Positions 1 through 64,000 of a stretch of DNA of 64,000 nt are shown in pieces. How positions within the stretch are numbered: position 1 is the first letter of the stretch; each line of letters starts with the position of its first letter. This DNA comes from Minisyncoccia bacterium (GTDB lineage: Bacteria; Patescibacteriota; Minisyncoccia; Phycocordibacterales; JAKFXT01). The stretch is from contig JBGPJO010000001.1 in the NCBI GenBank assembly GCA_041485465.1, forward strand, positions 102,190 through 166,189, given 5' to 3'. The position numbers were made by a program, and so were the translations under genes. Under the pieces are notes generated by a model. It did not search any database, was not told where the DNA came from, and saw only the letters and a program-made list of their open reading frames with translations.

Positions 1-976
1 CCAAGTCGCCACCGCAATTTACCACCACCCGATAAGGAATTTTAAGCGCCTGAAGCAATTCTTCGGAATTTTTTGTAAGCTCTTCGTGCCATTTTACCGA
101 TTCCTCATGGCTTGCCTCACACAACACCACCTGCTCAAACTTAAAAAATTCATGCACTCGAACGAGTCCGCGTGTGTCTTTGCCGTGACTTCCCGCTTCC
201 CTCCGATAAGAAGGAGAGAAGGCCAGAAATCTGAGTGGCAATTTTTCTTTGGGAATAACTTCATCCATGAAGTACCCCATGGTTGGCACTTCGGCGGTGC
301 CGGCAAGATACTCACCATCTTGGGTTTTATAAAGATCGTCCTCGCCCTGCGGCAAATACCCCGTACCCATGAAAACCTCCCGCTTGACGATTGAAGGAGC
401 GATGAGCGGAGTAAAATTTTTCTTTCCAAAATAATCCGCTGTAAATTGCCACAGGGCAAGCGTAAGCATTACCCCACCATTCTTCAAAAAATAACCACGA
501 AAACCGGATGTCTTGACGCCCCGCTCAAGATCGACCATGTCATGGTACCCCATGAGCTCAATATGGTCTTTGGGGGTAAATGAAAATTTAGTTTTCTCGC
601 CCCAGACCCTCACTTCTTTATTATCGAGATCACTCTTCCCTTCCGGCACCGATACGTCAGGAATATTAGGAACACGAACCATCAGTCCCTGCCACACTTT
701 CAGCACCTCTTTGAATTTTTCTTCCTCCGCCTGAAGCTCTTCTTTAACGGACTTCATTTCAGCGATCATCTCCCCTCTTGTTGCCTCATTTGCCTCACGC
801 GTGATTTTTTCGGAAAAACTATTCTGCTCGGCGCGTTTTGCTTCAATTGATGACTGCAACTCGCGTCTCTTGTCATCCGCCACAATAAGCCGATCAACAT
901 CAAAATCGAGATGCTTCTTTTTGGCGGCAAGCGAAACGAGATCTTTATTTTCGCGAATGAATTTAATGTCGAGCAT
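1..976 (-). CDS. serS: Seryl-tRNA synthetase (partial; runs off window start, N-terminus at 976)
   Basis: Reverse-strand translation from the ATG at 974-976 reads MLDIKFIRENKDLV... then KDHIELMGYHDM..GVKTSGFRGYFLK, matching SerS N-terminal coiled-coil and class II core motifs. It is not in the ORF track because the ORF runs off the edge. Confidence 0.8.
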   Translation of the reverse strand, partial: MLDIKFIRENKDLVSLAAKKKHLDFDVDRLIVADDKRRELQSSIEAKRAEQNSFSEKITREANEATRGEMIAEMKSVKEELQAEEEKFKEVLKVWQGLMVRVPNIPDVSVPEGKSDLDNKEVRVWGEKTKFSFTPKDHIELMGYHDMVDLERGVKTSGFRGYFLKNGGVMLTLALWQFTADYFGKKNFTPLIAPSIVKREVFMGTGYLPQGEDDLYKTQDGEYLAGTAEVPTMGYFMDEVIPKEKLPLRFLAFSPSYRREAGSHGKDTRGLVRVHEFFKFEQVVLCEASHEESVKWHEELTKNSEELLQALKIPYRVVVNCGGDL

Positions 977-1006
977 ATTGAATGGAGTATCTAAATAGTA
1001 GCAAAA

Positions 1007-1921
1007 ATGGCTGTCCCCGCAACAATTCTATTTTATAGAGTACAATGTATTCCCATGAAGAATCCGCGAAAAATCCTGCCTGATGAATTTCCGCCGCTTC
1101 TAAAAGAAATTCCCGATGCCCCTAAATTTCTCTATATAGAAGGAGAACTGCCGGATCCTCTTGAACACACCTATCTTGCAGTTGTCGGTTCAAGAAAATA
1201 TTCGCGCTACGGGGAAGATGTATGTGGAAAGTTAATCGAGGGCCTGCGGGGCCATTCTATTGTTATAGTTTCCGGACTTGCGCTTGGAATCGACTCTATC
1301 GCCCACGAGGCAGCGCTTGAAGCAAACCTTAAAACAACTGCCATTCCCGGCTCGGGACTAGATGATGCGGTTCTCTATCCGGCAAGCAATAAGAAACTGG
1401 CTAAAAAAATACTTGATCAGGGTGGAGCATTACTTTCCGAGTTCGAGCCGAATTTTCGAGCAACGCCCTATGCTTTCCCGCAACGCAACCGAATCATGGC
1501 TGGCATTTCAAAAGCAGTACTCGTGATTGAGGCTGAAAAGAAGTCGGGGACGCTTATCACGGCACGTCTTGCACTTAATTACAACCGGGACGTGTTGGCC
1601 GTACCCGGATCGATTTTTTCAAAAACATCCGAGGGACCGCACCAGCTTATTAAAAATGGCGCAACTCCAGTAACGGAAAGTAAGGAAATCCTTGAAGCCC
1701 TTGGGTTTTCAGTTGAAAATCTTTCTTCTGAAACGACTCTTGAAATCGAAAACTGCTCTCCGGAAGAAAAAAGAATTCTCGAACTCCTCCGCGAGCCCCT
1801 TCCCAAGGACGAACTTATCCGTAAAGCTTCTCTTCCGACACATGCGGTAAGCGCGCTTCTTTCCATGCTTGAAATAAAAGGAATCATAAAAGAAAGCGGC
1901 GGAGAAATTCGGCGCCTGTAA
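1007..1921 (+). CDS. dprA: DNA processing protein DprA/Smf (alternative start at Met 1055, MKNPRK)
   Basis: Motifs VVGSRKYSRYGEDVCGKL, SGLALGIDSIAHEAAL, RNRIMAGIS and a C-terminal winged-helix-like tail. Classic dprA-topA synteny. Confidence 0.85.
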   Translation: MAVPATILFYRVQCIPMKNPRKILPDEFPPLLKEIPDAPKFLYIEGELPDPLEHTYLAVVGSRKYSRYGEDVCGKLIEGLRGHSIVIVSGLALGIDSIAHEAALEANLKTTAIPGSGLDDAVLYPASNKKLAKKILDQGGALLSEFEPNFRATPYAFPQRNRIMAGISKAVLVIEAEKKSGTLITARLALNYNRDVLAVPGSIFSKTSEGPHQLIKNGATPVTESKEILEALGFSVENLSSETTLEIENCSPEEKRILELLREPLPKDELIRKASLPTHAVSALLSMLEIKGIIKESGGEIRRL

Positions 1922-1974
1922 CGCACTCAAATTTGCCAAGGATGAATCCTTGTGGTATTGCTTAAACCCATACT

Positions 1975-4152
1975 ATGAGATTGTTAATTGTCGAATCCCC
2001 CGCAAAAGCTAAAACGATTGAAAAATACTTGGGCGATGACTTTACCGTCCGCGCCTCAGTCGGGCACATCCGCGATCTGCCAAAAAAAAATAAAGACGCC
2101 ATCGATATCGGTGGCGGTTTTGTACCCAAGTACGTCACCGTCGCCGGCAAGGAAAAAGTTATCCATGAGCTTATAGGATTAGCAAAAGAGGCTGATGAGA
2201 TCTATCTTGCAACCGACCCCGACCGCGAAGGAGAAGCGATTGCCTGGCACATCAAGGAAGCAATCGGCTTAAAGAACCCGAAGCGGATTGTCTTCCACGA
2301 AATCACCGAGGAAGCGCTAAAAGAAGCGCTTGAACATCCCCGGAAAATCGATATGAAATTAAAAGAGGCGCAGGAAGCTCGCCGCGTGCTTGATCGCCTC
2401 GTTGGTTATGATCTTTCAGGGCTTATTTGGAGAAAAGTGCGTTATGGTCTCTCGGCCGGACGCGTCCAGTCGCCGGCACTTCGTATTATTCTCGAGCGAG
2501 AACGCGAAATCAGGGCTTTTACGAGCGAAAAGTTTTGGGTGATAACCGCGCTCGTTAAAACTGAAAAAGGTATTGATCTTACGCTCACCTGTGAGGAAGA
2601 ACCACGGGACGGAGACGAGGTTATCAAGATACTAACGGCCGGAAAGGCGGGCCCGTGGAGTATTTTTGATGTTACTGAGAGTGAAGCAAAGAGGAGTCCC
2701 CGGGCTCCCTTCACCACTTCGACGCTTCAGCAGTCGGCAAGTTCGCGCGTCGGTTTTTCGCCATCAAGGACAATGTCGGTTGCCCAGAAACTCTACGAAA
2801 ACGGCCTGATTACGTATATGAGAACTGACAGCACCTCAATTTCAAGCGCCGCTCAAAAAAATATTATCGACATGATACGGAAAGAGTTTGGCGAGATATA
2901 TGTTTCTCCCCGTATCTATAAAACAAAAAGTAGGAACGCCCAGGAAGCACACGAGGCGATTCGCCCTACCACTATCTCCCTTCGCGGTAGCGGCAGAACA
3001 GACGAGCAAAAAAAATTATATCGGCTGATTCACGAGCGGGCACTCTCCTCTCAAATGACCGACGCGAAAATCTTGCGAACTAAAGTGAGCTCACGTTGTG
3101 GCGACGGTACTATTCCCCCGTTTTCAGTAACCGGCTCGCGCGTGCTCTTTGACGGCTGGCTTAAAGCGGACCCACGCGCCCGCGGCGAGGATGTAGAATT
3201 GCCCGAAGTCAAAAAAGGAGAATCTTTATCGCTCGTCGAAATACATTCCGAAGAAAAGGCAACGGAGCCTCCTTCACGCTACACGGAAGCGGGACTTGTC
3301 AAAGAACTCGAAAAACGTGGCATCGGACGGCCCTCAACCTACGCTTCTATCCTTAAGACGCTCTCGGACCGCGGCTATGTCGAAAAAGTCAACCGGACTC
3401 TTACGCCAACAGACACGGGAGAAGTGGTTTCGACATTTCTTGAGAATAATTTCATCAAGTACATCAGTGATGATTTTACGGCTCATATGGAAGATGAACT
3501 TGATGATATCGCGCGCGGTGAGCGAAGCTATGAAAAAACACTGAAAGATTTTTACGATCCATTCCGCAAAGACGTCAAATCGAAAGAGAAGATCGAGAAA
3601 CTGACGAATCTCGGCCCGGTTCCGAAAGAGTTCAGGTGTCCAAAATGTAACGGCCCCATGATTTTCAAACTTTCCAAAAATGGCAAATTTATGAGTTGCG
3701 TCCGATTCCCCGAATGCGACGGTGCCAGGACAAACGAAGGGCGCGAACTCCAGGGGCCAAAATCGACCGGAAGAAAATGCCCGGATTGCCAAACGGGAAT
3801 CTTGGTTGAGCGTGAAGGACGCTTCGGCACGTTTATCGCCTGTTCGAATTATCCGAAATGCAAACATATTGAGAGCGACCCTGAAGAAGAAGCAAAAAAG
3901 AAAACCGGGGTGAAGTGTCCTGTCTGCGGTAAAGGAGAGTTGATGGAGCGACGGGGGCGTTTTGGGCTCTTTTATAGCTGTTCGAATTATCCGCGGTGCA
4001 AATATGCAATTAAAGCAAAACCAACCGGCAACATCTGCCCGACCTGCGGCTCGCTCATGATGGAGGGAACAAAAACCATTCCGGAGCGCTGTTCCGATAA
4101 GAATTGCCCGAACCATAATCCGCATAAATCTGATAAAGATAAAAAGAAATAA
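1975..4152 (+). CDS. topA: DNA topoisomerase I
   Basis: N-terminus MRLLIVESPAKAKTIEKYLG..VRASVGHIRDLP (TOPRIM), then the catalytic domain and several C-terminal CxxC zinc-ribbon repeats. Confidence 0.95.
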   Translation: MRLLIVESPAKAKTIEKYLGDDFTVRASVGHIRDLPKKNKDAIDIGGGFVPKYVTVAGKEKVIHELIGLAKEADEIYLATDPDREGEAIAWHIKEAIGLKNPKRIVFHEITEEALKEALEHPRKIDMKLKEAQEARRVLDRLVGYDLSGLIWRKVRYGLSAGRVQSPALRIILEREREIRAFTSEKFWVITALVKTEKGIDLTLTCEEEPRDGDEVIKILTAGKAGPWSIFDVTESEAKRSPRAPFTTSTLQQSASSRVGFSPSRTMSVAQKLYENGLITYMRTDSTSISSAAQKNIIDMIRKEFGEIYVSPRIYKTKSRNAQEAHEAIRPTTISLRGSGRTDEQKKLYRLIHERALSSQMTDAKILRTKVSSRCGDGTIPPFSVTGSRVLFDGWLKADPRARGEDVELPEVKKGESLSLVEIHSEEKATEPPSRYTEAGLVKELEKRGIGRPSTYASILKTLSDRGYVEKVNRTLTPTDTGEVVSTFLENNFIKYISDDFTAHMEDELDDIARGERSYEKTLKDFYDPFRKDVKSKEKIEKLTNLGPVPKEFRCPKCNGPMIFKLSKNGKFMSCVRFPECDGARTNEGRELQGPKSTGRKCPDCQTGILVEREGRFGTFIACSNYPKCKHIESDPEEEAKKKTGVKCPVCGKGELMERRGRFGLFYSCSNYPRCKYAIKAKPTGNICPTCGSLMMEGTKTIPERCSDKNCPNHNPHKSDKDKKK

Positions 4153-4178
4153 CCCCGCGTGCGCGGGGTTATTTCTTG
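4153..4178 (+). terminator. Rho-independent terminator after topA
   Basis: GC hairpin ccccgcg-tgc-gcgggg followed by a T-run. Confidence 0.6.
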
Positions 4179-4211
4179 CGTATAAAATTGTAAGCAGTAT
4201 AGAATAGCATA

Positions 4212-5708
4212 ATGACAGCAAAAGAAATCATCGAGAAAATGGACGCTCCGTCGAAGGAGGACCAAGACCTCATCACTAAAGCATTTGCTTTTGCGGAAAA
4301 AATTCATACAAATCACAAACGCTACTCGGGTGAGCCCTATCTTGTCCATCTTTTTGAAACGGGGAAAAATCTGGCCGAGCTTGGAATGGGGGCGGCGACG
4401 ATTGCCGCCGGGCTTCTTCACGATTCGCTTGAAGACGCCGGCGCCAAAGAAGAGGATATCCAAAAAGAATTCGGGCCAGAAATTCTCTTTCTTATCCAGG
4501 GAGTGACCAAGCTCGGTAAATTGAAATATCGGGGCGCGAAGCGCCATACCGAGAGTTTGCGTAAACTCTTCGTCGCCATGTCGCAAGATATCCGGGTACT
4601 GATTATTAAACTGACCGACCGGCTCCATAACATGCAGACGCTTCAGTATGTTCCCCCGTTAAAGCAAAAACGAATCGCTCTTGAAACACTCGAGGTGTAC
4701 GCACCGATTGCCTATCGTCTCGGCATGCGGAAGCTCAATCGGGAGCTTGAAGATTTAGCCTTTCCATTCGTCTTTCCTGAAGAGTATGCAAAGACGGAAG
4801 CAGTGCTTAGAAAGAAAAACAAGGAGACCGCAAAACCACTTGAGAAAGTTCTTAATAGTATTAAAAAGGCGCTTGCCAAAAGCGCTATAACAGACTTCAA
4901 AACTGATTTCCGCGTCAAAGGGCTCTACAGTCTCCACAAAAAACTGGTACGCAAAGATATGGATATCGAAAAAGTCTATGATATTGCGGCAATCCGGATC
5001 ATCGTGCCAACGGTTGCCGACTGCTACAAGGTGCTCGGCATCATTCACAGTTCCTTTAGACCGCTTCCGGGGAGAATCAAGGACTACATCGCCTTCCCTA
5101 AACCAAACGGCTACCGCTCGATCCACACGACCGTTTTCACTGGGGATGGCGGCATTATCGAAGTCCAGATTCGAACCGAGGAAATGCAGCGCGAGTCCGA
5201 GTACGGCATCGCCTCCCATCTCTCATACAAAGACGATAACGGTAAGAAGGCCCGGAACGCGAATATTCTATGGATTATGAGCCTGCTTCGGCCTCAAATC
5301 TTAGCCCAAAGAAAGCCTGATACGGAAAAATTCGTCGATGTCCCCCAGTGGATCAAACATCTCGCAAAAACAGAGCTCTCAAACGAACCTGATGAGTATA
5401 TAGAAACCCTGAAAAGCGATTTCTTCGGTCATCGGGTTTTTGTCTTCACACCGAAAGGTGATGTGATTGATCTTCCTTCTGACTCAAGCCCCATTGATTT
5501 TGCGTATGCCATTCATTCAGATATAGGTAATCATATTTCGGGCGTTAAATTAAACGGCAAACTGGTCACCCTTGATACCAAACTAAAAAACGGCGACATT
5601 GTTGAAATCGTCACCAAGGAAAAAAGTAAACCTTCCTCGAAGTGGCTCGAACTCGTGAAAACGACCGAAGCACGGCGGCATATCAAAAATATTCTTCACC
5701 TTGGCTGA
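4212..5708 (+). CDS. rel: Bifunctional (p)ppGpp synthetase/hydrolase of the RelA/SpoT family; short form with HD + synthetase + TGS and no ACT domain
   Basis: HD motif AAGLLHDSLED, synthetase region RVKGLYSLHKKL..DIAAIRIIV..YRSIHTTV, TGS domain FVFTPKGDVIDLP..DFAYAIHSDIG. Confidence 0.85.
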   Translation: MTAKEIIEKMDAPSKEDQDLITKAFAFAEKIHTNHKRYSGEPYLVHLFETGKNLAELGMGAATIAAGLLHDSLEDAGAKEEDIQKEFGPEILFLIQGVTKLGKLKYRGAKRHTESLRKLFVAMSQDIRVLIIKLTDRLHNMQTLQYVPPLKQKRIALETLEVYAPIAYRLGMRKLNRELEDLAFPFVFPEEYAKTEAVLRKKNKETAKPLEKVLNSIKKALAKSAITDFKTDFRVKGLYSLHKKLVRKDMDIEKVYDIAAIRIIVPTVADCYKVLGIIHSSFRPLPGRIKDYIAFPKPNGYRSIHTTVFTGDGGIIEVQIRTEEMQRESEYGIASHLSYKDDNGKKARNANILWIMSLLRPQILAQRKPDTEKFVDVPQWIKHLAKTELSNEPDEYIETLKSDFFGHRVFVFTPKGDVIDLPSDSSPIDFAYAIHSDIGNHISGVKLNGKLVTLDTKLKNGDIVEIVTKEKSKPSSKWLELVKTTEARRHIKNILHLG

Positions 5709-5710
5709 TA

Positions 5711-6703
5711 TCAGATCGAGAAATCCTTAACCGAGTAGAGATCATCGCTCTTGTTTTCTTCATCGCTCTTTTCGGCAAGCGGCTTATCCTCCAGGGTTTG
5801 GGGAATGTCTTCTTTTTTATTGATGCCAAGCGCGTCTCTCGTTGTCGCAATAAATTTTTCCATAAGATTGGTTGGGTTCTTGGTTGAACCGATGAGATCA
5901 AGAATGGTGCGCAGGTCGTCTTTCGAGAAGAAATCAATGACTATTTTCCCGCCTTGTTCTTTGCGCTCAATTTTTACCCGAGTACCGAGGGATTCGGTCA
6001 ATTTTTGTTCAAGTTCAATCATCTCGGTATCTATCACTTCTTTTTTTCTTACCCGGTCGGTCGCAATGCGCCTGGCTATCGCCTCCGCCTCGCGGACAGT
6101 GAGTCGTTTAAAGAGAATTTCTTTGTAAAGCGTCCCTTGCTCTTCCGGATGATCAACAAGCATGAGCAGTGGGCGGGTATGCCCTTCGCTGATTTTCCCT
6201 TCGGCAAGCGCTCGTTGAAACTCTTCGGGAAGAGAAAGCAGCCGGAGGGTGTTTGAAACATATTCACGGCTCTTCCCTATCTTCTGCGCAATTTCGGCGT
6301 GTTTAAATTTAAATTCCGTAACAAGCCGCTCAAAGGCCCGAGCCCGATCGATCGCATTCAAATCTTCGCGCTGCAAGTTCTCGATGATAGCAAGTTCAAG
6401 CTTGGTACGGGCATCGTCAGCAGATGCCCGGATAAGCGCCGGCACCTGAGACAGCCCGGCCATCTTTGAAGCGCGCAACCGGCGCTCTCCGGCAATCAGC
6501 TCATATTCAACCTGAAGCCCCCCTTCCGACTTTTCGTGTTCCTGACGCGTTACAATCAAAGGTTGAAGAACTCCATATTGGCGAATAGAATCAGCCAGAT
6601 CTTTTAGTCGGGCTTCATCAAACTCCCTCCGTGGCTGATACGGGTTTGGACTTATCTTGTCGATATCAATCCAGAAAATTGAATCTCCGTAAAATTGCGA
6701 CAT
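5711..6703 (-). CDS. parB: ParB/Spo0J-like partition protein with a long charged C-terminal tail; no parA adjacent
   Basis: N-terminus ISPNPYQPRREFDEARLKDLADSIRQYGVLQPLIV and the GERRLRA box. Confidence 0.8.
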   Translation of the reverse strand: MSQFYGDSIFWIDIDKISPNPYQPRREFDEARLKDLADSIRQYGVLQPLIVTRQEHEKSEGGLQVEYELIAGERRLRASKMAGLSQVPALIRASADDARTKLELAIIENLQREDLNAIDRARAFERLVTEFKFKHAEIAQKIGKSREYVSNTLRLLSLPEEFQRALAEGKISEGHTRPLLMLVDHPEEQGTLYKEILFKRLTVREAEAIARRIATDRVRKKEVIDTEMIELEQKLTESLGTRVKIERKEQGGKIVIDFFSKDDLRTILDLIGSTKNPTNLMEKFIATTRDALGINKKEDIPQTLEDKPLAEKSDEENKSDDLYSVKDFSI

Positions 6704-6764
6704 AGGTATCTTATAATTTTAACATATTTGATTTCTCTTCAAAGTTGGCTACACTTCGTTTTAA

Positions 6765-6845
6765 GCCGGAGTGGCGGAATGGCAGACGCGCTCGACTCAA
6801 AATCGAGTCTCGCAAGAGGTGAGGGTTCGAGTCCCTCCTCCGGCA
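6765..6845 (+). tRNA. tRNA-Leu(CAA), type II with long variable arm
   Basis: gccggag acceptor stem, anticodon loop cuCAAaa, long variable arm, T-arm gggttcgagtccc. Confidence 0.85.
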
Positions 6846-6857
6846 CTAAAAACATAA

Positions 6858-6890
6858 CCGCCCCGCCCGAAATCTCGGGCGGGGCGGTTA
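6858..6890. terminator. Bidirectional terminator hairpin between tRNA-Leu and the peroxiredoxin gene
   Basis: Inverted repeat ccgccccgcccga aatc tcgggcggggcgg. Confidence 0.6.
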
Positions 6891-6898
6891 TTAATAGA

Positions 6899-7441
6899 TT
6901 ATTTTGAATTTAAATACTTAAGCATCGTCTTCGCGTCACTTACCTCAAACGGATCGTCTTTATAATTATCCGAGAACCCCGGTTCAACGAACATTTTTTT
7001 AACCGTGCCATCTTCGACATACATGCTGTAACGCCAGCTACGCTTTCCGAAACCGAGATTTTCTTTTTTCACAAGCATTCCCATTGCCTCGGTAAAGAGG
7101 CCGGAGCCGTCGGGAATAAACTTTACCTTTGAAACACCCTGGGCTTTCCCCCACTGATTCATCACGAATGCGTCGTTCACGCTGAGGCAGTAGACTTCAT
7201 CAATACCGAGCTTCTTGAATTCATCGTAGGAAGCTTCATAGCCGGGAAGGTGTGCTGAAGAGCATATTGGTGTGAATGCCCCCGGCAGTGAAAAAACGAC
7301 CACTTTCTTTCCTTCGAAAAGTTGAGAAGAGGAAACGTCTTGCCAGCGATAAGGATTATCCCCGGGAATGCTCTCATCCCTCACCCGGCTTTTGAAAATT
7401 ACGTCAGGAATTTTCTTTCCTTCCATTTCCGTTTTATTCAT
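6899..7441 (-). CDS. Peroxiredoxin, Prx5-like (AhpC/TSA family)
   Basis: VVVFSLPGAFTPICS motif typical of Prx5-type peroxiredoxins; 180 aa. Confidence 0.85.
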   Translation of the reverse strand: MNKTEMEGKKIPDVIFKSRVRDESIPGDNPYRWQDVSSSQLFEGKKVVVFSLPGAFTPICSSAHLPGYEASYDEFKKLGIDEVYCLSVNDAFVMNQWGKAQGVSKVKFIPDGSGLFTEAMGMLVKKENLGFGKRSWRYSMYVEDGTVKKMFVEPGFSDNYKDDPFEVSDAKTMLKYLNSK

Positions 7442-7514
7442 AGGTTTGATGTGCTGTTATTAAGTTGCTAGTGTGTGACTATCCTACCATTTTAAATTTA
7501 TTCATGTCTAATAT

Positions 7515-8462
7515 ATGTCTGATTTGAGGAGAAAAAAAACAAAAATAATCGTCATTCTGGGACCGACCACTTCAGGGAAAAGTGATTTGGCCGTACGTCT
7601 CGCGCGAAAATTCGACGGCGAGGTAGTTTCAGCTGATTCCCGTCAGGTTTATAAAGGTCTCGACATTGGAACCGGAAAGATCACAAAAAAAGAGATGAGG
7701 GGCGTCCCCCACCATCTTCTCGATATTACTGATCCACGCTATATATACAGTGTCGCCGAATATCAGAAGGATGCGATGAAAGCTGTGCGATATATCGTAC
7801 AAAAAAATAAGCTGCCGATTGTGTGTGGCGGCAGCGGATTTTACATAGATAGCCTCCTTGGCTCATTTTCGCTTCCCGAAATATTCTCAAACAAAAAGCT
7901 ACGACAACGTCTGGCCAAGAAATCCGCACAAGAACTTTTTAAAATACTTGAAAAACTCGATTCTCGACGGGCAAAAGAGATCGACCGACACAACCCTGTT
8001 CGTCTTATTCGGGCAATAGAGATAGCGAAAACATTTGGTTCTGTTCCCACAATAAGAAAATCCGAAAGATTTAATAGCCTTAAAATAGGAATTCTTACTC
8101 CTCCCTCCATACTCAAAACAAAAATTCACCAGCGACTTTTGGTAAGAATAAAAAAGGGGATGATCACTGAAGCGAGGCGTCTCCACAGAGGGGGGCTTTC
8201 GTGGAAAAGAATGGAAGCATTAGGTCTTGAATATCGCTATCTTGCCAAATACCTTCAAGGTAAAATTTCAAAGAAAGAGATGTTTTCGAAACTTGAGGGA
8301 GAAATCTGGCGCTATGTGAAACGGCAAATGACGTGGTTTAAAAGAGATAAAAAAATTAAATGGTTTTCAACGAGAACAAGTAAAAAGATTGAGAAAGAAG
8401 TAAAAAAATTTTTAAAAAATAAGAGAGAAAGCCCGCCCGTTTTTAAAATACGGGCGGGCTAG
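7515..8462 (+). CDS. miaA: tRNA dimethylallyltransferase
   Basis: IIVILGPTTSGKSDLAV..VVSADSRQVYKGLDIGTGKI..GVPHHLLDI. Confidence 0.9.
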   Translation: MSDLRRKKTKIIVILGPTTSGKSDLAVRLARKFDGEVVSADSRQVYKGLDIGTGKITKKEMRGVPHHLLDITDPRYIYSVAEYQKDAMKAVRYIVQKNKLPIVCGGSGFYIDSLLGSFSLPEIFSNKKLRQRLAKKSAQELFKILEKLDSRRAKEIDRHNPVRLIRAIEIAKTFGSVPTIRKSERFNSLKIGILTPPSILKTKIHQRLLVRIKKGMITEARRLHRGGLSWKRMEALGLEYRYLAKYLQGKISKKEMFSKLEGEIWRYVKRQMTWFKRDKKIKWFSTRTSKKIEKEVKKFLKNKRESPPVFKIRAG

Positions 8463-8890
8463 TGGTGATCGCTAAGAGCGTACTCGATGATAGGACACTG
8501 TGCAGGGAAATATGGTCCACATTTTTCGAGCCATTTTTGGGCGATTTGTGTCGCTTCTTTTTCTCGATACGTATGTTCCATGGGTCCTGTATTGAGGAAG
8601 GCCCCATTTAGATACTGCATATGATGCGCCAGCTCATGGATAAGAGTTGCGGCATCTTCAGCGAACTTTAGAGGCTGAAGACGATCATCGATATAAATCG
8701 AGTTGTCTTTTTCGTTGTAGTAGGCATCTTCCCATTTCCTGCAACCGTCACTGCACGCAACATGGTTGATCTCCCATGTCGAGGTAGGTTTTATGTCAGG
8801 CACATCATATGGAATTGGGTAGCCTGACCAGAGATTGATGACAATATAAAATTCTCGTGCAAGTTCGGAAAGTTGGCCGAGATTACTCAT
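8459..8890 (-). CDS. Hypothetical HExxH-motif protein, possibly a zinc metallopeptidase
   Basis: HELAHHMQ then a downstream Glu (gluzincin-like spacing). 4-nt overlap with the miaA stop. No confident family assignment. Confidence 0.45.
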   Translation of the reverse strand: MSNLGQLSELAREFYIVINLWSGYPIPYDVPDIKPTSTWEINHVACSDGCRKWEDAYYNEKDNSIYIDDRLQPLKFAEDAATLIHELAHHMQYLNGAFLNTGPMEHTYREKEATQIAQKWLEKCGPYFPAQCPIIEYALSDHH

Positions 8891-9096
8891 CCCTCCTCTC
8901 CTTCCATCTAAAGGACATTGTTAAAGGACATCTTTATTCTCATAAAAACATAATGAGAATAAAAGGCAAGGAATCCAATCCCCAAAAGACAGTGGAGGAC
9001 ATAAAGAAGTTCCCGTCAACTTGCACATTCGCTCTGCTGAGCTCAGTACCTTCCTCGCCCTTGCTCGTCGGCAGGCCGTGTGGGACGAGGTTGGAA

Positions 9097-9705
9097 CTAT
9101 TTTAGAGTTTCAAACTCAATCAATGCCTCTGGCAATTGAGTGAAACCTCCCTCCCCATTAATATGTCCCGCCTTATGTAAAACAACAATCTTTGAACCTA
9201 GTTCACTAAATTTCTCCTTGTTTTCTTCAAGAGCACCATAAGGATCATCGTCGGAAATTATTAATGTTGATTTTGGAAGGGCTCGTTTCACTTTTACAAA
9301 ATCTATTGGGGTTGTTACCCAGGGGGCAGCTGTCTTTTTTTCTTCACTATCCTCAAGATTTTCTAGATTGAACCAGCCCGCTACAAAAATTGCACCTCCA
9401 ACCTCCTTGGGAGGTACTTCATTATTTTTAGCATCAAACACCTGATTGGGATGATTTAGAGATTGTAAATATCTGAGTATGGTTTGACAACCGATACTAT
9501 GACCTACAAAAAAGGTGTTCTTATCAGGTTTGCCGACAATTTTAGAAAGATAAGTTACCCAATCTTCTATCGTTGGATTTTCGGGATGGGGCATGCTCGG
9601 AATCTTGACTCCAAATCCTTTTTTCTCAAGCTCTTTTTTTAACCACGGAAACCAGCCCTCATCCGGATATCCACTCCAGCCATGGATAATAAAAACTCTT
9701 TTCAT
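9097..9705 (-). CDS. Alpha/beta-hydrolase fold serine hydrolase (RBBP9/YdeN-like)
   Basis: FIIHGW..GHSIGC nucleophile elbow and a C-terminal His (HKAGHINGEGG). Confidence 0.7.
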   Translation of the reverse strand: MKRVFIIHGWSGYPDEGWFPWLKKELEKKGFGVKIPSMPHPENPTIEDWVTYLSKIVGKPDKNTFFVGHSIGCQTILRYLQSLNHPNQVFDAKNNEVPPKEVGGAIFVAGWFNLENLEDSEEKKTAAPWVTTPIDFVKVKRALPKSTLIISDDDPYGALEENKEKFSELGSKIVVLHKAGHINGEGGFTQLPEALIEFETLK

Positions 9706-9740
9706 ACAAATACCTTACCACAAAGTTTGGAAATGACGAG

Positions 9741-9812
9741 CGGGCCCACCAGGATTCGAACCTGGAACCTCGGTTTTGGAGACCGATGTTTTACCATTGA
9801 AACTATAGGCCC
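9741..9812 (-). tRNA. tRNA-Trp(CCA)
   Basis: Reverse complement gives acceptor gggccta/tgggccc, anticodon loop cuCCAaa, T-arm ggttcgaatcc. Confidence 0.8.
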
Positions 9813-9827
9813 AAGGAGATTATTGTA

Positions 9828-9986
9828 TTACTTTTTAACCTCTTTGTGCACGGTTTGTTTTTTGCACCACTTGCACCACTTTTTAAGCTCGATTTTACGC
9901 TCTACTTTTTTCTTATTTTTACTGGACCAATAGTTAACACGTTTGCACTCCGAACAGGCCAGTTTTATGAGTCTATCTTGTGACAT
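9828..9986 (-). CDS. rpmG: 50S ribosomal protein L33, zinc-ribbon form (52 aa)
   Basis: Reverse translation MSQDRLIKLACSECKRVNYWSSKNKKKVERKIELKKWCKWCKKQTVHKEVKK with CxxC..CxxC. It lies between tRNA-Tyr and tRNA-Trp and is too short for the ORF track. Confidence 0.8.
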   Translation of the reverse strand: MSQDRLIKLACSECKRVNYWSSKNKKKVERKIELKKWCKWCKKQTVHKEVKK

Positions 9987-10039
9987 AAATTAAGTTTTCA
10001 AAAGATACTATAAAAGCCTTGGAAAATCAAATATTTTTG

Positions 10040-10123
10040 TGCGTCGGGCAGGATTCGAACCTGCGTAGCCCATAGGGCGACAGATTTACAGTCTGTTGCG
10101 ATTGACCACTCCGCCACCGACGC
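10040..10123 (-). tRNA. tRNA-Tyr(GTA), long variable arm
   Basis: Reverse complement gives acceptor gcgtcgg/ccgacgc, anticodon loop cuGUAaa, long variable arm, T-arm ggttcgaatcc. Confidence 0.8.
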
Positions 10124-10181
10124 AATAACGGGGAAGATACACTACTTTTCAAAATTTTAAAAGGAGTCTCTCCTCCCCACT

Positions 10182-12878
10182 TTACGCAGTTACCTGCTCT
10201 TTTTGGATAAGGATCGTGGGTTTACCGATCCTCTTCGTCTTTTTTACGTCAAAGACAAATTCATTATTTTCTTTCATTAAGACCGAGATATGCCCGCCAT
10301 GCATGACGCCTCGCGAAATCATCAGGGACGCGATCGGATTCAATATTTTTGTCTGGATCAACCGCTTCAGGGGACGAGCGCCATAGTGCGGATTATAGCC
10401 TTCTTTCGCAAGATAGGAGAGCACTTCATCAGGAATATCAAGGACAATTTCTTTTTCAGCAAGACGTTTTTTAACAAGATCAATCTGAATGTTGACGATC
10501 TTAACGATTGCTTCAGGCTTTAAAATGTCAAAGACGATTATGTCATCGAGACGATTCAAGAATTCCGGCCGGAAATGATCTTTGAGCGAAGAGAGCACTT
10601 TCTCCTTTGTAATTTCATACTGTTTATTTTCATCGCCGTGGCTTATCGTAAATCCGATTTGTTCCATCTTGTCGATAAGCTGAGCGCCGATATTAGAAGT
10701 CAAAATGATGATGGTGTTTTTGAAGTTAACCATCCTCCCCTTCGCGTCCGTCAGTCGCCCATTATCAAGAACCTGAAGAAGAATGTTAAACACTTCAGGA
10801 TGAGCTTTTTCTATTTCATCAAAGAGTAGCACTGAATATGGTCGGTGACGGACGGTTTCGGTAAGTGTCCCTCCTTCTTCGTGACCGACATAGCCGGGCG
10901 GCGCGCCGATAATTTTCGAGACAGAGTGTCGCTCCATATATTCCGACATATCAACGCGAATAAGAGCCCGGTCCGAATCAAACATGAATTCGGCAAGCGC
11001 TTTGGTTAATTCGGTTTTTCCGACACCCGTCGGGCCAAGAAAAATGAAAGAACCGATAGGGCGATCCGGATCGGAAATACCGGCCCGTGAGCGTTTAACG
11101 GCGTTTGCGATTTTTTCGATAGCTTCATCCTGACCGATAACCCTCTTCTTGAGGCTCTCTTCCATCCGGGAGAGTTTCTCAATCTCCTGTTCAAGCATGC
11201 GGTAAACCGGAATACCGGTCCAGCGCGAAACAACTCCGGCAATATCATTTTCCGTGATCTCCTCTTTCAAAAGTCGGCGTGAGCGCTGAAGCTTGCCTAG
11301 TTTTTTATTTTTCGCCTCCAGTTCCTTTTCAAGCGTCGGAATCTTCCCATAGCGGATTTCGGCGGCTTTTGAAAGATCGGCGCGCGCTTCCGCTCCTTCC
11401 GCTTCAATGCGTGATTGCTCAAGATCTTTCTTAATGGTGCGGATCGAACCTAAAATATCTTTCTCGGTATTCCACTTGAATTCAAGATCGCGAGTTTTTT
11501 CTTTAAAGTCGGCGATTTCTTTGTCGATTATCTTGATCCTGGCTTTTGCTTTCTTGCCCTCTTCGCTTTCAGCCTCTTTCTTAAGCGCTTCGCGCTCAAT
11601 TTCAAGGCGCAATACTTTTCGGTGAGTTTCCTCAAGGATCGGCGGTTTGTTTTCAAGAGAGATCCGGAGAGCGGAAGCCGCTTCATCAATCAAATCAACC
11701 GCCTTGTCCGGAAGAAACCGATCGGTAATGTAGCGGGACGAGAGGTTCACGGCAGCGATTAGAGCATCGTCCGTAATGCGGACACCGTGATACAACTCGT
11801 ACTTTTCCTTAAGGCCGCGAAGAATGGCAACGGCGTCCTCAGGCGAAGGTTCCGTGACATATACTGGCTGAAATCGGCGCGTCAGAGCCTGATCTTTCTC
11901 GATGTATTTTTGATACTCCTTGAGAGTAGTCGCGCCGATTGCCCGGAGTTCTCCGCGAGAGAGAGCCGGTTTTAACATGTTCGAAGCGTCCATTGCGCCC
12001 TCAGCCGCGCCCGCCCCAACGATAGTGTGAATTTCATCGATAAAAAGAATAACTTTACCGTCAGCGCGCTCAATTTCTTTCATAATAGCTTTCAAACGCT
12101 CTTCAAACTCGCCGCGGTATTTCGTGCCGGCGATAAGCGATCCTAAATCAAGTGAAACCAGCTCTTTTCCCTTCAAAGAATCCGGAACGTCATTTGAAGC
12201 AATGCGGTTGGCAAGCCCTTCGACGATCGCCGTTTTACCAACGCCCGGCTCCCCGATCAAAATCGGGTTATTTTTCGTTCGGCGTGAGAGAATCTGCATA
12301 ATTCTCGAGATTTCTTCGTCGCGACCGACAACCGGGTCAAGTTTATTCTCAAGAGCAAGTTTGGTGAGGTTTCTCGTATATTTCGAGAGCGCCCGGAATT
12401 TTTTCGGCTCTCCGGACTCGGTAATTTTACCTTTACGCATTTCATTCAATACCTTAAGAACGATATCTTTGGTGAGACGGAACCGAGAAAGTACTTCACG
12501 GGCTCCGGAGGGGATTTCAAGAAGCGCGACGAAAAGATGTTCAACCGAGACAAATTCATCAGATAAGCCCGAGGCCACCTTCCCGGAATACTCGAGCACC
12601 TGGGCGAGATCCGGTGTTAAATAAATTTGATACGAGGGAGAAAGGACGGTCGATGATTCAGGGTTTTCGATTGCCTCAATCAATGAGTCAGTCAGTAAAT
12701 TAATATCAACCTCAAGCCGCTCAAGAATAGAAAAAATGATGCTTTCTTCCTGAACGACGAGTGCTGTCATCAGGTGAACCGAGTTAACCTGATTTTGGCC
12801 GCGTTCAATTGCAAGCTCATGAGCTTTTCTTATTGCGTCCCGCGCTTTACTGGTGAAATGTCCAAATGATGGGGGCAT
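10182..12878 (-). CDS. clpB: ATP-dependent chaperone ClpB (two AAA+ modules and a long coiled-coil M-domain)
   Basis: Clp N-domain, Walker A GEPGVGKT twice, and a long coiled-coil insertion between NBD1 and NBD2 typical of ClpB. Confidence 0.9.
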
Positions 12879-12989
12879 AGATTTTATATTTTAAACTTAG
12901 GGAAATGGCTTAAAGTAGCGGAAAAGCGGAGGAATACCTAAATTATGTCGCGGAGAAAATAAGTTGTCAAACTGAGCTCTTGATCGCCC

Positions 12990-13820
12990 TTATTTCGGGA
13001 GAGCGGCAAGTTTTTGTTGCAAAAGGTTTTCCGAAATGAAGCGATCTTGCTTCTCCCCCGTATTCATTCCGATCACTTCCCCAAAAAGATTTGAGAGCGG
13101 GCCACCTCTGCCGATAGCTAAAGGTGCCGGGCTAATATCAATGTAGCCGACAATCTGATCGGGTGTTGTTGTGCCCCCTGCGTTTTGGTCAATTAACGCC
13201 AGCGACGAGACGACGCCAAGCGAAATCGTACGTCCTTTTTCGCCCCCGAAAACAATAATACTTTGCCCCAGTTGAAGCTTATCGGCATCTCCCAAAGTCA
13301 CCGGAGTAAAACTGTATTTAGTGTCTGGAGCAAGCGCCTGAAGAAGCGCAATGCCGAGTACTTCATCTTGGTTGAGGACTTTAGTGTCAAGGGTTTTGCC
13401 GTCTAAAGTCGTAATACTGTAGTTTCCTGTATCCGAAATAATGCCGCTGTCAGTCGCGATAATCCCTGTATTGGTAAGCACCGTTCCCCAACCGACAAAA
13501 GACAAGGAGGGTGAACCGTCGGTATTGATCCCTTTTTGAGAAACTGAGACAATACCCGAGGCGTCTTTTTGAACCGACTTGGTAACAAGATCATCTTCCT
13601 TAACAACTACCGTTGTCTCTTTGGTAACAACCGAACTGCCCGCGGTCGGTACTATTTTTTCGACGGTGTGTTCGACAACCCGGTTGATTGTCTGGGTAAT
13701 CCCGGGAGGCGCCTGCTGGAGCAGTGATACCGTCACGATGCCGGTTGCAATCGATGTCACGAAAGAGATGAGTAGCGTGAGCAGGATTATTTGTGTGCGG
13801 TTGAGATTTTCTACATCCAT
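12990..13820 (-). CDS. Membrane-anchored HtrA/S1C trypsin-fold protein with substituted catalytic triad (probable pseudoprotease); no PDZ domain
   Basis: Aligns to DegP around GDADKLQLGQ..SLGVVSSL..IGRGGPLSNLFGEVIGMNTG, but the Ser of GNSGGP is Gly (GRGGPL), the His of TNNHV is replaced (ATDSG), and the Asp is replaced (GIALL). N-terminal TM anchor. Confidence 0.65.
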   Translation of the reverse strand: MDVENLNRTQIILLTLLISFVTSIATGIVTVSLLQQAPPGITQTINRVVEHTVEKIVPTAGSSVVTKETTVVVKEDDLVTKSVQKDASGIVSVSQKGINTDGSPSLSFVGWGTVLTNTGIIATDSGIISDTGNYSITTLDGKTLDTKVLNQDEVLGIALLQALAPDTKYSFTPVTLGDADKLQLGQSIIVFGGEKGRTISLGVVSSLALIDQNAGGTTTPDQIVGYIDISPAPLAIGRGGPLSNLFGEVIGMNTGEKQDRFISENLLQQKLAALPK

Positions 13821-13871
13821 AGGTTTAAAGATAGTTTGATCATAAGCAAAAGAGGAAGGGCCCGCAACTCC

Positions 13872-15107
13872 TTACGGTTTGAGAAGCTCTGGCAGGACTT
13901 TCGCTATATATTTTATATCACCAAGCGAGGTTTCCCTTCCGAATGAAAAACGAAGGGAACTTTTACCGTACCCTTCCCTTCCCGGCAACGCCTCAATTAC
14001 ATAAGACGAACCCGAGCCGGAAATGCTTCTGCAGGCGCTTGCCGAGGAAACGGCGATTCCCGCCTGGTCGAGTTTCACCGAGAGAAATTCGGCATCGACT
14101 TCGGGAAAGTTGATATTCAAAACATTGGGCAGAATTTCGCCGAGGCCATTAACCGTTGCCCCGTCTATGTGCTTGAGTAATTCCTCTTTGAGAAGATCCC
14201 GAAGTTTTTTTATTCGCTCCCCTTCGGTTTTTCGCATCCTCTCTGCTTTCAAAAGCGCCGCGGCAAACCCGACAATTCCCGGTACGTTTTGCGTACCGGC
14301 CCTAAGTCCCTTCTCCTGCATGCCGCCGCGGAGAAGTGGGGTAAGTGGCGTGCCGCGCTTCACGAAAAGAAGCCCGACGCCTTTCGGGCCGTAGACTTTC
14401 AAGGCATCAAGTGTCATGAGATCGACATGAAGATCGTTCGGAAAAAGAGAGAGAAAATTGCCGGCCTGACTCGCATCGGTATGAAAATAGAGTGGCTGTT
14501 TCTCCTTATATTTTTTGATGAGATTTCCTATTTCCCGAATTCTCTCAATAGTTCCCGTTTCGCTGTTTGCATAAGCAAGGGAAATGAGGATCGTTTCCTC
14601 GGTAATCGAGGCTTCGAGATTTTTTAAGTCAACCCGTCCTTTCTCATTAACCGGAAGGTACGTCACTAAAAATCCCTTCCGCTCAAGAAAGCGAATGGGC
14701 TCGAGAATGGCGGCGTGCTCAATTCGCGACGTTATGATGTGCGGGTGCTTCACCGGAGAAGATGACACTATTCCCGTAATTCCTAAATTGTTACCCTCGG
14801 TTCCACCACCAGTAAAAATTATTTCGTCGCTTTGGACCTGAAGTGTTTCGGCGATTGTTTTTCTCGCTTGTTCAAGAGCACGCTTCGCCTCCCGTCCGAA
14901 AGAATGGATGGAGGCCGGGTTCCCAAATAAAGTTCCTGATAAAAAAGGAAGCATCGCCTTCTTGACGTCTTCATCAAGAGGAGTTGCCGCCGCGTAATCG
15001 GCATAGACTCTCCGTACCCGTGAAGAGGAAAAAAAATCAAACATGAAGGTATTGTACGAATACAGGTTTATTTTGCAAAATGAGCGATTTATGTATACTG
15101 TGGTCAC
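13872..15107 (-). CDS. Cysteine desulfurase (NifS/IscS-like, class V aminotransferase); probable true start at Met 15044
   Basis: VYADYAAATP..IFTGGGTEGNN..H.D.SQ; PLP lysine region and the active-site loop SASACRS. Confidence 0.85.
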   Translation of the reverse strand: MTTVYINRSFCKINLYSYNTFMFDFFSSSRVRRVYADYAAATPLDEDVKKAMLPFLSGTLFGNPASIHSFGREAKRALEQARKTIAETLQVQSDEIIFTGGGTEGNNLGITGIVSSSPVKHPHIITSRIEHAAILEPIRFLERKGFLVTYLPVNEKGRVDLKNLEASITEETILISLAYANSETGTIERIREIGNLIKKYKEKQPLYFHTDASQAGNFLSLFPNDLHVDLMTLDALKVYGPKGVGLLFVKRGTPLTPLLRGGMQEKGLRAGTQNVPGIVGFAAALLKAERMRKTEGERIKKLRDLLKEELLKHIDGATVNGLGEILPNVLNINFPEVDAEFLSVKLDQAGIAVSSASACRSISGSGSSYVIEALPGREGYGKSSLRFSFGRETSLGDIKYIAKVLPELLKP

Positions 15108-15600
15108 CGTTCTTCATATGAAATCCGTCCTTTCACTCTCCCATACCGAAATTGGATTCTTGCTCGCCTTAGGCGCTCTCCTTATTCTTCTTATCTCCTA
15201 TCTGCGCCTTGAATGGAAGCTCAATCGGCTGCTTCTTGGTGGAAGATCGGCGAACCTTGATGAGACACTTTCATACCTCAAAGGTAAAGCTGATAACTAT
15301 GATCTGTTCAGATCTGATCTTGAAAAATATTTGACCGATGTTGAAAACAGGCTTCGGAAAAGTGTTCAGGGAGTCGGCATGGTGCGGTTCAATCCTTTCC
15401 GGGGTAGCGGCTCGGGCGGGAATCAAAGTTTTGCAAGCGCCTTTGTTAATGAAAGCGGCGATGGAATCATCATCTCAACACTCTACGCCCGCGACCATGT
15501 CAGCGTCTTTGCAAAACCAGTCCGCAAATTCAAATCGGAATTTGAACTGACGGATGAAGAAAAACAGGCCCTGTCGCAAGCAAAAGAAGAACTGAAATAA
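15043..15600 (+). CDS. DUF4446-family membrane protein (probable start at internal Met 15091 or 15118)
   Basis: N-terminal TM, then VGMVRFNPFRGSGSGGNQSFASAFVNESGDGIIISTLYARDHVSVFAKPV, which matches the conserved DUF4446 core. Confidence 0.6.
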   Translation: MKVLYEYRFILQNERFMYTVVTVLHMKSVLSLSHTEIGFLLALGALLILLISYLRLEWKLNRLLLGGRSANLDETLSYLKGKADNYDLFRSDLEKYLTDVENRLRKSVQGVGMVRFNPFRGSGSGGNQSFASAFVNESGDGIIISTLYARDHVSVFAKPVRKFKSEFELTDEEKQALSQAKEELK

Positions 15601-15631
15601 ACCATGGCGGTATCCGCTATCCTAAAAAACA

Positions 15632-17140
15632 ATGCCGAAAGAAAAATCCAAAGGAATAATTCCCCGACCGCCCGTCGTTGCAATTATGGGGCATATCGAC
15701 CATGGTAAATCGACGCTTCTTGATTACATCAGGAAAACCAATGTCGTAGGAAAAGAAGCGGGCGGTATCACTCAGCATATTTCAGCCTACGAAGTCATCC
15801 ATAAAGACGAAAAGGGAAACAGCCGCCGGATTACCTTCCTTGACACCCCCGGCCATGAAGCTTTTAAAGCAATGCGCAAGCGTGGCGCGGGCGCGGCGGA
15901 TGTCGCCGTTTTGGTAGTCTCGGCAGAAGACGGAGTGAAGCCGCAGACGCTTGAGGCGTTTTCCGCCATTACCGATTCAAAAACCCCCTACATTGTCGCT
16001 ATCAATAAAATAGACAAACCGGGAGCAAACATCGAGAAGACAAAGCAGACCCTGCTTGATGGCGGCATATATATAGAAGGCTATGGGGGCAACGTCCCTT
16101 CAGTTTCAATTTCCGCAAAAAAAGGTGAGGGCGTAAAAGAGCTCCTCGATATGATTCTTCTTGTTGCCGATCTTGAATCGCTCTCAGGAAATCCTGAAGA
16201 AAAATCAACCGGCGTTATTATCGAATCGAATCTCGACACAAAGAAAGGAATTACCGCAACACTCATCATCAAAAACGGGACGCTTAAGAAAGGCGAGTTT
16301 ATCGTCGCCGGAGAAAGTATGGCACCGGTCAGGATCATGGAAAATTTCCTTGGGGAAGCAATCCCGGAAGCGACTTTTTCAAGCCCCGTTCGGATTATCG
16401 GCTGGAGCGATCTTCCGAAGGCGGGCGAGATATTTTCAACATATAAAACAAAGAAAGAAGCCGAGGAAGCCACTCAAGTAGAAAGTAAGAAGCTCAAAGA
16501 GATCGGCTCTTCGGAATTTTCTGCGCCAGTCGGTGCAGTCGTGATCCCGCTTGTTATCAAAACTGACATGCTCGGATCTTCCGAAGCGATTGCTCATGAA
16601 ATCAAGAAAATCGAGACTGATACCGTAAAAGTAAAAATTGTGGAAGCATCCGCAGGCACCATCAGTGAAAATGATGTCAAATTCTTAACGGGCGCGCCGA
16701 ATGGCATTATCGTTGGCTTTGCCGTTAAGGCGGACGCCCGCGCGATTGAACTTGCCGAAAGACAGGGAGTGGTAATAAAAACATTCGACGTGATCTATAA
16801 GCTCACTGAATGGCTAGAAGAGATAATCAAAGAGAGAACACCGAAAGTCGAGGTTCAAGAGATCGAGGGCGCGCTCAAAGTATTAAAGACGTTCAGCCGG
16901 ACCAAAGACAAACAGGTCATCGGCGGCAGAATCGAGTCGGGCAAAATCAGAGTGGGGGATAAAGTGAAAATTAAACGAAGAGATGCGGAAGTTGGCGAGG
17001 GCACGGTAAAAGAAATACAAGTTCAAAAATTAAAAGTGCGTGAAGTGACCGAGGGGAGCGAATGCGGGCTCCAGGTCGAAGCGAAAATTGATATCGCTCA
17101 GGGCGATATACTTCAATCGGTTGTACTTAGCATTAAATGA
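15632..17140 (+). CDS. infB: Translation initiation factor IF-2 (short form lacking the N-terminal region)
   Basis: G-domain [28 protein letters not shown]; C-terminal beta-barrel domains. Confidence 0.9.
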
Positions 17141-17146
17141 GGTAGT

Positions 17147-17467
17147 ATGTCGAAGAAGGAGGAACGGCTACAGGAGAGAATCCGCGAATCCGCCGCGGAA
17201 TTTCTAAATAAAGAATCAAATCAGTCGTCGCTCATCACCGTGACAAGGGTAGAGCTCTCTAGTGACGGCCGCCGAGCGTTCATTTTCATAACTGTTTTTC
17301 CTGAGGAAAAAGAGGCGGAAGGACTGTCATTCGCACGAAGAAAACGGACGGAACTTCGGGAGAGAATACTTAAAGACCTCGATATCGCCCGTCCCCCATT
17401 TCTTGAAGTATTGGTCGATGCCGGAGAAAAGAACCGTCAGCGGATCGATATCCTTTCTCGGCGGTAG
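17147..17467 (+). CDS. rbfA: Ribosome-binding factor A
   Basis: SSLITVTRVELSSDGRRAFIFI core; canonical infB-rbfA adjacency. Confidence 0.85.
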   Translation: MSKKEERLQERIRESAAEFLNKESNQSSLITVTRVELSSDGRRAFIFITVFPEEKEAEGLSFARRKRTELRERILKDLDIARPPFLEVLVDAGEKNRQRIDILSRR

Positions 17468-17484
17468 AAAATAATTTAAAATCA

Positions 17485-17558
17485 GGGCGTAGTGGCGAAG
17501 TGGTAACGCGGCGGTCTGCAAAACCGACATGCAGGGGTTCGATTCCCCTCTACGCCTC
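17485..17558 (+). tRNA. tRNA-Cys(GCA)
   Basis: Cloverleaf with anticodon loop cuGCAaa and T-arm aggggttcgattcccct. Confidence 0.7.
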
Positions 17559-17596
17559 ACAGAACATGGTCGAAAAAGTCTTCGGAGAAATATAAT

Positions 17597-17681
17597 TGCC
17601 CGGGTGGCGGAATTGGTATACGCGCACGACTTAAAATCGTGTCTCGCAAGGGATGTGGGTTCGATCCCCACCCCGGGCACC
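17597..17681 (+). tRNA. tRNA-Leu(TAA), type II, CCA encoded
   Basis: gcccggg acceptor, anticodon loop cuUAAaa, long variable arm, ...cccgggcacca. Confidence 0.85.
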
Positions 17682-17729
17682 ATAAGTAAATTGAAAAAAC
17701 TCTGAAAGTAGCTTAGAGTTTCTTATTAT

Positions 17730-17802
17730 CCGCCCATAGCTCAGTTGGTAGAGCGGCTCCCTCTTAAGGAGATGGTCGCAGGTTCGAATCCTGCTGGGCG
17801 GA
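17730..17802 (+). tRNA. tRNA-Lys(CTT)
   Basis: Acceptor ccgccca/tgggcgg, D-arm gctcagttggtagagc, anticodon loop cuCUUaa, T-arm gcaggttcgaatcctgc. Confidence 0.8.
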
Positions 17803-17823
17803 CACGAATAAAAAATTCGTATT

Positions 17824-17905
17824 GGGCGGGTGGCGGAATTGGTATACGCGCATGGCTTAGGACCATGTCCCGAAAGGGGTGGAGGTTCAAGTCCTCTCCC
17901 GCCCA
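17824..17905 (+). tRNA. tRNA-Leu(TAG), type II
   Basis: Acceptor gggcggg/cccgccc, anticodon stem catgg/ccatg with loop cuUAGga, long variable arm. Confidence 0.85.
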
Positions 17906-17958
17906 CAAATTCACAATGGAAATTTCGCGTGTCTTTATGCTCTGTTACAATTAACAGT

Positions 17959-19413
17959 ATGAAAAAGCTTATTCTTTTTTTGGCTGTTAATTATTATTTA
18001 TTTTTCTTTGGAGCCCTCGTGACATCCGCCGATATCCCTCCTTCTGTCAATAATCTGTATATCAGTGCTTCAAGTATAAATTCCGGCCAGCCGATCGGTT
18101 TTACCTGGTCGCTTTCAAATAGTTCCGGTTCGTCTTTCATTATTCCCTGCCAAACGGGCATTAAAATTTCGTATGCGGACGGTAGCGGATCGCTTTCCTG
18201 TGGTAGCCGATATGCTCTTTCAAACCCATCAAATGGCTCCGCTTCTCTCGCCATCAACAATGTAACCGGTGGCCTAAGAACGATTACATTTCAGGTGATA
18301 CCAAAGGATATGTCGGGAACCGATTATGATTCCGGTCTTGTACAAACACAAATTACCCTCTATACACTTTCAGAACCGATCACCGACTTAACCATTAATC
18401 CGACAACACTGACATCCGGAAGCGGTGCAACACTTACGTGGGCAGGCCACGTCGTTGATGGTGTCAATATCTCAATTGACTGTAGCGACGGCGTCACTGT
18501 TTCATCACCAAATTACACAAACAGCCTCTACATTCCCTGTGGCATCTCCCCCGCATTTCCATCAGACCTTGGGGTCTTAGGGTCGCTCCCCCTGACATTC
18601 AACAATCAAAGCGACAACACAAAAACGATCACGATTAAACTTTTGCCGGTGATTACCTCAGGTCTCTATGACGGCACTCACGCGAAAATAGTGACGATTG
18701 ACGTTAAGCCAAAAACGGCAACACCGTTAAGCATTGATTCATTCTCCGCATCTTCAACAACAGTATTGTCCGGATCTCCGGTAAAAGTATCCTGGTCAAT
18801 CAGCAACAGCGCTGGCGCAAATTTTTATCTTATGTGCGACAGCGGGAATATAATGGCTACCTCTTCAGCAAATCCGAACGGTACTCTTCCTTGCAATCAA
18901 AAATATATTTCCGATACGGACTTCGGAAGTTCCGGATTGCTTACGTTTCAATTCAGTGACATCGGGAGTACCGCGCAACCGGTGAGCCTCACTCTTGTTC
19001 CCTCTCCTCAAACAGGTACTTACGATGGCACAAAATCAAAAACTATTTCCTTCCTCGTTACAAAAACCAGCATTTCTTCAACACAATATTACGGGACATA
19101 TCCGACAGGAAGCGTTAACCAGGGAACGACAAATACCGCTCAGACATCATTTAAAAAAGCGCGCGTACTGTTTGCCCGAGGCTTAAGAGTCGGCATCACG
19201 GGAGATGATGTCAAGGCCCTTCAAGAATTTTTCGCACAGGATAAGACAATTTATCCTGAAGGACTGACCACTGGCTATTTTGGATCGGCAACTCTTCGAG
19301 CCATACAAAGATTCCAAGCAAAATACGGTATCGCAACCTCGGGGACACCGGACACCACCGGCTATGGCGCTCTCGGCCCTAAAACCCGCGCCCTGATAAA
19401 CGGATTCAAGTAA
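17959..19413 (+). CDS. Secreted protein with three ~115-aa Cys-containing Ig-like tandem repeats and a C-terminal peptidoglycan-binding (PG_binding_1-like) domain
   Basis: Start reassigned to MKKLILFLAVNYYLFFFGALVTSA (signal peptide), because the upstream part of the track ORF overlaps tRNA-Leu. Three internal repeats each carry two Cys. C-terminus GDDVKALQEFFAQDKTIYPEGLTTGYFGSATLRAIQRFQAKYGI. Confidence 0.65.
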   Translation: MKKLILFLAVNYYLFFFGALVTSADIPPSVNNLYISASSINSGQPIGFTWSLSNSSGSSFIIPCQTGIKISYADGSGSLSCGSRYALSNPSNGSASLAINNVTGGLRTITFQVIPKDMSGTDYDSGLVQTQITLYTLSEPITDLTINPTTLTSGSGATLTWAGHVVDGVNISIDCSDGVTVSSPNYTNSLYIPCGISPAFPSDLGVLGSLPLTFNNQSDNTKTITIKLLPVITSGLYDGTHAKIVTIDVKPKTATPLSIDSFSASSTTVLSGSPVKVSWSISNSAGANFYLMCDSGNIMATSSANPNGTLPCNQKYISDTDFGSSGLLTFQFSDIGSTAQPVSLTLVPSPQTGTYDGTKSKTISFLVTKTSISSTQYYGTYPTGSVNQGTTNTAQTSFKKARVLFARGLRVGITGDDVKALQEFFAQDKTIYPEGLTTGYFGSATLRAIQRFQAKYGIATSGTPDTTGYGALGPKTRALINGFK

Positions 19414-19545
19414 AATCTTGTCCCTCAATAATTTCCAAAAGAGCCCGCACACTAAGGCTTATTTTGCTTGACTTTTTATAGTATTTGTGATATCGTTTCA
19501 CCTAGATTTTTCTTGCCCTTTGAAACTTGAAAGGATGGCCTTCCT

Positions 19546-20595
19546 ATGACCAAAAGACGCTATTACAGCGTGGCTGCGACGCTCTATATGCTCGCGGTCA
19601 TCTTACTCTTGGTATTTGGCTCTTCATACACTTCTCATATCGGTGGCATCAGCATTTGGAACTGGGGTTCCGGACCTCTCGGGCTTCTCGGAGTCTATAC
19701 TCTGATAAGCCTACGGATCGTCGGGCCTACTGAAGTCGGAGCCGTACTTTTCTTCGGCAAGCCTCTCTTTGAGGCAAAGTCTGGACTTGTATTCGTTCCA
19801 CTCGGGATCTGTGAGCTCGTGCTCGAAACCAAACTTCGGATCGAGCAGGAACTGCCGGCTGATCCGGAATTCATCGACCATGGGCACTCAGATGAAGACA
19901 CGGTCAAAAAAGGATATTTCCCTCCAATCAGGATAACTTTTGCCGAGGGAAAGAAGGAAAACATCGACCCTCTCGAGAGACGCCTTACGACGGAAGTCGT
20001 TCCTATGGTTATCTGGCAGATCGACAACTTTCCGAAATTTCTGCAGGCTGTTGGTGATCGTGAAGAAGCACGTGGGCAAATGGCTGACATGGCCGTTTCC
20101 GTGTTTACCGAGATCCTTACAAGAATTTCGGCGGCTACGGCTCTCAAAAGAGTCCCCAAAACTAACGAGAAACTTCTCAAAGATATCAAAGAAAGGACAA
20201 AGGAATGGGGCATCACTGTACACGATGCCCGCATCAAGACTTTCGGTCTTAGCCACGATCTCAATCTGGCGATTCAGAAGATGGCTCAATCATCGGCGGA
20301 AGCCCGTGCAACAGTCATCGAAGCAGAAGCTACAAAAACAAAGAGGAGGCTTGAAGGCGAAGGCGATGGGGCTGCCGAACAGGCTCGCCTTAACGCCAGA
20401 ACTGCCGGTTTCAAAAAAATGGCCGATGATCTCAATGTCGAACCTTCAGTGGTCTTCGGCGCCGAAACCGCGCGAGCGGTAACGGAAAATCCCGGTCTAA
20501 AGACCATCGTCATGGGAACTGAAGGTTTCAAAGAAATCGCCGGCATTGCCAGCGCCCTCAGCGAAACCTTCAAAACTGGGGAGAAACCGGCATGA
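19546..20595 (+). CDS. SPFH/band-7 (stomatin/HflC-like) membrane protein
   Basis: N-terminal TM, then SPFH core VGPTEVGAVLFFGKP..GLVFVPLGI and an Ala/Glu-rich coiled-coil tail. Confidence 0.75.
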   Translation: MTKRRYYSVAATLYMLAVILLLVFGSSYTSHIGGISIWNWGSGPLGLLGVYTLISLRIVGPTEVGAVLFFGKPLFEAKSGLVFVPLGICELVLETKLRIEQELPADPEFIDHGHSDEDTVKKGYFPPIRITFAEGKKENIDPLERRLTTEVVPMVIWQIDNFPKFLQAVGDREEARGQMADMAVSVFTEILTRISAATALKRVPKTNEKLLKDIKERTKEWGITVHDARIKTFGLSHDLNLAIQKMAQSSAEARATVIEAEATKTKRRLEGEGDGAAEQARLNARTAGFKKMADDLNVEPSVVFGAETARAVTENPGLKTIVMGTEGFKEIAGIASALSETFKTGEKPA

Positions 20596-21386
20596 GGCTC
20601 GATCTTATCATCCCCCTCATGCTCATAGCCCTTTGGATACCCTATGCATTTTGGAGGAGATCACAATCCCGCCAATATGCGATCCTAGGGTCACAAATGT
20701 CGCAAACCCCAGGCGGCAATATACAAAAAGATTCGCCGCCGAAAAAGAAATTTGGGGATTGGTGGGAATCACTCACCAAAGCAGATTACTTCCCAGTGGT
20801 GCTTGTCGTAATCGTCTACGCGGCTATTATGGTTGCGTTTGCTCTTCTCTTTCCGGAAACTTTCCAGGAGTGGGAAGGGACAAAGACAAAGATCTTCTGG
20901 GTGTTGTGGCTCGCCCTTCCGACTATCGTTGCGTTTTTCGCAAGAAAAGCCGGCGTGGTCGGTTGGATAGGGGCCGTGGTGCTTATCACCATCTGCTTTG
21001 TTGGGGGCGTCGTAGGTCTGTGGGGTCCTGATTTCTGGAAAAACTTAAGCCCCACCGCTGAAGATATAACGCCTCAATCTGAGCCAAACGTTAGTAAGGC
21101 CTCCATTAAATTGGAGCCCGGCGTCTGGCATGACCTTCGGGCGGAAGGGTTACTTCTTCTCTACCACAGCTTTGACATGAGAGCGTTCGGGTGCCTTGAG
21201 GTAATTTACAATCAAGACATTCCGCGTTTCTATTGCCCGAGCAACGTCCACCCCGATCTCCCAGTTTCCCAAGGAGCAGTCCATATTCCAGAAAACTGGA
21301 AATCACCAGCGACACTTTGGAATGTTCGTGTCCGCTCCTTAACAAAGGAGATTCAGGTCGCGATCATTACAAATAAACCGCGGTGA
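20592..21386 (+). CDS. Hypothetical polytopic membrane protein, translationally coupled to the SPFH gene (ATGA overlap)
   Basis: Four or more hydrophobic helices; no recognisable family; start overlaps the SPFH stop. Confidence 0.45.
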   Translation: MRLDLIIPLMLIALWIPYAFWRRSQSRQYAILGSQMSQTPGGNIQKDSPPKKKFGDWWESLTKADYFPVVLVVIVYAAIMVAFALLFPETFQEWEGTKTKIFWVLWLALPTIVAFFARKAGVVGWIGAVVLITICFVGGVVGLWGPDFWKNLSPTAEDITPQSEPNVSKASIKLEPGVWHDLRAEGLLLLYHSFDMRAFGCLEVIYNQDIPRFYCPSNVHPDLPVSQGAVHIPENWKSPATLWNVRVRSLTKEIQVAIITNKPR

Positions 21387-21448
21387 ATTGTTCAAAAGAC
21401 TAAAGGCGCATTCATTGTATGGATGCGTCTTTTCTTTTTAAATTCATT

Positions 21449-21691
21449 TTATTGGGCTACGGTTGCCTTGATGATATTAACGATTCCAATCGCTCCAACC
21501 ATAACAACAATTCCGATAATGCCGTAGAGAAGATGCCGCTTGCCATCTTCACGTGCCTTAAGATCATCTGCGGCATATACAAACTGAAACACACCCCACA
21601 GAAACATAAGGAAAGCCCACGAGAAAAGGAGAAGAACAATAGGGTTTACAATCGCATTCGAAACCCTATTGATTAAATCATCTACGGTCAT
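21449..21691 (-). CDS. Small two-TM protein, truncated paralog of the pilin-like family (no signal peptide)
   Basis: NPIVLLLFSWAFLMFLWGVFQFVYAADDLKAREDGKRHLLYGIIGIVVMVGAIGIV aligns with the mature regions of the five upstream paralogs. Confidence 0.5.
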   Translation of the reverse strand: MTVDDLINRVSNAIVNPIVLLLFSWAFLMFLWGVFQFVYAADDLKAREDGKRHLLYGIIGIVVMVGAIGIVNIIKATVAQ

Positions 21692-21718
21692 GGGAAAAGC
21701 CCAAAGACTAAAAGAATT

Positions 21719-22084
21719 TTAGAAACCACTTACCGTTGGAGCCTGCAAATTAGTCGTGTTATTTATACCGAGCGTTTGTTGAGCAAGCAATACAATACCG
21801 AAGAGCGATGCCATGACAAAAATGGCGACAAGCGCCCAGAGCATAATACCTCTGCCTTCCCTTTTGGTGTCGGTGCTCTGGGAGAATACATAAAGCATGA
21901 TGCCATAAAAGAATGCCAGAATCGCGAGAGCAAAGACAATCGGAAGAAGAGTCCTGACTATCACTCCGAACGTTTGGACGAGGGTTTGTAAGTTATTGAG
22001 CCCTGTTCCAACCTGCGCTAAAGCAAGAGCTGGAGCGATTGCCGCACCAAGAATGCTTCCTTTGAGAACCTTGTTTCTTAACAT
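21719..22084 (-). CDS. Small secreted two-TM protein, VirB2/TrbC-pilin-like topology (paralog 1)
   Basis: Signal peptide, then LPIVFALAILAFFYGIMLYVFSQSTDTKREGRGIMLWALVAIFVMASLFGIVLL: two hydrophobic helices split by a short charged loop. Confidence 0.55.
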   Translation of the reverse strand: MLRNKVLKGSILGAAIAPALALAQVGTGLNNLQTLVQTFGVIVRTLLPIVFALAILAFFYGIMLYVFSQSTDTKREGRGIMLWALVAIFVMASLFGIVLLAQQTLGINNTTNLQAPTVSGF

Positions 22085-22256
22085 ATACAGTACGCCTTTA
22101 AGAAAAATTATAGTAAATGACCTTTATTAATGCTTATTAATTATTACCGCTCCTATACCTTACACTCTAACAAAATAAGGATCTCTCGACAAACAGGCTT
22201 TGTGGATAGCCTAAGGACTGAATTTCGCTTATTTTACTCAAACTTAGCCTCCACCA

Positions 22257-22643
22257 TTATAAAGGATATGTCTGCGGCAGGCTATTTACTGTCGGAACAT
22301 TAAAATTACTCTGTTGGTCAACCCCGAATGTTTGCTGGGCAAGCTGAATAATGCCAAAGAGTGAAACCATTATAAATAAGGCAATCAATGACCAGAGCAT
22401 GATGCTCTTGCCGTCTTTTTTATCTTCCATGCTTTGTGAAAAAATATAGCGGAAAATACCCCAGAAGAAAGCGAGGATCGCAAGACCAAAGACAATCGGG
22501 AGAGCCGTTTTTACCAGCCGGCCGATACCGTTTAATAATGTGCTTGCAATGCTGATGGCGTCTTGGGCGGCGTAGGCTGATGTCGGAATAAGAGCGAGTA
22601 AAATAATGGTCCCACCCGTATAGAGTTTTTTCATATGATACAA
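22257..22643 (-). CDS. Small secreted two-TM protein, VirB2/TrbC-pilin-like topology (paralog 2)
   Basis: LPIVFGLAILAFFWGIFRYIFSQSMEDKKDGKSIMLWSLIALFIMVSLFGII; roughly 60% identity to paralog 1 in the core. Confidence 0.55.
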   Translation of the reverse strand: MYHMKKLYTGGTIILLALIPTSAYAAQDAISIASTLLNGIGRLVKTALPIVFGLAILAFFWGIFRYIFSQSMEDKKDGKSIMLWSLIALFIMVSLFGIIQLAQQTFGVDQQSNFNVPTVNSLPQTYPL

Positions 22644-22709
22644 ATTAGTAATATCTAAACTGTAACGCCTCCGAGAACCCTGTCAAAGAAAATATCCCCT
22701 GGCTCTCCT

Positions 22710-23006
22710 CTACTGCTGAAGAATAGTTCTCTCAAAAACCGCGACAATGCCCCAGATAGAGAAGACAACAAAAAGAGCAACGAGTCCCCAGCCCATAATA
22801 GCCTTGCTTTTACCTTTTTCCGCTTCCGCATTTGAGAAAACATAGCGAGTAATACCCCATAAAAAGGTAAGAATGATGAGGCCGCTTAAGACTGGAATTG
22901 CGAGATTGATCACGCCCACCACTCTTCCAACCAAAGAGGCGAAGGTGGGCGCCGCAAGCGCGACTGCAGGAATACCTGAGATTAATAACGCAATTACTAT
23001 TTGCAT
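22710..23006 (-). CDS. Small secreted two-TM protein, VirB2/TrbC-pilin-like topology (paralog 3)
   Basis: IPVLSGLIILTFLWGITRYVFSNAEAEKGKSKAIMGWGLVALFVVFSIWGIV. Confidence 0.5.
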   Translation of the reverse strand: MQIVIALLISGIPAVALAAPTFASLVGRVVGVINLAIPVLSGLIILTFLWGITRYVFSNAEAEKGKSKAIMGWGLVALFVVFSIWGIVAVFERTILQQ

Positions 23007-23431
23007 GTTTGCTGTCCCGTTACCTGGTTAATAGTTCCGCAAATAACTTGTGAGAGTGTTTGAGCCCCAAGGAGTATCAACCCACCGATTATCGTCCAGA
23101 ATATCGCTTGTTTCGCGCGTGCGAGAGTCGTCTCATTACCTCGCGCAGTGACAAAGAGAAAGCCTGCATAGACAAGAAAGAAAATGACAACCGGCGCGCC
23201 GATTGCGACAACTATTTGGAGAATTCGGGCGACTAGTTTCTGAATCGAAGTAACATTTAGGGGATTTTGAAGCTGGGTAACACTACCGTTCCCGCCAGGA
23301 TTAACACCCCCTGTATTTCCACCTGCCGCATCGCTGATGAGAGGAAAAGTAACAAAAACATAGCCACAATATATAACTGCAATAACCATTAATATTAACA
23401 GGTGTTGCCGACGTAATAATAAAGATTTCAT
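22997..23431 (-). CDS. Small secreted two-TM protein, VirB2/TrbC-pilin-like topology (paralog 4, divergent)
   Basis: APVVIFFLVYAGFLFVTARGNETTLARAKQAIFWTIIGGLILLGAQ, with a Gly/Asn-rich linker after the signal peptide. Confidence 0.5.
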   Translation of the reverse strand: MKSLLLRRQHLLILMVIAVIYCGYVFVTFPLISDAAGGNTGGVNPGGNGSVTQLQNPLNVTSIQKLVARILQIVVAIGAPVVIFFLVYAGFLFVTARGNETTLARAKQAIFWTIIGGLILLGAQTLSQVICGTINQVTGQQTCK

Positions 23432-23433
23432 AT

Positions 23434-23814
23434 TTAATTTCCTAAAAATTGACCCCCGGGACCTCCGGGATTTCCTAAGGTACTTACTATTAATTTAACC
23501 ACAAGCCAGGCGGATGCCATAAATACCAGACCCCAGAATGCCGTTGTAAAAATGCTCTTCGCCTTGCTCAAATTTTTCCCGCTGCCCGCATCGGTGACAT
23601 AGAGAAATCCGGCATAGGCAAAAAGAAGGGCTGCAACGGGCGCTGCCACGATAAACAAAAAATTAATTATGTTCTCAATCAATGTGCGAAGCGCGTTAAA
23701 ATCGCAATCAGCTCCGCTGCATGGAACAAGGCCTTGGGCGGCAACGGAAGAAGCGGTGTAAAGATAATAAAAGACGAGAGTAAAAAATAGTGCTGATTGG
23801 CGAAGAAAAATCAT
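23434..23814 (-). CDS. Small secreted two-TM protein, VirB2/TrbC-pilin-like topology (paralog 5). Start set to Met 23814 rather than the track's 23985.
   Basis: Internal Met MIFLRQSALFFTLVFYYLYTASSVAAQG gives a signal peptide and removes the overlap with the upstream gene. Core APVAALLFAYAGFLYVTDAGSGKNLSKAKSIFTTAFWGLVFMASAWLVV. Confidence 0.5.
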   Translation of the reverse strand: MIFLRQSALFFTLVFYYLYTASSVAAQGLVPCSGADCDFNALRTLIENIINFLFIVAAPVAALLFAYAGFLYVTDAGSGKNLSKAKSIFTTAFWGLVFMASAWLVVKLIVSTLGNPGGPGGQFLGN

Positions 23815-23815
23815 A

Positions 23816-25111
23816 TTATTGAACAAGATTTCTGATAAGTAACCCGAGTTCAGAGTTCGCCCGGTTGAGGGCACCACTGATCCGATCTTTTCCTGAAATA
23901 ATCGATTCGACCATTTCTTTGAAGATTGCCGTGGTATCTTCGGGCGAAGGATCTTTCCAAGATTTTGCCATGATCGCAGAAGCATAAAAGACTGAAGAAT
24001 AGGGATCTGAAGGCGGGGTGGAAAGAAGATCCCTCCTCACCGGCGGAAGTCCGATTTCATTTTCAAGCTCACGGAGAATATCGGATGATGCCATCCGCAG
24101 GACGGCAGTGACGGCCGCGGTAGTGTTTTTGCCCTGCTTTGGAATGACAAGAGCATAGAGCTTGCCGTACGTAAGACGCGTTTTGCTGTCCCTGATTTGG
24201 GGCAAGACGGTTACATCAAAATCAAGATTCGGGTTTTTACTTCTGATATTTTTAAGCTCGCTTGCAAAACCAAAATATGTAGCGAGTTCCTCACCGATAA
24301 ACGCGTCGCTTGAACCGGGTAAAGATTTATTCCATGAATAGGCGGCATTCACCGGATTCGAAAATTCCGTGTAGAAACGAAGAGCGGCTTCGGCAGGAGG
24401 ACTACTCATACCAAGCGTGTCACTCAGAACCGTCTTTAAATTACCCTGCTGATCAGGAGCGGTAATCGGATCCCCGGCCTGAAGAATCATCCCCGAGAGA
24501 AGCTCTTTGAAATTCGTTATATTGATGGTGTCACCGAGCGCGACAATAGTTTTTTTGATGTTGCCGGCATCGTCTTTTTCGTTGAACTTTGGTGCCAGAG
24601 TAAAAAATTCATCCCAATGCTTAGGTGGTGTTGAAAGAGCCTTTGAAGAAAACATACTGCGGTTCCAATACATGACCAAAGGATCAACTGCAAAGGGTAG
24701 TCCTATAGCGCCTTGCGGCGTCCAAAATATCTCCGCACCATCGATAAAGGTATCCTTGAAATCCCTCTCCGAGAGGCTTGCGCTCGGAATCGGCAACAAT
24801 TTATTTTCTTCCTTAAGAAGAAGACTCTCCGGAAGAATAACCAGGTCGGGGCTTCTGCCGCTTGCAAGAGCGTCAACAAATTCACTTTCAAACGTTGTTC
24901 CGTCTTTTTCAACGTACTGAAGCGTCACCCCCGCCGCCTTAAGTGTGGCCGAGTTTGAAAAAATGGTCATCGCCTCTTCCGGAAATGTCCCCCAGACAAC
25001 AAGCGTCGGCAAGGTGTTGCTGTTACTTCCACGGAAAAGAGCAAATGCGCCGACACCCAAAAGCAAAAAGACGATAAATGCTCCGAGCACAATGGTTTGA
25101 AAAGTGTTCAT
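23816..25111 (-). CDS. Membrane-anchored extracellular solute-binding protein (ABC-type SBP family 1-like); no permease or ATPase genes adjacent
   Basis: N-terminal TM anchor, then a 400-aa periplasmic-binding-protein-like fold (TLVVWGTFPEE.., ..GLPFAVDPLVMYWN..). Confidence 0.55.
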   Translation of the reverse strand: MNTFQTIVLGAFIVFLLLGVGAFALFRGSNSNTLPTLVVWGTFPEEAMTIFSNSATLKAAGVTLQYVEKDGTTFESEFVDALASGRSPDLVILPESLLLKEENKLLPIPSASLSERDFKDTFIDGAEIFWTPQGAIGLPFAVDPLVMYWNRSMFSSKALSTPPKHWDEFFTLAPKFNEKDDAGNIKKTIVALGDTINITNFKELLSGMILQAGDPITAPDQQGNLKTVLSDTLGMSSPPAEAALRFYTEFSNPVNAAYSWNKSLPGSSDAFIGEELATYFGFASELKNIRSKNPNLDFDVTVLPQIRDSKTRLTYGKLYALVIPKQGKNTTAAVTAVLRMASSDILRELENEIGLPPVRRDLLSTPPSDPYSSVFYASAIMAKSWKDPSPEDTTAIFKEMVESIISGKDRISGALNRANSELGLLIRNLVQ

Positions 25112-25638
25112 CGTTTTATGAAAAGAAATCCGTAATGGTGATCGCCCGCCTCAAATTCTAAGAGGAGCGAAAGGCCGCAACTTAACAGGAGACTCTCTGC
25201 CATACTTTTACTTAAAACATCTTTCTCCTGAGGACCGATGCCTCCAAATGAATCGCTCCAATCGATGAGAAGCACCTTTCCACCTTTTTTAAGAATTCTC
25301 ACTGCTTCGTCAACAACATTTTTCTTATTTTCAACTTGAAATAAGATATTTGAAAGAATAACCGCATCAACCGTCTGATCTTTAAGCTTCGTACTTTCCT
25401 TCCCTTCAATGTCCGCCCAGATCGGGTAGATGTTCTGAAGCCGCAGTTTTGACGCCTCGCGCTTAAGTTTACCGAGCAAGTCCTGTTGAATATCGACTGC
25501 GTAAACTTTACCATTGTCTCCAACGAGATTGGCTGAAGCTATGGCGTAGCGTCCCGAACCGGCACCGATATCAATAACGCTCATCCCTTTTTGAAGTTCG
25601 AGATGCGAAAGATTTAGAATTGGATCAGTAAAGGCCAT
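25108..25638 (-). CDS. Class I SAM-dependent methyltransferase
   Basis: VIDIGAGSGRYAI (motif I), ..VDAVILSNILFQV.., ..GGKVLLIDW. 4-nt overlap with the downstream SBP gene. Confidence 0.75.
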   Translation of the reverse strand: MAFTDPILNLSHLELQKGMSVIDIGAGSGRYAIASANLVGDNGKVYAVDIQQDLLGKLKREASKLRLQNIYPIWADIEGKESTKLKDQTVDAVILSNILFQVENKKNVVDEAVRILKKGGKVLLIDWSDSFGGIGPQEKDVLSKSMAESLLLSCGLSLLLEFEAGDHHYGFLFIKR

Positions 25639-25726
25639 CGGTCACTTAAGTATACCGCACGGGTTTGTTTGAGACAGTACGTTTTTCAACAATTACGCTT
25701 TTAAAAAACCACGTTCGAGCACTCCT

Positions 25727-28177
25727 CTACAAACAAATGATTGAGGCAATTGAATCCCCCTGATAGAGCTTCATGACGCGCACCCCTTGGGTTGCGCGCG
25801 AGAGCGTCGGGATTTCTTTGAGGTCAACCCTAATCACCTGGCTTTTCTTTGAAATAGCAATGACTTCAGAATCGGGATTAAAGACGACTTTGCCGGTGAT
25901 AATCGCGCCGGTTTTAGGCGTGACTTTTGCGGTTTTGATGCCCGAGCCGCCGCGCTTCTGAATTTTATATTCTGTAAGAGACGTGCGTTTGCCGTATCCG
26001 TTATTGCTGATGACGAGAAGCTCCGGGGCTTCATATTCTTTACGAACAACCTCAGCGGCAACAACCGCATCTCCTTTTGCAATTTTAATGACACGAACTC
26101 CTCCCGCCGCTCTTCCCATTTCGCGCACATCGGACTCTTTGAAACGAATGGATTGCCCTTTTGAGCTTCCAATGATCACCGTATCCCCTTTTCCCACAAA
26201 AAATGCCGAGACAAGTGCGTCACCCGAATCAAGCTTGATTGCGATGATGCCGCTCCGTCTCACATCATGGAAATTTTTTGCCGCCGTTTTTTTACCCGTA
26301 CCGTTTTTGGTAACCATAAGAAGCGCCGCCTCGCTCTTTTTAATATCTTTCGACATGGGGAGAATCGAGGAAATTTTTTCGTCAGCGGTCAGTGAGAGGT
26401 AGTTCATGATCGACTTACCGCGCGTTGCGCGCCTGCCTTCCGGAATATCGTACATTTTTATCTTATAGACTTTGCCTTTGTCAGTGAAAAAGAGAAGATC
26501 GCTATGGGTTGAGGTCGTCAAAAACTGAGTGATAAAATCTTCTTCTTTGGTGTCAAGATCGATAACGCCAACGCCGCCTCTTTTTTGCTTGCGATATTCA
26601 TCCGGATTTGTCCGCTTAACATAGCCACCCGCCGTGTAGACCAAGACCGATTCTTCCTCCGGGACCAAATCTTCATCCGAGAGCGCTTTCACTGCGTGCT
26701 TTACGATTTTCGTCTTCCGCTCATCGCCGTATTTTTCCGAAATTTCTTTGAGCTCGTCTTTAATAACGGTCGAGATTTTTTTCGGACTTCCTAAAAGTTC
26801 TTTAAGCTCTCCAATAAGCACCTGCACTTCGCGGAGTTCATCTTCGATTTTTTTCCGCTCAAGTCCGGCAAGTCTCTGAAGCCGCATGTCGAGAATTGCG
26901 TTTGCCTGTAGCTCCGAGAATTTGAACTCTTTCATGAGCGCAAAGCGGGCCGTCTCAACGTCTTTCGATTTCTTGATCAGTTTTATAATTTCATCGATGT
27001 GGTCAAGCGCTTTTTTCAGTCCGAGAAGAATGTGTTCACGGCCTTCCGCTTGCCGTAAATCAAACTCGGTGCGGCGGCGAACGACGAGCTTCCGGTGTTT
27101 GATAAACTCCTCAAGAATTGATTTGAGAGAGAGCGTCTGCGGCACACCGTCGACAAGTGCCACCATGTTGTAATGAAAAGCCTCCTCAAGACGGGTGTGT
27201 TTATAGAGATAATTCAAAACCTTCTGTGGCTCGATCCCCTGCTTCAAATCAATCGCAATCCGAATGTCTCTCGTCGACTCATCCCGCAAGCCCTTAATGC
27301 CTTCAATTTTTTTATCACGCACCAAATCCGCAATCGACATGATGAGATCGGATTTGTTAACACGGAACGGAATTGAAGTAATGATAATTTGGTACACCCC
27401 TCCCTTGGTCTCAACAACATCTGCCTCGCCGCGAACAACCACTCCGCCTTTACCGTTTGCGTAGGCGTGATGAATGTCTTTTTCATTGTAGGCAATCCCC
27501 CCCATCGGAAAATCAGGACCTTTAATAAATTGGAGAAGCTCTTCGGTTGTCGCATCCGCATTATCTATAAGATGAATCGTTGCTTCCGAGACTTCTTTAA
27601 GATTGTGCGGCGGAATGTCGGACGCCATGCCAACCGCGATGCCCAAGGTGCCGTTTAAAAGAAGATTCGGAACAGAAGACGGTAAGACTATCGGCTCTTT
27701 GCGCGTCGAATCATAGTTCGGACGGAAACTGACGGTTTCTTTTTCAAGATCACGCAAAAGCTCTGCGGAGAGGCGCGACATTTTTGCCTCGGTATAGCGC
27801 ATCGCCGCGGCAGAGTCCCCATCAATTGAACCAAAGTTTCCCTGGCCGATTACGAGCGGGTAACGATAGGTAAAATTTTGTGCCATCTTTACCATCGCGT
27901 CATACACGGCAGTATCGCCGTGTGGGTGGTACTTTCCGAGAACATCTCCGACAATCGCGGCGGATTTTCTCTGTTTTGCGGACGCGGTAAGACCCATTTC
28001 CTGCATCGCAAAAAGAATGCGGCGATGAACCGGCTTGAAACCGTCGCGGACATCAGGAAGCGCACGTCCGGTAATAACGGACATGGCATAGTCAAGATAG
28101 CTCTCGCGCATTTCGGTTGAAATCGACCGCTCTAAGATGCCACGCTTTGCATCCTTTTTCTCCTCTTCTTTAGCCAT
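25727..28177 (-). CDS. gyrA: DNA gyrase subunit A
   Basis: [34 protein letters not shown], the [10 protein letters not shown] signature, and C-terminal beta-pinwheel repeats. Confidence 0.95.
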
Positions 28178-28231
28178 AATTTACTTGAATTTTAGCACAA
28201 AAAGCTTCCAAAGAAAAGCCCGGAAAATGGC

Positions 28232-28546
28232 TTATTGATTGTTTAAATCAGCAGAACTTGAGCCTTGAAAAAGTGATTTAAGTTCTTTAAAAGAAGCAGA
28301 AACCTGGGCGACACTTTCCTTCAAAGATTCAAAGGGCGAAGGAGACTCTGATACGATATTTTTCTCAGATTGGATATCATCTTTTGTGACAATGACAGCA
28401 GTGCTTCCGATACTCGTAAAAAAAGCGGAAATCCAGATCAAAAAAATCGCGCCGGTCAAACCGAATGAGATCCCGAGTGCAACCATCTGACGCTCTCTTT
28501 CCGGTTTTCCCCTTAATCTCGCGAGAAATTCGAACATAGAATTCAT
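28232..28546 (-). CDS. Hypothetical small membrane protein
   Basis: One TM helix (GISFGLTGAIFLIWISAFF); start overlaps the upstream MBL-fold gene. Confidence 0.4.
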   Translation of the reverse strand: MNSMFEFLARLRGKPERERQMVALGISFGLTGAIFLIWISAFFTSIGSTAVIVTKDDIQSEKNIVSESPSPFESLKESVAQVSASFKELKSLFQGSSSADLNNQ

Positions 28547-29178
28547 GAGGCGCTCGAAGTGAGCACGACGATATCGCCTTCCTTTCCTTCAAGATCCTTT
28601 TTCTTGATGGTCAGTTTTTCAATCTCCTCTCCTCCCCCTTCGCCTTCTTTAAGAAACGTTTTTAACGCGGCCTTTCCGGAAGCATCATCCCCATAATGCA
28701 TGGGAATAATGACGTGCGGCTCGATTGATACGGCGAGTTTGTAAGCTTCGGAAGCGTTTAAAACATCGCCACCGCCGATCGGCACGAAAAGAACATCAAC
28801 CTCTTCAAAAGCCGCTTTTGCCTCCTGCGGGATTTCTTTCGTCGAAAGAGCGCCCAAGAAACAAAGACTCATTCCCTCAAGAGACATAAAGTAGATTGTG
28901 TTGAATTTTCCCTCTTTGTTTTTTCCGCCAGGAAACCCTTTTATGAAAACTTCTTTAATTTCGTATTCGCCGGGACTGGAGATAACAAAGGGCTTCTTCT
29001 CGCCAAAAGTAACCTGTTCTATACCGTTTGTCTCTGTCGTATCAATGGAGATGAGAGTGATGTCAGCTCCGAATTTCGAACTCTTTAGCTTTGAATCTTT
29101 CGAGACGGGGTTAAAAGCGACAACCAAATCGCCGAATTGGACCTTGAAGAATTCATGGCCGAAATAGTTGATAACCAT
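28543..29178 (-). CDS. MBL-fold (Lactamase_B_3-like) protein with a substituted HxHxDH metal-binding motif
   Basis: Fold signature EVDVLFVPIGGGDVLNASEAYKLAVSIEPHVIIPMHYG, but the position expected for HGHGDH reads ADITLISIDTTETNG. Confidence 0.6.
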   Translation of the reverse strand: MVINYFGHEFFKVQFGDLVVAFNPVSKDSKLKSSKFGADITLISIDTTETNGIEQVTFGEKKPFVISSPGEYEIKEVFIKGFPGGKNKEGKFNTIYFMSLEGMSLCFLGALSTKEIPQEAKAAFEEVDVLFVPIGGGDVLNASEAYKLAVSIEPHVIIPMHYGDDASGKAALKTFLKEGEGGGEEIEKLTIKKKDLEGKEGDIVVLTSSAS

Positions 29179-29239
29179 AGGAGCACACTATACCATGTCA
29201 GTGGTATTATACCTAAAAATGGCTTTGTAAAGGCATATA

Positions 29240-29299
29240 TTGACAATTTATTTTAATTATTGTCTAACTATTGACACTACTTTAATAGTATGATAACAT
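29240..29299 (+). promoter_or_regulatory. Two sigma70-like promoters (TTGACA boxes at 29240 and 29271; -10 taacat at 29294) driving the GC-rich unit
   Basis: ttgacaatttattttaattattgtctaactattgacactactttaatagtatgataacat. Confidence 0.5.
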
Positions 29300-29346
29300 T
29301 TATGTACCGCTAATGGAGCGGCCGTTCATCAACAATGGAGGATCTC

Positions 29347-29478
29347 GTGATCCGAAATATTCGTGGTTCGCCGGCCTCGACCTCTACTGGCCACGCACAC
29401 TTCAATGCGAAAAACTTTTACTCCGACATCGATCATGTCGACACCACCGAGCACATCGGCGCCGCCGGCGACTTCTGA
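29347..29478 (+). other. Candidate small ORF (GTG start, 43 aa: MIRNIRGSPASTSTGHAHFNAKNFYSDIDHVDTTEHIGAAGDF) inside a GC-rich structured transcript
   Basis: GGAGGA 4 nt upstream of the GTG; followed by three consecutive hairpins and a T-run (29480-29605). Confidence 0.3.
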
Positions 29479-30010
29479 CGGTCGCGGCCGGCGGCCGGAT
29501 ATTCTGTCCGGCCACGCATTTCGATAGGCTTCCTTGGGAAGCCTCGGGTCCCGCTGGCTTGCTCCCGTAAGCCGGCGGGACTTCCCTCGCTGTTTTTATT
29601 GTTCTGTCAGTTACAACCTTGCTCAAAAAGCGGGGTTTTTTATTTTATCCACATTCACTATTCCACTATTTTTGTATAATTAAACAGTTCTTGATCACCA
29701 ACTTGAGGAAGTGCCCGTGAAGAAGCGCGATCCACCGTTCTCTTTCCTCAATAACAGGAATCTCTCACCCACCGAGAGGAGGTGATCTGCAATCTAGCGC
29801 AGAGCTTCTTGATTCTGCGCTCAAGCCCCGCCGCACTATGCGCGGCGGGGCTTTTTACTTTTCTCTGTACAAAACATAACAAATAAGTATACTGGGAACC
29901 TGCCTCTTCGAGGCATTTATTAATAACGGCCGGCGCAAATTCGCGTTAAGGCATGAAGTAGCCCCTGCTCACACCTACTATGATCAATCGGCAGGAACTT
30001 CAAAGAAATC

Positions 30011-31165
30011 ATGGAAGAAGAAATAAAAAATAGTACTATTCTAACTACTGAGATTCTCACCCAAGACCAAAAAGAAGAGGGAGACGAAGAAAAGAAAAAT
30101 AAGAAAGAGGGCCCGATGACGGCGCTTCTTCACGAAACCAAAAACCCGCCTATCGTCGGGGACCTGGTCGAGGGAGCAGTTATTGCGATTGACAAATCAT
30201 CAATCTTCGTCGACCTGCCACCCTTTGGTACCGGCATTATCTATGGCAGGGAGTATTTAAATGCTCGCGACATTCTCCGCCGCGTCAATATCGGCGATAA
30301 TATCGCCGCCAAAGTCGTCGAAACAGAAAACAACGACGGCTATATCGAGCTTTCCCTTAAAGAAGCGAGGCAAGCACTCATTTGGAGCGAGGCTGAAGAC
30401 ATTATCCGTGAAAAAAGAATCCTTGAACTGCCCGTTAAAGACGCGAACAAAGGCGGTCTCATTCTCGAATGGCAAGGCATTCAGGGTTTCCTCCCCGCCT
30501 CCCAACTCAAAAGCGAACACTATCCACGGGTTGACGACGGCGATAAAGACAAGATCTATGAAGAACTGAAAAAGCTTGTCGGTACGATGCTTCCGGTCAC
30601 GATTATCGGCGCAACCCCGAAAGAAGGAAAGCTTATTTTCTCTGAAAAAAGTCCTAACCAAAAAGAGAAGCGTGAAATCATCGAGAAATACGGAATTGGT
30701 GAAGTGCTCGAAGGCGTTGTCACCGGCATTGTCGATTTCGGCGTGTTTGTCAAAGTCGAAGAGGGGCTCGAAGGGCTCGTCCATATTTCAGAGATCGACT
30801 GGGGGCTTGTCGATGACCCGCGGAATTTCTTCAAGGTGGGAGATATAGTGAAAGTCAAAGTCATCGAGATCAAAGACGGAAAGATAAGTTTGTCCGTGAA
30901 AGCGCTTAAAGAAAATCCCTGGATGGACGCGGAAAAGAAATACAAGAAAGACGACGAAGTTGAGGGTGTTGTCATCAAATTCAACAAACATGGCGCGCTT
31001 GCATCGATTGAAGAAGGGGTCGCGGGGCTCGTTCATGTTTCGGAGTTCGGCTCGGAAGAAAAATTGCGCGAAACACTCGAGCTCGGCAAATCCTACAAAT
31101 TTAAAATCACCCTCTTTGAGCCGATAGAACAAAAAATGGCCCTTTCGTTTGTCGAAGGGAAATAA
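30011..31165 (+). CDS. rpsA: 30S ribosomal protein S1 (four S1 domains); alternative start at Met 30116
   Basis: Repeated S1 domains (GDLVEGAVIAID.., GEVLEGVVTGIVDFGVFVKV.., DEVEGVVIKF..). Confidence 0.85.
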   Translation: MEEEIKNSTILTTEILTQDQKEEGDEEKKNKKEGPMTALLHETKNPPIVGDLVEGAVIAIDKSSIFVDLPPFGTGIIYGREYLNARDILRRVNIGDNIAAKVVETENNDGYIELSLKEARQALIWSEAEDIIREKRILELPVKDANKGGLILEWQGIQGFLPASQLKSEHYPRVDDGDKDKIYEELKKLVGTMLPVTIIGATPKEGKLIFSEKSPNQKEKREIIEKYGIGEVLEGVVTGIVDFGVFVKVEEGLEGLVHISEIDWGLVDDPRNFFKVGDIVKVKVIEIKDGKISLSVKALKENPWMDAEKKYKKDDEVEGVVIKFNKHGALASIEEGVAGLVHVSEFGSEEKLRETLELGKSYKFKITLFEPIEQKMALSFVEGK

Positions 31166-31295
31166 AGACCCCTCGATTTTTTATTCAAGTGAGGATAAAG
31201 CTTTTTGAAAGCCTCGCGGAAGCCGATGAGGCCGAGCAGAGCAGAAAATCCAGCAGGATTTTACGCGTGCTTTTCAAAAGCACTAACGAGCAATT

Positions 31296-31886
31296 TTAAT
31301 TGAACTCCCCCATCGCCTTTGAGCGGCCTTCAGTTGCAATCAGTGCGATTGCCTCTAAAATCTTTTTTCCTTCTTTTTTAAGGATATCGAGTTCGGCAGG
31401 TTTAAACTTCCCAAGAATAAAATCAACTACGGCTTTTTCGCCTGAAGGTTTTTTTAATTTTCCGGAAGGGGTGGCAGGAGAAATACCAACGCGAATCCGC
31501 GTAAAGTCCTTAGTTTTCAGATTTTTTATTATCGATTCAAGGCCGCGATGTCCTCCGGAGTTTCTGCCAAAAGAAATCTTGAATCTACCGAGGGGTAAAT
31601 CAAGGTCATCATAGAGAACAACAAGCCTCTCTAAGTCTTTTTTTGATTTTGAGTACGATCTCACTGCTTCTCCCGACTTGTTCATCATTGTTTCAGGCAA
31701 AACCGCGATGATTTTTTCTTTACGGACCGTAGCATTGGTCTCAAGTGATTTCGTTTTTTTGTTTTTCTCCCATTCGGGAAATTTATTTTCACTCGTAAAA
31801 CGCGAAACCATCATTCTCCCGACATTGTGACGTGTTCCCTCGTATTCCTCTCCCGTATTTCCAAGTCCGACAATAACATGCGCCAT
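31296..31886 (-). CDS. pth: Peptidyl-tRNA hydrolase
   Basis: IVGLGNTGEEYEGTRHNVGRMMV. Confidence 0.9.
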   Translation of the reverse strand: MAHVIVGLGNTGEEYEGTRHNVGRMMVSRFTSENKFPEWEKNKKTKSLETNATVRKEKIIAVLPETMMNKSGEAVRSYSKSKKDLERLVVLYDDLDLPLGRFKISFGRNSGGHRGLESIIKNLKTKDFTRIRVGISPATPSGKLKKPSGEKAVVDFILGKFKPAELDILKKEGKKILEAIALIATEGRSKAMGEFN

Positions 31887-31984
31887 ATAAAATGCATTGT
31901 ACTAAGTGAAACGACAAAAGAAAACCGGTCTGACATTTAAAATTCCTTGTGTCAAACGAAGCGCGATAGTACAATAACGCCATC

Positions 31985-32533
31985 ATGGAGACGCGTACTG
32001 ATTCTTTTTTCTCCGAAATGATCCGTTTCGGATTAATTACGCTCGCCATCGTCCTCCCAGTGCGGTTTTTTATCGCGGAACCGTTCATCGTGAGCGGCGC
32101 GTCGATGGAACCGACATTTCAAACCGGCGATTACCTGATCGTTGATGAGCTTTCGTATCGCCTTGAAGCTCCAAAGCGCGGGGAAGTGATTATTTTCCGC
32201 TACCCGGGCGACCCGAGTAAATATTTCATCAAGCGAATCGTCGGGCTCCCGGGTGACACAGTCCTGATTGAGGGTGGTTCTATCACCATTAAGAATAAAG
32301 AAAATCCGACGGGTTTCATTTTTGATCAGTCCTATATTCAAAATCTCTCAAGTGACACTAAAACCTACACGGTCGGAGCTAATCAATACTTCGTCATGGG
32401 AGATAATCGCACCGCAAGCTCGGACTCGCGTTCGTGGGGAAACCTTCCCGAGAACCTGATCATTGGGCGTGCTTTTGTCAGGCTCTTTCCGCCACAGGAA
32501 ATCACTGTTCTTCCCGGAGACCATAGCAAGTAG
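31985..32533 (+). CDS. lepB: Signal peptidase I
   Basis: SGASMEPTF (catalytic Ser box), ..FIKRIVGLPGDTV.., GDNRTASSDSRSWG. Confidence 0.85.
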   Translation: METRTDSFFSEMIRFGLITLAIVLPVRFFIAEPFIVSGASMEPTFQTGDYLIVDELSYRLEAPKRGEVIIFRYPGDPSKYFIKRIVGLPGDTVLIEGGSITIKNKENPTGFIFDQSYIQNLSSDTKTYTVGANQYFVMGDNRTASSDSRSWGNLPENLIIGRAFVRLFPPQEITVLPGDHSK

Positions 32534-32538
32534 GTTCT

Positions 32539-33756
32539 ATGCCCAAAGGAAAATTGAAAAAAACAGAGGGAATCTTCGAAAGAGCGCGAAGCGTTGCGGA
32601 ACATTACGGATTTTTACCGCTTAAAAAAATCCTCGATCTTGCGGGGGCACACCGCGGCGGCAAGAAAATTATTTTACACCCGCCGAAAGATGATATCCCC
32701 GGACAAGCCGATCGTCTGTCTTTAATGCACGCGTACCTTGACTATTCCTTCGTGGCGCTTCCCCAACCCCTGATGCTCTACCATTCGGAGCCGCTTCTTC
32801 GCTCCATGGAGCGAAATCAATACGGCGGCAAGAGTGCGGTCCAGTTTTCTCTTGAAATTATGGGTAACAGCAAGAGTGTCGCCGAGGCGATGCTCTTCAA
32901 GACAGCTTTCGCGATCCTTCGCGACGCCGGTTTTGAAAACTTTTCGGTTTCAATCAACAGCCTCGGCGATCGGGATTCAATCAACCACTTTGTCCGCGAA
33001 TTTACGGCATATTACAAAAAACACATGGAGGAAGTGCCGGCTCATTGCCGCGCACTCCTGAAAAAAGACGTCTTTAAGGTGCTCGAATGTTCCCAGGAAA
33101 AATGCATGTTGGTCAAAGAACATGCCCCGAAACCAATCGCCGCACTCTCGGAAGACAGCCGCGCTCACTTTACCGAGGTTCTTGAATTTTTGGAAAGCAT
33201 GGCTGTGCCCTATACGATCAATAACTGTCTCGTCGGGGGCAAGGATTACTACACAAGAACTATTTTTGAGATTCGAACGAGTGAGCCGACAAGTCACCTC
33301 CACCCGAAAATCACCGTTAATCCGGTACTTGCCCGCGGCGGGCGCTTCGATGATCTTGGAAAAAGACTTGGCGGCAAAAAAGAAATTCCCGCGGTCGGAA
33401 TGAGCATTTCGATGGGGGGACTCGGTATTATTGAGCCGAAAAAGAAGTCCAGTCAAAAAATAAATAAAAAAACGCTCGTCTATCTGATTCACCTTGGGAT
33501 GAGCGCTAAACAACAGAGTCTCTCGGCAATTGAAATTCTGCGGAAGGCTGACATTTCTGTCCATCAGTCTCTCTCAAGAGACCGTATCTCGAGTCAGGTC
33601 GCCGCGGCGGAGAAAATGAATGTTCCCTATACCATCATCATCGGACAAAAGGAGGCGATTGAAGGCACGGTGATCATCAGAAACATGAGCAACCGATCAC
33701 AAAAAACCGTCCCCTTACTCGAACTCCCCTTCTATCTTAAGAGAACGCGTGTCTAG
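32539..33756 (+). CDS. Histidyl-tRNA synthetase-like class II aaRS with a divergent N-terminal region
   Basis: GKDYYTRTIFEI (HisRS motif 2 region), ARGGRFDDLGKRLGG..PAVGMS (motif 3, GGRYD-like), and a C-terminal anticodon-binding domain (LVYLIHLG..VPYTIIIGQKEAIEGTVIIRNM). The N-terminal motif-1/RGTRD region is not recognisable. Confidence 0.55.
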   Translation: MPKGKLKKTEGIFERARSVAEHYGFLPLKKILDLAGAHRGGKKIILHPPKDDIPGQADRLSLMHAYLDYSFVALPQPLMLYHSEPLLRSMERNQYGGKSAVQFSLEIMGNSKSVAEAMLFKTAFAILRDAGFENFSVSINSLGDRDSINHFVREFTAYYKKHMEEVPAHCRALLKKDVFKVLECSQEKCMLVKEHAPKPIAALSEDSRAHFTEVLEFLESMAVPYTINNCLVGGKDYYTRTIFEIRTSEPTSHLHPKITVNPVLARGGRFDDLGKRLGGKKEIPAVGMSISMGGLGIIEPKKKSSQKINKKTLVYLIHLGMSAKQQSLSAIEILRKADISVHQSLSRDRISSQVAAAEKMNVPYTIIIGQKEAIEGTVIIRNMSNRSQKTVPLLELPFYLKRTRV

Positions 33757-33796
33757 CGATTGCGGATCAAAAAGCGCCGTGGTATAGTGTCGCCTC

Positions 33797-34039
33797 ATGA
33801 TAAATGTTGAGGTTGTAAAAAACGCGAACGAAACGACGACAAGCCTTATTCGCCGTTTTTCAAAGCGCGTTCAGGGGTCGGGCATTTTGCCAAGAATGAG
33901 GAGTCTCAGGTACGCCAAGCGTCCGGCAACAAAATTCGTCCGAAAGAAAATAGCCCTAAAGCGGATCTCCCGCCAAGGAGCTCGCCTTGTTTTAGAGAAA
34001 CTCGGCAAAGCGTTGCCTGAAAAAAGAAGGCGTCGGTAA
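33797..34039 (+). CDS. rpsU: 30S ribosomal protein S21
   Basis: VEVVKNANE..LIRRFSKRVQGSGILPRMRSLRYAKRPATKFVRKK aligns with the S21 consensus (V.VR.NE..ALRRFKR...GTL.E.R.R.FYEKP..KRK). Confidence 0.75.
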   Translation: MINVEVVKNANETTTSLIRRFSKRVQGSGILPRMRSLRYAKRPATKFVRKKIALKRISRQGARLVLEKLGKALPEKRRRR

Positions 34040-34435
34040 ATGATCAGGAAATATTCAGAGAATCTCGTCATTACAAACGAAACCAAAGGCAAGCTTCCCC
34101 GCTTGCCTTTTAAGCGCTTGAAGAAGAAAATTTTAGGCGAATTGTATGTGCTCCGTATTGTCTTTATCGGGGATAGACGTTCACGCGCCTTGAATCAGAC
34201 CTACCGGAGACGCAATAAACCGACAAATATTCTCTCCTTCCCAATCAATAAAAAAGAGGGAGAACTGTATATAGACTTAAAACAAGTGAAACGGGAGACA
34301 AAACTCTTCGGGCGTAGTCTTCAAAACCTCACCGGCTTTCTCGTTATCCACGGTATGTTTCATTTGAAAGGCCTCGCCCACGGTAGTAAAATGGAGAGCA
34401 AAGAGAAGGCTGTGCGCGCCCTTTTTCATATCTAA
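34040..34435 (+). CDS. ybeY: rRNA maturation endoribonuclease YbeY
   Basis: HGMFHLKGLAHG (H..H.....H zinc motif). Confidence 0.8.
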   Translation: MIRKYSENLVITNETKGKLPRLPFKRLKKKILGELYVLRIVFIGDRRSRALNQTYRRRNKPTNILSFPINKKEGELYIDLKQVKRETKLFGRSLQNLTGFLVIHGMFHLKGLAHGSKMESKEKAVRALFHI

Positions 34436-34472
34436 GATTTTAGGGGTTTGCGCTCTCCATTTCCTTTTTATT

Positions 34473-35666
34473 ATGGCTCGAAACATCGCCGTCGGTATCG
34501 ATGTCGGAACCTACCAAATAAAGGTAGTGGTGGCTGAGTGGCTGCCGGAAAAAGACCGCGAATTTCCGAGAATCATCAGTACCGGCTATGCCGAGTCAAA
34601 GGGATTGAGGCACGGCTACATCATAAACGGAGCTGACGTCACGGGAAGCATTCGAAGCGCACTGCAACAGGCGGAGAAAAGTTCAGGCATCAAGATCAAG
34701 CGAGCTTTTCTCTCACTCGGGGGTTTGGGGCTTGAGGCGGTTATCGGCAACGGAAGCGTTCTTGTTTCAAGGGGCGATAGCGAGGTAACCGCGCTTGATA
34801 CCGAAAAAATCACTGATTCGGCGCGCTCTTCGCTTCCCCCGTCCTCAAAACTCAATCGGAAAATCATTCATACTATTCCGCTTTCCTATAAAATCGACGG
34901 AAAGGAAGTACTCGGAAACCATCCCGAAGGCCTGAAAGGCCTCAAGCTTGAAGGCAAGGTCCTTTTTGTAACGACTCTTGAGCAGCATTTTGAGACTTTG
35001 GTTGAGGCGGTTGAAAATGCCGGAGTTCAAGTCGAGGATGCGATGGCGGCACCCTTGGCGGCAAGTCTCGTCTCTCTCACTAAAACGCAAAAAATGGCCG
35101 GGTGCGTCCTAACCAATATCGGCGCCGAAACGGTTTCGATTATTGTTTTTGAAAATGGCTTGCCCTCTTCGCTTGAAATTTTTCCGATTGGTTCAAGCGA
35201 TATCACAAACGACATCGCCCTTGGCCTTCGCATCTCGCTTGAGGAAGCGGAGCGTATAAAGCTCGGCGCCGTCACCGGTACAAACTATTCAAAGAAAAAA
35301 TACGATGAAATCATTTCCGCCCGCCTCTCCGATATCTTCGATCTGATAGAAGCGCACTTAAAAAAAATCGGGAGAAGCGGTCTTTTGCCTGCAGGTATTA
35401 TCATTACCGGCGGCGGCTCCGGCCTCTCGAGCGTTGAGGACCTCGCACGCGCGTACTTGAAGCTCCCGTCAAAAGTTTCACTCGTCAGTATTCCCCATCC
35501 TGTCCGGAGTCAGATTAAAGATGCTTCCTGGTCAGTTGCCTATGGCCTTTGTATCTGGGGATTTTCAGGGGATGACTCTTCCGGATCGGCATACGGCGAA
35601 ATCGGTACTATTTCAAAGAAGCTTTTTAAAGCTATAGGAAAGGTCTTTCGGCCGCTTCTCCCTTAG
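34473..35666 (+). CDS. ftsA: Cell division protein FtsA
   Basis: IAVGIDVGTYQIKVVVAE (actin-fold phosphate-1); ftsA-ftsZ adjacency. Confidence 0.85.
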   Translation: MARNIAVGIDVGTYQIKVVVAEWLPEKDREFPRIISTGYAESKGLRHGYIINGADVTGSIRSALQQAEKSSGIKIKRAFLSLGGLGLEAVIGNGSVLVSRGDSEVTALDTEKITDSARSSLPPSSKLNRKIIHTIPLSYKIDGKEVLGNHPEGLKGLKLEGKVLFVTTLEQHFETLVEAVENAGVQVEDAMAAPLAASLVSLTKTQKMAGCVLTNIGAETVSIIVFENGLPSSLEIFPIGSSDITNDIALGLRISLEEAERIKLGAVTGTNYSKKKYDEIISARLSDIFDLIEAHLKKIGRSGLLPAGIIITGGGSGLSSVEDLARAYLKLPSKVSLVSIPHPVRSQIKDASWSVAYGLCIWGFSGDDSSGSAYGEIGTISKKLFKAIGKVFRPLLP

Positions 35667-35726
35667 CAAACGAATTCTCATTGAGACACAAGACGCTGAA
35701 ATGTAAAGGTGCATTTTTAGTTTTGT

Positions 35727-36938
35727 TTGTTATCATTCGGAAAAAGGTTTTCGAAATCCGTCCCCAAATTAAAGAACATTATGGCCACCAAAATCATTCC
35801 GGAGGTTGAAACGTTTGCGCGCATAAAAGTCGTCGGTATCGGCGGCTCGGGTGGAAACGCCATCAACCACATGATCAACTCCCATGTTAAAGGGGTTGAT
35901 TTCGTTTCTATAAATACCGATGCCCAGGATCTTCACCATTCGGAAGCAAAACAAAAAGTTCACATCGGCAAGAACCTCACGCGCGGACTTGGCACCGGCA
36001 TGAACATGGATCTCGGCAAGCGTGCCGCGGAAGAAACCAAAGAGGAAATTCAGGAGAGTTTGAAAGGCGCCGATATGGTCTTCATCGCCTGCGGCATGGG
36101 CGGCGGCACGGGGACGGGCGCGGCGCCGGTTGTCGCGCGCACCACCAAAGAATTGGGCGCGCTCACCGTTGCCGTTGTCACCAAGCCATTTTCATTTGAA
36201 GGTTCCCAGCGCAGCAGGCTCGCCGAGCAGGGCTTAGACGAGCTCCGCAAGGAAGTTGATGCCCTTATTGTCATTCCAAATGATCGCCTTTTGACCATCG
36301 TTGATAAACAAACGACAGCACGCTCCGCTTTTGCCATGTGTGACGACATTCTCCGTCAGGCTGTCGAAGGTATCTCAGAAATCATTGTCACCCCGGGAAT
36401 CATTAATGTTGATTTTGCGGATGTGAGAGCGATCATGGAAAACGCGGGATCTGCTTTAATGGGCGTTGGGTCCGCTTCGGGCGAAAAGCGCGCCGAGGAA
36501 GCGGCGAAAGCCGCCATCAACTCTCCCCTTCTTGATATTTCAATCCACGGCGCCAAAGGTGTTCTCTTTGCCGTTGCGGGAGGAGACGACCTTACCATGC
36601 TTGAAATCCAGGAAGCAGCAAAAATCATCACCGAATCGATCGACCCGAACGCAAAAGTTATTTTTGGAGCAATTAAAGACGAGAAACTCAAGAAAAACGA
36701 AATTAAAGTGACGGTGATTGCAACCGGCTTTCCGGAATCACCATCTTCAAAAGGCGAACCCCTTTTCCAGCTTCGAAAACGAGAAGAAAAAGACGAGAAG
36801 AAAAAGGAAGCTCCAATTATGAAAACCCCCTCCCCGGTCATGACGGAAGCAAAACCCGAATCAAAACCCCTCCCTGAAGAAGAAGACAGTGATTGGGGCG
36901 CCGTACCAGCATTTCTCAGACGCTCAAAAATAAAATAG
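35727..36938 (+). CDS. ftsZ: Cell division protein FtsZ (likely start at Met 35781)
   Basis: IKVVGIGGSGGNAINHMI and the GGGTGTGAAPVVA tubulin signature. Confidence 0.95.
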   Translation: MLSFGKRFSKSVPKLKNIMATKIIPEVETFARIKVVGIGGSGGNAINHMINSHVKGVDFVSINTDAQDLHHSEAKQKVHIGKNLTRGLGTGMNMDLGKRAAEETKEEIQESLKGADMVFIACGMGGGTGTGAAPVVARTTKELGALTVAVVTKPFSFEGSQRSRLAEQGLDELRKEVDALIVIPNDRLLTIVDKQTTARSAFAMCDDILRQAVEGISEIIVTPGIINVDFADVRAIMENAGSALMGVGSASGEKRAEEAAKAAINSPLLDISIHGAKGVLFAVAGGDDLTMLEIQEAAKIITESIDPNAKVIFGAIKDEKLKKNEIKVTVIATGFPESPSSKGEPLFQLRKREEKDEKKKEAPIMKTPSPVMTEAKPESKPLPEEEDSDWGAVPAFLRRSKIK

Positions 36939-36942
36939 ATAA

Positions 36943-36966
36943 AACCGCCTTAGGGCGGTTTTTTAA
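36943..36966 (+). terminator. Rho-independent terminator after ftsZ
   Basis: aaccgcc ttag ggcggtt followed by a T-run. Confidence 0.6.
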
Positions 36967-36979
36967 ACGCTTGTATAAA

Positions 36980-37077
36980 GTAGAAATGTCTTTTGAAATG
37001 CCTTGCGCAGCGCGACGGCGCAAGCAGAGCAAATTTCTAGCAAGAAATTATGTGTGCATTTCAAAAGACATTTCTAC
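36980..37077. promoter_or_regulatory. Nested palindromic element upstream of trxB: a perfect 22-bp inverted repeat enclosing two inner hairpins
   Basis: gtagaaatgtcttttgaaatgc at 36980-37001 is the exact reverse complement of 37056-37077. Inside it, cttgcgc..gcgcaag and aatttct..agaaatt also pair. Confidence 0.5.
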
Positions 37078-37086
37078 GAAATCTAA

Positions 37087-38034
37087 GTGTTGATGTATAA
37101 TGGCAAAACTATGTATGACCTCATCATCATCGGCGGAGGACCGGCGGGTGTATCAGCGGCAGTCTATGCCGCGCGGAAACGCTTAAAAACGGCGTTCATA
37201 TCGGAATCATTCGGCGGACAAAGTGTTGAGTCCGTCGGCGTTCAAAATTGGATCGGCACTGTTTCGATTTCCGGACCAGAGTTCGCAAAAGCTTTTGAAA
37301 CGCACTTAAAAGCGTACGCCGCTGACAGTGTCGACATAAAAGTGCCTGGACGCGCTACCCTTATAGAAAAAACTAACACCGGGTTCAAGGTTGAGACCGA
37401 CAAAAAAGAAACCTTCGAATCAAAAACGCTTTTCCTTGCAATCGGAAGTACGAGAAGGAAACTGACTGTACCAGGCGCGGAAAAACTCGAACATAAAGGG
37501 ATCACCTACTGCGCTTCCTGCGATGGCCCGCTTTTTTCTGACATGGATACCCTCGTCATTGGCGGCGGTAATGCCGCGTTTGAGACGGCGGCGCAACTTT
37601 TGGCATATACGAAAAGTGTGACACTTTTGAATCGCAGTGACGTATTTCGAGCCGATCCCTCGACCGTCGAGAAGGTACTCCGGAATCCAAAGGTGAAAGC
37701 CATTAAAAATGCTGATCTTATAAGTATCGAGGGGGACAATTTTGTCACGGGCATCACTTATAAAGACAAGAAATCGGGGGAAACAAAAAATCTTTCTGTT
37801 CAGGGAGTATTTGTCGAAATAGGACTCATTCCATCAACCACCATTGTAAAAGAGTTGGTCGCAATGAATGAAATAGGTCAGATTAAAGTTGATCCGAGAA
37901 CTCAAGCGACTTCAACCTTAGGCATCTGGGCAGCGGGCGATTGTACCGATGGTTTATACCACCAGAACAACATTGCGTCCGGAGACGCGGTAAAAGCGCT
38001 TGAGGATATCTATCTTCACTTGCACACAAAATAG
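37087..38034 (+). CDS. trxB: Thioredoxin reductase (likely start at Met 37111)
   Basis: YDLIIIGGGPAG (FAD), CASCDG redox-active disulfide, VIGGGNAAFE (NADPH). Confidence 0.9.
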   Translation: MLMYNGKTMYDLIIIGGGPAGVSAAVYAARKRLKTAFISESFGGQSVESVGVQNWIGTVSISGPEFAKAFETHLKAYAADSVDIKVPGRATLIEKTNTGFKVETDKKETFESKTLFLAIGSTRRKLTVPGAEKLEHKGITYCASCDGPLFSDMDTLVIGGGNAAFETAAQLLAYTKSVTLLNRSDVFRADPSTVEKVLRNPKVKAIKNADLISIEGDNFVTGITYKDKKSGETKNLSVQGVFVEIGLIPSTTIVKELVAMNEIGQIKVDPRTQATSTLGIWAAGDCTDGLYHQNNIASGDAVKALEDIYLHLHTK

Positions 38035-38040
38035 TCTTTG

Positions 38041-38113
38041 TGCGCGGTAAGGGACTCGAACCCCTGGCCCTTCCCACGTCAAGGGAATGCTCTACCAACT
38101 GAGCTAACCGCGC
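38041..38113 (-). tRNA. tRNA-Val(GAC)
   Basis: Reverse complement gives gcgcggttagctcagttggtagagc...uuGACgu...ggttcgagtccc...accgcgca. Confidence 0.85.
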
Positions 38114-38162
38114 GTGTTTGAAATTGGAATATAGCAAACCTAGAGTCCTTTTTCCAGCGCTA

Positions 38163-38657
38163 CTATAGCTGAATTGTATCCCCGATTTTAATTCCCTTTT
38201 CTTTCGCAAAACCAGCATCAACCTCAACTACGTAGCGCGCCTTATTTTTCGGCTCAAATATTTTTGGATATGTGTCGGGGCTAAGATTTTCAGAAATGTC
38301 GACAACTTTTAAATCGTCTCCTACCCAAATAATATCAATGCTAAATTTCATTTCTTTCATCCAAAACTGGTATCTGTCAGCGTAGTCAAAGACGAAAAGC
38401 ATTCCTTGATCTTGGACGAGTTTTTCACGTCCTGAAAGTCCCTGCTCGCGCATTATAGGAGTATCCTCCACTTCCACCTTAATTATCGTCGTTCCAATTA
38501 TTATAGTTTTCTCAAGAGGAGAACCACCCGGGAAAACGGAGTCTAAATTATTGGCGCTGTCGCTTGTCAGGGTGTCTTGATGAACATCTACAAACAATAA
38601 CCCCGCGACAATCACTGCCGATCCGAAGATTAAAATTTTACCAATGCTTTCTTTCAT
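38163..38657 (-). CDS. DUF192-domain secreted/membrane protein
   Basis: N-terminal TM, then GLSGRE..GMLFVF.....FWMKEM.FS.DIIWV..D..VV.I..........P.....YVVEV.AGF, which matches DUF192 (COG1430). Confidence 0.7.
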   Translation of the reverse strand: MKESIGKILIFGSAVIVAGLLFVDVHQDTLTSDSANNLDSVFPGGSPLEKTIIIGTTIIKVEVEDTPIMREQGLSGREKLVQDQGMLFVFDYADRYQFWMKEMKFSIDIIWVGDDLKVVDISENLSPDTYPKIFEPKNKARYVVEVDAGFAKEKGIKIGDTIQL

Positions 38658-38725
38658 GTCTTGTGCGGTGAGGGTCGGTCTGGAACCAACCCGCTCTCAT
38701 CAGTATAAGGGTATTCCAGAGAGCA
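38658..38725. repeat. Copy A of a ~65-nt conserved structured element, immediately 5' of the DUF192 start
   Basis: tgcggtgagggtcggtctggaaccaacccgCTCTCatcagtataagggtattccaGAGAG, compared with copy B. Confidence 0.6.
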
Positions 38726-38791
38726 AGCGTGTCGGCAAAAACTACGAGGAACGGTCGGAATCCTAAGTGAGAAAGAAGACGGCGGCAAATG

Positions 38792-39082
38792 TTAGAGATG
38801 GAAAAAGAAAACAGGAGCACATGCCGCAAGTGCGGCAACGATTTGAATCGCCAGAACAAAGAGCGCTTGCACGGGTCTTTGCGGCAACCATCTTATAGCG
38901 AAAAATGACACCATCAGTACTTCTAAAACCACCCAAATCTGAAAGAGATGTGCGCCCGTTCCCTCATCCGGCTCGCGGACGGGAGCGCCGAAGATTGCAA
39001 TACCAAAAACCCACGCCGCCAAAACGAGGAGGGATATTACGATTGGAATCCAAGCGCTCGGTTGTTTCAGTAGTGAGTTCAT
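38792..39082 (-). CDS. Hypothetical small membrane protein (96 aa, three predicted TM helices)
   Basis: Hydrophobic helices IPIVISLLVLAAWVFGIAIF, FQIWVVLEVLMVSFFAI and LFVLAIQIVAALAACAPVFFF; preceded by repeat copy B. Confidence 0.45.
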   Translation of the reverse strand: MNSLLKQPSAWIPIVISLLVLAAWVFGIAIFGAPVREPDEGTGAHLFQIWVVLEVLMVSFFAIRWLPQRPVQALFVLAIQIVAALAACAPVFFFHL

Positions 39083-39162
39083 ATGTTTTTAGAACCAATT
39101 GGGAGATCTGGAGGTTTCGGAGATTGCGGCATCCTGCAAAAATATAGTCGCTCTGCTCCTTA

Positions 39163-39232
39163 TTTTTGCGGTGAGGCTCGGTCAGGAACCAACCCGTTCC
39201 AAGCAATGTAAGGGTTTCTTGGCGAGTTAGCG
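39163..39232. repeat. Copy B of the ~65-nt conserved structured element
   Basis: tgcggtgaggctcggtcaggaaccaacccgttCCAAGcaatgtaagggtttCTTGGcgag. The hairpin stem covaries with copy A (ctctc/gagag versus ccaag/cttgg). Confidence 0.6.
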
Positions 39233-39345
39233 ACAAGACAAATTTAGGAGGGGCGGTCGTAGCCATATTCTTGCAATTTTAATATAAGTATGTTATACGA
39301 GATGTTAGAAAGTTTCGCTGAAATCTCTGCAACCTGACAGGAGAA

Positions 39346-39945
39346 TTGGAGATGTTTGAAAGAAAACAAGCTGCCGTTCCGGTGATTCCCCTACAACGTC
39401 CGACTCCGCGTTTGGCGATCGTTGGAAGCGAATTGCTCGGTCCATATGAGGCGATTGCACGGGAATTGAACTACAGTCCCGCCCATCTCCTCCAAGAGCA
39501 ACTGCTTCGGTTTCTCGCGGAGAACCAGATCCAGATCTACGATTACGATGCGGTCGACCATTATTTGGCCGCCATTGCCGAGAAGGTCGGAAAGGTTTGG
39601 GTCTGGCGCCCGTTGCGCAAGCAAGACACGCTGGACTGGAAGAATGAAAATGGCCACTGCCATTGGTGGGGACGAGCGCCAACCGGCGAGACAGGCCATG
39701 TGACCGCGGGCCACGGCAGTTGTCGGGCCAATGAGTGGACCTATCGTCCGTATCATCATGCAGTACCAGCGCCAATCCTGTGGAACGCCAAAAAAATCCA
39801 CGACGAATTCGGCGAGCGCGTGAAGTTCTTCGTCAGCGACTATGCCGTTCCAAAGCCCGATCCGTTCATCATGGTGACAGCACAGGACGTCGACAAGATC
39901 ATCTTCGGCGTCTGGGACGAACCAAGTTTCGGCACCAACAATTGA
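39346..39945 (+). CDS. Hypothetical protein in a GC-rich (about 55-58%) segment, probably horizontally acquired
   Basis: RBS ggag 4 nt upstream of the ATG; composition differs from flanking DNA (about 43-48% GC); no recognisable domain (WVWRPLRKQD..NGHCHWWG..). Confidence 0.4.
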   Translation: MEMFERKQAAVPVIPLQRPTPRLAIVGSELLGPYEAIARELNYSPAHLLQEQLLRFLAENQIQIYDYDAVDHYLAAIAEKVGKVWVWRPLRKQDTLDWKNENGHCHWWGRAPTGETGHVTAGHGSCRANEWTYRPYHHAVPAPILWNAKKIHDEFGERVKFFVSDYAVPKPDPFIMVTAQDVDKIIFGVWDEPSFGTNN

Positions 39946-40041
39946 TCGACACGACATCGATCGTAGAGCTCCGCACAATCGCGGGGCTCTTTTCTTTTTG
40001 ATGCGTTTCGGTCGCGTAACACCGTTTCACTAGACTACGGA

Positions 40042-40059
40042 GGTGAGAGGATTCGGTCA
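40042..40059. repeat. 18-nt exact duplicate of the tRNA-Ser(CGA) 3' end (cggaggtgagaggattcg), 155 bp from the tRNA
   Basis: Identical to 40217-40234 in the same orientation; att-like remnant. Confidence 0.6.
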
Positions 40060-40213
40060 CGAGTCACTAAGTCTTTTGTCTCACTTCGCTCACAAAAGTC
40101 TAAGTGCTCTCGACCCCGCCTCGGCGCTTCATCGTCCCCCGGACGCGCGCCTGCGACTTTCGAATCCTATCACTATAGTAATTTTCAGTATCAGAAGACA
40201 CTAAAAATTTCTA

Positions 40214-40303
40214 TGGCGGAGGTGAGAGGATTCGAACCTCTGATAGAGTTTCCCCTATACCGCATTTCGAGTGCGGCGCCTTCGACCACTCAGCCACACC
40301 TCC
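40214..40303 (-). tRNA. tRNA-Ser(CGA), type II, CCA encoded
   Basis: Reverse complement gives ggaggtgtggctgagtggtcgaaggc...cuCGAaa...long variable arm...ggttcgaatcctctcacctccgcca. Confidence 0.8.
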
Positions 40304-40385
40304 CAAAAGCCCCTGCAGGCTAGCATTTTTTTGCTGTTTTTACAAAAAATGGTATAGTGTGCGCCTGAACTTTCGAAATTTACAT

Positions 40386-40459
40386 GGCGCCATCGTCTAG
40401 CCTGGTTAGGACAGCGGCTTTTCAAGCCGTCAACCCGGGTTCAAATCCCGGTGGCGTCA
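40386..40459 (+). tRNA. tRNA-Glu(TTC)
   Basis: ggcgccatcgtctagcctggttaggacagcggcuuUUCaagccgtcaacccgggttcaaatcccggtggcgtca. Confidence 0.8.
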
Positions 40460-40483
40460 CCAAAAAAATATCTGGTTTTTTGC

Positions 40484-40740
40484 TTGACATAAATTCCCCA
40501 AAGAGTAATATCCCTAAAGGTCTTGGGGGGTCAGGGAAAATCATCAAATGGGGCACCGAGCTGAGGCGGCGACCAATTGGCGCTCCATTCCTGGAGTACC
40601 GGCGGTTTGGAAGAGAAATCTTTCGAAGTCCTTAGGGACTGCTTAGCCCAGAGGCTCATACTTAATCTTTGAGATTTCCCCTGTTCTCCCCCCGGGACCG
40701 ACCCACAAGGCTACTCACACCAAACGTGCGTGGCCTTTTT
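40484..40740 (+). ncRNA. Candidate ~220-nt structured small RNA (6S-like long irregular helix; SRP RNA not excluded) with its own promoter and terminator
   Basis: Promoter ttgaca-N16-taatat at 40484-40511. 5' GGGGGGUCAGGGAAAAUC (40532-) pairs with GAUUUCCCCUGUUCUCCCCCC (40693-), closing a ~180-nt imperfect helix. Terminal hairpin plus T7 at 40715-40740, directly abutting the tsaD ATG. Confidence 0.35.
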
Positions 40741-40742
40741 TC

Positions 40743-41924
40743 ATGAAAATACTGGCAATTGAAACGAGTTGTGACGAAACGGCTGTCGCGATTTTGGAAA
40801 TATTGGAAAAAAAGACTTTTACCGAAGTGAACATTTTAGGAAATGGCTTGCTGTCCCAAACAGGCATTCACGCGCTTTTGGGCGGAGTCGTCCCTTCTCT
40901 TGCAAAACGCGAGCACGCGAATAATTTAATTCCGATGCTCACTGTTGCGCTTCTTGAAGCAAAGTGGCTTCAACCAAAAATTTCAAAAAACAATTTTGAT
41001 AAAAAAACCGAAAACACACTCAAAAAACTTTTTTCCCATGAGCCTGATCTATTCGAAGCTTTTATAGAATTCATCCCGACAATTCAGAAACCGAAAATTG
41101 ACGTTATCGCGGTGACGGCGGGACCAGGTCTTGAGCCGGCGCTCTGGGTCGGCATTAATTTTGCGAAAGCCCTTTCTTTTGTTTTTAACAAACTGGTCAT
41201 TCCCATAAACCACATGGAGGGGCACATTCTTTCTTCCCTTCTTATTCAAAAAAGCGGGGACAATTTTATTTTAGAAAAACCGCAATTCCCCATGCTTTCG
41301 CTTCTCATTTCAGGCGGCCATACCGAGCTTGTCCTCGCAAAAAAGTCCGGCTCATACAAGATTATCGGCGAAACAAGAGACGATGCCGTTGGGGAGGCAT
41401 TCGACAAAGTGGCGCGAATGCTTAGTTTCCCCTACCCTGGCGGCCCTCACGTGAGCAAACTTGCTGAGGCGGCACGAAAAGAGAAGATTGTGAGCGAATA
41501 CCCCTTGCCCCGCCCCATGCTTAGAAGCGACGATTTCAATTTTTCTTTCGCCGGCCTTAAAACCGCTGTTCTCTATACCTTAAAAAAAACCGGAGAAATC
41601 ACTGAAGATATAAAAATGCAAATTGCCCGGGAATTCGAAGATGCCGTAACCGAGGTATTGGTAACCAAAACCAGAAAAGCGCTTAAAAAAACTGGGGCTA
41701 AAACCCTTGCCGTAGGCGGCGGCGTGATCGCCAACAAAAATATCAGAGTAAAGATCGATAAAATGATTTCGCGGGAATTTCCTGACGTAAAACTGTATCT
41801 GCCGACGCCGAACCTCACCACCGACAATGCTGTGATGATAGGCCTTGCTGGTTATTTCAGATCAAAAGACAAAAAGCTTTCGACTAAAAAGATAGTCGCC
41901 AACGGCAGTTGGCGACTTGAATGA
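40743..41924 (+). CDS. tsaD: tRNA N6-adenosine threonylcarbamoyltransferase TsaD/Kae1 (with an internal insertion)
   Basis: MKILAIETSCDETAVAIL, HMEGHILS, ISGGHTEL, ..GGGVIAN. Confidence 0.85.
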   Translation: MKILAIETSCDETAVAILEILEKKTFTEVNILGNGLLSQTGIHALLGGVVPSLAKREHANNLIPMLTVALLEAKWLQPKISKNNFDKKTENTLKKLFSHEPDLFEAFIEFIPTIQKPKIDVIAVTAGPGLEPALWVGINFAKALSFVFNKLVIPINHMEGHILSSLLIQKSGDNFILEKPQFPMLSLLISGGHTELVLAKKSGSYKIIGETRDDAVGEAFDKVARMLSFPYPGGPHVSKLAEAARKEKIVSEYPLPRPMLRSDDFNFSFAGLKTAVLYTLKKTGEITEDIKMQIAREFEDAVTEVLVTKTRKALKKTGAKTLAVGGGVIANKNIRVKIDKMISREFPDVKLYLPTPNLTTDNAVMIGLAGYFRSKDKKLSTKKIVANGSWRLE

Positions 41925-42211
41925 TTCTTTAAAAGAAAATTCAGAGAGCGATGAATACTTCCGTCTCGATGATTTTGAGCTGTTCGGGTGTTGCATAGAG
42001 ACCAGCTTGTGTAAGTCCCCTTTCGATTGCAAGACCAACCAGAATTTCTTTGGATCCTCGGGAACTATCTCCGAGTTTTTTGAAAAACCCTTGGTGCCAC
42101 GAAAGTCTTTCAGATTCCGATGACATAGCGTTCTATCCCCTATTTTTGAAACTCTTTTCTTAGTATAACACCTTTTGAAATAGGGCTAATTCTCGTGCTA
42201 TTATTGCCTTT

Positions 42212-44347
42212 ATGCACGAAAAATTCGGGAAGCCGTACGATCCGAAAGCGACCGAAGAAAAAATTTACCGCCTCTGGGAGGAAAGCGGCTTTTTCAATCC
42301 CGACAATCTCCCTGGCAAGCGAGAAAAACCCTTTACAATCATTATGCCCCCGCCTAACGCAAACGGCTCTCTCCATGCCGGACATGCCGTATTTGTTGCG
42401 ATTGAAGACCTTATTATTCGATATCAAAGGATGCGGGGCTATCGCACACTCTGGCTCCCCGGAGCGGATCATGCCGGTTTTGAAACACAGGTAGTGTACG
42501 AAAAAAAGTTGGAAAAAGAAGGACGGTCACGGTTCGGAATGGAGCCAGAAGTGCTTCAGAAAGAAATAATGGAATTTACGCTTGGGAACAAGCGGTTTAT
42601 GGAAGGACAATTGCGGCAACTCGGAGCGTCCTGCGACTGGAGCAGGGAAAAATTTACCCTTGATCCGGATATCGTTAAGACCGTTTATGAAACCTTTAAA
42701 AAGCTTTCGGATGATGGCCTCGTCTACCGGGGCAAACGAATTGTTAATTGGTGCACGAAACATCAGACCTCGCTTTCGGAACTTGAAACGATCTCCGAAG
42801 AGAAAACTGACCCCCTCTATTACATAAAATACGGACCGTTTGTTGTCGCAACCGTGCGACCCGAGACGAAATTCGGCGATGTTGCTATTGCCGTTCACCC
42901 AAACGATACGCGCTACAAGAAATATATCGGCCAGGAAATAGAAATCGATACCCTTATCGGAAAAGCAACACTCTGGGTTATTTCGGATGACTATGTTGAT
43001 ATGAATTTTGGCACGGGAGCGCTTAAAGTGACTCCGGCACATGATCCGAATGATTTTGATATGGCTTTGAGGCATACATTACCCTCAATTGAAGTGATTG
43101 ATCAGTACGGGAAGCTTAATAGCTCCTGCGGCAAGTATGCCGGGCTTAAAGTGGAAGAGGCGCGAAAAATTATTGCGGAAGACCTAAAAACCGCGGGACT
43201 TCTTGAGAAGGTGGAGGAAAACTACAAGCACAGCGTAAAGAAGTGCTACAAATGTGAACGGGTGCTTGAGCCACGCATTTTGCCCCAGTGGTTCATTACA
43301 ATGAAGCCCCTCGCTAAATCCGCCATCAAAACAATTGAGAACGACAAAATTATCTTTTACCCTGAGCACTACAAGAAAATAGTCCTTCACTGGCTCAATA
43401 CCATTGAGGATTGGAACGTCTCCCGTCAAATAGTCTGGGGTATCCCCATCCCCGCGAAACTATGCGATTCCTGTAACCAAGCCTTTGTTGATATTGACGA
43501 TTCAATTACGAAATGCTCTTCCTGTGGCGGAGCGCTTCGGAAAGACCCCGACACCTTTGACACGTGGTTTTCCTCCGGCCAGTGGCCGTTTGCAACGCTC
43601 GGTTACCCGGAAAAAGATGATTTTAAAAAATTCTATCCAACCCAGGTTATGGAAACCGCCGGAGAAATCATTTTCTTTTGGGTGGCACGAATGATTATGC
43701 TCGGACTGTACCGGACCGGAAAAATTCCATTCGATACTGTCTACCTTCACGGTATCGTCACCGCGAAAGACGGCAATAAGATGAGCAAGAGTAAGGGGAA
43801 CGTCATAAATCCGCTTGAATTCTCAGAAAAATACGGAACAGACGCGCTCCGCATGGCTCTTATCATTGGAAATACCCCGGGGACGACAACGGCTATTTAT
43901 GAAGAGAAAATTAAAGCCTATAAGAATTTTGCCAATAAAATCTGGAATGCCACTCGGTTCATTTTGTCCTCTCACAATAATTTTGATTTCACCAAAAAAC
44001 CAACGCTTACCGAAAAAGACGAGGAGCGGCTTTTGGAACTTGAAAATCTTATCGCCGAGGCGACAAAAGACATTGAAGAATATCGATTTTACCTTGCCGG
44101 AGAGAAACTCTACCATTACTTTTGGCACACCTTTGCCGATGTTATTATTGAAGAGTCTAAACCGCGGCTACGAAGTGAGAATGAAGAAGATACCTATTCC
44201 TGCCAGTTCACCATTTTTACAATTCTCACCAAAATGCTTAAGACACTTCACCCTTTTATGCCCTTCATAACCGAAGAAATCTGGACTTCCCTTCCCAAAC
44301 ACACCGAGAAGAACCTTCTCATGGTCGAGCCGTGGCCAATTTTCTAA
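42212..44347 (+). CDS. valS: Valyl-tRNA synthetase (short form without the C-terminal coiled-coil)
   Basis: PPPNANGSLHAGHA (HIGH), CP1 editing domain, KMSKSKGNV (KMSKS). Confidence 0.85.
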   Translation: MHEKFGKPYDPKATEEKIYRLWEESGFFNPDNLPGKREKPFTIIMPPPNANGSLHAGHAVFVAIEDLIIRYQRMRGYRTLWLPGADHAGFETQVVYEKKLEKEGRSRFGMEPEVLQKEIMEFTLGNKRFMEGQLRQLGASCDWSREKFTLDPDIVKTVYETFKKLSDDGLVYRGKRIVNWCTKHQTSLSELETISEEKTDPLYYIKYGPFVVATVRPETKFGDVAIAVHPNDTRYKKYIGQEIEIDTLIGKATLWVISDDYVDMNFGTGALKVTPAHDPNDFDMALRHTLPSIEVIDQYGKLNSSCGKYAGLKVEEARKIIAEDLKTAGLLEKVEENYKHSVKKCYKCERVLEPRILPQWFITMKPLAKSAIKTIENDKIIFYPEHYKKIVLHWLNTIEDWNVSRQIVWGIPIPAKLCDSCNQAFVDIDDSITKCSSCGGALRKDPDTFDTWFSSGQWPFATLGYPEKDDFKKFYPTQVMETAGEIIFFWVARMIMLGLYRTGKIPFDTVYLHGIVTAKDGNKMSKSKGNVINPLEFSEKYGTDALRMALIIGNTPGTTTAIYEEKIKAYKNFANKIWNATRFILSSHNNFDFTKKPTLTEKDEERLLELENLIAEATKDIEEYRFYLAGEKLYHYFWHTFADVIIEESKPRLRSENEEDTYSCQFTIFTILTKMLKTLHPFMPFITEEIWTSLPKHTEKNLLMVEPWPIF

Positions 44348-44348
44348 T

Positions 44349-45050
44349 ATGCCCACTCCGACAACACTTCTTTGGGCATTTTTCGGGGGCATTATTCCGG
44401 CACTTTTATGGCTTCTCTTCTGGCTCCGGGAAGACAAGATGTCGCCCGAGCCCCGCGGGCTTATCACCCGAACATTTATTTTTGGCATGCTTGCGGTCGG
44501 AGTCGCACTTTTTGCCGAAAATGAAGTTAACACTATCGCCGTTTCCGGTAGCATACTTTCAATTATATTGTGGGCAGTAATAGAGGAAGTATCAAAATTC
44601 GGCGCAGCATATTTCGGAGCGCTCCGAACAAAAGAAAATAATGAACCCGTCGATTCGATGATTTATCTCATCACCGCGGCTTTGGGTTTCGCCGCCCTTG
44701 AAAACGCGTTCTTTCTTATCGGGCCGCTTAATCAGGGCAATCTAATCGAGAGCCTTGCCACCGGAAATCTGCGTTTCATCGGCTCAACCCTTCTTCACGT
44801 TATTACCTCAGGATCAATAGGGATTTTCGCCGCGTATGCCTTCTGCGAATTGCGTCTCAAAAGAGAGCTATTCGTTGGTATGGGCCTTATCCTCGCGGTT
44901 GCGTTGCATGCCTTCTTCAATTTCTTTATACTAAAGGGCGACAACAACCTGCTTATTATTTTCGGCTCTGTCTGGGTTGGGGTCGTGCTTCTTATCCTCT
45001 TTTTCGAGCGGGTAAAGCGCATCAACCGAACCTGCGTTACTAGTAGCTAA
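44349..45050 (+). CDS. PrsW-family intramembrane metalloprotease
   Basis: Polytopic membrane protein with AVIEEVSKF (EExxK) and ALHAFFN (FxxxH-like) motifs. Confidence 0.65.
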   Translation: MPTPTTLLWAFFGGIIPALLWLLFWLREDKMSPEPRGLITRTFIFGMLAVGVALFAENEVNTIAVSGSILSIILWAVIEEVSKFGAAYFGALRTKENNEPVDSMIYLITAALGFAALENAFFLIGPLNQGNLIESLATGNLRFIGSTLLHVITSGSIGIFAAYAFCELRLKRELFVGMGLILAVALHAFFNFFILKGDNNLLIIFGSVWVGVVLLILFFERVKRINRTCVTSS

Positions 45051-45056
45051 AAGTAC

Positions 45057-45527
45057 ATGAATAGAGAGAAAAAATCATTTTTTGAACGATTGACCGGCAC
45101 TATCAACATGGCCTCGGAGAATGATGTCGAGGAAGTTGTTCGGACAAAAACCCCAGGCAAAAAAGATAAAGAAAACTGGATGGAAGAGGAGGGCGGCGTT
45201 GGGGAGCTTGCTGTTGATGTCTACCAGACACCAGAGAATATTTTCATTAAAACAATGGTCTCAGGGGTGAAGCCTGAGGATCTTGATGTATCAATAACGA
45301 GGGATATGGTAACGGTTGGCGGCAAGCGCGAAGAGGCGCGAACTGCAGGAGATGACGATTATTTCCTAAAAGAACTTTATTGGGGAGAATTTTCCCGCAC
45401 TATTTTACTACCGGCAGAGATTGAACCGGAAAACGCCGAAGCATACGAAAAACACGGGCTTCTCATCATTCGACTTCCGAAGGTAAACAAAGATAAGCAA
45501 ACGAAATTACGCGTTAAGTCATCGTAA
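45057..45527 (+). CDS. Small heat-shock protein (Hsp20/alpha-crystallin)
   Basis: Alpha-crystallin domain LAVDVYQTPENIFIKTMVSGVKPEDLDVSI..GVLTI-like ending. Confidence 0.85.
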   Translation: MNREKKSFFERLTGTINMASENDVEEVVRTKTPGKKDKENWMEEEGGVGELAVDVYQTPENIFIKTMVSGVKPEDLDVSITRDMVTVGGKREEARTAGDDDYFLKELYWGEFSRTILLPAEIEPENAEAYEKHGLLIIRLPKVNKDKQTKLRVKSS

Positions 45528-45537
45528 ACTTAAAAAG

Positions 45538-45568
45538 AAAAGCCCCGCATTTCAGGCGGGGCTTTTTA
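45538..45568. terminator. Bidirectional terminator between hsp20 and the DUF218 gene
   Basis: aaagccccgc atttcag gcggggcttttt. Confidence 0.6.
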
Positions 45569-46066
45569 GACGTCCTTAAAGAACTTTTTTAAAAGCGATA
45601 GGATAAACCCGATAAAGGCGATCGGGAACAGAATCGCTTCAGTGATAATTTCCCGAAGAGAGTAAGGGCCGACTGGAGAGAACGAAAGTCTCGGGAGAAT
45701 TTTCGGCCAGAGATATCGAAAGAGCAACCTGGTCCTCGGTACGTGGTAGGGACCAGTAATGATGGTCAGTCCATCGATCCTCGACCGATCGGTGAACATC
45801 TTTTTGACGTTCAAAATTCTCTCCGCAGTCGATCGGGCCTCGCATTCGAGGTGGAGGTGGTGGTCTTTGATAAAAGAAGGAATGCCCTCCGCGGCAACAT
45901 CGGCCTCAGAAGGAAGCCCTTTTCTTGTTGCTCCTCCGGTAATAATGATCGAGTTAACTTCCTTCTCATCAAGAAGTTCAAGGGCTTTTTTGACTCGAAG
46001 TTTGAGCTCTGGGTGAATCCGCTCCCCCTTTCGAGGCTTTTTTCCGAAAACAACCGCAAAGGACAT
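45566..46066 (-). CDS. DUF218/YdcF-like (ElyC/SanA superfamily) protein with a C-terminal TM helix
   Basis: SIIITGGATRKGLPSEADVAA..; DUF218 core. Confidence 0.65.
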   Translation of the reverse strand: MSFAVVFGKKPRKGERIHPELKLRVKKALELLDEKEVNSIIITGGATRKGLPSEADVAAEGIPSFIKDHHLHLECEARSTAERILNVKKMFTDRSRIDGLTIITGPYHVPRTRLLFRYLWPKILPRLSFSPVGPYSLREIITEAILFPIAFIGFILSLLKKFFKDV

Positions 46067-46328
46067 TGGGGTCTCCTCTAATTGATTCCGTAGTTTTCTA
46101 TGAACTTTTTACCATAAAATGATAAAAAGTTCACTGTTATGCGAAATAAAAATCCAATAACCCGATTATTAAATTTTGCTCTGTGCCGAGGGGAAGAAAG
46201 GCAAACTTCTTTGCCTTTCTTCCGGTTCTCCGCAGGAGAATGCGCTGTTATTGAGCGGAGCAAAATAAGCGCAAGGAGGACCGACCAGAGGCACAAAATT
46301 AAAAGCCCTTTCGGGCTTCTTAATTTTG

Positions 46329-46402
46329 TGCCGAGGGGCGGAGTCGAACCGCCGACCCTTTGTTCTTCAGACAAATGCTCTAACCAACTGAGCTACCTCG
46401 GC
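46329..46402 (-). tRNA. tRNA-Phe(GAA)
   Basis: Reverse complement gives gccgaggtagctcagttggttagagc...cuGAAga...ggttcgactccgcccctcggca. Confidence 0.85.
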
Positions 46403-46427
46403 ATGAAACTATCTTCCCAAAAAATAG

Positions 46428-46706
46428 TTATTTATTGTTCAATCCTTGAAAATTTTTCAGACTTTCCTGAAGAGCACTGAAATTCGGCATAGAACCGCCC
46501 ACATCTTTATATGCCTTAAGAAGGCTATCGAGATACGGCTGGACATAATAATATGTCCCAACCGTAAGCGCAATAATGATAAGCCATTTGAGTAAACTAA
46601 AGAATTGGCTTATCCGCGCTGATCTTTGCAATCTCCGCAGGATTTTATTGTTTTCCTGGCTAAGATTTAGTGTTTCCTCAAGAAGTCGTTTGTCGTATGG
46701 GGGCAT
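46428..46706 (-). CDS. Hypothetical small membrane protein
   Basis: Single TM (LLKWLIIIALTVGTYYYV); 92 aa. Confidence 0.4.
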   Translation of the reverse strand: MPPYDKRLLEETLNLSQENNKILRRLQRSARISQFFSLLKWLIIIALTVGTYYYVQPYLDSLLKAYKDVGGSMPNFSALQESLKNFQGLNNK

Positions 46707-46775
46707 ACTCTAAAACACTATAGCAAAAAAACGCCAATTTTAAAAGAATATTGCCGCGTGCTATAGTCACTCCAC

Positions 46776-46857
46776 GCTCTCGTAGTTAAATGGATATAAC
46801 TGCCCCGTCCTAAGGGGTTATTGCAGGTTCGATTCCTGCCGAGAGCACAGAAAAGTT
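46776..46857 (+). tRNA. tRNA-Arg(CCT)
   Basis: gctctcgtagttaaatggatataac...guCCUaa...gcaggttcgattcctgccgagagca. Confidence 0.8.
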
Positions 46858-46860
46858 AAG

Positions 46861-46902
46861 CGTAAACGAAAAAACCACCCTGAGGCGGTTTTTTCGTTTA
46901 CT
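46861..46902. terminator. Bidirectional terminator (15-bp stem) between tRNA-Arg and the glutaredoxin gene
   Basis: gtaaacgaaaaaacc ..loop.. ggttttttcgtttac. Confidence 0.65.
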
Positions 46903-46914
46903 TATCCTTCTTAA

Positions 46915-47148
46915 TTATATACCAAGAGCGTTTTTAAGTGCACCCTCGTCATACCCAATAATAATTTGTCCGTCTATATCAATAACCGGAACTCCCATCT
47001 GACGGGTCTTGTCGATCATTTCCTTCCGCTTCTCAAGATCACTGGCAACATTATATTCCGCGTACTGAATATTATGGGTCTTGAAAAACTCTTTTGTCAT
47101 TTGGCAAAAGTGACACGTCGGGGTGGAATATATTTTGACGTTTTTCAT
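46915..47148 (-). CDS. Glutaredoxin-like protein (NrdH/Grx fold). Start reassigned to internal Met MKNVKIY; the longer track ORF overlaps tRNA-Gly.
   Basis: KIYSTPTCHFCQMTKEFF (CxxC) ..GVPVIDIDGQIIIGYD. Confidence 0.7.
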   Translation of the reverse strand: MKNVKIYSTPTCHFCQMTKEFFKTHNIQYAEYNVASDLEKRKEMIDKTRQMGVPVIDIDGQIIIGYDEGALKNALGI

Positions 47149-47195
47149 TAATTTCTTACTCTCATGGCTTATAGTCAAGTTATTATAGCATACAC

Positions 47196-47269
47196 TGGTG
47201 CGGGTAGCGGGAATCGAACCCGCGTCAGTTGCTTGGGAAGCAACCATTCTGCCACTAAACTATACCCGC
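47196..47269 (-). tRNA. tRNA-Gly(CCC), CCA encoded
   Basis: Reverse complement gives gcgggtatagtttagtggcagaa...uuCCCaa...ggttcgattcccgctacccgcacca. Confidence 0.85.
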
Positions 47270-47272
47270 TTA

Positions 47273-47659
47273 TTATTTCTTAAAAAGACCCGCAAGCCAG
47301 CCTAAAATCCGCTCGGGAAGTGTGGAATTGTCGGTCGATGATTGTCCGGTTGTTGTTGAATCGACAATGACCGCGACTTCTTCCCCCACTTTTTTTACAT
47401 CGAATTTTCCACGGATTTCCCTCTCAACGCCATTCTCGGTTTTGAGCCTGTTTATCTCTTTTTCAAGAAAAGTCTGTCGCCCCTGAAGCGAAGCAACCGC
47501 TGTATCAACCTGATTTCTTCCCGCTTTCGCTACCTGTTCTTTCCCATATATATTCCAGGTACTTCTCGCAAGAAGAAACACTAAAATGAGGAGCACCCCG
47601 AGCGTCACATTTGAGTAGAGAAGTTTGTGCAAGTTTCTTTTTTCCCGGAATTCGTACAC
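47273..47659 (-). CDS. FtsB/DivIC-like septum-formation protein (TM plus coiled coil)
   Basis: TM LGVLLILVFLLA followed by a coiled coil (QTFLEKEINRLKTEN). Confidence 0.5.
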   Translation of the reverse strand: MYEFREKRNLHKLLYSNVTLGVLLILVFLLARSTWNIYGKEQVAKAGRNQVDTAVASLQGRQTFLEKEINRLKTENGVEREIRGKFDVKKVGEEVAVIVDSTTTGQSSTDNSTLPERILGWLAGLFKK

Positions 47660-47791
47660 TGTGGTATTATACTAAAGAAATTACATGCTATTCAGTCCGA
47701 AAAACAAGAGAAAGTTTGAAGTATTTTGGGCGGTTTTGATCCTTGTGATCATCGCCTCGATGATTCTTGCCTATACGCCCGCGCTCTTTCG

Positions 47792-49606
47792 TTAAGAACC
47801 GGAGCGAAGCATCTTCAGGAACGTGTCGTGAGGAATATTCACTTTTCCCCGCTCTCTCATTTTTTTCTTGCCCTCCTTTTGTTTTTCGAGAAGTTTTTTC
47901 TTACGGCTGACATCCCCTCCCCCGACTGTTTTTCCGCCCTTTACGAGCACATCCTTGCGGAATGCGGAGAGTGTGCGTGAGGAAATGATCCTGCCAAGCG
48001 CTTTGGCTTGAATTTTTGCCACGAACATCTGACGTGGCAGAAGATTATGAAGCTTTTCAACGGCAGACTCCGCTTCTTCCTGAACGCGTGTTGTCGAAAT
48101 AACCCGACAGAAAGCCGGGACAAGCTCTTCGGCAACCAAAATATCAAGCCGCGTGACGGATGCTAAACGCATGCCGATTGGTTCATATGAAAGAGATGCG
48201 TAGCCCGAGGAAGCGCTCTTAATTTCATCGAAAAAATTACGCATCAACTCACGGAGCGGCATTCGAACAAAAAGTGTCGTGCGATTGTCGCCGAAATTCG
48301 AGGTTTCTCCAACCTCGGCCTCATGTCCATGCATTAATTTCAAGATTTCTCCAAGATACAAAGATGGAGTAATAATTTTGACGCTCGTCCAGGGCTCTTC
48401 AATACTAATGATGTCGCCATGGTCGGGAAAGAGCGACGGTGTGTAGACTTTAACTTTTTTGCCGTTCCGTAAAATGACTTCATAATTGATGGAGGGGGTC
48501 GTCACGATAAGCCGTAAGTCAAATTCACGCCTCAGGCGCTCGGTGATGATTTCAAGATGAAGCATTCCCAGGAAACCGCAACGAAAACCTCTGCCTAAGG
48601 ATCCGGACTGCTCCTCTTCAAAAGAAAGAGATGAATCAGTGAGCTTTAAACGAAGGAGTGCCTGACGAAGAGTATTAAAATCATCCTGGCTTTCAGGATA
48701 AACCGAGGCCCAGACCATCGCCTTTGGGCTTTGATAGCCCGGAAGAGCTTCAATCTGGTTTTTTTCAAAAACTACCGTATCGCCAACCGAGACAACACCG
48801 GGCTGTTTTATCCCGGTCACAATGTAACCGATTTCACCAGGAGAAAGAGATTCTTTTGGTTTCATCTCCGGAGAAAAGATTCCCACTTCTCCGCCGATGA
48901 ATCGCTCGCCCGCGATCGAAAGCCTGAGAATATCGCCCCGTTTGGCCGCGCCACTGAAAACCCGAACGAAAAGAATAATTCCCTGGTGATTTGAGTACTG
49001 GAAATCAAAGACAAGCGCCCGAAGAAGATCGCTAGAAACAGGTTTTGGAGGAGGAATCCGCTCTATAATTGCCGCGAGAAGTTTTTCAACACCTTCACCG
49101 GTTTTTCCCGAGGTTTCTATGATGTCTTCCGCTTTGCAAGAAAGAAGTTTCATCATTTCTTCCCGTACCTCTCCGATTCTGGCAAGCGACGAGTCTATCT
49201 TATTGAGTACGGGAATAATCAAGAGATCATGCCCTTCGGCAAGCGCGAGCGTCGTCAGCGTCTGAGCCTGCACGCCCTGCGTCGCGTCAACAAGGAGAAG
49301 CGATCCCTCGACCGCTTTAAGCGCCCTCGAAACTTCATAAGAAAAGTCGATATGTCCCGGCGTATCGATAAGATTGAGTGTGTATTCCTCGCCCTTAAAG
49401 CGATATGCCATTCTTACTGGTTGCATTTTGATCGTAATACCCCGTTCTCGCTCAAGCTCCATCGAATCAAGTACCTGATCGCGCATTTTGCGTTTTTCAA
49501 TGGTATGAGTGACTTCAAGGAGACGGTCGGCGAGCGTTGATTTTCCGTGGTCAATATGGGCGATAATTGAAAAATTTCGAATATGGCGCTGATCCATAGT
49601 GTGCAT
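47792..49606 (-). CDS. lepA: Elongation factor 4 (LepA)
   Basis: [22 protein letters not shown], and the LepA-specific C-terminal domain ..GGDVSRKKKLLEKQKEGKKKMR. Confidence 0.95.
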   Translation of the reverse strand: MHTMDQRHIRNFSIIAHIDHGKSTLADRLLEVTHTIEKRKMRDQVLDSMELERERGITIKMQPVRMAYRFKGEEYTLNLIDTPGHIDFSYEVSRALKAVEGSLLLVDATQGVQAQTLTTLALAEGHDLLIIPVLNKIDSSLARIGEVREEMMKLLSCKAEDIIETSGKTGEGVEKLLAAIIERIPPPKPVSSDLLRALVFDFQYSNHQGIILFVRVFSGAAKRGDILRLSIAGERFIGGEVGIFSPEMKPKESLSPGEIGYIVTGIKQPGVVSVGDTVVFEKNQIEALPGYQSPKAMVWASVYPESQDDFNTLRQALLRLKLTDSSLSFEEEQSGSLGRGFRCGFLGMLHLEIITERLRREFDLRLIVTTPSINYEVILRNGKKVKVYTPSLFPDHGDIISIEEPWTSVKIITPSLYLGEILKLMHGHEAEVGETSNFGDNRTTLFVRMPLRELMRNFFDEIKSASSGYASLSYEPIGMRLASVTRLDILVAEELVPAFCRVISTTRVQEEAESAVEKLHNLLPRQMFVAKIQAKALGRIISSRTLSAFRKDVLVKGGKTVGGGDVSRKKKLLEKQKEGKKKMRERGKVNIPHDTFLKMLRSGS

Positions 49607-49646
49607 ATACTACCGTAACTCTTCGGAAAAGCCAGCGTACACGAGC

Positions 49647-51326
49647 TTACAGAGCTTCCTCGGTCTGAATCACTTCCGTTTTTCTAAAGACCCGTGTTTT
49701 AAGGGCCCCCAGAATCTCGATCAATTCTTCATTCTTCAAAATAAAGAGCATCAAAAAGCCGAAACCAATACCGATTATCGCCGAGAGAAATCCTTGGAAA
49801 AAGATCCCTAAAAACGTATCCAGATTAAAGATGCTACCAAAGTATTGGAGTGATTCGTAGGTCAGAAAACCCATGAAAACAGATGTTGCGAAACTGTGGA
49901 TGGCAGTGTTGCCGATAGGAATTGAAAAGCGAAAGAGATACCGGCGGAAAAATATCCAAAATAATCCGAGATTGATGAAGGAGCCGATGCTGTAGGAAAG
50001 CGCGAGAATCAAGACATTGGTGCCCGTAATATCTTCCACGCGGAAAAGTGACTGAAGAAAATTTCTGAAAAGTTCGTTTCCCGAAAAGAGCGTCATGCCG
50101 ATATACGCGGAAAGAACAATTGAAACGGAGGAAATAACCGAGATGATAAGAGGTTTCCTGGTATCTCCCGCCGCGTAAAAAGCTCTAATAAAAAGAAGTG
50201 AAATATTTTGAGCGATGATAGAACACGCAAAAAGCGCAAGACACGCGGCGGTAAGCCGTGTGTCGTTCCAAGAAAAGGCGCCGCTTCCCAAAATCACCCG
50301 GACAATTTGTGCTCGGAGAACAATAAGCAGAGTAAGAATCGGAAACGACCAGAAGATAATATGCTTGAGCGCCGTCGTGAAGTGTTCGGTGAATTTTTTC
50401 TCCTCTTTACGCAAGAAATGCCGAGCGAGCGTCGGAAAAGCGGCGACTGAATAACTTGCTCCGATGATCGCAACCGGTACGGACTGAAGGTTAAAAGAAA
50501 AATTGAGAACCGAAATCGATCCCGGCTCCATAAGAGAGGCCAACCCGACCAAAACAAGCATTGCGATATTGTTGAGAGAAAGGGTGAGCGTTCGCGGCAG
50601 AGAAAGGAAAATGAGACGCTTCAAATCATGAAAATCAAAGTCAAATGTAAACCGCGGGAAAAGGCCTTGGGAGAAAATGAACGGTACCTGAATGAAGAGA
50701 TGTAGTAGCGCCCCGACAATGACACCGAAACCAAGACCCTTCAGTCCGTAGAGCGGATAAAAGAAAATGATGCCAATAATGATACCGAGATTGTAAAGAA
50801 CCGGCGAGAGCGCATAGATAAAAAACTTACGATATACCTGTGTGATACTGCCGAGCAGATTCGAAAGACCAAGAATCAATGGTGAGAGCAGGAGCAGACG
50901 GGTAAGGAAAAAAAGATCACCGTCGAATCCCTTACCGATAAGGCCGGGGAATAAAAACGGAACGATATCTGGAGCAAAAAACGCCGTGACGCCACCGAAA
51001 ACCACCATTGCCATAAAAAAAACGGAAAAAACGGAATTAACGAATTTTTTTGTTTCTTCTTTTCCCTGCTCGATCTTCTCGACGAGGATAGGAATAAGCA
51101 CCGCAAGCGACACTAGAGAAGCTACAAAAAAGAAAATGAAATCCTGGACGCGAAACGCGGCGTAATAGATATCGAGTTTAGTACCGGCGCCAAAAGTATG
51201 CGCCAGGAGCCTGTCCCTGACGAGCGCGAGAAGCTGGGAAGAGAATGTCGAGAGTGCGAGCAGGTACGCCGCTCCGTGGACCCCCGAAACATCCGTGGTC
51301 AAAAGAGAGAGAATGCGGCGAACCAT
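49647..51326 (-). CDS. murJ: Lipid II flippase MurJ (MviN)
   Basis: LVRDRLLAHTFGAGTKLDIYYAAFRV; 14-TM MOP-superfamily profile. Confidence 0.85.
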   Translation of the reverse strand: MVRRILSLLTTDVSGVHGAAYLLALSTFSSQLLALVRDRLLAHTFGAGTKLDIYYAAFRVQDFIFFFVASLVSLAVLIPILVEKIEQGKEETKKFVNSVFSVFFMAMVVFGGVTAFFAPDIVPFLFPGLIGKGFDGDLFFLTRLLLLSPLILGLSNLLGSITQVYRKFFIYALSPVLYNLGIIIGIIFFYPLYGLKGLGFGVIVGALLHLFIQVPFIFSQGLFPRFTFDFDFHDLKRLIFLSLPRTLTLSLNNIAMLVLVGLASLMEPGSISVLNFSFNLQSVPVAIIGASYSVAAFPTLARHFLRKEEKKFTEHFTTALKHIIFWSFPILTLLIVLRAQIVRVILGSGAFSWNDTRLTAACLALFACSIIAQNISLLFIRAFYAAGDTRKPLIISVISSVSIVLSAYIGMTLFSGNELFRNFLQSLFRVEDITGTNVLILALSYSIGSFINLGLFWIFFRRYLFRFSIPIGNTAIHSFATSVFMGFLTYESLQYFGSIFNLDTFLGIFFQGFLSAIIGIGFGFLMLFILKNEELIEILGALKTRVFRKTEVIQTEEAL

Positions 51327-51332
51327 AGAAAA

Positions 51333-53759
51333 CTAAATATTCGACTGAGATTGATCCGGGATTGGTGGCGTTTTCCTCTTCTCTGGTTTGTTGTCAAGCG
51401 GTGGCTTCACACTCGCAAACGCGTCTTTTCCGGCCCGGAGATTCGAGAGAATGAATTTCACTTCTTGGTTATCGGGATTGGTAGCTTGAATACTCTCAAA
51501 CTGAGAAATTGCATCCTTGTTTCGTCCTTGCTTGTCATAGGAGAGGCCAAGGAAGTAGCGGGCATTCGCGTATGAAGATTGCAGTCCAACCGCTCTCTCA
51601 AGAGTGATAATCGCTTTTTGATAATCTTTATTGTTGTAATAGAGGAAACCGAGCTGGAAGAAGACCGTCGGATCGTTCGGCGCGAGAACGGCTGCTGATT
51701 CGACTGATTTAATGGCGTCTCCAAGATTCCCCTCCGCAACTTCAATTTGGGAGAGCAGAAAGATGGCGTCGGTATAATTACTCTTCAAGGTAAGCGCCTC
51801 GGTAATGTAGTCTTTCGCCGCCTTGTTGCTGTTATTGAGAGCCTCAAGCCGCGCCAAGGTCAACCGAATCTCCGGACTTGTCGGATTTCGTTTTTCCGCT
51901 TCTAGGTAGGACGCTTTTGCGTTTTCATACGCACCGGCAATTTTAAGCGGTACGACGGATTCATAGGTTTGCCCAAGTGAAATCCAGTTTTGGAAGTTCT
52001 CTTGATTCGCGTCCCGTGCCACCTGCGCCGCCTGAATAGCACCCCCCAAAAGTGCCTGGAATCTTGTCCTGATCTGATCAGGGGGTGTCTGGGGCGTCAC
52101 TTGGGTTGCCACTTGATTTAAATTGATAAGCGCAATCTGGGAAAGGCCTCGATAGAAAGAGTCCTCGCCGCTTATTGAGATCGCTCGTCTTACATAGGTT
52201 TCGGCGGACGCAAGATTACCGCTTCCGTTATAGACCGCAAGCGCCTTATTAAAGTAGGCGTAGGCGATATTCTTTTGAGCGACAACAATTCCTGCTCCTG
52301 CGGTAAAGATAATAAGAATAATACTCGTGACGAGCGCAATAAAACGGAAACTCGGCTCCCCCCCAAAGGAAATTGTTTTTTCCTGGATACTGTCTTGAAG
52401 AACAAGTGTTGCGACAAAAGCACCGGTCATGATGAATGCGAGCGCGAAAGGCACGGTTGAAGTGGTGTAAAAAATCGCCATCATCCACAAATAAAGAGCG
52501 CCGACAAACGAAGTGACAGAAAGATAATAGGCGAAGAGATCTTCACGCGGACGTCGAAGAGCCTTCACTCCCTGATAGACAAAAAGAGCAAGGAGAAGAA
52601 GCCAGGCGACACCCCCCAAGACACCGGTTGAAACAAAGGCACTCGAAATGATACCGATACCGAAATTAAAGTCGACATTCCAGAAAGCGCTTTCGTTCAC
52701 AACTCTCGGACGATACTTGTACCACTGATACACAAATTGATTGGGGCCCCCACCGAGAAGCAGACTAGTTTTAAGGCTATTTTTCGTTATACCAACCGTC
52801 GTGCTCCATGAAGGACGCGCCTCAAGTTGAACAATATTGAGTCTTTCCGAAATTTTATTTCCGATATTAAGGCTCGGATGATTACCCGAGATCGCCTGAT
52901 TTCCGGTAATTATAAAAACAAGAGAAACCAGAAGCACGATAAACGGAGATTTCGGCAAGCGCCAGAATTCCTTCCACGATTTCTCATTACTCACTCCTCC
53001 GCTGCCAAATGAGCGGGCAAATGCAAAAAGATACGCAAGGAGGGCAAGAGAAAATCCGCCAAGCACATACCAAACCATGTCGAAATTGACAATGGCAAGA
53101 GCAATAAGTGAAAGAACGAGAGCGCTATACAGTGAAACGCGGAGAATTCCTTTCGGCGGCACAATTTCGAGCATCACAAGAGAAAGAACCGTAATGAGGC
53201 CGAAGAAAACACCAAGATCATTCCATGAGCCAACGAGATTCGAAGCTGACGAAGTTAAGACACCGAGCGTCAAAACGCCAGGGCCAGCAACAAGACGTAT
53301 GAATCCGAAGATCAGAACAACCGCAAAAGAAGCGAACAGCGCGAGGTAAAAATTGAAAATCGACTGCTTTGTCCTGAAAATCTGGGGCACAAGGAAAAGG
53401 AGTAACGCAAACGAAAGGATGGAGAGGGCGGTATCAAGTTCAAAGCCTCTGCCGACAATACCCGAGAGTATCGATGGAGAAAAAAGAGCGGAGAGAAAAT
53501 AGACAATGACAAGCACTCCGAGAGCCGCCATAATAAGCGAACGCGGAATAAGAAGCTTACCTCTTTTAAGTGCTGTAAAAACCCAGATGATGAAAAGGGC
53601 AAACGCGGCGACAAAAACAAGCAGGGCCTTTCCTTCCTGAAACGGCACGGAAGAAGAGGGAATAATGAAAAGCGGAAGCAGAAAAGTAAACGCGATGAAG
53701 ATAATGGTTCCGAATCTCTCGAGAAATGACTTACGGACCGGCATGTCTTGGTTATCCAT
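51333..53759 (-). CDS. O-antigen ligase (Wzy_C)-family polytopic membrane protein fused to C-terminal TPR repeats
   Basis: About 12 TM helices with a large loop, then at least five TPR-like repeats (..YENAKASYLEAEKRNP.., ..AIITLERAVGLQSSYANARYFLGLSY..). Confidence 0.65.
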   Translation of the reverse strand: MDNQDMPVRKSFLERFGTIIFIAFTFLLPLFIIPSSSVPFQEGKALLVFVAAFALFIIWVFTALKRGKLLIPRSLIMAALGVLVIVYFLSALFSPSILSGIVGRGFELDTALSILSFALLLFLVPQIFRTKQSIFNFYLALFASFAVVLIFGFIRLVAGPGVLTLGVLTSSASNLVGSWNDLGVFFGLITVLSLVMLEIVPPKGILRVSLYSALVLSLIALAIVNFDMVWYVLGGFSLALLAYLFAFARSFGSGGVSNEKSWKEFWRLPKSPFIVLLVSLVFIITGNQAISGNHPSLNIGNKISERLNIVQLEARPSWSTTVGITKNSLKTSLLLGGGPNQFVYQWYKYRPRVVNESAFWNVDFNFGIGIISSAFVSTGVLGGVAWLLLLALFVYQGVKALRRPREDLFAYYLSVTSFVGALYLWMMAIFYTTSTVPFALAFIMTGAFVATLVLQDSIQEKTISFGGEPSFRFIALVTSIILIIFTAGAGIVVAQKNIAYAYFNKALAVYNGSGNLASAETYVRRAISISGEDSFYRGLSQIALINLNQVATQVTPQTPPDQIRTRFQALLGGAIQAAQVARDANQENFQNWISLGQTYESVVPLKIAGAYENAKASYLEAEKRNPTSPEIRLTLARLEALNNSNKAAKDYITEALTLKSNYTDAIFLLSQIEVAEGNLGDAIKSVESAAVLAPNDPTVFFQLGFLYYNNKDYQKAIITLERAVGLQSSYANARYFLGLSYDKQGRNKDAISQFESIQATNPDNQEVKFILSNLRAGKDAFASVKPPLDNKPEKRKTPPIPDQSQSNI

Positions 53760-53857
53760 GGGATATTTATATGTTTAAACTATAATATAAAGAGTATAAC
53801 AAGAGAGCGCTAGAGTCACAAAAGTCGCAACAGAGGAAAACTTGAAAGGAAGCCCTA

Positions 53858-53886
53858 TTGAATCTATTATTAATTCATGCTATAAT
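53858..53886 (+). promoter_or_regulatory. Consensus sigma70 promoter of rnpB
   Basis: TTGAAT-N17-TATAAT, about 7 nt upstream of the RNase P RNA 5' end. Confidence 0.7.
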
Positions 53887-53892
53887 TTAAAA

Positions 53893-54235
53893 GTTCTTTG
53901 CTGAATGGTCGCCGTGCGTCATAAGCGTATGGAGGAAAGTCCGAACACAGCCGTCGCGAAAGTGGCGGAGCAGGGTAGCGGGTAACGCCCGTCCACCGCA
54001 AGGTGCGAGATGCGAACAGTGACGCCTGAAGCGAAAGTCTAAGGCACCCCTTCGGGGTGAACCCTATGGTAACTTAGGGAGTGAAACGGCAAAACTCTTA
54101 CCTCTGTGCAAGGCCGTGTCCGCCGCAAGGCGGAAGTGCCGCTTGAGCCCGAGAGCAATCGAGGGCCTAGATAAATGACTATTCACGCTCCGCCTAAGGC
54201 GGGGCGAGACAGAATTCGGCTTATAGGTAAAGAAC
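53893..54235 (+). ncRNA. rnpB: RNase P RNA (bacterial type A-like)
   Basis: GGAGGAAAGUCCGAACACAG, GCAGGGUAGCGGGUAACGCCCG, ACAGAAUUCGGCUUAUAGG; 5' gttctttgc pairs with 3' gtaaagaac (P1). Confidence 0.85.
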
Positions 54236-54241
54236 ATAATG

Positions 54242-54272
54242 AAAACAGCCCGCCTAAAGCGGGCTGTTTTCT
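54242..54272 (+). terminator. Terminator after rnpB
   Basis: aaaacagcccgc ctaaa gcgggctgtttt. Confidence 0.65.
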
Positions 54273-54308
54273 GTTATTTATAAAAAACAAGATCGAGCAA
54301 CCTCTATA

Positions 54309-56657
54309 CTATATCTCGCACACTCCCCCAACACAGGCGAGTTCTTTCGCCCCTTCAGTCTCATCGGTTTTCTCGTACGTCACGATTTTTGAGAAATCAA
54401 TGTCCCCGAAACGTTTCACTGCCTCAATATATTTCTTCTCGTCGATTTCTTCATACGGCGCAAGTTTATAGACATGATTTGAACGCGGCAGGAAGGAAAG
54501 TCCTCCAACCATGTCCCAATTTTCATAAATCCAGTTGCCGGTCTTAAGCCACTCATCATCGCTTACCGAAACCGTAACCGATGGATTATGTTCCGTGTAA
54601 CTCTCTTTCACCATCTTCCAGTGCTCAAGCTGTTCAAGTGCGGAAATATCATCTTTAAAAGTCGAGCCGGCGGGGGCTTTGACCGGAAACTCAAGAACAA
54701 ACGTATTTGCCGTTTCCAGATTCTGCCCAACCTCTGGGTGATGCGGCACTCCTTGATCCCGAAGCATCTTGAAAAGCGGGTCTGTTGCGGAAATGCGAAC
54801 GCGGCGGATGTAATATTTCGCGTGCCGCGGATGCATGCCGGACGAAGAGTCGACGAGCTGGGACACCGTGCCTGAAGGTTTAACGCAGGTGATCGAGGTT
54901 GAGACATTAATTTTGAAACGTTTCGCGTACTCTTTATTCACCGTGACTGATTCTTCCCGTAAATTCTTCAAAACTTTTTCATCGCGGACGACGGGGCAAT
55001 CCCATTGACCGGTGAGTGATACGCCGAGCAGTCGCTCGTCTTCGCAATTTTTCTTCCACTCTGAAGAGAGATATTTAAAATTAGTGAGTGTTGATTGATA
55101 GGTACCAAGCATGGCCGCGAGGCGAACTTTTCGAAGCAAATCTTTTTCCGTGTCGCGCGCCCGACACACCACTTCGGTCAAATTGCAGAACTGTTTTGAT
55201 TTGAGAACGATTTCGCCGCATGGGTTCGTCCCCGGGGTGCCGGTGATTCGCTCATCTTCAATGTATCCACTTTGCTTCCACTGCTTGACGCGACGCTCCG
55301 GCATCTGCTCCATAAGCGACCCGCGGTTGAAGATGCCTCGCTCACCGGACTGACTCTTCACGAGCGAGAGCCATTCGTCGAGAAATTGCGTGGTCGACGG
55401 TTTTTCATTATAAATAGCCGAATTATTAGACATTGAGCGTTGTGGCTCAACAACATAGAATTGACCGTCTTTGGCATGCCGCATCTGTTCGTCATCAAGA
55501 TCAGAAAGTGAGATAAGGGCCGTACGGCGAACCCCTCCGGCAACGACAATTTCGCCTATTTTGCAGATAATATCGTGAACGTCGAGATTAGTCAGTCGTT
55601 TAGCTTGTTTCCCAAGAAGCTTTGCCCGAGCGTACTGATTAAGTTCAATAAGAGGACCCGGTCCTGACGCATAGCCTCCCATTGTCTTCAACCGCGCGCC
55701 CTGAGGGCGGATTTTTGAATAATCAAATTCAATGTCCTCTCCTTCAAACCAGGCGTGGAGTCCCACAACAAAGGCATCGGCCCAGCCGGTCTTGCTGTCG
55801 AGAACTTCATGCGTCTTCCGCATCTTTCCTGTTTGGCGCTTCACGATCGGAAACTCTTGCGCCGCCTGTGTCTCGACAGAATAACCGACACCGCAGCCGG
55901 ACATTGAGAGATACATTATCTCTCCGAGGTCTTGCGGCTTCGTCGGTGCGATGAATGAACAGTTGTAGGCGGTTGCATTTGATTCGCGCGCCGCTTTTCC
56001 GGCGGCCCACAAAAGTCGCATTGAAGGCATTACGTCCTGCTTCAGAATCGCTTGATGGATTTCGTTATACTCTTCTTCTTTAAGCTTGCCTCCCAGATTC
56101 TCGCGCATGAAATCAATGTAGCGAGCGACACTTTCAACCCACGTTTCGCGGCGGCTCTCGTTTTCAATCCAACGCGAGTAGCTTCTGAAAAAGATAAATT
56201 CGGAAAGTGGATTCTTAAAATATTTTTTGCTCTCGATAACAAGCTTTTTGACATGTTCGGGAACGGCGACACCCTGCTCGCGCAAATGGGCACGCTTCTC
56301 ACGGTAGAGAATGTACGCTTTTGCAGTTGAAACGTATTCGGAAAGAATTAATTCCTTCTCGACCGTATCCTGCACCCCCTCAACGGTCGGTACGAAGTTT
56401 TTATACTTCTTCGAAATGCGGACAAGGTCGGAAAGTACTTTATTTGCGACCAATTCCGACTCCACATAGGAACCTTCGGAGGCGGCAAGCATTGCTTTAT
56501 GAACGGCATTCGTGATTTTGTTCAAATCAAACGTCAGCAGAGAGCCATCACGCTTCTGAATCGTCTTCACGAACTCGTTTGTCTTTGGTTCGACCTTAAG
56601 AACTTTCTGCTCGATCTTTTTAATCGGGTCACTAACTGCTCGCTTTGTGGTGCTCAT
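54309..56657 (-). CDS. Ribonucleotide reductase large subunit with N-terminal ATP-cone; class II (B12-dependent, NrdJ)-like; no nrdB adjacent
   Basis: ATP-cone (VEPKTNEFVKTIQKRDGSLLTFDLNKI), RNR barrel motifs (..NCSFIAP.., ..NPCGEIVL..), C-terminal Cys pair ..ACVGGVCEI. Confidence 0.65.
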   Translation of the reverse strand: MSTTKRAVSDPIKKIEQKVLKVEPKTNEFVKTIQKRDGSLLTFDLNKITNAVHKAMLAASEGSYVESELVANKVLSDLVRISKKYKNFVPTVEGVQDTVEKELILSEYVSTAKAYILYREKRAHLREQGVAVPEHVKKLVIESKKYFKNPLSEFIFFRSYSRWIENESRRETWVESVARYIDFMRENLGGKLKEEEYNEIHQAILKQDVMPSMRLLWAAGKAARESNATAYNCSFIAPTKPQDLGEIMYLSMSGCGVGYSVETQAAQEFPIVKRQTGKMRKTHEVLDSKTGWADAFVVGLHAWFEGEDIEFDYSKIRPQGARLKTMGGYASGPGPLIELNQYARAKLLGKQAKRLTNLDVHDIICKIGEIVVAGGVRRTALISLSDLDDEQMRHAKDGQFYVVEPQRSMSNNSAIYNEKPSTTQFLDEWLSLVKSQSGERGIFNRGSLMEQMPERRVKQWKQSGYIEDERITGTPGTNPCGEIVLKSKQFCNLTEVVCRARDTEKDLLRKVRLAAMLGTYQSTLTNFKYLSSEWKKNCEDERLLGVSLTGQWDCPVVRDEKVLKNLREESVTVNKEYAKRFKINVSTSITCVKPSGTVSQLVDSSSGMHPRHAKYYIRRVRISATDPLFKMLRDQGVPHHPEVGQNLETANTFVLEFPVKAPAGSTFKDDISALEQLEHWKMVKESYTEHNPSVTVSVSDDEWLKTGNWIYENWDMVGGLSFLPRSNHVYKLAPYEEIDEKKYIEAVKRFGDIDFSKIVTYEKTDETEGAKELACVGGVCEI

Positions 56658-56905
56658 AAACGGAGAGAAAAATAAAACCTCGCTAATAAAAGGTATTACT
56701 TATTTTACACGAGCAAAGTGTTTTTGACGGCAGTGGATAACCTTATAAATTATTATCTCGACATAAAAATACGTTTATGTAAAGATGCTGGAAAACCGAC
56801 ACCAAAAAAGCTCTAAGCAACAGGCTCTAAGGACAAGAAAAAAGGGGAAAGAAAATTTTTTTTTGGTTAGCCTATCAAAAAAATAGAGTGTTGGAGAAAA
56901 AATGA

Positions 56906-57544
56906 CTAAAGAACCTTTCCTATTGCTTCAAAAAGCTTTCGATGTCCTTTCTCGGTCGGATGTAATCCATCATCAAGCTCATCATCGCTTAAAAGATCAT
57001 ACACATCAATAAAAATAACCCCGTTTGAATTGCTAATGCCCTTAAGAGAGTCATTATATTTCTGAATGACAATGTTTTGGTATTGAATGACCTTATTGTC
57101 GTCACGAGAAAACGTCGAGCTGCGTTCATCAACGCGAATAATGCCCATGGCAATTACTTTTTTTGAGTATTTTTGGGCAATAGCAAGGATATCAATGAAA
57201 TTTTTTTCAAACTGCTCGCGCGGCACGACAGAGCGATGTTCGGAAAACGAGTACGCGCTGTCATTGATTCCTATCGCGACAATAATTTCCTCTGGTTTGT
57301 GCTTTTCGCAATCAGATTCTACATGACGAAGGAGATCCGTGGTAGTCGCTCCCGCGACTCCGAGATTAACCACCGTGACTTCGGTGTCCCGCTCTTCCAG
57401 AAATTTTTTGAGATGATGCGCCCACCCCTCTTCATTCGGCGCATTGTATCCTTCAGCAATACTATCTCCAAATATACAGACCGTTCTCATTTCATTTTTT
57501 AATTTTCTTGATAAAAGAGAAGCGCGAAACTTTTTTGCCGTCAA
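56906..57544 (-). CDS. SGNH/GDSL hydrolase (likely start at Met 57490)
   Basis: [10 protein letters not shown] (GDS block I), ..GINDS.., ..DDGLHPT (DxxH). Confidence 0.75.
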
Positions 57545-57716
57545 CTAATACTTCCCCCAAAAACATTTTTACTGGCCGAATCCATAAATCTTTTTTTCCG
57601 TAGAGCGCTTGATATATGACAAACTCTTCGAGGGTTTCCGAGTGTTTTCCAGTTCCGATTACTCGATATTTCTTTCCTTTAAAATGATTATACTTTCCTA
57701 CTGCTATTTTTTTCAT
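57492..57716 (-). CDS. DUF1653-family small protein. Start reassigned to internal Met MKKIAVGKY; the longer track ORF overlaps tRNA-Ser.
   Basis: [41 protein letters not shown] matches the DUF1653 core; aggaatgg RBS. Confidence 0.55.
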
Positions 57717-57758
57717 ACCATTCCTAATGGTATCTTTTTCATAGTGCTTTTCAAAATG

Positions 57759-57843
57759 CGGAGGCGGCGAGATTCGAACTCGCGGAGGTTTTATCCTCAC
57801 ACGCTTTCCAAGCGTGCGCACTAGACCACTATGCGACGCCTCC
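57759..57843 (-). tRNA. tRNA-Ser(GGA), type II
   Basis: Reverse complement gives ggaggcgtcgcatagtggtctagtgcg...uuGGAaa...long variable arm...gagttcgaatctcgccgcctccg. Confidence 0.8.
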
Positions 57844-57883
57844 GTAGAAAGCAGTATACAAAAAAGTCAAAAACGTGCGACTT

Positions 57884-58780
57884 TTATATATTCATCCCCT
57901 CAAGAGCCTCAATCCGCTCTTGAATCGGCGGGTGGGTGGAAAAGAGTTTCGCGATGTACTGACCGGCAGGATGCGCGCCGAACGGATTCACTATAAAAAG
58001 ATGGGCGGTCGTTGTTGAAGCCCGCTGCATCGGAGCTTCGTAGCTCCCCAGCTTGCGCAATGCTGACTCAAGGCCTTCGGGATAGCGGGTAAGCAAAACT
58101 CCTGAGGCATCCGCCAAAAATTCGCGGCGGCGCGATATAGCAAGTTCGATCAACTGTGCCGCAATGGGTGCAAGGATCATTGCAAGAATTGCGGCAACGG
58201 CGATCAGCACTCCCCCATCGCGATCCCTGTCCCTTCCGCCGCCCCAAAAACTTATACGAAGGAAAATATTCGCAAGTACGGAAATAAATCCGACAAGAAC
58301 AACTGCAACCGTCATCACTAAAATATCGCGATTGCCGACGTGCGAGAGCTCATGCGCTACAATTCCTTCGAGTTCATTGCGGTTCATCATGGAGAGAAGC
58401 CCTGTCGTAACGGCAACGACTGCGTGCTTTGCATTCCGTCCCGTTGAAAACGCATTTGGTGCGGTATCATTGATTATATAGACGCGCGGCTTGGGCAGGC
58501 CTGCGGTGATAGAGAGATTCTCCACGACCTGATGAAGCTCTCGATATTCTGTTTCGTCCGCAGGATACGCCCTGGCGGATGCAATCGCTACTTTGTCTGA
58601 AAACCAGTACGCTCCTATATTCATGATGATGCTTAGGGCAACGGCCGCATATAGAATTGCGGGATTGCCGAAATATTGGGCGGCAAGAAAGCCGATAAGA
58701 ATTACGAAAACAAGGAAAACGCCCATGAGAAGCCATGTTCTGAAAACATTTCTGCTTTGTTGTGTATAAAGTGTAGCCAT
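57884..58780 (-). CDS. htpX: Zinc metalloprotease HtpX (M48)
   Basis: GIVAHELSHVGNRD (HExxH), four TM helices; lemA is adjacent. Confidence 0.9.
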   Translation of the reverse strand: MATLYTQQSRNVFRTWLLMGVFLVFVILIGFLAAQYFGNPAILYAAVALSIIMNIGAYWFSDKVAIASARAYPADETEYRELHQVVENLSITAGLPKPRVYIINDTAPNAFSTGRNAKHAVVAVTTGLLSMMNRNELEGIVAHELSHVGNRDILVMTVAVVLVGFISVLANIFLRISFWGGGRDRDRDGGVLIAVAAILAMILAPIAAQLIELAISRRREFLADASGVLLTRYPEGLESALRKLGSYEAPMQRASTTTAHLFIVNPFGAHPAGQYIAKLFSTHPPIQERIEALEGMNI

Positions 58781-58814
58781 ATTAATGGTAGAATTTTTGT
58801 AGATTGATGATTAT

Positions 58815-59066
58815 ATGGGAGGAGAAGCTGTGCAAACTCCTAAGGAAAATGTCCTAAAGCGTGTGAGAGTATCTCTTACGCTCATCACCATAATCACACT
58901 CGGAGTTTGGGGAGTTGAGATGCTCGGAATGTACCTGAAGTGGTGGCATTCTTTCGGCCACATAGGCCCGGGTTTACCCACCGGCCTCACGCTATTTTAC
59001 GGAAGCATGGGAGTGGTTTGGATTTACAGCCGCTTCGATAAAAAAATGTTTTGGAAAGAACAATAA
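58815..59066 (+). CDS. Hypothetical small membrane protein
   Basis: Two hydrophobic helices; followed by a terminator hairpin at 59082-59111. Confidence 0.4.
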   Translation: MGGEAVQTPKENVLKRVRVSLTLITIITLGVWGVEMLGMYLKWWHSFGHIGPGLPTGLTLFYGSMGVVWIYSRFDKKMFWKEQ

Positions 59067-59079
59067 GAAGCCCTCGCTC

Positions 59080-59112
59080 TTCCCCCGCTTGATTACAAGC
59101 GGGGGGTTTTTA
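59080..59112. terminator. Bidirectional terminator
   Basis: cccccgc ttgattacaa gcggggg followed by a T-run. Confidence 0.6.
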
Positions 59113-59655
59113 AAACTTAACTTTCACAGGCTCGCGTGCCGCTTCCTCCCCGAGCGAAAACATCTCCATTTTAGAAAAATTAAACATTGAAGCAATGGTA
59201 TTCCCGGGGAAAACTTCAATTGCGGTGTTCAAGTCACGGGAATTGCCGTTGTAGAAACGACGGGCAGCCTGAATTTTATTCTCGGTATCCGAGAGCTCGC
59301 TCTGGAGCGCGAGAAAATTCTGATTGGCTTTGAGATCAGGATAACTCTCAGCAACAGCAAAGAGTGACTTCAACGTCTCGGAGAGGGCATTTTCCGCTTT
59401 TCCTTTTTCGGCCGTTCCGGTCGCGCTCATTGCGGCCACTCTTGCTTCCGTCACCTTGCTTAAGGTTCCCGCCTCGTGTGCTGCATAGCCCTTAACCGTC
59501 TCGACAAGATTCGGGATTAAATCATAGCGGCGCTTGAGCTGAACGTCGATATCAGCCCATGCCTCTTTCGCTCTATTAATAAGAGTAATGAAGCGGTTGT
59601 AATCGAATATGAACCAGAGTGTGATAAGGACAAGAATTCCTATGACAATATACAT
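59110..59655 (-). CDS. lemA: LemA-family protein
   Basis: N-terminal TM, ..RRYDLIPNLVETVKGYAAHE.. LemA core. Confidence 0.85.
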   Translation of the reverse strand: MYIVIGILVLITLWFIFDYNRFITLINRAKEAWADIDVQLKRRYDLIPNLVETVKGYAAHEAGTLSKVTEARVAAMSATGTAEKGKAENALSETLKSLFAVAESYPDLKANQNFLALQSELSDTENKIQAARRFYNGNSRDLNTAIEVFPGNTIASMFNFSKMEMFSLGEEAAREPVKVKF

Positions 59656-59719
59656 ATCTGTAGAGCGAATTAGGAGTAATTAATCGGATAATATTATAGC
59701 AGTTTTTCCAAATTTTTAT

Positions 59720-61375
59720 TTAATAATCCATGCCCATGCCGCCGCCCATTCCACCCGGGGTCATCGGCTTTTCTTTTTCAGGTTCATCCGCAACGGCAAC
59801 CTCAGTCGTAAGAAGAATGGCGGCGGCGGAGGCCGCGTTTTGAACCCCACTTCGCGTCACTTTTACCGGATCGATAATACCCGCGGCAAGCATATCCGGC
59901 ACGATCTCGTCTTTCATTGCGTCATACCCGGCGTTTCCTTTCGCCTGCTTCACTTTTTCGACGATAACTGATCCGTCATCCTTACCCGCGTTTATGGCAA
60001 TTTGTTTAAGAGGCATTTCAAGCGCCTTGAGAACGATACTAACGCCAACCGCAAATTCCGATTCGAAACTGCCGGAAGGAGCTTTGAGCCCTTTTTTCGA
60101 AACTTTCTCGGCCGCTTTGATGAGAGCAACACCGCCGCCCGGGACAATCCCCTCTTCAATTGCCGCCTTGGTGGCGTTGACCGCGTCCTCGATCTTCAAT
60201 TTCAAATACTTCATCTCTGTTTCAGTAGCCGCGCCAACTTTTATGACGGCAACACCGCCGGAAAGTTTTGCAATCCGCTCATCAAGCTTTTCAATATCAA
60301 ATTTTGATTCGGTTTTTTCGCGCTCCGTTTTTAAACTCTGCAATCGCGCCTCAATGTCGCCTTTCTTTCCTTTGCCGCCGACAATTATTGTTGAATCTTT
60401 TGTTGCAATGACGCGCGCGGCACGGCCGAGCATCGAGACTTCCGTATTTTCGAGTTTGAGCCCGATCTCTTCCGAAATCACTTTACCGCCGACCGTTACC
60501 GCGATGTCTTCAAGCATTTCTTTTTTCCGATCACCGTAGCCGGGAGCCTTAATCGCAAGCACATTGAATGCGCCGCGAAGTTTATTGACGATAAACGTGG
60601 CGAGCGCCTCTCCCTCAACATCATCCGCGATAATAACAACATCTTTTTTGCCTGTTGCCACGATTTTTTCAAGAAGCGGCAGAATTTCTTTGACCGTCGA
60701 GATTTTTTTATCGGTTATGAAAATTAAGGGGTCGCGGTATTCGGCTTCCATGCGCTCCGGGTTGGTTATCATGTAATGCGATACGTAGCCTTTGTCGAAT
60801 TTAAGACCTTTAACAAAATCGGACTCAATGCCAAAAGATTGCGATTCTTCGACCGTCACGACACCGTCTTTTCCGACTTTTTCGATTGTGTCGGCGATAA
60901 TCGTGCCGATTTCTTTCGATTCAGCTGAAATGGTCGCCACCTGCATGATTTCTTCTTTGCTCTTTATCGGCTTTGCAATCTCTTTCAGAGCCAAAACAAT
61001 GGCACCCGCCGCCGCTTCAATCCCATGCCGAATGCCCACCGCATTCACTCCCATCGCCGCCTGTTTTATGCCTTCAGCAACAATCGCTTGGGTCAAAATA
61101 ACCGCGGTTGTGGTGCCGTCGCCGGCAACGTCATTGGTTTTTGTCGCAACCTCTTTGGCGATTTCCGCTCCCATATTCTCGAATTTATCGGCAAGCGAAA
61201 TTTCCTTTGCAATCGTGACACCATCGTTCGTGATCGTCGGCGCTCCGTATCCTTTATCGAGAACGACATTTCTGCCGCGGGGGCCGACGGTGATTTTGAC
61301 TGCGTCCGCCACTGTATCAACCCCTTTTTTCAGAGCTTCCCTCGCTTTTTCGTTATAGAGAATTTTTTTTGCCAT
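59720..61375 (-). CDS. groEL: Chaperonin GroEL
   Basis: AKKILYNEKAREAL..GPRGRNVVL..DGTTTATVL.. and the C-terminal GGMGGGMGMDY. Confidence 0.97.
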   Translation of the reverse strand: MAKKILYNEKAREALKKGVDTVADAVKITVGPRGRNVVLDKGYGAPTITNDGVTIAKEISLADKFENMGAEIAKEVATKTNDVAGDGTTTAVILTQAIVAEGIKQAAMGVNAVGIRHGIEAAAGAIVLALKEIAKPIKSKEEIMQVATISAESKEIGTIIADTIEKVGKDGVVTVEESQSFGIESDFVKGLKFDKGYVSHYMITNPERMEAEYRDPLIFITDKKISTVKEILPLLEKIVATGKKDVVIIADDVEGEALATFIVNKLRGAFNVLAIKAPGYGDRKKEMLEDIAVTVGGKVISEEIGLKLENTEVSMLGRAARVIATKDSTIIVGGKGKKGDIEARLQSLKTEREKTESKFDIEKLDERIAKLSGGVAVIKVGAATETEMKYLKLKIEDAVNATKAAIEEGIVPGGGVALIKAAEKVSKKGLKAPSGSFESEFAVGVSIVLKALEMPLKQIAINAGKDDGSVIVEKVKQAKGNAGYDAMKDEIVPDMLAAGIIDPVKVTRSGVQNAASAAAILLTTEVAVADEPEKEKPMTPGGMGGGMGMDY

Positions 61376-61377
61376 AT

Positions 61378-61725
61378 TTATTTAACAATAGCCATAATCT
61401 CACTGTCGCGAACAAGATAGTATTCTTCGCTATCAATCACCACCTTCTCTCCCCATTGGAAAAGAACAGTATCTCCAATCTTTACCGAAACGGGAACCAA
61501 TTTCCCGTCTTCATGTTTTCCAGGGCCGGCCGCAACCACTCTGCCGCGCTTCGCTCCTGAATCTTTCTCGGCAGTTGCCGGAATAATGATTCCGGAAGCT
61601 GTTTTTTCCCTTACATCTTCAAGCGACTCTTTAATAAGCACCCGATCGCCAGTCGGCTGAATTTTTAGACTTTTTCCTCTTGGCTCTTTGATTTTTTCTT
61701 TGGTCTTTTTTACTTTTTGCTTCAT
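61378..61725 (-). CDS. groES: Co-chaperonin GroES with a ~20-aa Lys-rich N-terminal extension
   Basis: LKIQPTGDRVLIK..ASGIIIP..GRVVAAGPG.. GroES core, preceded by MKQKVKKTKEKIKEPRGKS. Confidence 0.9.
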   Translation of the reverse strand: MKQKVKKTKEKIKEPRGKSLKIQPTGDRVLIKESLEDVREKTASGIIIPATAEKDSGAKRGRVVAAGPGKHEDGKLVPVSVKIGDTVLFQWGEKVVIDSEEYYLVRDSEIMAIVK

Positions 61726-61898
61726 AGAAAATATCGCACGTCTCTTAACGTATAATCTCGTTTAATAAAAAACAGCCAAATGCTGTCTTAAGTTACCGCA
61801 TATAGTATAAGGATCAAAGCAAAAAAGCAACTCTTTTCGATCTTTTAAGATTTCTTAGATATTGCATTCAAAACGCCCCCTATGCTATACTTTTTTTA

Positions 61899-62129
61899 AT
61901 GCAGATCGTGACTCTCGTACTGCCGTACGCCCAGATCGCACTTGCGGTCACCCTCGGCCTCGGCATTCTTCTCCAGCAGCGCGGAGCAGGGCTCGGTGGC
62001 GCTTTCGGCGCGGGAGATGGATTCGGATTCAATACCCGCAGAGGTGCGGAAAAAATCCTTTTCAATGTGACGATTGTGATCGGCATTCTTTTCCTGATCT
62101 CAACACTTATCGCTCTCATTATCAAATAA
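61899..62129 (+). CDS. secG: Preprotein translocase subunit SecG
   Basis: 76 aa, two TM helices, LLQQRGAGLGGAFGAGDGFGF glycine-rich loop typical of SecG. Confidence 0.75.
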   Translation: MQIVTLVLPYAQIALAVTLGLGILLQQRGAGLGGAFGAGDGFGFNTRRGAEKILFNVTIVIGILFLISTLIALIIK

Positions 62130-62184
62130 CCAGAAACACGGGCACTATCCCTTTTTCTCTCGTCTTTCTCTTGCTTCTTTTTCC

Positions 62185-63963
62185 GTGAACGAAACAAAAA
62201 AAGAATCTGCGCGACGCCCCTTTGCGTTTCCCTATAGAAACACTCTTGAAAAAGCGGTTTCTCACCTCTCTTTCAGCGAACGTCTTATTTTTTACGTTCT
62301 TGCGGTTGCCCTTTCTCTTTCCACCCTGGTTATAGTCTTTCGCCTGAATGATTATTTGCTTGTTGAGGTGCCCGCTTACGGTGGCTCGATTGCCGAGGGT
62401 ATTATCGGCTCTCCACGGTTTATCAACCCCGTGCTTGCGATTTCTGATGCCGACCGCGATCTTACTTCACTTGTCTACTCTGGCCTCCTGAAAACAACCC
62501 CCGACGGAACACTCGTACCGGACCTCGCGGAGAGTTACAGCATTTCTGAGGATGGCTTAATATACACGTTTATCATCAAAAATAATATTTTTTTCCAAGA
62601 CGGTACGCCAGTTTCGGCGGATGATGTTGAATTCACCATTCTTAAAGCGCAGGACAGTGCCATCAAAAGCCCTAAAAGAGCAAACTGGGACTCTGTTAAA
62701 GTCGAAAAAGTAGGAGATCGTGAAATTCGCTTTACCTTAAAGCAACCTTACGCGCCGTTTCTCCAAAACACAACGATGGGTATTCTCCCGAAACATATCT
62801 GGAAAGACGTTTCAAACGACGAATTTGCTTTGAGTTATTTCAATATTGAACCGATCGGGAGTGGCCCATTCATGATCGATAGCATCACTCGGAATTCTTC
62901 AGGAATTCCCCAAAAATACCAGCTTTCTCCTTTCAAAAATTATGCTCTCGGCGAGCCGTATTTGAGTAGCTTCACACTTTCCTTCTATTCAAACGAGGCA
63001 GCGCTTATTGATGCATTTAAACGCGGTGATATAGAAAGTATTAATAGTATCACCCCTGATGAAGTTAAAGGACTCCCTATGTCCAACCAAAATCTAATTA
63101 CCACGCCGCTTTCGCGCATTTTTGCCGTCTTCTTCAACCAAAACGAGGCGCCGATTTTCGCCGATATTCATGTGCGGGAAGCCCTTAACGAGGTGGTTAA
63201 TAAAGAAGCTCTTGTTCAAAAAGTGCTCTTTGGCTTCGGCATGCCAATTGACGGCCCGGTGCCAACAGGCCTTCTTGACGAACAAAAAAGTCTGTCTCAA
63301 CCGACGACAACTCCTGACGAACAAATTCAGAATGCCCGTGCCATTCTCGAAAAGGACGGCTGGACCCTCAACGGCGATGGCATATATCAAAGAACCAATA
63401 AGAAAAAGAAAATGACTGAGATGCTTTCTTTTTCTCTCTCCACTTCTGATGTTCCGGAGTTAAAAGAGGCAGCACTAATTATCAAAGATACGTGGGAAAA
63501 AATAGGAGCAAAAGTCGACCTTAAAATCTTTGAATCGGGTGACCTCTCCCAAAATATCATCAGGCCGCGCAAGTATGATGCGCTTCTCTTCGGAGAAATC
63601 ATCGGGCAGGATCTCGATCTTTTCGCCTTTTGGCATTCTTCGCAGCGTGACGATCCCGGCTTAAACATCGCCCTCTACACAAACACGAAAACCGACAAGC
63701 TTCTCTCGGACGCACGGACAATCTCGGATCGGAGTGCCGAGCTTGAAAAATACCGCCAATTTGAAACTGAGCTTCAAAAAGATACCCCCGCCGTATTCCT
63801 CTACTCCCCCTCTTTTGTATATATCCTGCCGAAAAAGGTAAAGGGAGCAGAGCTTAGCTACATTACGGTACCATCGGACCGATTCGCTGATGTTAATGAT
63901 TGGTACACCGAAACGGAAAAAGTCTGGAAAATATTTATGAGTAAACGATTACAAAAACAATAA
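62185..63963 (+). CDS. Membrane-anchored ABC-transporter substrate-binding protein, family 5 (peptide/nickel type)
   Basis: N-terminal TM anchor, then an SBP_bac_5 fold (..YSGLLKTTPDGTLVPDLAESYSISEDGLIYTF..). Confidence 0.75.
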   Translation: MNETKKESARRPFAFPYRNTLEKAVSHLSFSERLIFYVLAVALSLSTLVIVFRLNDYLLVEVPAYGGSIAEGIIGSPRFINPVLAISDADRDLTSLVYSGLLKTTPDGTLVPDLAESYSISEDGLIYTFIIKNNIFFQDGTPVSADDVEFTILKAQDSAIKSPKRANWDSVKVEKVGDREIRFTLKQPYAPFLQNTTMGILPKHIWKDVSNDEFALSYFNIEPIGSGPFMIDSITRNSSGIPQKYQLSPFKNYALGEPYLSSFTLSFYSNEAALIDAFKRGDIESINSITPDEVKGLPMSNQNLITTPLSRIFAVFFNQNEAPIFADIHVREALNEVVNKEALVQKVLFGFGMPIDGPVPTGLLDEQKSLSQPTTTPDEQIQNARAILEKDGWTLNGDGIYQRTNKKKKMTEMLSFSLSTSDVPELKEAALIIKDTWEKIGAKVDLKIFESGDLSQNIIRPRKYDALLFGEIIGQDLDLFAFWHSSQRDDPGLNIALYTNTKTDKLLSDARTISDRSAELEKYRQFETELQKDTPAVFLYSPSFVYILPKKVKGAELSYITVPSDRFADVNDWYTETEKVWKIFMSKRLQKQ

Positions 63964-64000
63964 TGGAACAAGATCACCAAAAAGACGGAAAAAGAAATCA

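Follow-up and report, generated by a model that had tools for sequence, protein, structure and literature searches.

The question raised by this locus is what is made by a row of six genes for small hydrophobic proteins that follows a solute-binding protein (SBP) gene and a methyltransferase gene (Table 1), and whether the genes ahead of the row contribute to the same structure. The locus was analysed in a window of 64 kb, which is the whole stretch of DNA examined. We favour, with moderate confidence, the interpretation that the genes form a chromosomal operon of a Paceibacteria-class Patescibacterium, and that its products are a type IV secretion system (T4SS)-type pilus or stalk whose machinery is encoded at a distance, with the SBP as a coupled carbohydrate-binding module. 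An SBP that lies next to a pilin array, and is sometimes fused to it, hints at what the pilus binds.

Six paralogous genes in tandem

Six minus-strand ORFs in a row (21449-23814), numbered c1 to c6 by coordinate, encode paralogous two-helix hairpin proteins. Their common core is two hydrophobic helices with a short charged loop between them, and signal peptides are predicted for c2-c6 by reading of the sequences (a hydrophobic N-terminal segment with an A-x-A-like motif at its end). The open frame of c6 extends to 23985; because that frame would overlap the SBP gene, 23814 was taken as the start. An alternative TTG start of c3 lies at 22643.

The first-pass annotation had described six consecutive minus-strand paralogs of 80-144 aa behind an SBP, a methyltransferase and a gyrA gene on the same strand, and the ORFs, their shared core, the coordinates and the Pfam matches agree with this description. 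The 4-nt overlaps that it gave for the junctions hold for the methyltransferase/SBP junction only: 1 nt separates the stop codon of the SBP gene from the start of c6, and c5 and c4 overlap by 10 nt. Divergence was said to rise along the array, but pairwise BLASTP identities instead define three subgroups. c2, c3 and c4 are 36-50% identical (c2 and c3, 50%; c3 and c4, 37%), c5 and c6 are 34% identical, and c1 shares about 23-28% with the other copies where BLASTP aligns them, c1 and c2 giving no alignment.

Table 1. Features of the locus, with pilin profile scores (bits) and lineage HMM E-values
Feature	Position	Strand	Description	PF18895	Lineage HMM
Stem-loop	21402-21432		14 bp, with T-run; terminator scan hit on + strand
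c1 pilin	21449-21691	-	80 aa; leaderless terminal class, hairpin only	43.9
c2 pilin	21719-22084	-	121 aa; middle class	23.2	1.1e-24
c3 pilin	22257-22634	-	125 aa from ATG; middle class	31.3
Promoter-like site	22659-22686	-	TTGACA, 16 nt spacer, TACAGT; upstream of c3
c4 pilin	22710-23006	-	98 aa; variable middle class, short predicted signal peptide	25.4	1.8e-22
c5 pilin	22997-23431	-	144 aa; second-position class, long leader	35.6
c6 pilin	23434-23814	-	126 aa; Cys-loop class, array-opening gene	29.1
SBP	23816-25111	-	431 aa; MalE/UgpB-type carbohydrate SBP; SBP_bac_8/SBP_bac_1
Methyltransferase	25108-25638	-	176 aa; class I SAM-dependent, cytoplasmic; Methyltransf_31/25/11 matches
gyrA	25727-28177	-	Upstream of methyltransferase gene

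Family and fold

When each paralog was checked against the TrbC and pilin families of Pfam, all six matched PF18895 (T4SS_pilin, VirB2/TrbC-like), four above the curated cut-off of 26.6 bits and two just below it. The strongest match, that of c1, covers positions 2-71 of the 71-position profile. TrbC (PF04956) is matched weakly, below its cut-off, by c5 (23.0 bits, E 9e-5) and c1, and the precomputed annotation of many homologues contains both families. A lineage-specific HMM built from 425 relatives found exactly c1-c6 in the window, with E-values from 1e-18 to 5e-27, and nothing besides them. The family match of the six ORFs is far beyond chance. An AlphaFold model of c3 is a confident helical hairpin (pLDDT 83; helices 19-65 and 69-103), as is the pilin part of a fused SBP::pilin protein (see below). 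A PDB sequence search found nothing for the pilins, and a fold search, uninformative for two-helix hairpins, gave 8dft_A as its best conjugative pilus match (E 2.6). The PF18895 matches, the weak TrbC matches and the modelled hairpin support the earlier proposal that the six genes encode VirB2/TrbC-type T4SS pilins. No experimental observation of a PF18895 filament was found in the literature consulted.

Holins are also small proteins with two TM helices, and a protein with a peptidoglycan-binding domain, encoded 2 kb away (17959-19413), is similar to phage endolysin families in their wall-binding part. It is nevertheless scarcely credible that the six genes are holin-like remnants of a prophage lysis cassette. 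None of the six has a PHROG holin match, and all belong to PF18895; the 17959-19413 protein lacks a catalytic lysis domain and lies on the other strand with two genes between; the window contains no phage genes; and the position of the block is conserved in dozens of species. In practice this explanation is refuted.

VirB2, TrbC and TraA of Gram-negative T4SS (PF04956 and related families) are likewise small proteins with a leader, two hydrophobic helices and a short basic loop, and the similarity to them is repeated but weak. The present host is monoderm, and where those systems have one major pilin it has six paralogues. No VirB5 tip protein, adjacent machinery or trace of enzymes for cyclisation or acetylation was found, the methyltransferase being the sole linked enzyme.

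Pilin classes and their order

In the relatives the array has a fixed order: a Cys-loop pilin, a Gly-rich pilin, one to five variable pilins and a leaderless 80-aa pilin. Here three variable middle pilins (c4, c3 and c2) lie between c5 and c1. In c6 a leader peptide is followed by PCSGADCDF and then the hairpin; its class opens 67 related arrays, and 99% of its members have at least two cysteines before helix 1. In c5 a long leader and a Gly/Asn-rich segment precede an NP[LF] motif ahead of the hairpin. This motif is present in the six c5-class examples displayed, and in almost all related arrays the class stands second after the c6 class, or first where no c6-class gene was found. The c1 class is last and leaderless, with a median N-terminal extension of 3 aa over 75 copies. 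It ends most complete arrays in the relatives and is a conserved class, not a last copy that has "lost" its signal peptide, as had been suggested.

The first, second and last genes are conserved positional orthologues, and three of the four classes are single-copy. The description of a diversifying family fits the middle (c2-c4-type) genes, whose number differs between species, and does not fit the other three. Across species, middle-class genes are spaced further from one another than the genes at the other junctions. Among the middle pilins, c3 is a candidate major subunit.

c1 resembles the Mycoplasma ICE pilin-like protein Mbov_0395 / MMCAP2_0565 (NF045849), which is likewise leaderless and of 80 aa. 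Its residues 5-77 align to positions 7-79 of the 80-position model at 31 bits, under the family cut-off of 40. The Mbov_0395 family sits in a mobile element with its own T4SS, whereas c1 does not.

Tandem arrays of divergent VirB2-like pilins have already been published for Patescibacteria (Wang 2023, PMC10633639; Quinonero-Coronel 2025, PMC12102498), so that the array as such is of a known kind and its own novelty is lowered. Those arrays (PMC10633639, PMC12102498, PMC12857230) likewise consist of about six tandem same-strand hairpin pilins that differ in sequence but resemble one another in structure, and pilin arrays in Patescibacterial T4SS loci are reported to be essential (PMC10633639, PMC12857230). 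A survey counted 441 arrays of 2-11 genes with a mean identity of 25% and a maximum of 54% (PMC12102498), to be compared with 23-50% here. Unlike the published arrays, the present one has a fixed class order and is hard-wired to a MalE-type SBP, usually with a methyltransferase, and in some species the SBP is fused to it.

Proposed coupling of the solute-binding protein to the array

The SBP is anchored in the membrane by a single N-terminal TM helix and has more than 1900 homologues. By structure comparison its fold is of the oligosaccharide type; a model of a fused orthologue resembles mannobiose-, maltodextrin- and glycerol-3-phosphate-binding proteins (E about 1e-19 to 5e-21). The gene order noted in the first-pass annotation recurs in related genomes. 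A pilin array lies directly 3' of the orthologous SBP gene, mostly 0-25 nt away, in 75 of the 75 species loci where more than 700 nt of sequence follow that gene. About 70 related loci have a homologue of the methyltransferase gene, the first gene of the conserved block, ahead of the SBP gene, and about 10 lack it.

This adjacency could arise if the pilins are ordinary T4SS pilins with the SBP and the methyltransferase as mere neighbours, the SBP serving a distant ABC sugar importer, the methyltransferase being a housekeeping enzyme and the multiple pilins providing host-range or antigenic variety, as proposed for the VirB2 paralogues of Bartonella and Anaplasma. MalE-type SBPs do normally serve ABC importers. 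The varying number of middle pilins also agrees with the variation model suggested in PMC12102498. Since the whole gyrA ... IF2 region is itself syntenic across related genomes, SBP-array adjacency alone is weaker evidence for coupling.

Several observations make this explanation unlikely. In-frame fusions of the SBP to the first (Cys-loop, c6-class) pilin occur in at least two lineages (P0121/P0122/P0124 and P0191/P0195). The two lineages share 46% identity, whereas unfused SBPs are 64% identical to P0121. Such fusions are uncommon (the more than 1300 SBP homologues include 5 such clusters), and P0191 is present in two independent datasets. In the model of the fused protein, a disordered linker connects the extracellular SBP to the N-terminus of the mature pilin, which faces outwards; this predicted topology fits SBP-pilin coupling. 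SBP-pilin junctions are tight or overlapping in the relatives. The block of methyltransferase, SBP and pilin genes is intact in locus L088 beside groES/EL, not gyrA, and thus moves as a unit. No ABC permease gene lies near the SBP gene, and ORFs with an ABC ATPase motif number none in the window and only 2 across 85 related loci. The single-copy positional orthologues among the pilins are not what variable copies would give.

Substrate-binding domains tethered or fused to ABC importers, for example of the OpuA and GlnPQ type, are covalently linked to a membrane protein. In the fusions described here the SBP domain is likewise covalently tethered at the membrane, but to a VirB2-like hairpin and not to an ABC permease, and no permease or ATPase gene lies nearby. 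The literature searched makes no mention of an SBP link to Patescibacterial pilin arrays, and we found no description of the SBP-array adjacency, the order of pilin classes, the SBP::pilin fusions, the cohesion of the block or the nearby absence of ABC genes.

Location of the secretion machinery

No VirB4, VirD4 or other T4SS part was found in the window, which besides the module holds housekeeping genes only; the stretches that flank the array, at least 21 kb and 38 kb long, contain no T4SS genes. VirB4, VirB3, VirB6 and VirD4 are also absent within 10 kb of the block in 80 relatives. The relatives are all Paceibacteria/Parcubacteria-type Patescibacteria. The earlier suggestions of a pilin cluster separated from its machinery, and of an episymbiont-like host, are both borne out. 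The array of Southlakia epibionticum ML1 (SEML1_0006-0019; Wang et al. 2023 Cell, PMC10633639), with which the present one has family PF18895 and the phylum in common, lies in contrast inside a T4SS gene cluster.

That about 85 loci all lack T4SS genes close to the block would also suit a T4SS-independent membrane complex, in which the hairpins and the SBP form a channel or scaffold of stacked hairpins for sugar uptake or sensing, "pilin" being a name inherited from distant homology. The pilin family includes polyproteins of 2-15 concatenated hairpins, which suit a membrane bundle and are hard to square with one-subunit polymerisation. Sec cleavage might not be needed for insertion of the leaderless c1 class. 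A weak match to DctQ (TRAP small subunit) is given by the hairpin region of a Saccharibacterial pilin fusion, and one source names the homologue P0292 a TRAP small permease subunit. We regard such a complex as quite improbable, however. In a Saccharibacterium a member of the family found by the same profile lies in an array beside VirB4-like, TraC-like, PrgI and TrbL_3 genes, and the family is essential in Saccharibacterial T4SS clusters. TrbC/VirB2 homology is detectable, and the block encodes neither an ATPase nor an ion-coupled permease that could energise such a complex. Separation of VirB2 genes from virB4 is widespread in Patescibacteria, being found in 813 of 1948 assemblies (PMC12102498), and VirB4 is present in most Paceibacteria assemblies (Table S1, PMC12102498).

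A Saccharibacterial array includes a protein of the form pilin::Big_2 x2::DUF4886. Extracellular domains on pilins thus recur.

A model for the pilus or stalk

The pilus or stalk that we favour might be built as follows. All six pilins would enter the membrane as helical hairpins, with Sec export and removal of the leader preceding this step for five, and a VirB4-type T4SS, encoded elsewhere in most Paceibacteria (usually near dnaA), would extract them to form a short conjugative-type pilus or stalk. The variable middle pilins may make up the bulk of the structure, and the single-copy classes its base, adaptor or tip subunits. The SBP, physically coupled to the first (Cys-loop) pilin, would be the carbohydrate-recognising module, either binding glycans on the host surface as an adhesin or capturing sugars that come from the host, and would not be part of a locally encoded ABC importer. 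Filament assembly by a distant VirB4, the part played by each pilin class, the ligand and role of the SBP and any role of the methyltransferase are inferred.

Putative regulatory signals

The promoter-like site upstream of c3 is the best consensus match in the region (10/12) and, as a consensus match only, is a candidate promoter. The 172-nt spacer ahead of c2 contains an exact TATAAT. The stem-loop lies between the end of the array and a convergent gene (20592-21386), and its complement supplies a T-run for the minus strand. It is likely to be a bidirectional terminator.

Genes and layout of the pilin array

The first-pass annotation described six consecutive minus-strand paralogs with a two-helix build, and ORF listing, translation and alignment confirm that description. 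The genes are designated c1 to c6; c6 is the first in transcription order and directly follows the solute-binding protein (SBP) gene, and c1 is the last. Their alignment shows a shared core, in which a short Lys/Glu/Gly loop separates two hydrophobic helices, and hydropathy analysis places two hydrophobic segments in each protein. Pairwise BLASTP identities range from 23 to 50% and define three subgroups: c2/c3/c4 (c2 and c4 are 36-50% identical to c3), c5/c6, and c1 alone. The N-terminal hydrophobic leaders of c2 to c6, as read from the sequence, end in an A-x-A-like motif; c1 starts straight at the first helix and has no leader. The frame of c6 is open for 57 codons 5' of its likely start (23815-23985, minus strand); this stretch overlaps the SBP gene at its 3' end, which is read in a different frame.

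Features of the methyltransferase-SBP-pilin block. Pilin lengths are from the ORF listing and translation; the promoter-like elements are consensus matches only.
Feature	Position	Strand	Remark
Stem-loop terminator	21402-21432		3' of c1
Pilin c1	21449-21691	-	80 aa
Pilin c2	21719-22084	-	121 aa
Exact TATAAT			in the 172-nt spacer before c2
Pilin c3	22257-22634	-	125 aa
Promoter-like TTGACA-16-TACAGT	22686-22659		before c3
Pilin c4	22710-23006	-	98 aa
Pilin c5	22997-23431	-	144 aa
Pilin c6	23434-23814	-	126 aa
SBP gene	23816-25111	-	upstream of c6
Methyltransferase gene	25108-25638	-	4-nt overlap with SBP gene
gyrA	25727-28177	-	upstream of methyltransferase gene

Family assignment and predicted fold

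All six proteins match the Pfam T4SS_pilin model (PF18895, curated cut-off 26.6 bits). Four score above the cut-off (c1, 43.9 bits; c3, 31.3; c5, 35.6; c6, 29.1), and c2 (23.2 bits) and c4 (25.4 bits) fall slightly under it; both are matched at E of about 1e-22 to 1e-24 by a lineage HMM, a pilin profile built from 425 relatives. c5 and c1 also match TrbC/VirB2 (PF04956), though weakly. The NCBIfam model of the Mbov_0395 pilin-like conjugal transfer protein, from a Mycoplasma ICE, gave sub-threshold matches; c1 covers nearly the whole length of its 80 positions with its own 80 aa. A profile of c1 to c6 retrieved 127 close relatives, nearly all annotated with PF18895 and many also with PF04956, and some of them are named 'pilin' by NCBI. 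The family is very large, since the wider pilin profile matched 92,038 representatives at 50% identity among 1.84 billion proteins.

An AlphaFold2 model of c3 built with 55 homologs bears out the expected helical hairpin: helices are predicted confidently at residues 19-65 and 69-103, and the pLDDT of the core exceeds 90. Foldseek comparison of this hairpin with the PDB returned nothing at E ≤ 0.001, a two-helix hairpin being too simple to discriminate, and the Pyrobaculum conjugative pilus (8dft_A) ranked 29th (E 2.6); the outcome agrees with a pilin without being diagnostic of one. Sequence search of the PDB with the pilin profile gave just chance matches to cytochrome oxidase helices. Type IV pilins of the PilA kind (T4P/T2SS) were considered and rejected: the class III leader, G followed by F/M-T-L-x-E, is absent from all six, and the sequences contain two hydrophobic helices apiece instead of the single N-terminal helix of PilA. 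The sole match related to type IV pilins, to TadE, is insignificant (E 0.12). The assignment of c1 to c6 as VirB2-like pilins is well supported and very probably correct, and the earlier pilin interpretation stands with corrections.

Many members of the family are poly-pilins, in which one polypeptide carries 2-15 concatenated hairpins without internal leaders. Examples from the wider profile search are P0361 (552 aa, six near-identical repeats), P0392 (1775 aa, 15 matched stretches) and P0365 (336 aa). Such proteins fit poorly with polymerization of one subunit and may be relevant to the kind of structure that the family builds.

Conservation of the block across species

Contigs were scanned with an SBP alignment, one genome per GTDB species, which gave at least 573 loci, and the best 80 of these were retained. 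The order of methyltransferase, SBP and pilin genes recurs. Among these best 80 of at least 573 loci, a pilin array follows the SBP gene in all 75 that have more than 700 nt downstream, and the other 5, which show no pilin gene, break off no more than 300 nt from the SBP gene. The SBP-pilin order was also found in every other genomic context looked up. About 70 of these loci have the methyltransferase gene upstream of the SBP gene, and about 10 lack it. The arrays consist of 2-8 same-strand pilin-like genes, starting at or just past the SBP stop codon, mostly within 0-25 nt.

When each of the 425 pilins was assigned to its nearest window copy, the array order was nearly always c6-type, c5-type, one to five of the c2/c3/c4 type (the middle class), and c1-type. 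A Cys pair precedes helix 1 in 99% of the c6 class, and a Gly-rich stretch and an NP[LF] motif are present in the 6 examples of the c5 class that were viewed. No leader occurs anywhere in the c1 class, whose N-terminal extension has a median of 3 aa. Copy number varies in the middle class only. The junctions from SBP to c6, c5 and the middle class are tight, and the gaps between middle-class genes are wider. Between species, the pilin cores share 33-40% identity, compared with 45% in the SBP and 70% in GyrA.

Because the order of the classes (Cys-loop, Gly-rich, variable, leaderless) is fixed, it argues that the paralogs are specialized subunits of one structure and not interchangeable antigenic variants. 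Given their positional orthology across species, c6, c5 and c1 cannot be explained by antigenic variation or a recent tandem amplification alone; for the middle class, either is possible.

The solute-binding protein and its fusion, in some species, to the first pilin

The SBP matches Pfam SBP_bac_8 and SBP_bac_1 at 64.6 and 46.2 bits. A model of an SBP ortholog (pLDDT about 90) is predicted to have the two-lobed SBP fold and matches 4r9f, MalE2, 2zyo and UgpB at E of 1e-19 to 5e-21; by this comparison, the domain resembles mannobiose-, maltodextrin- and glycerol-3-phosphate-binding proteins. ORFs with both a Walker A motif and an ABC signature number none in the window and two in 85 loci, and the Pfam-annotated neighborhoods of the block contain neither BPD_transp_1 nor ABC_tran. 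An ABC permease or ATPase partner could be encoded elsewhere in the genome.

More than 1900 SBP homologs were found, all in records of the Paceibacteria/Parcubacteria type. The Paceibacteria-type locus of gyrA, methyltransferase, SBP and pilin genes also occurs in dozens of GTDB species-representative MAGs whose records bear the title 'uncultured Candidatus Saccharibacteria bacterium' (L008, L015 and L017-L021 among them; SBP identity 42-46%); these titles are probably generic or mistaken.

In two species loci, L042 (560 aa) and L078 (568 aa), the SBP and the first pilin form one continuous ORF, and the protein database holds five clusters of SBP::pilin proteins in two groups (P0121/P0122/P0124 and P0191/P0195) that are 46% identical. 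P0121 shares 64% identity with unfused SBPs, which implies at least two fusion events, or one fusion and repeated fission. The SBP and the first pilin share a frame in the fused species, so one frameshift or stop loss at the junction could make or undo the fusion. A gene-calling artefact by stop read-through is unlikely: the fusions are in frame in our own translation of two loci, the linker and Cys motif are conserved in the five clusters, and the fusions recur across independent datasets, P0191 coming from an NCBI MAG as well as from an independent sequencing run. The AlphaFold2 model of P0121 (pLDDT 83.7) begins with a TM helix, followed by a confidently predicted SBP fold; a disordered linker of about 40 residues then leads to the helical hairpin. 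Such a topology makes sense, since a mature VirB2-type pilin has its N-terminus on the outside of the cell, where the SBP also lies.

One relocated copy of the block was noticed. At L088 (7443-11503; GCA_964619985.1, CAZUII010000005.1) a methyltransferase gene, the SBP::pilin P0191 and four more pilin genes adjoin groES/EL, LemA and a TPM phosphatase gene, not gyrA, which indicates that the block is held together independently of the surrounding synteny. That the SBP and methyltransferase genes are mere neighbors of the pilin genes is unlikely in view of this relocation and of the fusions; if the link were synteny and nothing more, the locus would simply add to a class of arrays already published. 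Functional coupling of the SBP to the pilins is moderately supported.

Relation to known Patescibacterial arrays and to the T4SS machinery

Six structurally conserved, sequence-divergent VirB2-like pilins are described in a FEMS review (PMC12857230). A survey of 3,035 genomes with PF18895 and PF04956 reported 441 pilin-gene arrays, each 2-11 genes long, in which identity averages 25% and reaches at most 54% (PMC12102498, Quinonero-Coronel et al. 2025). In that survey pilin genes were near virB4 in 1135 of 1948 assemblies and away from it in 813 of 1948; VirB4 was present in most Paceibacteria assemblies (its Table S1), and in this class virB4 tends to be located close to dnaA/dnaN. The Patescibacterial T4SS is essential for epibiotic life, has no relaxase, and is of unknown function (PMC10633639, Wang et al.; PMC12102498). 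VirB2-like arrays set it apart from other monoderm T4SS.

The window array resembles the published ones in its six same-strand genes, its 23-50% identity and its Patescibacterial origin, and the homolog records are named Paceibacteria, Parcubacteria or Patescibacteria. Unlike the virB4-linked arrays, it has, within the window, no virB4 cluster around it or near it (within 20 CDS). By the survey figures (PMC12102498), it is a member of the published class and its separation from the machinery is not unusual. As far as we can tell, an SBP-pilin block with fixed class order, sometimes covalently joined, is an undescribed variant; a full-text search found no paper tying CPR VirB2-like pilins to a solute-binding protein, which, the coverage being incomplete, is absence of evidence only.

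VirB4, VirD4 and sortase genes are absent from the 64-kb window, as the first-pass annotation had stated, and VirB6 and PrgI were also not found; the lineage HMM detects the six genes and nothing else. The machinery (VirB4, VirB3/PrgI, VirB6/TrbL) was likewise not found within 10 kb in 80 related loci. The T4SS link of the family is confirmed directly by the context of a Saccharibacterial relative, P0358, where genes for a VirB4-like ATPase (P-loop_TraG/AAA_10/DUF87), TraC-like, PrgI and TrbL_3 proteins run divergently from the array. A membrane complex independent of any T4SS is a rather improbable reading of the block; the concatenated poly-pilins fit it, as does the absence of T4SS genes near the block in about 85 loci.

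A 555-aa protein in a T4SS-linked Saccharibacterial array combines a PF18895 hairpin bearing a Cys pair with, on its C-terminal side, two Ig-like Big_2 domains and a DUF4886 domain, so that pilins with extracellular modules are not unique to the methyltransferase-SBP-pilin block. It is not a hidden SBP homolog (hhalign probability 0.2%). The T4SS-adjacent array that encodes it, at L090 (7094-13588; Saccharibacteria GCA_024682595.1, JAIKZA010000008.1), also has a 242-aa double pilin, and VirB4-like, TraC-like, PrgI and TrbL_3 genes lie divergently upstream.

Proposed structure

The most likely reading overall, which we favor with moderate confidence, is a T4SS-type pilus or stalk with the SBP coupled to the Cys-loop pilin. 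The six pilins would be its subunits, assembled by VirB4 machinery encoded elsewhere. The middle class would form the bulk of the structure and may have its own promoter, the single-copy classes would be specialized subunits, and the SBP on the Cys-loop pilin would serve as a carbohydrate-binding module, with a putative adhesin or capture role.

More tentatively, Paceibacteria may possess a dedicated, widely conserved SBP-armed pilus of the T4SS type, the Cys-loop pilin docking or fusing a MalE-type SBP on a VirB2-like filament or stalk. A machine used elsewhere for DNA conjugation would then have become an organ for the recognition of host-surface glycans, or for the capture of host sugars and their passage along the structure, and the methyltransferase would modify one component of the block. 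If true, this would be the first solute-binding protein that serves a T4SS pilus as a subunit or accessory, and the essential, unexplained T4SS of CPR bacteria would gain a concrete and testable role. The conserved link of the array to an oligosaccharide-type SBP leads to the hypothesis that the structure touches a sugar or glycan. This link makes the function of the CPR T4SS pilus directly testable, as the SBP is a soluble domain whose ligands could be screened without cultivating the organism.

Surroundings of the block

The window is ordinary Patescibacterial chromosome. It encodes DprA, TopA, RelA/SpoT, ParB, MiaA, ClpB, an IscS-like protein, IF2, gyrA, S1, Pth, HisS, FtsA, FtsZ, TrxB, TsaD, LeuS, PrsW, LepA, MurJ, a class II RNR and GroEL, together with 14 tRNA genes. 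DprA, TopA, RelA/SpoT and ParB are at the left end (1007-6703); ParB suggests that the replication origin is nearby, a region in which virB4 is often located in Paceibacteria (PMC12102498), and a T4SS could lie just beyond this end.

A tRNA cluster (17486-17906; Cys-GCA, Leu-TAA, Lys-CTT, Leu-TAG) is about 3.5 kb from the array end. A 527-aa ORF (17830-19413, plus strand) begins inside its last tRNA-Leu (17824-17906), and translation probably starts instead at the ATG at 17959, which gives the 484 aa called in L001. This protein is secreted, Ser/Thr-rich and internally repetitive, with a C-terminal PG_binding_1 domain. That domain is its only Pfam match; it has no catalytic domain, and its similarity to phage endolysin families is confined to their wall-binding part. 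The first-pass annotation had set against its own reading the possibility of holin-like phage remnants beside an endolysin gene. These were looked for, and such a remnant is ruled out as extremely improbable: none of the six proteins matches a PHROG holin and no catalytic endolysin adjoins the array.

A Band_7/SPFH protein (349 aa) and a family-less 264-aa membrane protein are encoded convergently with the array (19546-21386, plus strand). In L001-L003 and certain other relatives, homologs of both lie immediately past the array on the opposite strand. Large proteins without a family, about 470-540 aa long, also recur downstream of arrays on the opposite strand; representatives of these clusters are at L075 (14943-16550), L032 (13684-15090) and L014 (15566-17176).

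Follow-up and report, generated by a model that had tools for sequence, protein, structure and literature searches.

Several bacterial regulatory RNAs carry a small open reading frame (ORF), among them RNAIII/hld of Staphylococcus aureus, SR1/SR1P of Bacillus subtilis and SgrS/SgrT of Escherichia coli, with ORFs of 26–43 aa. Stabilised messages, in turn, are exemplified by the E. coli ompA 5′ untranslated region (UTR), the B. subtilis aprE leader and the Bacillus thuringiensis cryIIIA STAB-SD. The CPR, or Patescibacteria, have tiny genomes in which about half of the genes lack an assigned function. These organisms are uncultivated, which has left their small proteins and regulatory RNAs, to our knowledge, almost unexplored, and our literature search turned up no small gene or RNA of the present kind in CPR bacteria. 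Here we describe a compact unit within a 64-kb stretch of patescibacterial DNA, the whole of which we call the window. Judged from its sequence, the unit is probably a translated, monocistronic and strongly promoted small-ORF mRNA with a structured 3′ domain. The gene belongs to Patescibacteria (CPR, Paceibacteria-like), and most gene callers miss it. The feature is real and of an ordinary kind, a small gene mostly left out of annotation, and it falls in no known family.

The host was placed in the Patescibacteria (CPR) through the nearest relatives of the flanking proteins, which carry the labels Paceibacterota, Patescibacteria or Taylorbacteria. Contig JBGPTD010000055 of GCA_041490425.1 (L001; related loci are given L numbers throughout) is nearly identical to this stretch, and over 3,992 nt the two sequenced strains differ at one position only, 29474 T>A, a non-synonymous change of the last residue of the small ORF from F to Y. 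Gene calls place gyrA (25727–28177), a 104-aa small membrane protein and then an MBL-fold hydrolase (PF13483, 28543–29178), all on the minus strand, to one side of the unit, and rpsA (30011–31165, plus strand) followed by pth (minus strand) to the other; a signal peptidase is also among the called neighbours. The 832-bp spacer between the MBL gene and rpsA houses the unit, whose elements lie on the plus strand, divergent from the MBL gene and with promoters back-to-back with the MBL-gene promoter. GC content is 56% over 29300–29640 and 60% over 29347–29600, compared with 46.5% for the whole window, and the highest 150-nt GC peak of the 64 kb (0.687) lies inside the unit. The figure of about 60% GC given in an earlier note on this DNA was thus fair, as was, for the core, its description of the segment as far more GC-rich than the genome.

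The promoters, ribosome-binding site GGAGGA, GTG-start ORF, three hairpins and terminator listed in that note are all present in the sequence, and its reading of the region as an independent transcription unit is supported. Of its two TTGACA/−10 promoters, the main one, of σ70 type at 29271–29299, combines a TTGACA hexamer (29271–29276), a 17-nt spacing and a TG-extended −10, TAACAT (29294–29299), matches the consensus at 10 of 12 positions in the promoter scan and predicts a transcription start near 29306. The first, −35-like TTGACA (29240–29245) is paired with a weak −10, and the scan did not report it; the hexamer recurs at the equivalent place in L026, L028, L029, L034, L037 and L040, with TTGACT in L030, and the tandem arrangement is also visible in relatives. 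Just upstream of this hexamer we read an imperfect inverted repeat, ATGGC-N8-GGCAT (29219–29236), represented in relatives by AyGGC-N8-GCCrT with a perfect 5 bp in L028, L029 and L030, which may be an operator or a piece of the divergent MBL 5′ UTR.

Downstream of the predicted start, RNA folding places a 5′-terminal stem-loop, CCGCU-AAUGG-AGCGG (29307–29321), followed by CGTTCATCAACA. A 5′-proximal hairpin of unrelated sequence occupies the same place in relatives, clearly in L026, L028, L029, L034, L037, L038, L039 and L040 and weakly or unclearly in L030 and L017; we infer that the stem-loop of the window stabilises the mRNA. The Shine–Dalgarno (SD) sequence GGAGGA (29337–29342) then precedes a GTG at 29347 by 4 nt, and an SD-like sequence stands 4–9 nt upstream of most relatives' starts, being weak in L028.

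At 29347–29478 on the plus strand, the GTG opens an ORF, (M)IRNIRGSPASTSTGHAHFNAKNFYSDIDHVDTTEHIGAAGDF, that comprises 43 codons and a UGA stop. Starting instead at an in-frame ATG, at 29335, would lengthen the product to 47 aa, and the annotation of GCA_041490425.1 calls a gene of that length; gene callers picked up the ORF in four assemblies. We favour the GTG on sequence grounds, because in L026 and L029 the equivalent ATGrAGGA lies in a different frame from the ORF and would therefore serve as an SD and not as a start. The GTG-based N-terminus, (M)IRNIR, also lines up with MRRNKR of L040 and MRNLGF of L030.

At such GC content, chance alone would be expected to yield an open frame of about 45 codons; the presence of the ORF is therefore no proof of coding, and we tested codon periodicity. 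First, codon usage scores z=3.08 for the ORF frame versus 0.55 and 1.25 for the other two frames, with real genes at 3.32 ± 0.53. Second, GC by codon position is 0.55/0.43/0.70 (p=0.026), and a third-position value of 0.69 is equalled by just 1.3% of same-size chunks from the window's genes. Outside long ORFs, this is the sole SD-preceded, GC3-periodic small ORF within the 64 kb apart from one weaker case. The periodicity of the window ORF is the weakest of the set, with p=0.026 when 47 codons are used and 0.12 with 42.

Third, the counterparts in related loci carry the same signature in stronger form. GC1/2/3 is 0.47/0.37/0.92 in L017 (p=1.4e-8), 0.49/0.56/0.93 in L028 (p=2e-5), 0.52/0.52/0.89 in L034 (p=1.1e-4), 0.36/0.36/0.84 in L037 (p=4.6e-4), 0.69/0.40/0.83 in L029 (p=7.3e-4), 0.55/0.55/0.84 in L040 (p=1.6e-3) and 0.63/0.46/0.83 in L030 (p=5.3e-3), so that eight of the ten loci tested show GC3-rich periodicity; the signal is not significant in the small ORFs of L026 and L004. 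Pooled, the small ORFs give 0.53/0.49/0.84 (χ2=101, p=1e-22). As controls we took 48 stop-free frames of at least 25 codons from the 3′ domains: their GC is 0.59/0.59/0.59, and none of the 48 reaches a GC3–GC2 difference of 0.25. In a sliding scan, the periodic signal falls exactly on the small ORF of each locus and nowhere in the tail. Because of the codon-usage score of the window ORF and the GC3-rich periodicity of its counterparts, we rate the GTG-start ORF as most likely a real coding sequence, in agreement with the small-protein gene proposed earlier. The strong contrast of GC3 with GC1 and GC2 implies selection on the amino-acid composition of the encoded peptide. Against the coding reading stand the aperiodic ORF of L026 and the tiny ORFs of L038 and L039.

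These results also bear on the proposal of a structured non-coding RNA, under which the whole of the ~340-nt unit would be a folded RNA and the ORF a chance frame. The unit as a whole does fold at z=−6.4 relative to shuffles, at 60–70% GC an ORF of such length can be expected to arise by chance, and the peptide has no family. The folding signal, however, arises wholly downstream of the stop codon; the ORF is the sole segment without excess structure (z=−1.55 in the window and −1.7 to +2.0 across loci). The periodicity confined to the ORF and absent from the control frames, together with an SD and a start codon conserved at the right spacing, contradicts a purely non-coding RNA as the only explanation, and we regard it as very unlikely. 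What stands of the proposal concerns the region past the stop codon, which is structured RNA.

That part, the 3′ domain at 29479–29582, folds with z=−5.0 (−4.2 in a separate test) into three predicted hairpins: one of 9 bp (29493–29513), one with an 8-bp core, GGCUUCC/GGAAGCC (29522–29546), and one of 16 bp (29547–29582). A mostly unpaired, pyrimidine-rich linker, ..CUUCCCUCGCUGUUUUUAUUGUUCUGUCAG.. (29583–29614), follows in the fold prediction; reading by eye, we also noticed UUGUUCUU-type linkers in L028, L030, L037 and L040. The T-run terminator that had been put near 29600 corresponds to a weak terminator-like hairpin (29573–29592), reaching just into the start of the linker, with a T-run (29593–29597) within the linker, both confirmed by the terminator scan, but a stronger intrinsic terminator, a 9-bp stem of AACCUUGCU/AGCGGGGUU with a U-run that would end the unit, lies slightly downstream at 29615–29643. 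All relatives have a terminator at the equivalent place. The 3′ domains are strongly structured in nine of nine loci tested (z −3.5 to −9.0), show no codon periodicity, and range from 91 to 522 nt. Folding thus supports the reading of the part after the stop codon as a structured RNA.

The boundary between ORF and tail has features of its own. A palindromic motif of the GCCGGCG type lies at and just past the stop codon; the motif CGCCGGCG is common to six of nine loci, versus a maximum of four in shuffles. Nine of the ten small ORFs examined end in UGA (L017 has TAG), the next base is C in seven of nine, and the conserved GC clamp lies 0–8 nt from the stop codon. These observations would suit a regulatory leader ORF, in which the peptide sequence is irrelevant and ribosomes that translate the ORF or pause at the UGA(C) remodel the hairpins and so set read-through into the next unit and rpsA; an almost unconstrained peptide sequence and the overlap of the 3′ strand of the 16-bp hairpin with the weak alternative terminator hairpin are likewise in keeping with such a device. 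A leader-peptide attenuator, however, would have a single conditional terminator ahead of a promoterless gene, and here there are two terminator-like sites, the stronger of which (29615–29643) follows regardless, while conserved promoters of their own precede both the next unit and rpsA. The unit is moreover kept beside the MBL gene in L038 and L039, where rpsA is not adjacent, and the selection on amino-acid composition implied by the periodicity is not what an irrelevant peptide would show. A leader of this kind is, in our view, distinctly improbable.

The size of the tails raises a different alternative to the small-ORF mRNA. Relatives' 3′ domains of 300–520 nt, with z down to −9, exceed what a stabiliser or terminator needs; the RNA may act in its own right. 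Under this reading the transcript would be a dual-function RNA, comparable to RNAIII/hld, SR1/SR1P or SgrS/SgrT, that encodes the peptide and also acts in regulation or protein binding through its hairpin-rich 3′ domain and linker. Structure beyond chance in all nine loci, an unpaired U/C-rich linker that in five loci separates the terminator from the last big hairpin and the GCCGGCG motif conserved at the stop codon all speak for it. Yet the 3′ domains differ five-fold in length and share no alignable sequence, a search of them found no conserved seed or loop motif, Rfam has no match, and pairing with the anti-16S core of the adjacent mini-transcript (unit B, below) is at chance (z about 0, eight loci). 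We consider a dual function unlikely, and an additional RNA-level function of the 3′ array possible.

How old the unit is can be judged from related loci, which we collected via rpsA and via the MBL protein. In nine relatives a unit built in the same way occupies the corresponding position and again diverges from the MBL gene. The same layout is found at the same place in L017, L026, L028, L029, L030, L034, L037 and L040, a reduced unit with tiny ORFs in L038 and L039 and a distant version in L004. It begins with the AyGGC-N8-GCCrT repeat, two TTGACA promoters (in most loci), a 5′ stem-loop and often CGTTCAT, continues with an SD-like element (ATGrAGGA in several loci) and an ORF of 25–51 codons, and ends with a mostly UGAC stop, the GC clamp, 91–522 nt of GC-rich hairpins and a terminator. 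In a tight sister group (L003, L016/L032/L033 and L035) the unit is absent and the spacer is 360–410 bp. By these comparisons the unit is old and syntenic, and it was probably lost in one sub-lineage. Among all the loci collected, blastn and nhmmer found no alignable small-ORF unit beyond the same strain.

Synteny also speaks to origin. The earlier note had raised horizontal acquisition of a small peptide gene, possibly a RiPP-like precursor, and a horizontally acquired gene of that type, such as a RiPP or bacteriocin precursor, would account for a GC content well above that of the genome and for a small, Thr- and Asp-rich peptide of hypervariable sequence. The same GC-rich, syntenic slot is, however, present in relatives whose flanking MBL protein is 64–81% identical where measured (81% in the nearest other lineage); the GC-richness is therefore maintained and is no mark of recent transfer. 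Comparison with phages and plasmids by blastn returned just chance matches of 27–37 nt, giving a mobile origin no backing. As for a precursor peptide, the 43-aa sequence contains no Cys, conserved leader or core motif, Pfam and NCBIfam give no family match, and the called neighbours in the window and relatives include no RiPP modifying enzyme, maturation protease or exporter. Double-glycine-leader, graspetide and lasso-type precursors were rejected in the same way, with no consistent motif by eye and no partner enzymes nearby. Neither the transfer nor the RiPP part of the proposal is supported, and the combination strikes us as hardly credible.

The peptide itself is hydrophilic, with His, Asp and Thr abundant alongside Asn, Gly, Ile and Val; its sequence has no signal peptide and no hydrophobic or membrane segment. 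A word-indexed search of 5.8 billion proteins matched it to its own strain only. A full phmmer search of 1.84 billion representatives added one hit, P0002, which we rejected as a homologue since it is a T/D/V-rich repeat protein and the match is compositional. A profile of eight family peptides searched against proteins returned only the same strain or seed sequences, Pfam and NCBIfam gave zero hits at E≤10 for seven family peptides, and BLASTP found nothing between the small-ORF peptides of related loci. The homology searches that had been suggested for the 43-aa peptide thus reveal its own strain and no family. Composition is alike across loci and the sequences are nearly unrelated: pairwise similarity is barely above shuffles (best z 2.7, mean 0.38), and the local alignment of the window and L040 peptides scores p=0.013 relative to shuffles. 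Reading by eye, we noted MxRNxR near the N-terminus and HIG near the C-terminus of these two peptides, and (T/H)IG followed by acidic residues recurs across the peptides, a pattern that is statistically insecure. Homology of the peptides across loci accordingly rests mainly on position and layout, and the peptide is most likely fast-evolving, lineage-restricted and without a known family.

Known RNA families do not explain the region either. At the gathering threshold, Rfam 15 has no hit over 29150–30050; in E-value mode it returns sub-threshold chance matches, such as BTH_s1 at 20.5 versus 74 bits, and it gives nothing on six related loci. ARAGORN finds 14 tRNAs and no tmRNA in the window, and Rfam has no tmRNA hit. 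An interspersed repeat, MITE or REP element was set aside, with no second copy of the unit within the 64-kb window, as was a type I toxin–antitoxin system: the peptide is hydrophilic, and no antisense promoter-like site occurs within 29300–29645.

Further elements fill the spacer between the unit and rpsA. Directly past the terminator lies a perfect DnaA box (29645–29653), the sole perfect one in the 64 kb and conserved in five loci. A replication origin was considered and rejected: boxes with one mismatch occur at chance frequency (12 observed, 10.5 expected), and there is no GC-skew turn. Beyond it, at approximately 29690–29860, is a second conserved mini-transcript, unit B, with its own −10 and a folding z of −5. 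It comprises a 22-codon mini-ORF (MKKRDPPF...), then AGGAGGTGATC overlapping or after the UGA, and next a terminator; the consensus yCUGA-AGGGAGGUGAUCC is found in 11 loci. This consensus is complementary to as many as 15 nt of what we take to be the 3′ end of 16S rRNA, assuming the universal tail in place of the host's own, and AGGAGGUGAUC is a candidate 30S-binding element of the unit. Unit B may be more unusual than the small-ORF unit. rpsA is preceded by a conserved promoter of its own, and its 5′ UTR contains no SD. One could imagine a CPR-specific dual-function RNA in which the translated ORF and the large, fast-evolving 3′ structure jointly sense or regulate translation capacity with the adjacent mini-transcript, through its 13–15-nt complement to the 16S rRNA 3′ end, and the single conserved DnaA box between the two units, the output being expression of rpsA, the MBL gene or both; we regard this as rather improbable.

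In the small-ORF mRNA that we favour, transcription would start from the strong TG-extended TTGACA promoter, with the second TTGACA upstream of it. The RNA would open with the 5′ stem-loop and present GGAGGA and GTG in an otherwise unstructured stretch, from which ribosomes would make a 43-residue, hydrophilic, His/Asp/Thr-rich cytoplasmic peptide, stopping at a UGA directly before the GC clamp. The last 165 nt would form the three stable GC hairpins, the pyrimidine-rich linker and the intrinsic terminator, and this 3′ array, with the 5′ stem-loop, would protect the short mRNA and halt transcription ahead of the next promoter. We infer that the unit is transcribed and translated; its product would be the peptide itself and not the act of translating it, and the 3′ array most likely serves a long-lived mRNA and the stop of transcription.

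As it stands, this is a solid annotation correction and no surprise. The locus shows how a small gene with strong promoters can be skipped or misframed by standard pipelines: in L040 they call a 104-aa R-rich frame, and in L037 a 47-aa frame that starts inside the −10 box. It also suggests a search recipe, namely a GC island in an AT-leaning genome, codon periodicity restricted to a short frame and excess folding in the tail only. Should the peptide or the RNA tail prove functional, this would be among the first lineage-specific small-gene families defined in the CPR radiation.

Set beside known systems, the unit resembles tmRNA (ssrA) in being GC-rich, about 340 nt long and provided with a short internal frame and many hairpins, but we saw no tRNA-like acceptor or T-arm, no alanine resume codon and no tag ending of the proteolysis type. 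With the trp, thr and his leaders and tnaC it shares a small ORF followed by alternative hairpins and a T-run, as well as a poorly conserved peptide, and with tnaC in particular a UGA stop in a weak context. Unlike those attenuators, it scores 21 bits with Trp_leader, below the gathering threshold of 41 (E=0.15), contains no regulatory codon runs, and has a second terminator and independent downstream promoters; its ORF is also two to three times longer than typical leader peptides. The small-ORF regulatory RNAs RNAIII/hld, SR1/SR1P and SgrS/SgrT are likewise short transcripts with a 5′-proximal ORF, stable hairpins and an intrinsic terminator, and, like them, the unit has mostly been overlooked by annotation. 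It differs from these RNAs in having no sequence or Rfam similarity to them, at most a putative base-pairing role, a 3′ domain conserved in neither sequence nor length among relatives, and a CPR host. Finally, ompA, aprE and cryIIIA have in common with the unit a stem-loop at the extreme 5′ end, a strong SD and a GC-rich 3′ end dense in hairpins, the design that would be expected of a long-lived, highly expressed message. Those examples are leaders of long genes, whereas the present transcript totals about 340 nt, with half its length taken up by 3′ structure.

Between the terminator of unit A, the GC-rich small-ORF gene, and rpsA lies a second, independent mini-transcript, unit B (29690–29860), which may be odder than unit A itself. 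Downstream of its −10 element (TATAAT, 29676–29681), a GTG at 29717 opens a 22-codon mini-ORF (MKKRDPPFSFLNNRNLSPTERR), and an element complementary to the 16S rRNA 3′ terminus, AGGAGGTGATC, overlaps the UGA; a hairpin and a terminator (29823–29853) come after it. The core of the transcript (29777–29789), yCUGA-AGGGAGGUGAUCC, is kept in 11 related loci, including loci that lack unit A, and forms up to 15 pairs with the 16S tail, the universal tail being the comparison sequence. No canonical start codon is present 3′ of this core. Lying upstream of rpsA, unit B might act as a decoy or sensor that binds the 30S subunit. Downstream of the core, two assemblies of one lineage (L030 and L031), whose spacers are identical over 1,197 nt except for 12 substitutions, carry all 12 bunched within 83 nt (spacer positions 988–1070), a cluster that may reflect recombination over a short patch or a chimeric assembly.

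A perfect DnaA box, TTATCCACA (29645–29653), the only perfect copy within the 64 kb, separates the unit A terminator from the unit B promoter. It is unchanged in four related loci (L017, L026, L029 and L030) and differs by one base in two others (L028 and L034). We considered a replication origin at this site and rejected it because, in the 64-kb window, the box is isolated from any cluster and the GC skew shows no turn. The box may belong to a promoter regulated by DnaA. At the other end of unit A, its promoter stands back-to-back with a promoter-like site of the divergent MBL-fold gene (29179–29277, minus strand; −35 at 29277–29272), such that the two −35 elements overlap. Ahead of the MBL start codon stands CUCCU in place of a Shine–Dalgarno (SD) sequence.

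Among relatives, long versions of unit A contain within their structured tail a second strong SD upstream of a mini-ORF of 10–12 codons, at spacer positions 366–410 in L029 (MLKIVPSHAGV), 505–550 in L034 (MLKIAASAQV) and approximately 515–560 in L030 (MKVLGIGLQPTL); the short unit A of the window has neither in its tail. In L017 (1524–1709), the small ORF of 51 codons stops at a TAG, and its in-frame extension, IPAAGDPNT-stop, is similar to the C terminus of the window peptide, IGAAGDF-stop. This similarity may reflect a nonsense change of recent date, read-through or chance. In two further loci, the pipeline called the wrong frame or start over unit A: the 104-aa call in L040 (1989–2303) follows a frame rich in Arg whose GC content is flat across codon positions, the periodic frame being that of a 51-aa ORF, and the 47-aa call in L037 (2746–2889) starts within the −10 box.

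Elsewhere in the window, outside long ORFs, the only further SD-preceded small ORF with GC3-biased periodicity lies at 58920–59066; it is 48 aa long and hydrophobic (MLGMYLKWWHSFGHIGPGLPTGLTLFYGSMGVVWIYSRFDKKMFWKEQ), and hence may specify a small membrane protein missing from the annotation. Separately, a GC-rich ORF of 76 aa at 61901–62130 encodes a membrane protein (MQIVTLVLPYAQIALAVTLGLGILLQQRGAGLGG...) that by eye resembles SecG, and another GC-rich ORF, of roughly 197 aa (39353–39945; up to 63% GC), which has an SD and a terminator of its own, could be a foreign or accessory gene. Another GC peak coincides with a bacterial class A RNase P RNA (53893–54239; 112 bits, E = 1.7e-33).

Finally, the stretch ahead of rpsA (29866–30010) includes a promoter-like site belonging to that gene (TGTACA-16-TATACT). 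The rpsA 5′ untranslated region (UTR) shares with relatives the blocks AAGTATACT and GAAGTAaCCCcTGC and a GCCTCT..AGAGGC hairpin. It contains no SD before the rpsA ATG, a likeness to the rpsA leader of E. coli, which is likewise SD-less and is autoregulated.

Follow-up and report, generated by a model that had tools for sequence, protein, structure and literature searches.

Tyrosine integrases use att sites within tRNA genes, located in the T-loop or the anticodon-loop, and genomic islands may be found in tandem at a single tRNA. A dyad of 7-7-7 layout characterises the core sites of tyrosine recombinases and also the tRNA T-arm that such enzymes favour as a target. On Acinetobacter plasmids, genes flanked by XerC/D-type sites are known as pdif modules, while the junctions of gene cassettes are tightly packed and have the same orientation as the flanking genes. 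The genomes of CPR bacteria (Patescibacteria) are tiny, and the gain and loss of their accessory genes is poorly understood.

In a genome of this type we have identified a rare intergenic element of ~94 nt which occurs twice in the window (the whole 64-kb stretch of DNA that was analysed) and three more times in metagenome contigs (n=5). The element is undescribed, its copies form a small family, and nothing relevant was found in the literature on CPR repeat elements or integrons. Judging from sequence, we tentatively favour a DNA site of the att-like or cassette-junction type, built around a 7-7-7 dyad, any activity of the five-copy family being putative. An earlier note had described the two copies in the window as a conserved ~65-nt element with a covarying hairpin; the repeats are real, while neither the length nor the covariation was upheld.

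Extent and anatomy of the element

Copy A is located at 38664..38758 and copy B at 39167..39260, both on the minus strand (nhmmer with a profile of the five copies, E=3.4e-23, together with the alignment, and E=2.4e-26, respectively), so that they are in direct orientation with a spacing of 503 nt. Over 69 nt (38661-38729 / 39164-39232) they are 75% identical, with 30 matches in the first 33 nt, and a 27-nt core has only these two sites in the window when up to 3 mismatches are allowed and none in 100 shuffles. The previous estimate of ~65 nt was too short, since homology with the three metagenomic copies runs ~30 nt further in the 5' direction of the minus strand. Over the complete ~94-nt element the two copies share 69.5% identity, which argues that they are not recent duplicates of each other. 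Copy B is ~80% identical to the copies on contigs L093, L097 and L101 (80-91% for the three), and both A and B are nearer to the metagenomic copies than to one another. Copy A is the most diverged of the five, most strongly in its middle.

The pattern scan and the five-copy nhmmer profile revealed no additional copies in the 64-kb window. An exact-pattern scan of genome contigs with a 25-nt core (23 specified bases) gave 0 matches, four sub-patterns scanned against viral contigs matched only by chance, at places whose flanks are unrelated, and BLAST searches of phage and plasmid collections with the element returned nothing relevant. The census of five is a lower bound, as the metagenome collection scanned did not return contig L007, and with only five copies known every statistic is weak.

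Similarity breaks off sharply at both ends in all five copies, beyond which flanks and neighbouring genes are unrelated. Each copy has the orientation of its flanking genes and four of the five lie 0-53 nt behind a co-directional gene, with copy A starting 33 nt past the stop codon of the gene that precedes it. Packing is tight, the extremes being the L101 copy, which begins 0 nt after a stop codon, and copy A, which ends 6 nt before the ATG of a DUF192 gene, exactly as the earlier note had placed it. The position it gave for copy B (~80 nt upstream of a gene for a 96-aa protein) is also correct, the measured distance to the ATG being 84 nt. Primary sequence is conserved at both ends while the middle is variable, and the five copies show no compensatory changes. 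The minus-strand 5' end of the element is a conserved CGACCGTTCC block, the 3' block is nearly invariant throughout the family, and a GACCG motif is found at the 5' end and twice in the 3' block.

The 3' block contains a 7-7-7 dyad, which can be read directly from the sequence. In copy A (38672..38692, minus strand) it is imperfect and reads GGGTTGG-TTCCAGA-CCGACCC, followed by TCACCGCA, and in copy B (39175..39195, minus strand) GGGTTGG-TTCCTGA-CCGAGCC, where one arm substitution creates a G-G mismatch; the two spacers thus differ at a single base. The consensus GGGTTGG-TTCCWGA-CCGASCC, again followed by TCACCGCA, is present in all five copies. Its 9-bp helix is 93% paired, with 6 invariant pairs and 3 that are each broken in one copy, none of them compensated. 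A dyad core with a 6-8 bp spacer, as expected of an att-like site, is therefore found in every member of the family, which is a likeness of anatomy and not of function.

The bracketed gene and its surroundings

Copies B and A bracket a gene for a multi-pass membrane protein of 96 aa (38792..39082, minus strand), which belongs to a conserved accessory family with 158 homologues (E<=1e-3) in CPR and several other phyla and with the invariant motif D39 E40 G41 .. A44 H45. F47 Q48. W50. The homologues sit among co-directional small accessory genes. Those of CPR are often found just downstream of a tRNA-Ser on the same strand (L008, L013, L017, L021, L024, L029, L058, L063), and others in the same position relative to a tRNA-Asn (L027, L057, L061). 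Homologues beside tRNAs are flanked by direct repeats of other, lineage-specific types; the homologue in L008, for instance, is surrounded by a 26-nt repeat including TTGCCGCCAAAGAAAAACTTGA, in three copies. Just past the present stop codon, and out of frame, there is a relic of an alternative C-terminus (38763..38789, minus strand; FAAVFFLT* upon translation). In L080 this peptide forms the genuine C-terminus, and L009 carries the relic as well, again downstream of the gene. The 96-aa gene is accessory and has been horizontally shuffled.

The DUF192 gene (38163..38657, minus strand; Pfam PF02643, E=4e-30) is immediately downstream of copy A, and at this edge of the stretch tRNA-Val(gac) (38040..38113, minus strand) lies next to trxB (37087-38034, plus strand). 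At the other side, ~20 nt upstream of copy B, a sigma-70-like promoter match (CTAACA-16-TATATT; 39281..39308, minus strand) agrees with the consensus at 9/12 positions in a consensus scan, the only basis for this assignment. It is followed by an orphan ORF of 199 aa (39346..39945, plus strand), divergent from copy B and of higher G+C (0.54-0.57), and further on by tRNA-Ser(cga) (40214..40303, minus strand), which was identified by ARAGORN and Rfam. The 3' end of this tRNA is duplicated at 40038..40058 (minus strand; CGAATCCTCTCACCTCCG..TAG, without CCA), an 18-nt exact repeat and a weak match to a tRNA-Ser profile. We regard the duplicate, which lies 155 nt downstream of the tRNA gene, as a scar of att type. 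The sense orientation of the copies, the promoter-like site before copy B and the closeness to start codons would fit a transcribed element equally as well as a junction site.

The strain variant L007 matches the window fully up to 40212 and then diverges into an ORF for a large serine recombinase. The element that encodes it, with its junction at the tRNA-Ser 3' end, is carried by one strain and missing from another. Across both copies, L006 and L007 are identical to the window. In L101, from a related organism in which the C-terminus of TrxB is 75% identical at the amino-acid level, the element occupies the same neighbourhood, convergent to trxB, and yet stands between entirely different genes, which represents gene turnover around a persistent site. 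The stretch between trxB/tRNA-Val and tRNA-Ser is variable and recombinationally active.

Several observations point to a junction site. The element is discrete and occurs in five copies in unrelated contexts, its direct repeats stand on either side of an accessory gene which has been shuffled in other genomes, and the stretch carries three marks of integration (the tRNA-Ser duplicate, the recombinase of L007 and the relic C-terminus). We envisage that the element acts mainly at the DNA level, in site-specific recombination by a recombinase encoded elsewhere, so that the dyad in the 3' block would be the crossover core and the middle would be free to vary. Insertion of a unit of element plus gene (503 nt) at a resident copy would then create two hybrid sites. 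Left of the dyad spacer, identity to the metagenomic consensus is 65% for A and 77.5% for B, while to the right it is 100% for A and 93% for B. The consensus-like parts are thus the right of A and the left of B, which is the direction expected for hybrid sites, the right-hand difference being a single substitution.

The earlier suggestion that the copies might be the paired ends of a small mobile module fits these data better than a shared cis-regulatory RNA, as direct repeats surround a shuffled gene and integration scars are near, but transposon hallmarks were not found, so that the two copies are only putative ends of such a module; terminal inverted repeats, target duplication and an adjacent recombinase are all lacking, and there are no attC-type R''/R' boxes. 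No recombinase gene adjoins the element at any of the five copies, and no Phage_integrase domain, and hence no tyrosine recombinase, was detected among the ten ORFs of 233-411 aa that were scanned in the window. The sole recombinase seen, that of L007, is of the serine type and its junction is ~950 nt away. The 199-aa ORF was considered as a hidden recombinase and rejected, as it matches nothing in Pfam, PHROG, NCBIfam or PDB and lacks viral relatives; its AF2 model is unusable (pLDDT 34). An empty site, a presence/absence polymorphism of the 503-nt unit or a circular junction was not seen, with L006 and L007 being the same as the window. Relatives of the DUF192 gene were of no use in locating an empty site, since the nearest are <=59% identical and non-syntenic.

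Alternative explanations

The main rival is a transcribed, sequence-specific mRNA element in intergenic or untranslated regions that senses no ligand, but serves as a signal for binding, processing or stability, or as a rut-like Rho-loading tract followed by a hairpin, which would operate in sense orientation on the transcripts of operons. We consider this possible but doubtful. It would account for the co-orientation of all five copies with their flanking genes, for the location of four of them closely behind a co-directional gene, and for the promoter-like site ahead of B. The L097 copy is immediately followed by a hairpin resembling an intrinsic terminator and the L093 copy faces a convergent ORF, so that in neither of these two, out of five, does a co-directional gene begin right behind the element. 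The sense strand is rich in C (33-37%) and poor in G (18-23%, and 13-18% in the first 60 nt, for which little structure is predicted), it is sequence and not pairing that is conserved, and ~80% identity is retained with a relative whose flanking DNA is dissimilar. On the other hand, rut sites are not normally conserved in sequence, each of the three substitutions in the 3' hairpin disrupts a sense-strand pair, and the bracketing of a shuffled gene amid integration scars is left unexplained. Were the element to act as a signal in mRNA, it would add an undescribed cis element to a lineage in which hardly any regulatory RNAs have been characterised.

A cis-regulatory RNA shared by the two downstream genes, either a riboswitch or an attenuator, had been proposed on the basis of hairpin stems that differ between the copies and yet remain complementary. 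Both stems exist, CTCTC/GAGAG in copy A (38694-38698 with 38719-38723) and CCAAG/CTTGG in copy B (39199-39203 with 39218-39222). However, they are out of register: the flanks and the TAAGGGT motif of A and B align without gaps, yet the stems occupy different alignment columns, with the arms of A further out than those of B by 2 nt (5' arm on the plus strand) and 4 nt (3' arm on the plus strand). Among the five copies, the columns of the B stem are paired in 64% and those of the A stem in 48%, and shuffles perform no worse. The difference between the stems is not covariation. The three further copies, which might have supplied compensatory changes, did not do so, as the sense-strand consensus fold (alifold) has 14 pairs and 0 compensatory ones. 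Compared to column shuffles, alifold z-scores are about -1 on both strands (sense -0.7 to -1.1), and z-scores for folding of single sequences range from -2.3 to +0.4 (five copies, both strands). There is no significant conserved structure or unusual folding energy on either strand (n=5 copies). Rfam 15 gave no match at the gathering score and none at E<=10 for 38550-39400, and ARAGORN found no match on either copy.

The proposed RNA is not tied to a gene family either. The element is absent upstream of the 96-aa homologues in 80 genome loci and 3 contigs, and also upstream of the nearest DUF192 homologues, and so does not serve these genes as a dedicated leader. A 5'-leader riboswitch or attenuator for genes of small membrane or secreted proteins is, in our opinion, quite unlikely. 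Co-directional downstream products do start with a hydrophobic, transmembrane-like segment when judged by eye (the 96-aa protein, DUF192, a 153-aa product in L101 and a 175-aa product in L097), blocks of conserved sequence are interspersed with variable ones, the terminator-like hairpin stands behind the L097 copy, and copy A alone folds somewhat better than shuffles (z = -2.2). Against this stand the missing Rfam match, the lack of compensatory pairs, stems that shuffles reproduce, a G-poor 5' half which cannot form an aptamer-sized fold, the distance of just 6 nt between copy A and the ATG, and a position that is not constant before a coherent set of genes, as shown by the L093 and L097 copies and by the homologues that lack the leader. 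Overall, the evidence fits a recombination or junction site somewhat better than a riboswitch. The main practical result is a negative one: annotation of the element as a riboswitch should be avoided, and the ORFs which overlap it are repeat artefacts. The earlier note had already attributed the similar peptide ends of these ORFs to the repeat, and we found no signal of coding in them, with no family match and no peptide relatives.

A coding function of the element itself, as a gene fragment or small peptide, can also be rejected, since in whichever frame they are read the copies differ by non-synonymous substitutions, and neither start nor stop codons are conserved. With its open sense frame as a protein query, an indexed search gave no match at E<=10, and an exhaustive search retrieved nothing but the 100-aa ORF of the window itself and a repeat protein of 7433 aa, the latter a spurious match.

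A small RNA might instead be transcribed from the plus strand of the window, antisense to the operon and with two hairpins, but we see only a slim chance of this. The plus-strand consensus fold has 25 pairs, of which many are G-U (C-A mismatches on the other strand), with a single compensatory pair, where copy B has C-G for G-C, and several C/U changes opposite G, and its structure conservation index exceeds that of the sense strand (0.69-0.79 vs 0.57-0.64). Nevertheless, the fold is no better than that of column shuffles (z -1.0 to -1.2), single plus-strand sequences have z-scores of -0.8 to +0.4, copy A breaks many pairs, and neither a plus-strand promoter-like site nor a terminator is present next to either window copy. 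On the same strand, GGTCAGG..AAGCAG..AAGGC resembles helix 8 of SRP RNA; bacterial SRP RNA was rejected, as there is no Rfam match at E<=10 and the two copies are 503 nt apart.

That integrations targeted at a tRNA left the element as a degenerate 3' part of tRNA-Ser (variable arm, T arm and acceptor strand) likewise has little probability. By eye, the 3' block appears as a T arm whose loop has 7 nt, with CCTCACC-G-CA behind it, and resembles the CCTCACCGCCA end of E. coli tRNA-Ser(GCU). A true duplicate of a tRNA-Ser 3' end lies nearby, and partial tRNA-Ser duplicates are common in related loci (e.g. L021, L024). However, a profile of 13 CPR tRNA-Ser genes misses both copies at E<=100, yet finds the 19-nt scar at 40038-40056; ARAGORN and Rfam are negative; the loops of all 13 genes are TTCGAAT or TTCAAAT and not TTCCWGA; and the complementary 5' acceptor strand is missing.

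A functionless, decaying duplication or a chance resemblance, which the strong divergence in the middle of copy A might suggest, is very unlikely, as 100 shuffles produced 0 matches to the core, the three metagenomic copies share 80-91% identity with B although their contexts are unrelated, the 3' block hardly varies among the five copies, and A and B are each nearer to foreign copies than to each other. The template and variable region of a diversity-generating retroelement (DGR) were also considered as a pair and rejected, since the differences between A and B are not adenine-specific.

Comparison with known systems

The fluoride/crcB and guanidine-II mini-ykkC riboswitches resemble the element in being located upstream of genes for small membrane proteins and in having conserved blocks with variable spacers. 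The element differs from them in having no covarying fold, no Rfam match and no link to a gene family, and in two of its copies lacking a co-directional gene that starts directly after them. Dispersed repeats such as REP/BIME, ERIC, BOX and Correia are also short, noncoding and intergenic, and are transcribed within operons with possible effects on mRNA stability or termination. However, these have palindromic sequences or inverted termini and tens to hundreds of copies per genome, while the element is unsymmetrical; with only 2 adjacent copies in 64 kb and no overall palindrome, a REP- or ERIC-like repeat was rejected. An origin as a MITE or from an insertion sequence was excluded because the ends are not inverted repeats and the flanking bases differ in all five copies, and an IS200/IS605 PATE because the 5' flanks are not constant on the sense strand (ATTC, GCTA, ACCC, GACC, CTAG) or on the other strand (TTGT, TTTT, CAAT, TTTT, AATA). 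No HUH transposase is present near the element.

Like pdif modules, the locus has an accessory gene bracketed by short dyads of the recombinase-core type, and a host recombinase acting in trans is what we propose here. Sites similar to dif are 28 bp long with an 11-6-11 layout and occur as inverted pairs, whereas the element has 94 nt, is directly repeated and shows no dif similarity. With att sites in tRNA genes it shares the T-arm-like dyad (7-bp/7-nt/7-bp), direct repeats that bound the inserted DNA, and a location downstream of a tRNA-Ser with a 3'-end duplicate and a strain-variable integrative element. It is unlike these in that it is not detectably derived from a tRNA, is 94 nt long with 69.5% identity between its copies, and has no adjacent integrase.

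The differences from integrons are clear. The element has none of the R''/R' boxes of attC (RYYYAAC...GTTRRRY) and no hairpin across its whole length. Its ends, CGACCGTTCC and CCTCACCGCA, are not complementary and the predicted hairpins do not join them, so that an attC site was rejected; the best bottom-strand hairpin has ~4 G-T pairs in 16 and is not significant. Only two sites are present here, and an IntI-type tyrosine recombinase was not found in the window, an integron with adjacent IntI being rejected as neither the 199-aa ORF (no family match) nor the ten window ORFs (no Phage_integrase) could supply one.

There are also similarities to integron attC sites and to CALIN arrays, which lack an integrase. 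In both cases a short site (~60-140 nt) stands 3' of individual small genes that have no promoter; the sites share one orientation and are closely packed, their ends are conserved and the middle is variable, and one type of site flanks unrelated genes. As in these systems, a promoter-like site and a divergent ORF stand at the head of the pair in the window. If the element is a recombination junction, it would provide a cassette-like route by which small membrane-protein genes are exchanged beside tRNA genes. A system of gene-cassette exchange peculiar to Patescibacteria, in which single small genes such as that of the 96-aa membrane protein are swapped at ~94-nt junctions with a core (the 7-7-7 dyad) that mimics a T-arm, with the recombinase supplied in trans and seeding beside tRNA genes, is a speculation that we regard as rather unlikely; should it prove true, the system would be analogous to integrons in function while its sites are built differently.

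Copies and extent of the element

An earlier note described two conserved copies of an element of about 65 nt. The copies are real: direct repeats at 38661-38729 and 39164-39232, spaced by 503 nt, share 75% identity over 69 nt, with 30 of 33 positions identical in the first block. The 27-nt core GGTGAGGSTCGGTCWGGAACCAACCCG is found in the window at these two sites only, even with up to 3 mismatches permitted, and is absent from 100 shuffles. The length had to be revised. When metagenome contigs were scanned with TGGTTCCNGACCNNNCCTCACC, 14 loci matched: 11 are chance matches with unrelated flanks, and the other three (contigs L093, L097 and L101) show extended similarity to the element. The resulting five-copy alignment gives a length of about 94 nt, with an invariant CGACCG at the start, CCTCACCGC at the end, and an abrupt loss of similarity beyond both ends. 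According to a profile of the five copies, copy A spans 38664-38758 and copy B spans 39167-39260, both on the minus strand; the profile detected no additional copy in the window or in the approximately 110 fetched loci. Five is a lower bound, as L007, a JGI contig which carries both A and B, was not among the matches from the scanned metagenome collection.

A and B share only 69.5% identity. The three metagenomic copies agree with one another at 86-91% and with B at about 80%, and A is the outlier. From this pattern, A and B are old, separate members of the family and not the products of a recent duplication.

Neighbouring genes

The order along the minus strand is tRNA-Ser(cga) (40303-40214), an orphan 199-aa ORF on the opposite strand (39346-39945, plus, divergent from B), B, a 96-aa membrane-protein gene (39082-38792), A, the DUF192 gene (38657-38163) and tRNA-Val (38113-38040), with trxB (37087-38034, plus) converging on the stretch. 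The distances proposed previously, 6 nt from A to DUF192 and about 80 nt from B to the 96-aa gene, agree with the measured 6 and 84 nt. B is preceded by a promoter-like site and no co-directional gene, while A lies 33 nt past the 96-aa gene. The L101 copy begins 0 nt past the stop of a 72-aa gene and is followed after 19 nt by a 153-aa membrane protein; the L097 copy follows a 148-aa membrane protein and precedes, by 5 nt, a terminator-like hairpin and then a 175-aa ORF whose PKD matches are weak and below threshold; the L093 copy lies between a SEC-C protein and a convergent ORF. Neighbouring genes thus listed differ among all five copies.

The 96-aa ORF is a genuine gene, with 158 homologues in CPR (Patescibacteria-type) genomes and other phyla and an invariant DEG..AH.FQ.W motif; neither a Pfam domain nor a function is assigned to this family. 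The element occurs in none of 80 genome loci and none of 3 extra contigs with 96-aa homologues, nor was it found upstream of the nearest DUF192 homologues (identity at most 59%), so that a fixed link to either type of gene has to be abandoned.

Several further features were observed here. By eye, the four co-directional downstream products (96-aa, DUF192, 153-aa and 175-aa) all have an N-terminal hydrophobic, transmembrane-like segment, which may just reflect typical island cargo. The leader of the 96-aa gene contains a 17-codon upstream ORF (39131-39080, minus; ATGCCGCAATCTCCGAAACC...ATATGA), which ends in an ATGA overlapping the start codon of that gene, possibly by chance. The 199-aa ORF has a G+C of 0.54-0.57, above its surroundings, and carries HCHWW and YHH motifs of unassigned meaning; it has no match in Pfam, PHROG, NCBIfam or PDB and no viral-contig relatives, and its AF2 single-sequence model (pLDDT 34) is unusable.

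The orientation of the element is that of the flanking genes in all five cases, and four copies sit 0-53 nt past a co-directional gene. The DNA junction site which we tentatively favour has one main rival, a sequence-specific signal that would be transcribed from an intergenic or UTR position. The constant sense orientation, the C-rich and G-poor sense (minus) strand, the copy just before a terminator-like hairpin and the copy that ends a transcription unit facing a convergent ORF all speak for such a signal, which we regard as possible, with perhaps one chance in a few.

Pairing potential and known families

The earlier note also claimed a covarying hairpin. Both stems are present, CTCTC/GAGAG in A (38694-38698 with 38719-38723) and CCAAG/CTTGG in B (39199-39203 with 39218-39222), but the covariation is not: when A and B are aligned, gaps are needed neither in the flanking blocks nor in the TAAGGGT motif that they share, and in this alignment the two stems occupy different columns. 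Across the five copies, pairing in the B stem columns is 64%, with one double change, which 430 of 500 shuffles equal or better, and in the A stem columns it is 48%. The consensus fold of the sense strand has 14 pairs, essentially one hairpin, with no compensatory change; that of the antisense (plus) strand has 25 pairs in two hairpins, many of them G-U, with one. Alifold z-scores against column shuffles are -0.7 to -1.1 (sense) and -1.0 to -1.2 (antisense), the observed energy being matched by 12-26% of the shuffles, and single-sequence folding of 100-nt segments gives z from -2.3 to +0.4 and from -0.8 to +0.4, respectively. In a 9-bp 3' hairpin, all three substitutions break sense-strand pairs. 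Statistically, the five copies thus give no sign of selection for an RNA structure, be it on the sense or on the antisense strand.

A riboswitch or attenuator, as suggested earlier, is not supported, since the structure is no better than in shuffles and no gene family is tied to it; we consider it unlikely. An antisense sRNA, read from the strand with the two hairpins, is slightly more doubtful still. Rfam 15 has no match at gathering scores, and none at E<=10 with the search restricted to 38550-39400; phage and plasmid collections and IMG/VR contain no matches beyond chance.

The minus-strand 3' block, GGGTTGG-TTCCWGA-CCGASCC-TCACCGCA, resembles by eye the T arm and acceptor strand of tRNA-Ser. 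A relic of this tRNA is about as improbable as an antisense sRNA: a profile of 13 tRNA-Ser genes from the window and related CPR loci has no match on A or B even at E<=100, and the loops of all real tRNA-Ser genes are TTCGAAT or TTCAAAT while that of the element is TTCCWGA. The same profile detects a genuine 19-nt tRNA-Ser scar (40038-40056). ARAGORN reports neither a tRNA nor a tmRNA at the element.

Recombination and the nature of the element

The stretch around A and B is recombinationally active. A duplicate of the 3'-terminal 18-21 nt of tRNA-Ser(cga), lacking the CCA, lies at 40038-40058 (minus; CGAATCCTCTCACCTCCG..TAG), 155 nt downstream of the tRNA. It is an att-type scar of the classic kind and delimits a short remnant (40061-40213). 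Between 37912 and 40212, contig L007 matches the window at 100% identity; it departs at 40212/40213, the tRNA-Ser 3' end, where the tRNA is replaced by recombinase sequence (L007 1-979) encoding the C-terminal two-thirds of a large serine recombinase with Recombinase and Zn_ribbon_recom domains. Because L007 diverges there into a recombinase, the population is polymorphic for an integrative element at this position; the window has the appearance of an empty site, and L007 that of an occupied one, for an element targeting the tRNA-Ser 3' end. The recombinase ORF extends 21 nt into the DNA shared with the window.

Directly past its stop codon, the 96-aa gene is followed by a relic in another frame, FAAVFFLT* (38763-38789, minus), which is the true C-terminus in other family members (locus L080, 3248-3272) and recurs as LAPVFFLT* downstream of the homologue in locus L009 (about 2857-2884). 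The CPR genes seem to have gained a new C-terminal end (…ACAPVF[FY]F[HK]L*), displacing the old one. Contig L101 opens with a trxB 3' end (3-146) whose product is 75% identical to that of the window (37894-38037), and is therefore a partly syntenic contig of a relative; its element has the same position convergent to trxB but different genes around it, those between trxB and the element being entirely different, which is gene turnover around a persisting element.

CPR homologues of the 96-aa gene very often lie 2-1200 nt downstream of tRNA-Ser (loci L008, L013, L017, L021, L024, L029, L058 and L063) or tRNA-Asn (L027, L057 and L061) on the same strand, in L013 with the ATG 2 nt past the CCA end. 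Around them are co-directional small accessory genes and other, lineage-specific direct repeats. A different repeat including TTGCCGCCAAAGAAAAACTTGA directly flanks the 96-aa gene and small neighbours on both sides in several CPR MAGs (L008 2066, 2970 and 3301; L010 3302; L021 2155 and 2708; L090 3454 and 3970), and the 32-nt CCGCCAGTTGGGAAATGAAGTCATTGGCTCGC follows tRNA-Ser in L008, with a second copy 1.6 kb away, and is present in L010, L021 and L090. Both resemble cassette or small-island junctions in other lineages. Partial duplicates of the tRNA-Ser 3' half, from anticodon loop to CCA, also follow the intact gene directly and in tandem, with almost no intervening DNA (L021 1823-1879 and 1891-1947; L024 455-505 and 574-624).

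Against a relative whose remaining non-coding DNA is not similar to the window, identity of the element is still about 80%, and across the five copies the 3' block of about 30 nt hardly varies. The element is under constraint, in the primary sequence of both ends and not in pairing; a functionless repeat is very improbable. A near-invariant 7-7-7 imperfect dyad is followed by TCACCGCA, the middle is free, and a GACCG motif at the 5' end has two further occurrences in the 3' block. This anatomy fits a recombinase core-type site with accessory sequence, and the 7-7-7 geometry is that of the tRNA T-arm targets of tyrosine integrases. A and B, as direct repeats around a shuffled accessory gene, fit a junction as well, and there is a weak mosaic in which the left part of B and the right part of A are consensus-like while the left part of A and the right part of B have diverged. 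For these reasons we tentatively favour, at somewhat less than even chances, a putative att-like or cassette-junction DNA site used in trans, where a recombinase encoded elsewhere would use the element as a junction. No recombinase gene adjoins any of the five copies, none of 10 scanned window ORFs of 233-411 aa is a tyrosine recombinase, and neither an empty site for the element-bracketed unit nor a circle was seen. We conclude that this CPR intergenic element is real and undescribed and appears to be rare. On present evidence it is not a riboswitch, and it is best filed with the short junction and repeat elements linked to gene mobility.

Follow-up and report, generated by a model that had tools for sequence, protein, structure and literature searches.

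The segment downstream of tRNA-Ser(CGA) at 40038-40213 on the minus strand, a folded, non-coding mini-element of 175 bp, is one intact copy of a widespread family of structured elements that follow tRNA genes in ultra-small (CPR) bacteria, and not debris. Positions are counted within the window, by which we mean the whole 64-kb stretch of DNA that was analysed. The arms of the element are copies of the end of the neighbouring tRNA, and we lean, with moderate confidence, towards the view that a live tRNA attachment site is occupied here by a non-autonomous integration module, which acts by a mechanism that we infer from sequence comparison. The main rival to this view is that such elements are cis-acting RNAs of tRNA operons which are useful to the host, an explanation kept alive by clusters in which one tRNA after another has an element of its own.

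An intact structured element behind tRNA-Ser(CGA)

The gene for tRNA-Ser(CGA) occupies 40214-40303 on the minus strand (ARAGORN; Rfam tRNA, 59.4 bits) and encodes its own CCA at 40214-40216. The segment from T-loop C56 to the discriminator base (40217-40234) is one of two exact occurrences of the 18-mer CGGAGGTGAGAGGATTCG, written here for the plus strand, the other being located at 40038-40055 (18/18 identical). When up to three mismatches were allowed, a search returned these two matches only, as compared with 0.05 expected, and none of 100 shuffled sequences yielded two or more. The original prediction, which had reported an exact 18-nt copy of the tRNA 3' end, was thus right about the repeat and right to regard it as related to the tRNA rather than as a common repeat; the coordinates it gave for the copy (40042-40059) were 4 nt off. 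The distal copy has the same orientation as tRNA-Ser and lies downstream of it, as the direct repeat of an island would, and both copies of the tRNA end are followed by TAG. The 161 bp between the two 18-mers (40056-40216) are entirely non-coding and hold a third copy of the tRNA-Ser end, this time inverted, at 40159-40173 (14/15 positions), which had previously been missed.

Read along the minus strand from the tRNA outwards, the element begins with an AT-rich palindromic hairpin of 17 bp directly after the tRNA (40175-40213; fold -16.1 kcal/mol, z -6.3). Its first bases are AGAAATTTTT (40203-40212), which is also present at the end of a recombinase element, and it is at the tRNA-facing edge of this hairpin that homology to contig L211, a second assembly of the same chromosome, breaks off. 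The inverted copy described above, which corresponds to the tRNA segment TTCGAATCCTCTCAC and was detected by repeat search, forms the 5' arm and is able to pair with either the tRNA copy or the 3' arm. It leads into the conserved class-A core (40056-40161), made up of the junction GAAAG (40157-40161), the P2 hairpin (40116-40156) and the P3 hairpin (40056-40115), the last with a CACTTAG...CTTAGTG module and GTGAC at its end. The core is supported by a covariance-model match, by a three-way junction as the MFE fold of the window copy and by covariation across the family. The distal 18-mer, likewise identified by repeat search as an exact direct copy of tRNA C56-G73 without CCA, is the 3' arm. 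With the family's covariance model R1, the window copy is matched at 40046-40171 on the minus strand (43.1 bits, E about 5e-11); it lies 42 nt from tRNA-Ser on the same strand and with matched arms, class-A elements being defined by such arms and by a position 20-90 nt downstream.

The same stretch of DNA holds an orphan relative of class A at 36980-37077 on the plus strand, between the ftsZ terminator and trxB. It is a degenerate copy (R1 match at 36990-37066, 31.9 bits; fold z -7.5) with a perfect 22-bp closing stem and with P2 (GCGCGACGGCGC) and P3 (CAAATTTCTAGCAAGAAATTATG) modules as in L045 and L125, and it has neither tRNA-derived arms nor the GAAAG and GGGGTCG junctions. Furthermore, after tRNA-Phe (46280-46330) and other tRNAs, terminator palindromes reach into the last bases of the tRNA (GGCAC ... 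GTGCC), so that tRNA 3' ends in this genome regularly contribute to the hairpin behind them. CCA is encoded in 4 of the 14 tRNA genes of the window.

For comparison we used 80 Paceibacteria genome loci syntenic for tsaD, in which the order ftsZ, trxB, tRNA-Val, tRNA-Ser(CGA), tRNA-Glu, tsaD, valS is conserved. Within about 10 kb of the element, the window carries genes for S1, Pth, signal peptidase, HisRS, YbeY, FtsA, FtsZ, TrxB, TsaD, ValS, PrsW, Hsp20 and LepA. A Pfam search over 10 kb on either side detected housekeeping genes only and no recombinase, and the 64-kb window has no homologue of the L211 recombinase described below, in agreement with the earlier statement that no integrase is present. 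An exact look-up of the window's TsaD returned no further contig. The tsaD gene is also preceded by a candidate small RNA gene at about 40488-40742 on the plus strand: a TTGACA-17-TAATAT promoter after tRNA-Glu is followed by a strongly folding region of roughly 215 nt (-97 kcal/mol, z -4.8) and by a terminator (GGCCACGCAC...GTGCGTGGCC plus T6) that ends at the tsaD start codon, with no ORF and no Rfam match.

A family of elements at tRNA 3' ends

Across the 80 Paceibacteria loci, many tRNAs (Ser, Phe, Arg, Gly, Val, Glu and His) are followed by exact copies of their own 3' end, 17-22 nt long and 115-300 nt downstream, some of them in tandem and some accompanied by an inverted copy. The shared order is tRNA, a palindromic and often terminator-like hairpin, 5' arm, GAAAG, P2, GG, P3 and 3' arm. 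The 5' arm is complementary to the tRNA from T-loop C56 onward, and the 3' arm is identical to it from C56 to the tRNA end; P2 is a hairpin with a GGA/GA internal loop, P3 begins with GGUCG and ends with GUGAC, and GCGAAGC-type loops are frequent among the elements. The same three-way junction was obtained in all six copies that were folded, the window copy among them. This arm logic is common to at least three unrelated scaffold classes (A, B and C), the window copy belonging to class A.

The covariance model R1, which was built from six copies, found 42 matches in the genome loci and the window, 108 in 80 metagenome loci from a core-motif scan and 47 in the remaining loci; in total, the model detects about 190 copies in roughly 1.85 Mb of sequence from Patescibacteria and metagenomes. 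Of the elements analysed, about 70% (104 of 148) lie no more than 150 nt downstream of a tRNA on the same strand, with 19 isotypes represented. In the metagenome core-motif scan, 64 of the 81 matches are linked to a tRNA, and several matches that seem unlinked are preceded by tmRNA 3' ends or by tRNA fragments. Some genomes have an element for nearly every tRNA of a cluster, placed between consecutive tRNAs (L125, L128); in the window, only one tRNA out of 14 carries one.

The direct repeat starts 19 nt before the annotated tRNA end, at C56, in 35 of 61 cases and ends 0 to 3 nt past the tRNA. A fixed-length target-site duplication was ruled out, as the end of the repeat tracks the end of the tRNA, with or without CCA. 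An analogy with retroviral primer-binding sites was also rejected, given that the complement does not include the complement of CCA.

Covariation was observed in all four helices: 90-91% of cells are paired, a value that was reached in 0 of 500 shuffles and that stands against 28-48% in slid controls. Pairs changed on both sides amount to 21 of 23 and 20 of 23 at the level of the family, in alignments fitted to the model, which favours pairing. P1 covaries partly by construction, both of its arms being derived from the tRNA; the other three helices (P2, P2b and P3) owe nothing to the tRNA sequence. In P3, one G·U pair is kept in 97 of 104 copies, and this conservation identifies the tRNA-sense strand as the functional one.

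The tRNA-flank family is apparently uncatalogued. Searches of Rfam 15 with the window copy and four canonical copies, at gathering and at permissive thresholds, returned only tRNA matches and noise, and the literature that we searched does not describe such elements. By eye, the core was compared with the consensus motifs of hammerhead ribozymes, kink-turns and attC sites, none of which fits. A scan of viral contigs for the class-A core produced one chance match, inside a coding region, and clustering of the 369 ORFs that neighbour elements revealed no recurrent protein and no recurrent recombinase.

We also noticed mirror-image elements upstream of tRNAs (L009:724-860, L029:6804-6954 and L059:3463-3587, as well as in L006, L036, L044 and L054). 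In these, the first 14-18 nt of the tRNA, sometimes together with about 38 nt of leader, are copied 80-135 nt upstream, and the boundary falls in the D-loop, at or adjoining G18-G19. Taken with the boundary at C56, this corresponds to the G19:C56 elbow pair.

Insertion behaviour and a serine recombinase at the tRNA boundary

The interval between tRNA-Ser and tRNA-Val measures 5-31 nt at empty sites (L044, L083, L035 and L042), while in L013 an element and its repeat lie between the two tRNAs, the distal copy being 4 nt from tRNA-Val. L018 is empty and its close relative L011 is filled, and the tRNA-Ser genes of the two differ by one compensatory pair only. Units also occur in tandem (L033, L093) and in mixed-class arrays (L109), and L067 has a cassette-like arrangement of tRNA-Ser, a class-C element, two ORFs and a class-A element with repeat. 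Where the tRNA and distal copies differ, the 5' arm agrees with the tRNA copy by 24 to 3, and the distal copy is often truncated, down to 7-10 nt; the distal copy therefore looks dispensable and the 5' arm constrained. [quoted passage not shown]

Contig L211 was found by an exact look-up of the window's DUF192 protein. It is 100% identical to the window over 2.3 kb (37912-40212), a stretch that covers the 3' end of trxB, tRNA-Val, the DUF192 gene, the membrane gene, ORF199, the 3' arm, the core, the 5' arm and the hairpin, and identity breaks at 40212/40213, 1-2 nt short of the CCA of the tRNA. The place of the tRNA is taken in L211 by the final 325 codons of a gene for a large serine recombinase (Recombinase plus Zn_ribbon_recom), with an ORF that crosses the junction. 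The recombinase faces the antisense tRNA fragment represented by the 5' arm, which mirrors the layout of recombinase and tRNA elsewhere. The enzyme belongs to a large family, well conserved among CPR bacteria (1695 matches at E≤1e-10), and relatives are convergent to the 3' ends of tRNA-Ser(GGA) in L213, of tRNA-Ser(TGA) and tRNA-Ser(GCT) in L214, of tRNA-Leu in L129, of tRNA-Tyr in L033 and of tRNA-Glu in L175 and L021. In other contigs the recombinase gene is flanked by inverted repeats of roughly 100 bp.

The 10-nt sequence AGAAATTTTT is common to the window, to L211 and to both ends of the L213 element, which suggests that it may be the common core of the recombination site. Coming from one 3.3-kb contig and this 10-nt shared sequence, we have direct evidence for the tRNA/hairpin boundary as a probable live recombination site. 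For the L211 recombinase element a single junction was recovered, and most copies of the recombinase have no adjoining class-A core. The interpretation of the repeats as an attL/attR footprint stands in part: they appear to mark integration at a real attachment site, as judged from the L211 junction, and what they enclose is 161 bp of non-coding DNA only.

The recombinase element itself is about 1.7 kb long and highly conserved (L211:1-979; L213:81-1773; L214:1-1431 and 4797-6596). It has terminal inverted repeats of roughly 100 bp, of which the right one overlaps the 3' end of the gene. One genome of 1.06 Mb has two copies against tRNA-Ser 3' ends within 5 kb, and the reconstructed target in L213 is a perfect palindrome that starts with the tRNA's CCGCCA.

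Proposed mechanism and the main rival

As an integration module, the element would enter by site-specific recombination at or beside the tRNA 3' end, with the recombinase supplied in trans. Candidate enzymes would be the large serine recombinases that lie against tRNA 3' ends in these genomes. The two arms (18-21 bp), comparable in length to a serine-recombinase half-site, would imitate the tRNA end and serve as half-sites, and a single-stranded form of the folded core, be it DNA or RNA, may be required. Precise excision is predicted to leave ...CTCACCTCCG(CCA)TAGTCTAGTG.

Several observations speak against an integration module. There is no recombinase in the 64-kb window and none that recurs beside the elements; most copies of the candidate recombinase stand without a class-A core, the L211 junction is known from one short contig and a 10-nt shared sequence, and the scan of viral contigs gave nothing beyond a chance match. 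Matched arms for 19 isotypes would call for a retargeting route, which the proposal leaves unspecified. Moreover, a function as a single strand is indicated by the strong covariation and by the invariant G·U of the tRNA-sense strand, something that the double-stranded sites of serine recombinases leave unexplained, and an element on nearly every clustered tRNA (L125, L128) would also fit a function for the host.

This last point leads to the main rival. According to it, the element is a host-beneficial, cis-acting structured RNA of tRNA transcription units, with a role in processing or termination or as an insulator or folding switch, which is inherited vertically and has spread by duplication rather than by transposition. 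We consider this possible, though on balance unlikely. Strand and distance to the tRNA are fixed and no protein is linked to the elements, as one would expect of such an RNA, yet orthologous tRNAs in close relatives do without the element and only one of 14 tRNAs in the window has it. Covariation in P2, P2b and P3, none of which derives from the tRNA, argues for a host RNA, as does the nearly invariant G·U, but an arm logic common to at least three unrelated scaffolds does not. For the 5' arm, the 3' segment of the tRNA itself and the mimic downstream are alternative pairing partners, and its complementarity to the tRNA has stayed perfect even at sites with an altered distal copy, which a host RNA would accommodate; a terminator-like hairpin, however, usually stands between tRNA and element. 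Similarly, the placement of elements between consecutive tRNAs in clusters favours a host role, whereas the existence of tandem copies, mixed-class arrays, cargo genes and an orphan without a tRNA counts against it.

A broader reading would unite classes A, B and C with the mirror-image 5'-end elements as protein-less mobile modules defined by their structure, for which tRNA and tmRNA genes would be universal landing pads and whose junctions at C56 and G18-G19 would reflect the elbow pair. The active form would be a folded single strand, either RNA or DNA, and the modules could be integron-like cassettes with the tRNA in the place of attI, or else a ribozyme or RNA-level element that recognises the folded tRNA. 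We regard this as speculative and quite unlikely.

ORF199 and the remaining explanations

Beyond the distal repeat lies ORF199 (39352-39945, plus strand), with 197 aa from an ATG that is the likelier start (P0001) and an alternative TTG at 39346. Between the ORF and the 3' arm lies the intrinsic terminator of ORF199, with a 10-bp stem and a T-run (39965-39999, plus strand). The gene had been singled out as GC-rich, foreign-looking and devoid of a recognisable domain. Its composition is indeed exceptional, with the highest GC (0.553) and GC3 (0.645) of the 52 ORFs in the window (means 0.465 and 0.486; z about +2.8 and +2.6), and comparison with Pfam, NCBIfam, PHROG, PADLOC and PDB sequences gave no match. 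The AF2 (AlphaFold) model is confident (pLDDT 91) and has no Foldseek neighbour in PDB or BFVD. The family numbers 65 clusters at 90% identity and 1663 at 50% identity, its members being single-domain proteins of about 180-280 aa with a conserved C-terminus (FFVSDY...PDPF...VWDEP).

Homologues of ORF199 were found in seven unrelated contexts without tRNA or att linkage, among them a ribosomal-protein operon in which the homologue follows map. Their GC content exceeds that of the surroundings in six of these seven contexts. The gene is unchanged in both the recombinase-occupied and the unoccupied variant of the locus and therefore does not belong to the DNA that varies. ORF199, which lies outside the element, is a gene in its own right with a sporadic distribution, and its family is large and uncharacterised. 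Since the high GC content is genuine and the homologues have unrelated surroundings, a separate horizontal acquisition, unlinked to the tRNA repeat, is plausible.

A homing endonuclease was also considered for ORF199, prompted by a homologue between the halves of a RecD2-like helicase, and was rejected, as there is no nuclease motif or fold. This homologue lies on a phage-like contig (L089:5085-7880) that also encodes RNase H/exonuclease, PDDEXK, ThyX and dGTP diphosphohydrolase; it is tightly packed, on the same strand, between the N-terminal (OB/HHH) and helicase halves of the RecD2-like gene. In the interval 39299-39362, the opening 14 nt of ORF199 (GAGATGTTTGAAAG) recur 50 nt upstream (GAGATGTTAGAAAG); the duplication creates an upstream ORF of 11 codons, which may be a leader peptide or a duplication scar. 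Farther to the left, a 69-nt repeat with 75% identity between its copies (38661-38729 and 39164-39232, minus strand) precedes the DUF192 gene and the 96-aa membrane gene. It forms a GC-rich hairpin (GGGUUGGU...ACCGACCC) without an Rfam match, the leader of the second copy is partly conserved in L045:6793-6830, and the repeat could be a shared cis-regulatory leader.

The original prediction had joined these features into a decayed island at 38650-40210, comprising ORF199 and perhaps the membrane gene, with its integrase lost and the 18-mers as attL and attR; we find this highly unlikely. ORF199 is the compositional outlier of the window, and neither it nor the membrane gene occurs in the syntenic interval of the 80 relatives. 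However, the geometry contradicts an island: ORF199 ends at 39945, outside the repeats, there is no third bounding copy at up to three mismatches, and the 161 bp that are enclosed make up a complete, intact member of the family. Comparison with these relatives shows ORF199 to be missing from their tRNA-Ser locus and does not tie it to the repeat. The suggested leftward extension fails on the same grounds, as the membrane gene and the repeated RNA element are both situated on the far side of the distal repeat, with no additional 18-mer to delimit them. The variability of the tRNA-Val to tRNA-Ser interval and the recombinase at this tRNA flank in a sibling strain (L211) would suit an island, but ORF199 itself is the same in both variants and its homologues show no tRNA or att linkage.

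Least probable of all is a guide-RNA-like element in the manner of TnpB omega-RNA or bridge RNA, in which a scaffold that ends in GTGAC would present the target-matched 18-21 nt of the tRNA end as a 'guide' to an RNA-guided nuclease or recombinase encoded elsewhere, its two arms possibly addressing both DNA strands, given that roughly 10 nt at the start of the 'guide' are taken up by pairing in P1, that no TnpB, IscB or IS110 gene is nearby, that no omega-RNA-type Rfam match was obtained and that the target would be the cell's own essential tRNA gene.

Implications and comparison with known systems

If our reading of these elements is true, hundreds of structured elements have gone unrecognised in Patescibacteria, a group with some of the smallest known genomes, where they lie at the 3' ends of essentially every tRNA species and of tmRNA. 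This would explain many of the 'partial tRNA' fragments in CPR assemblies and would make tRNA flanks the main recombination hot spots in these reduced genomes. For specialists in RNA and in mobile DNA, the analysis provides a new family with a model, coordinates, covariation and a candidate recombinase. It also holds a warning for annotation, namely that a tRNA-end repeat beside a gene of odd composition need not bound an island.

Among known systems, integrative elements that target tRNA and tmRNA genes share with the present family an intact tRNA, the additional use of tmRNA, tandem arrays and partial tRNA fragments, the last of which have been described (PMC9897764). Unlike them, the insert here is only 100-190 bp long and comes without integrase or cargo, and it adds an inverted copy of the tRNA end and a covarying three-way-junction fold.

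Large-serine-recombinase elements of the phiC31/Bxb1 type offer a second parallel, with a Resolvase, Recombinase and Zn-ribbon family at tRNA 3' ends, and at this very junction in L211, and with 18-21 bp of identity by the junction, which is the size of a half-site. The sites used by serine recombinases are short and double-stranded, and no long repeats result from their action. In contrast to phiC31/Bxb1-type systems, most recombinase copies here have no class-A core, and the proposed link to the mini-element derives from one junction.

In topology, the closest likeness is to integron attC and CTX-phi attP sites (XerCD), with a direct copy, a short body, an inverted copy, a loop of roughly 90 nt and a direct copy. 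Along with this topology, the frequent GCGAAGC-type loops are suggestive of recombination as folded single-stranded DNA. Structure is conserved over sequence in both, and the L067 array with its cargo is cassette-like. The target here, however, is a tRNA end and not attI or dif. By inspection, RYYYAAC/GTTRRRY core boxes and dif-like XerC/D arms are absent, the junctions being GAAAG and GTGAC|C56, and we know of no dependence of tRNA-flank elements on IntI or Xer.

Palindromes similar to MITEs (RPE, Correia and the PATEs derived from IS200/IS605) are likewise small, non-coding, rich in hairpins, multi-copy and non-autonomous, but the arms of our elements are copied from the specific target tRNA instead of being fixed terminal repeats, and their location is strictly downstream of tRNAs. 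Finally, HDV-like theta ribozymes behind phage tRNAs and T-box leaders are further examples of structured RNAs coupled to tRNAs. The present elements differ from these in having no Rfam 15 match and in combining both a copy and the complement of the tRNA 3' end.
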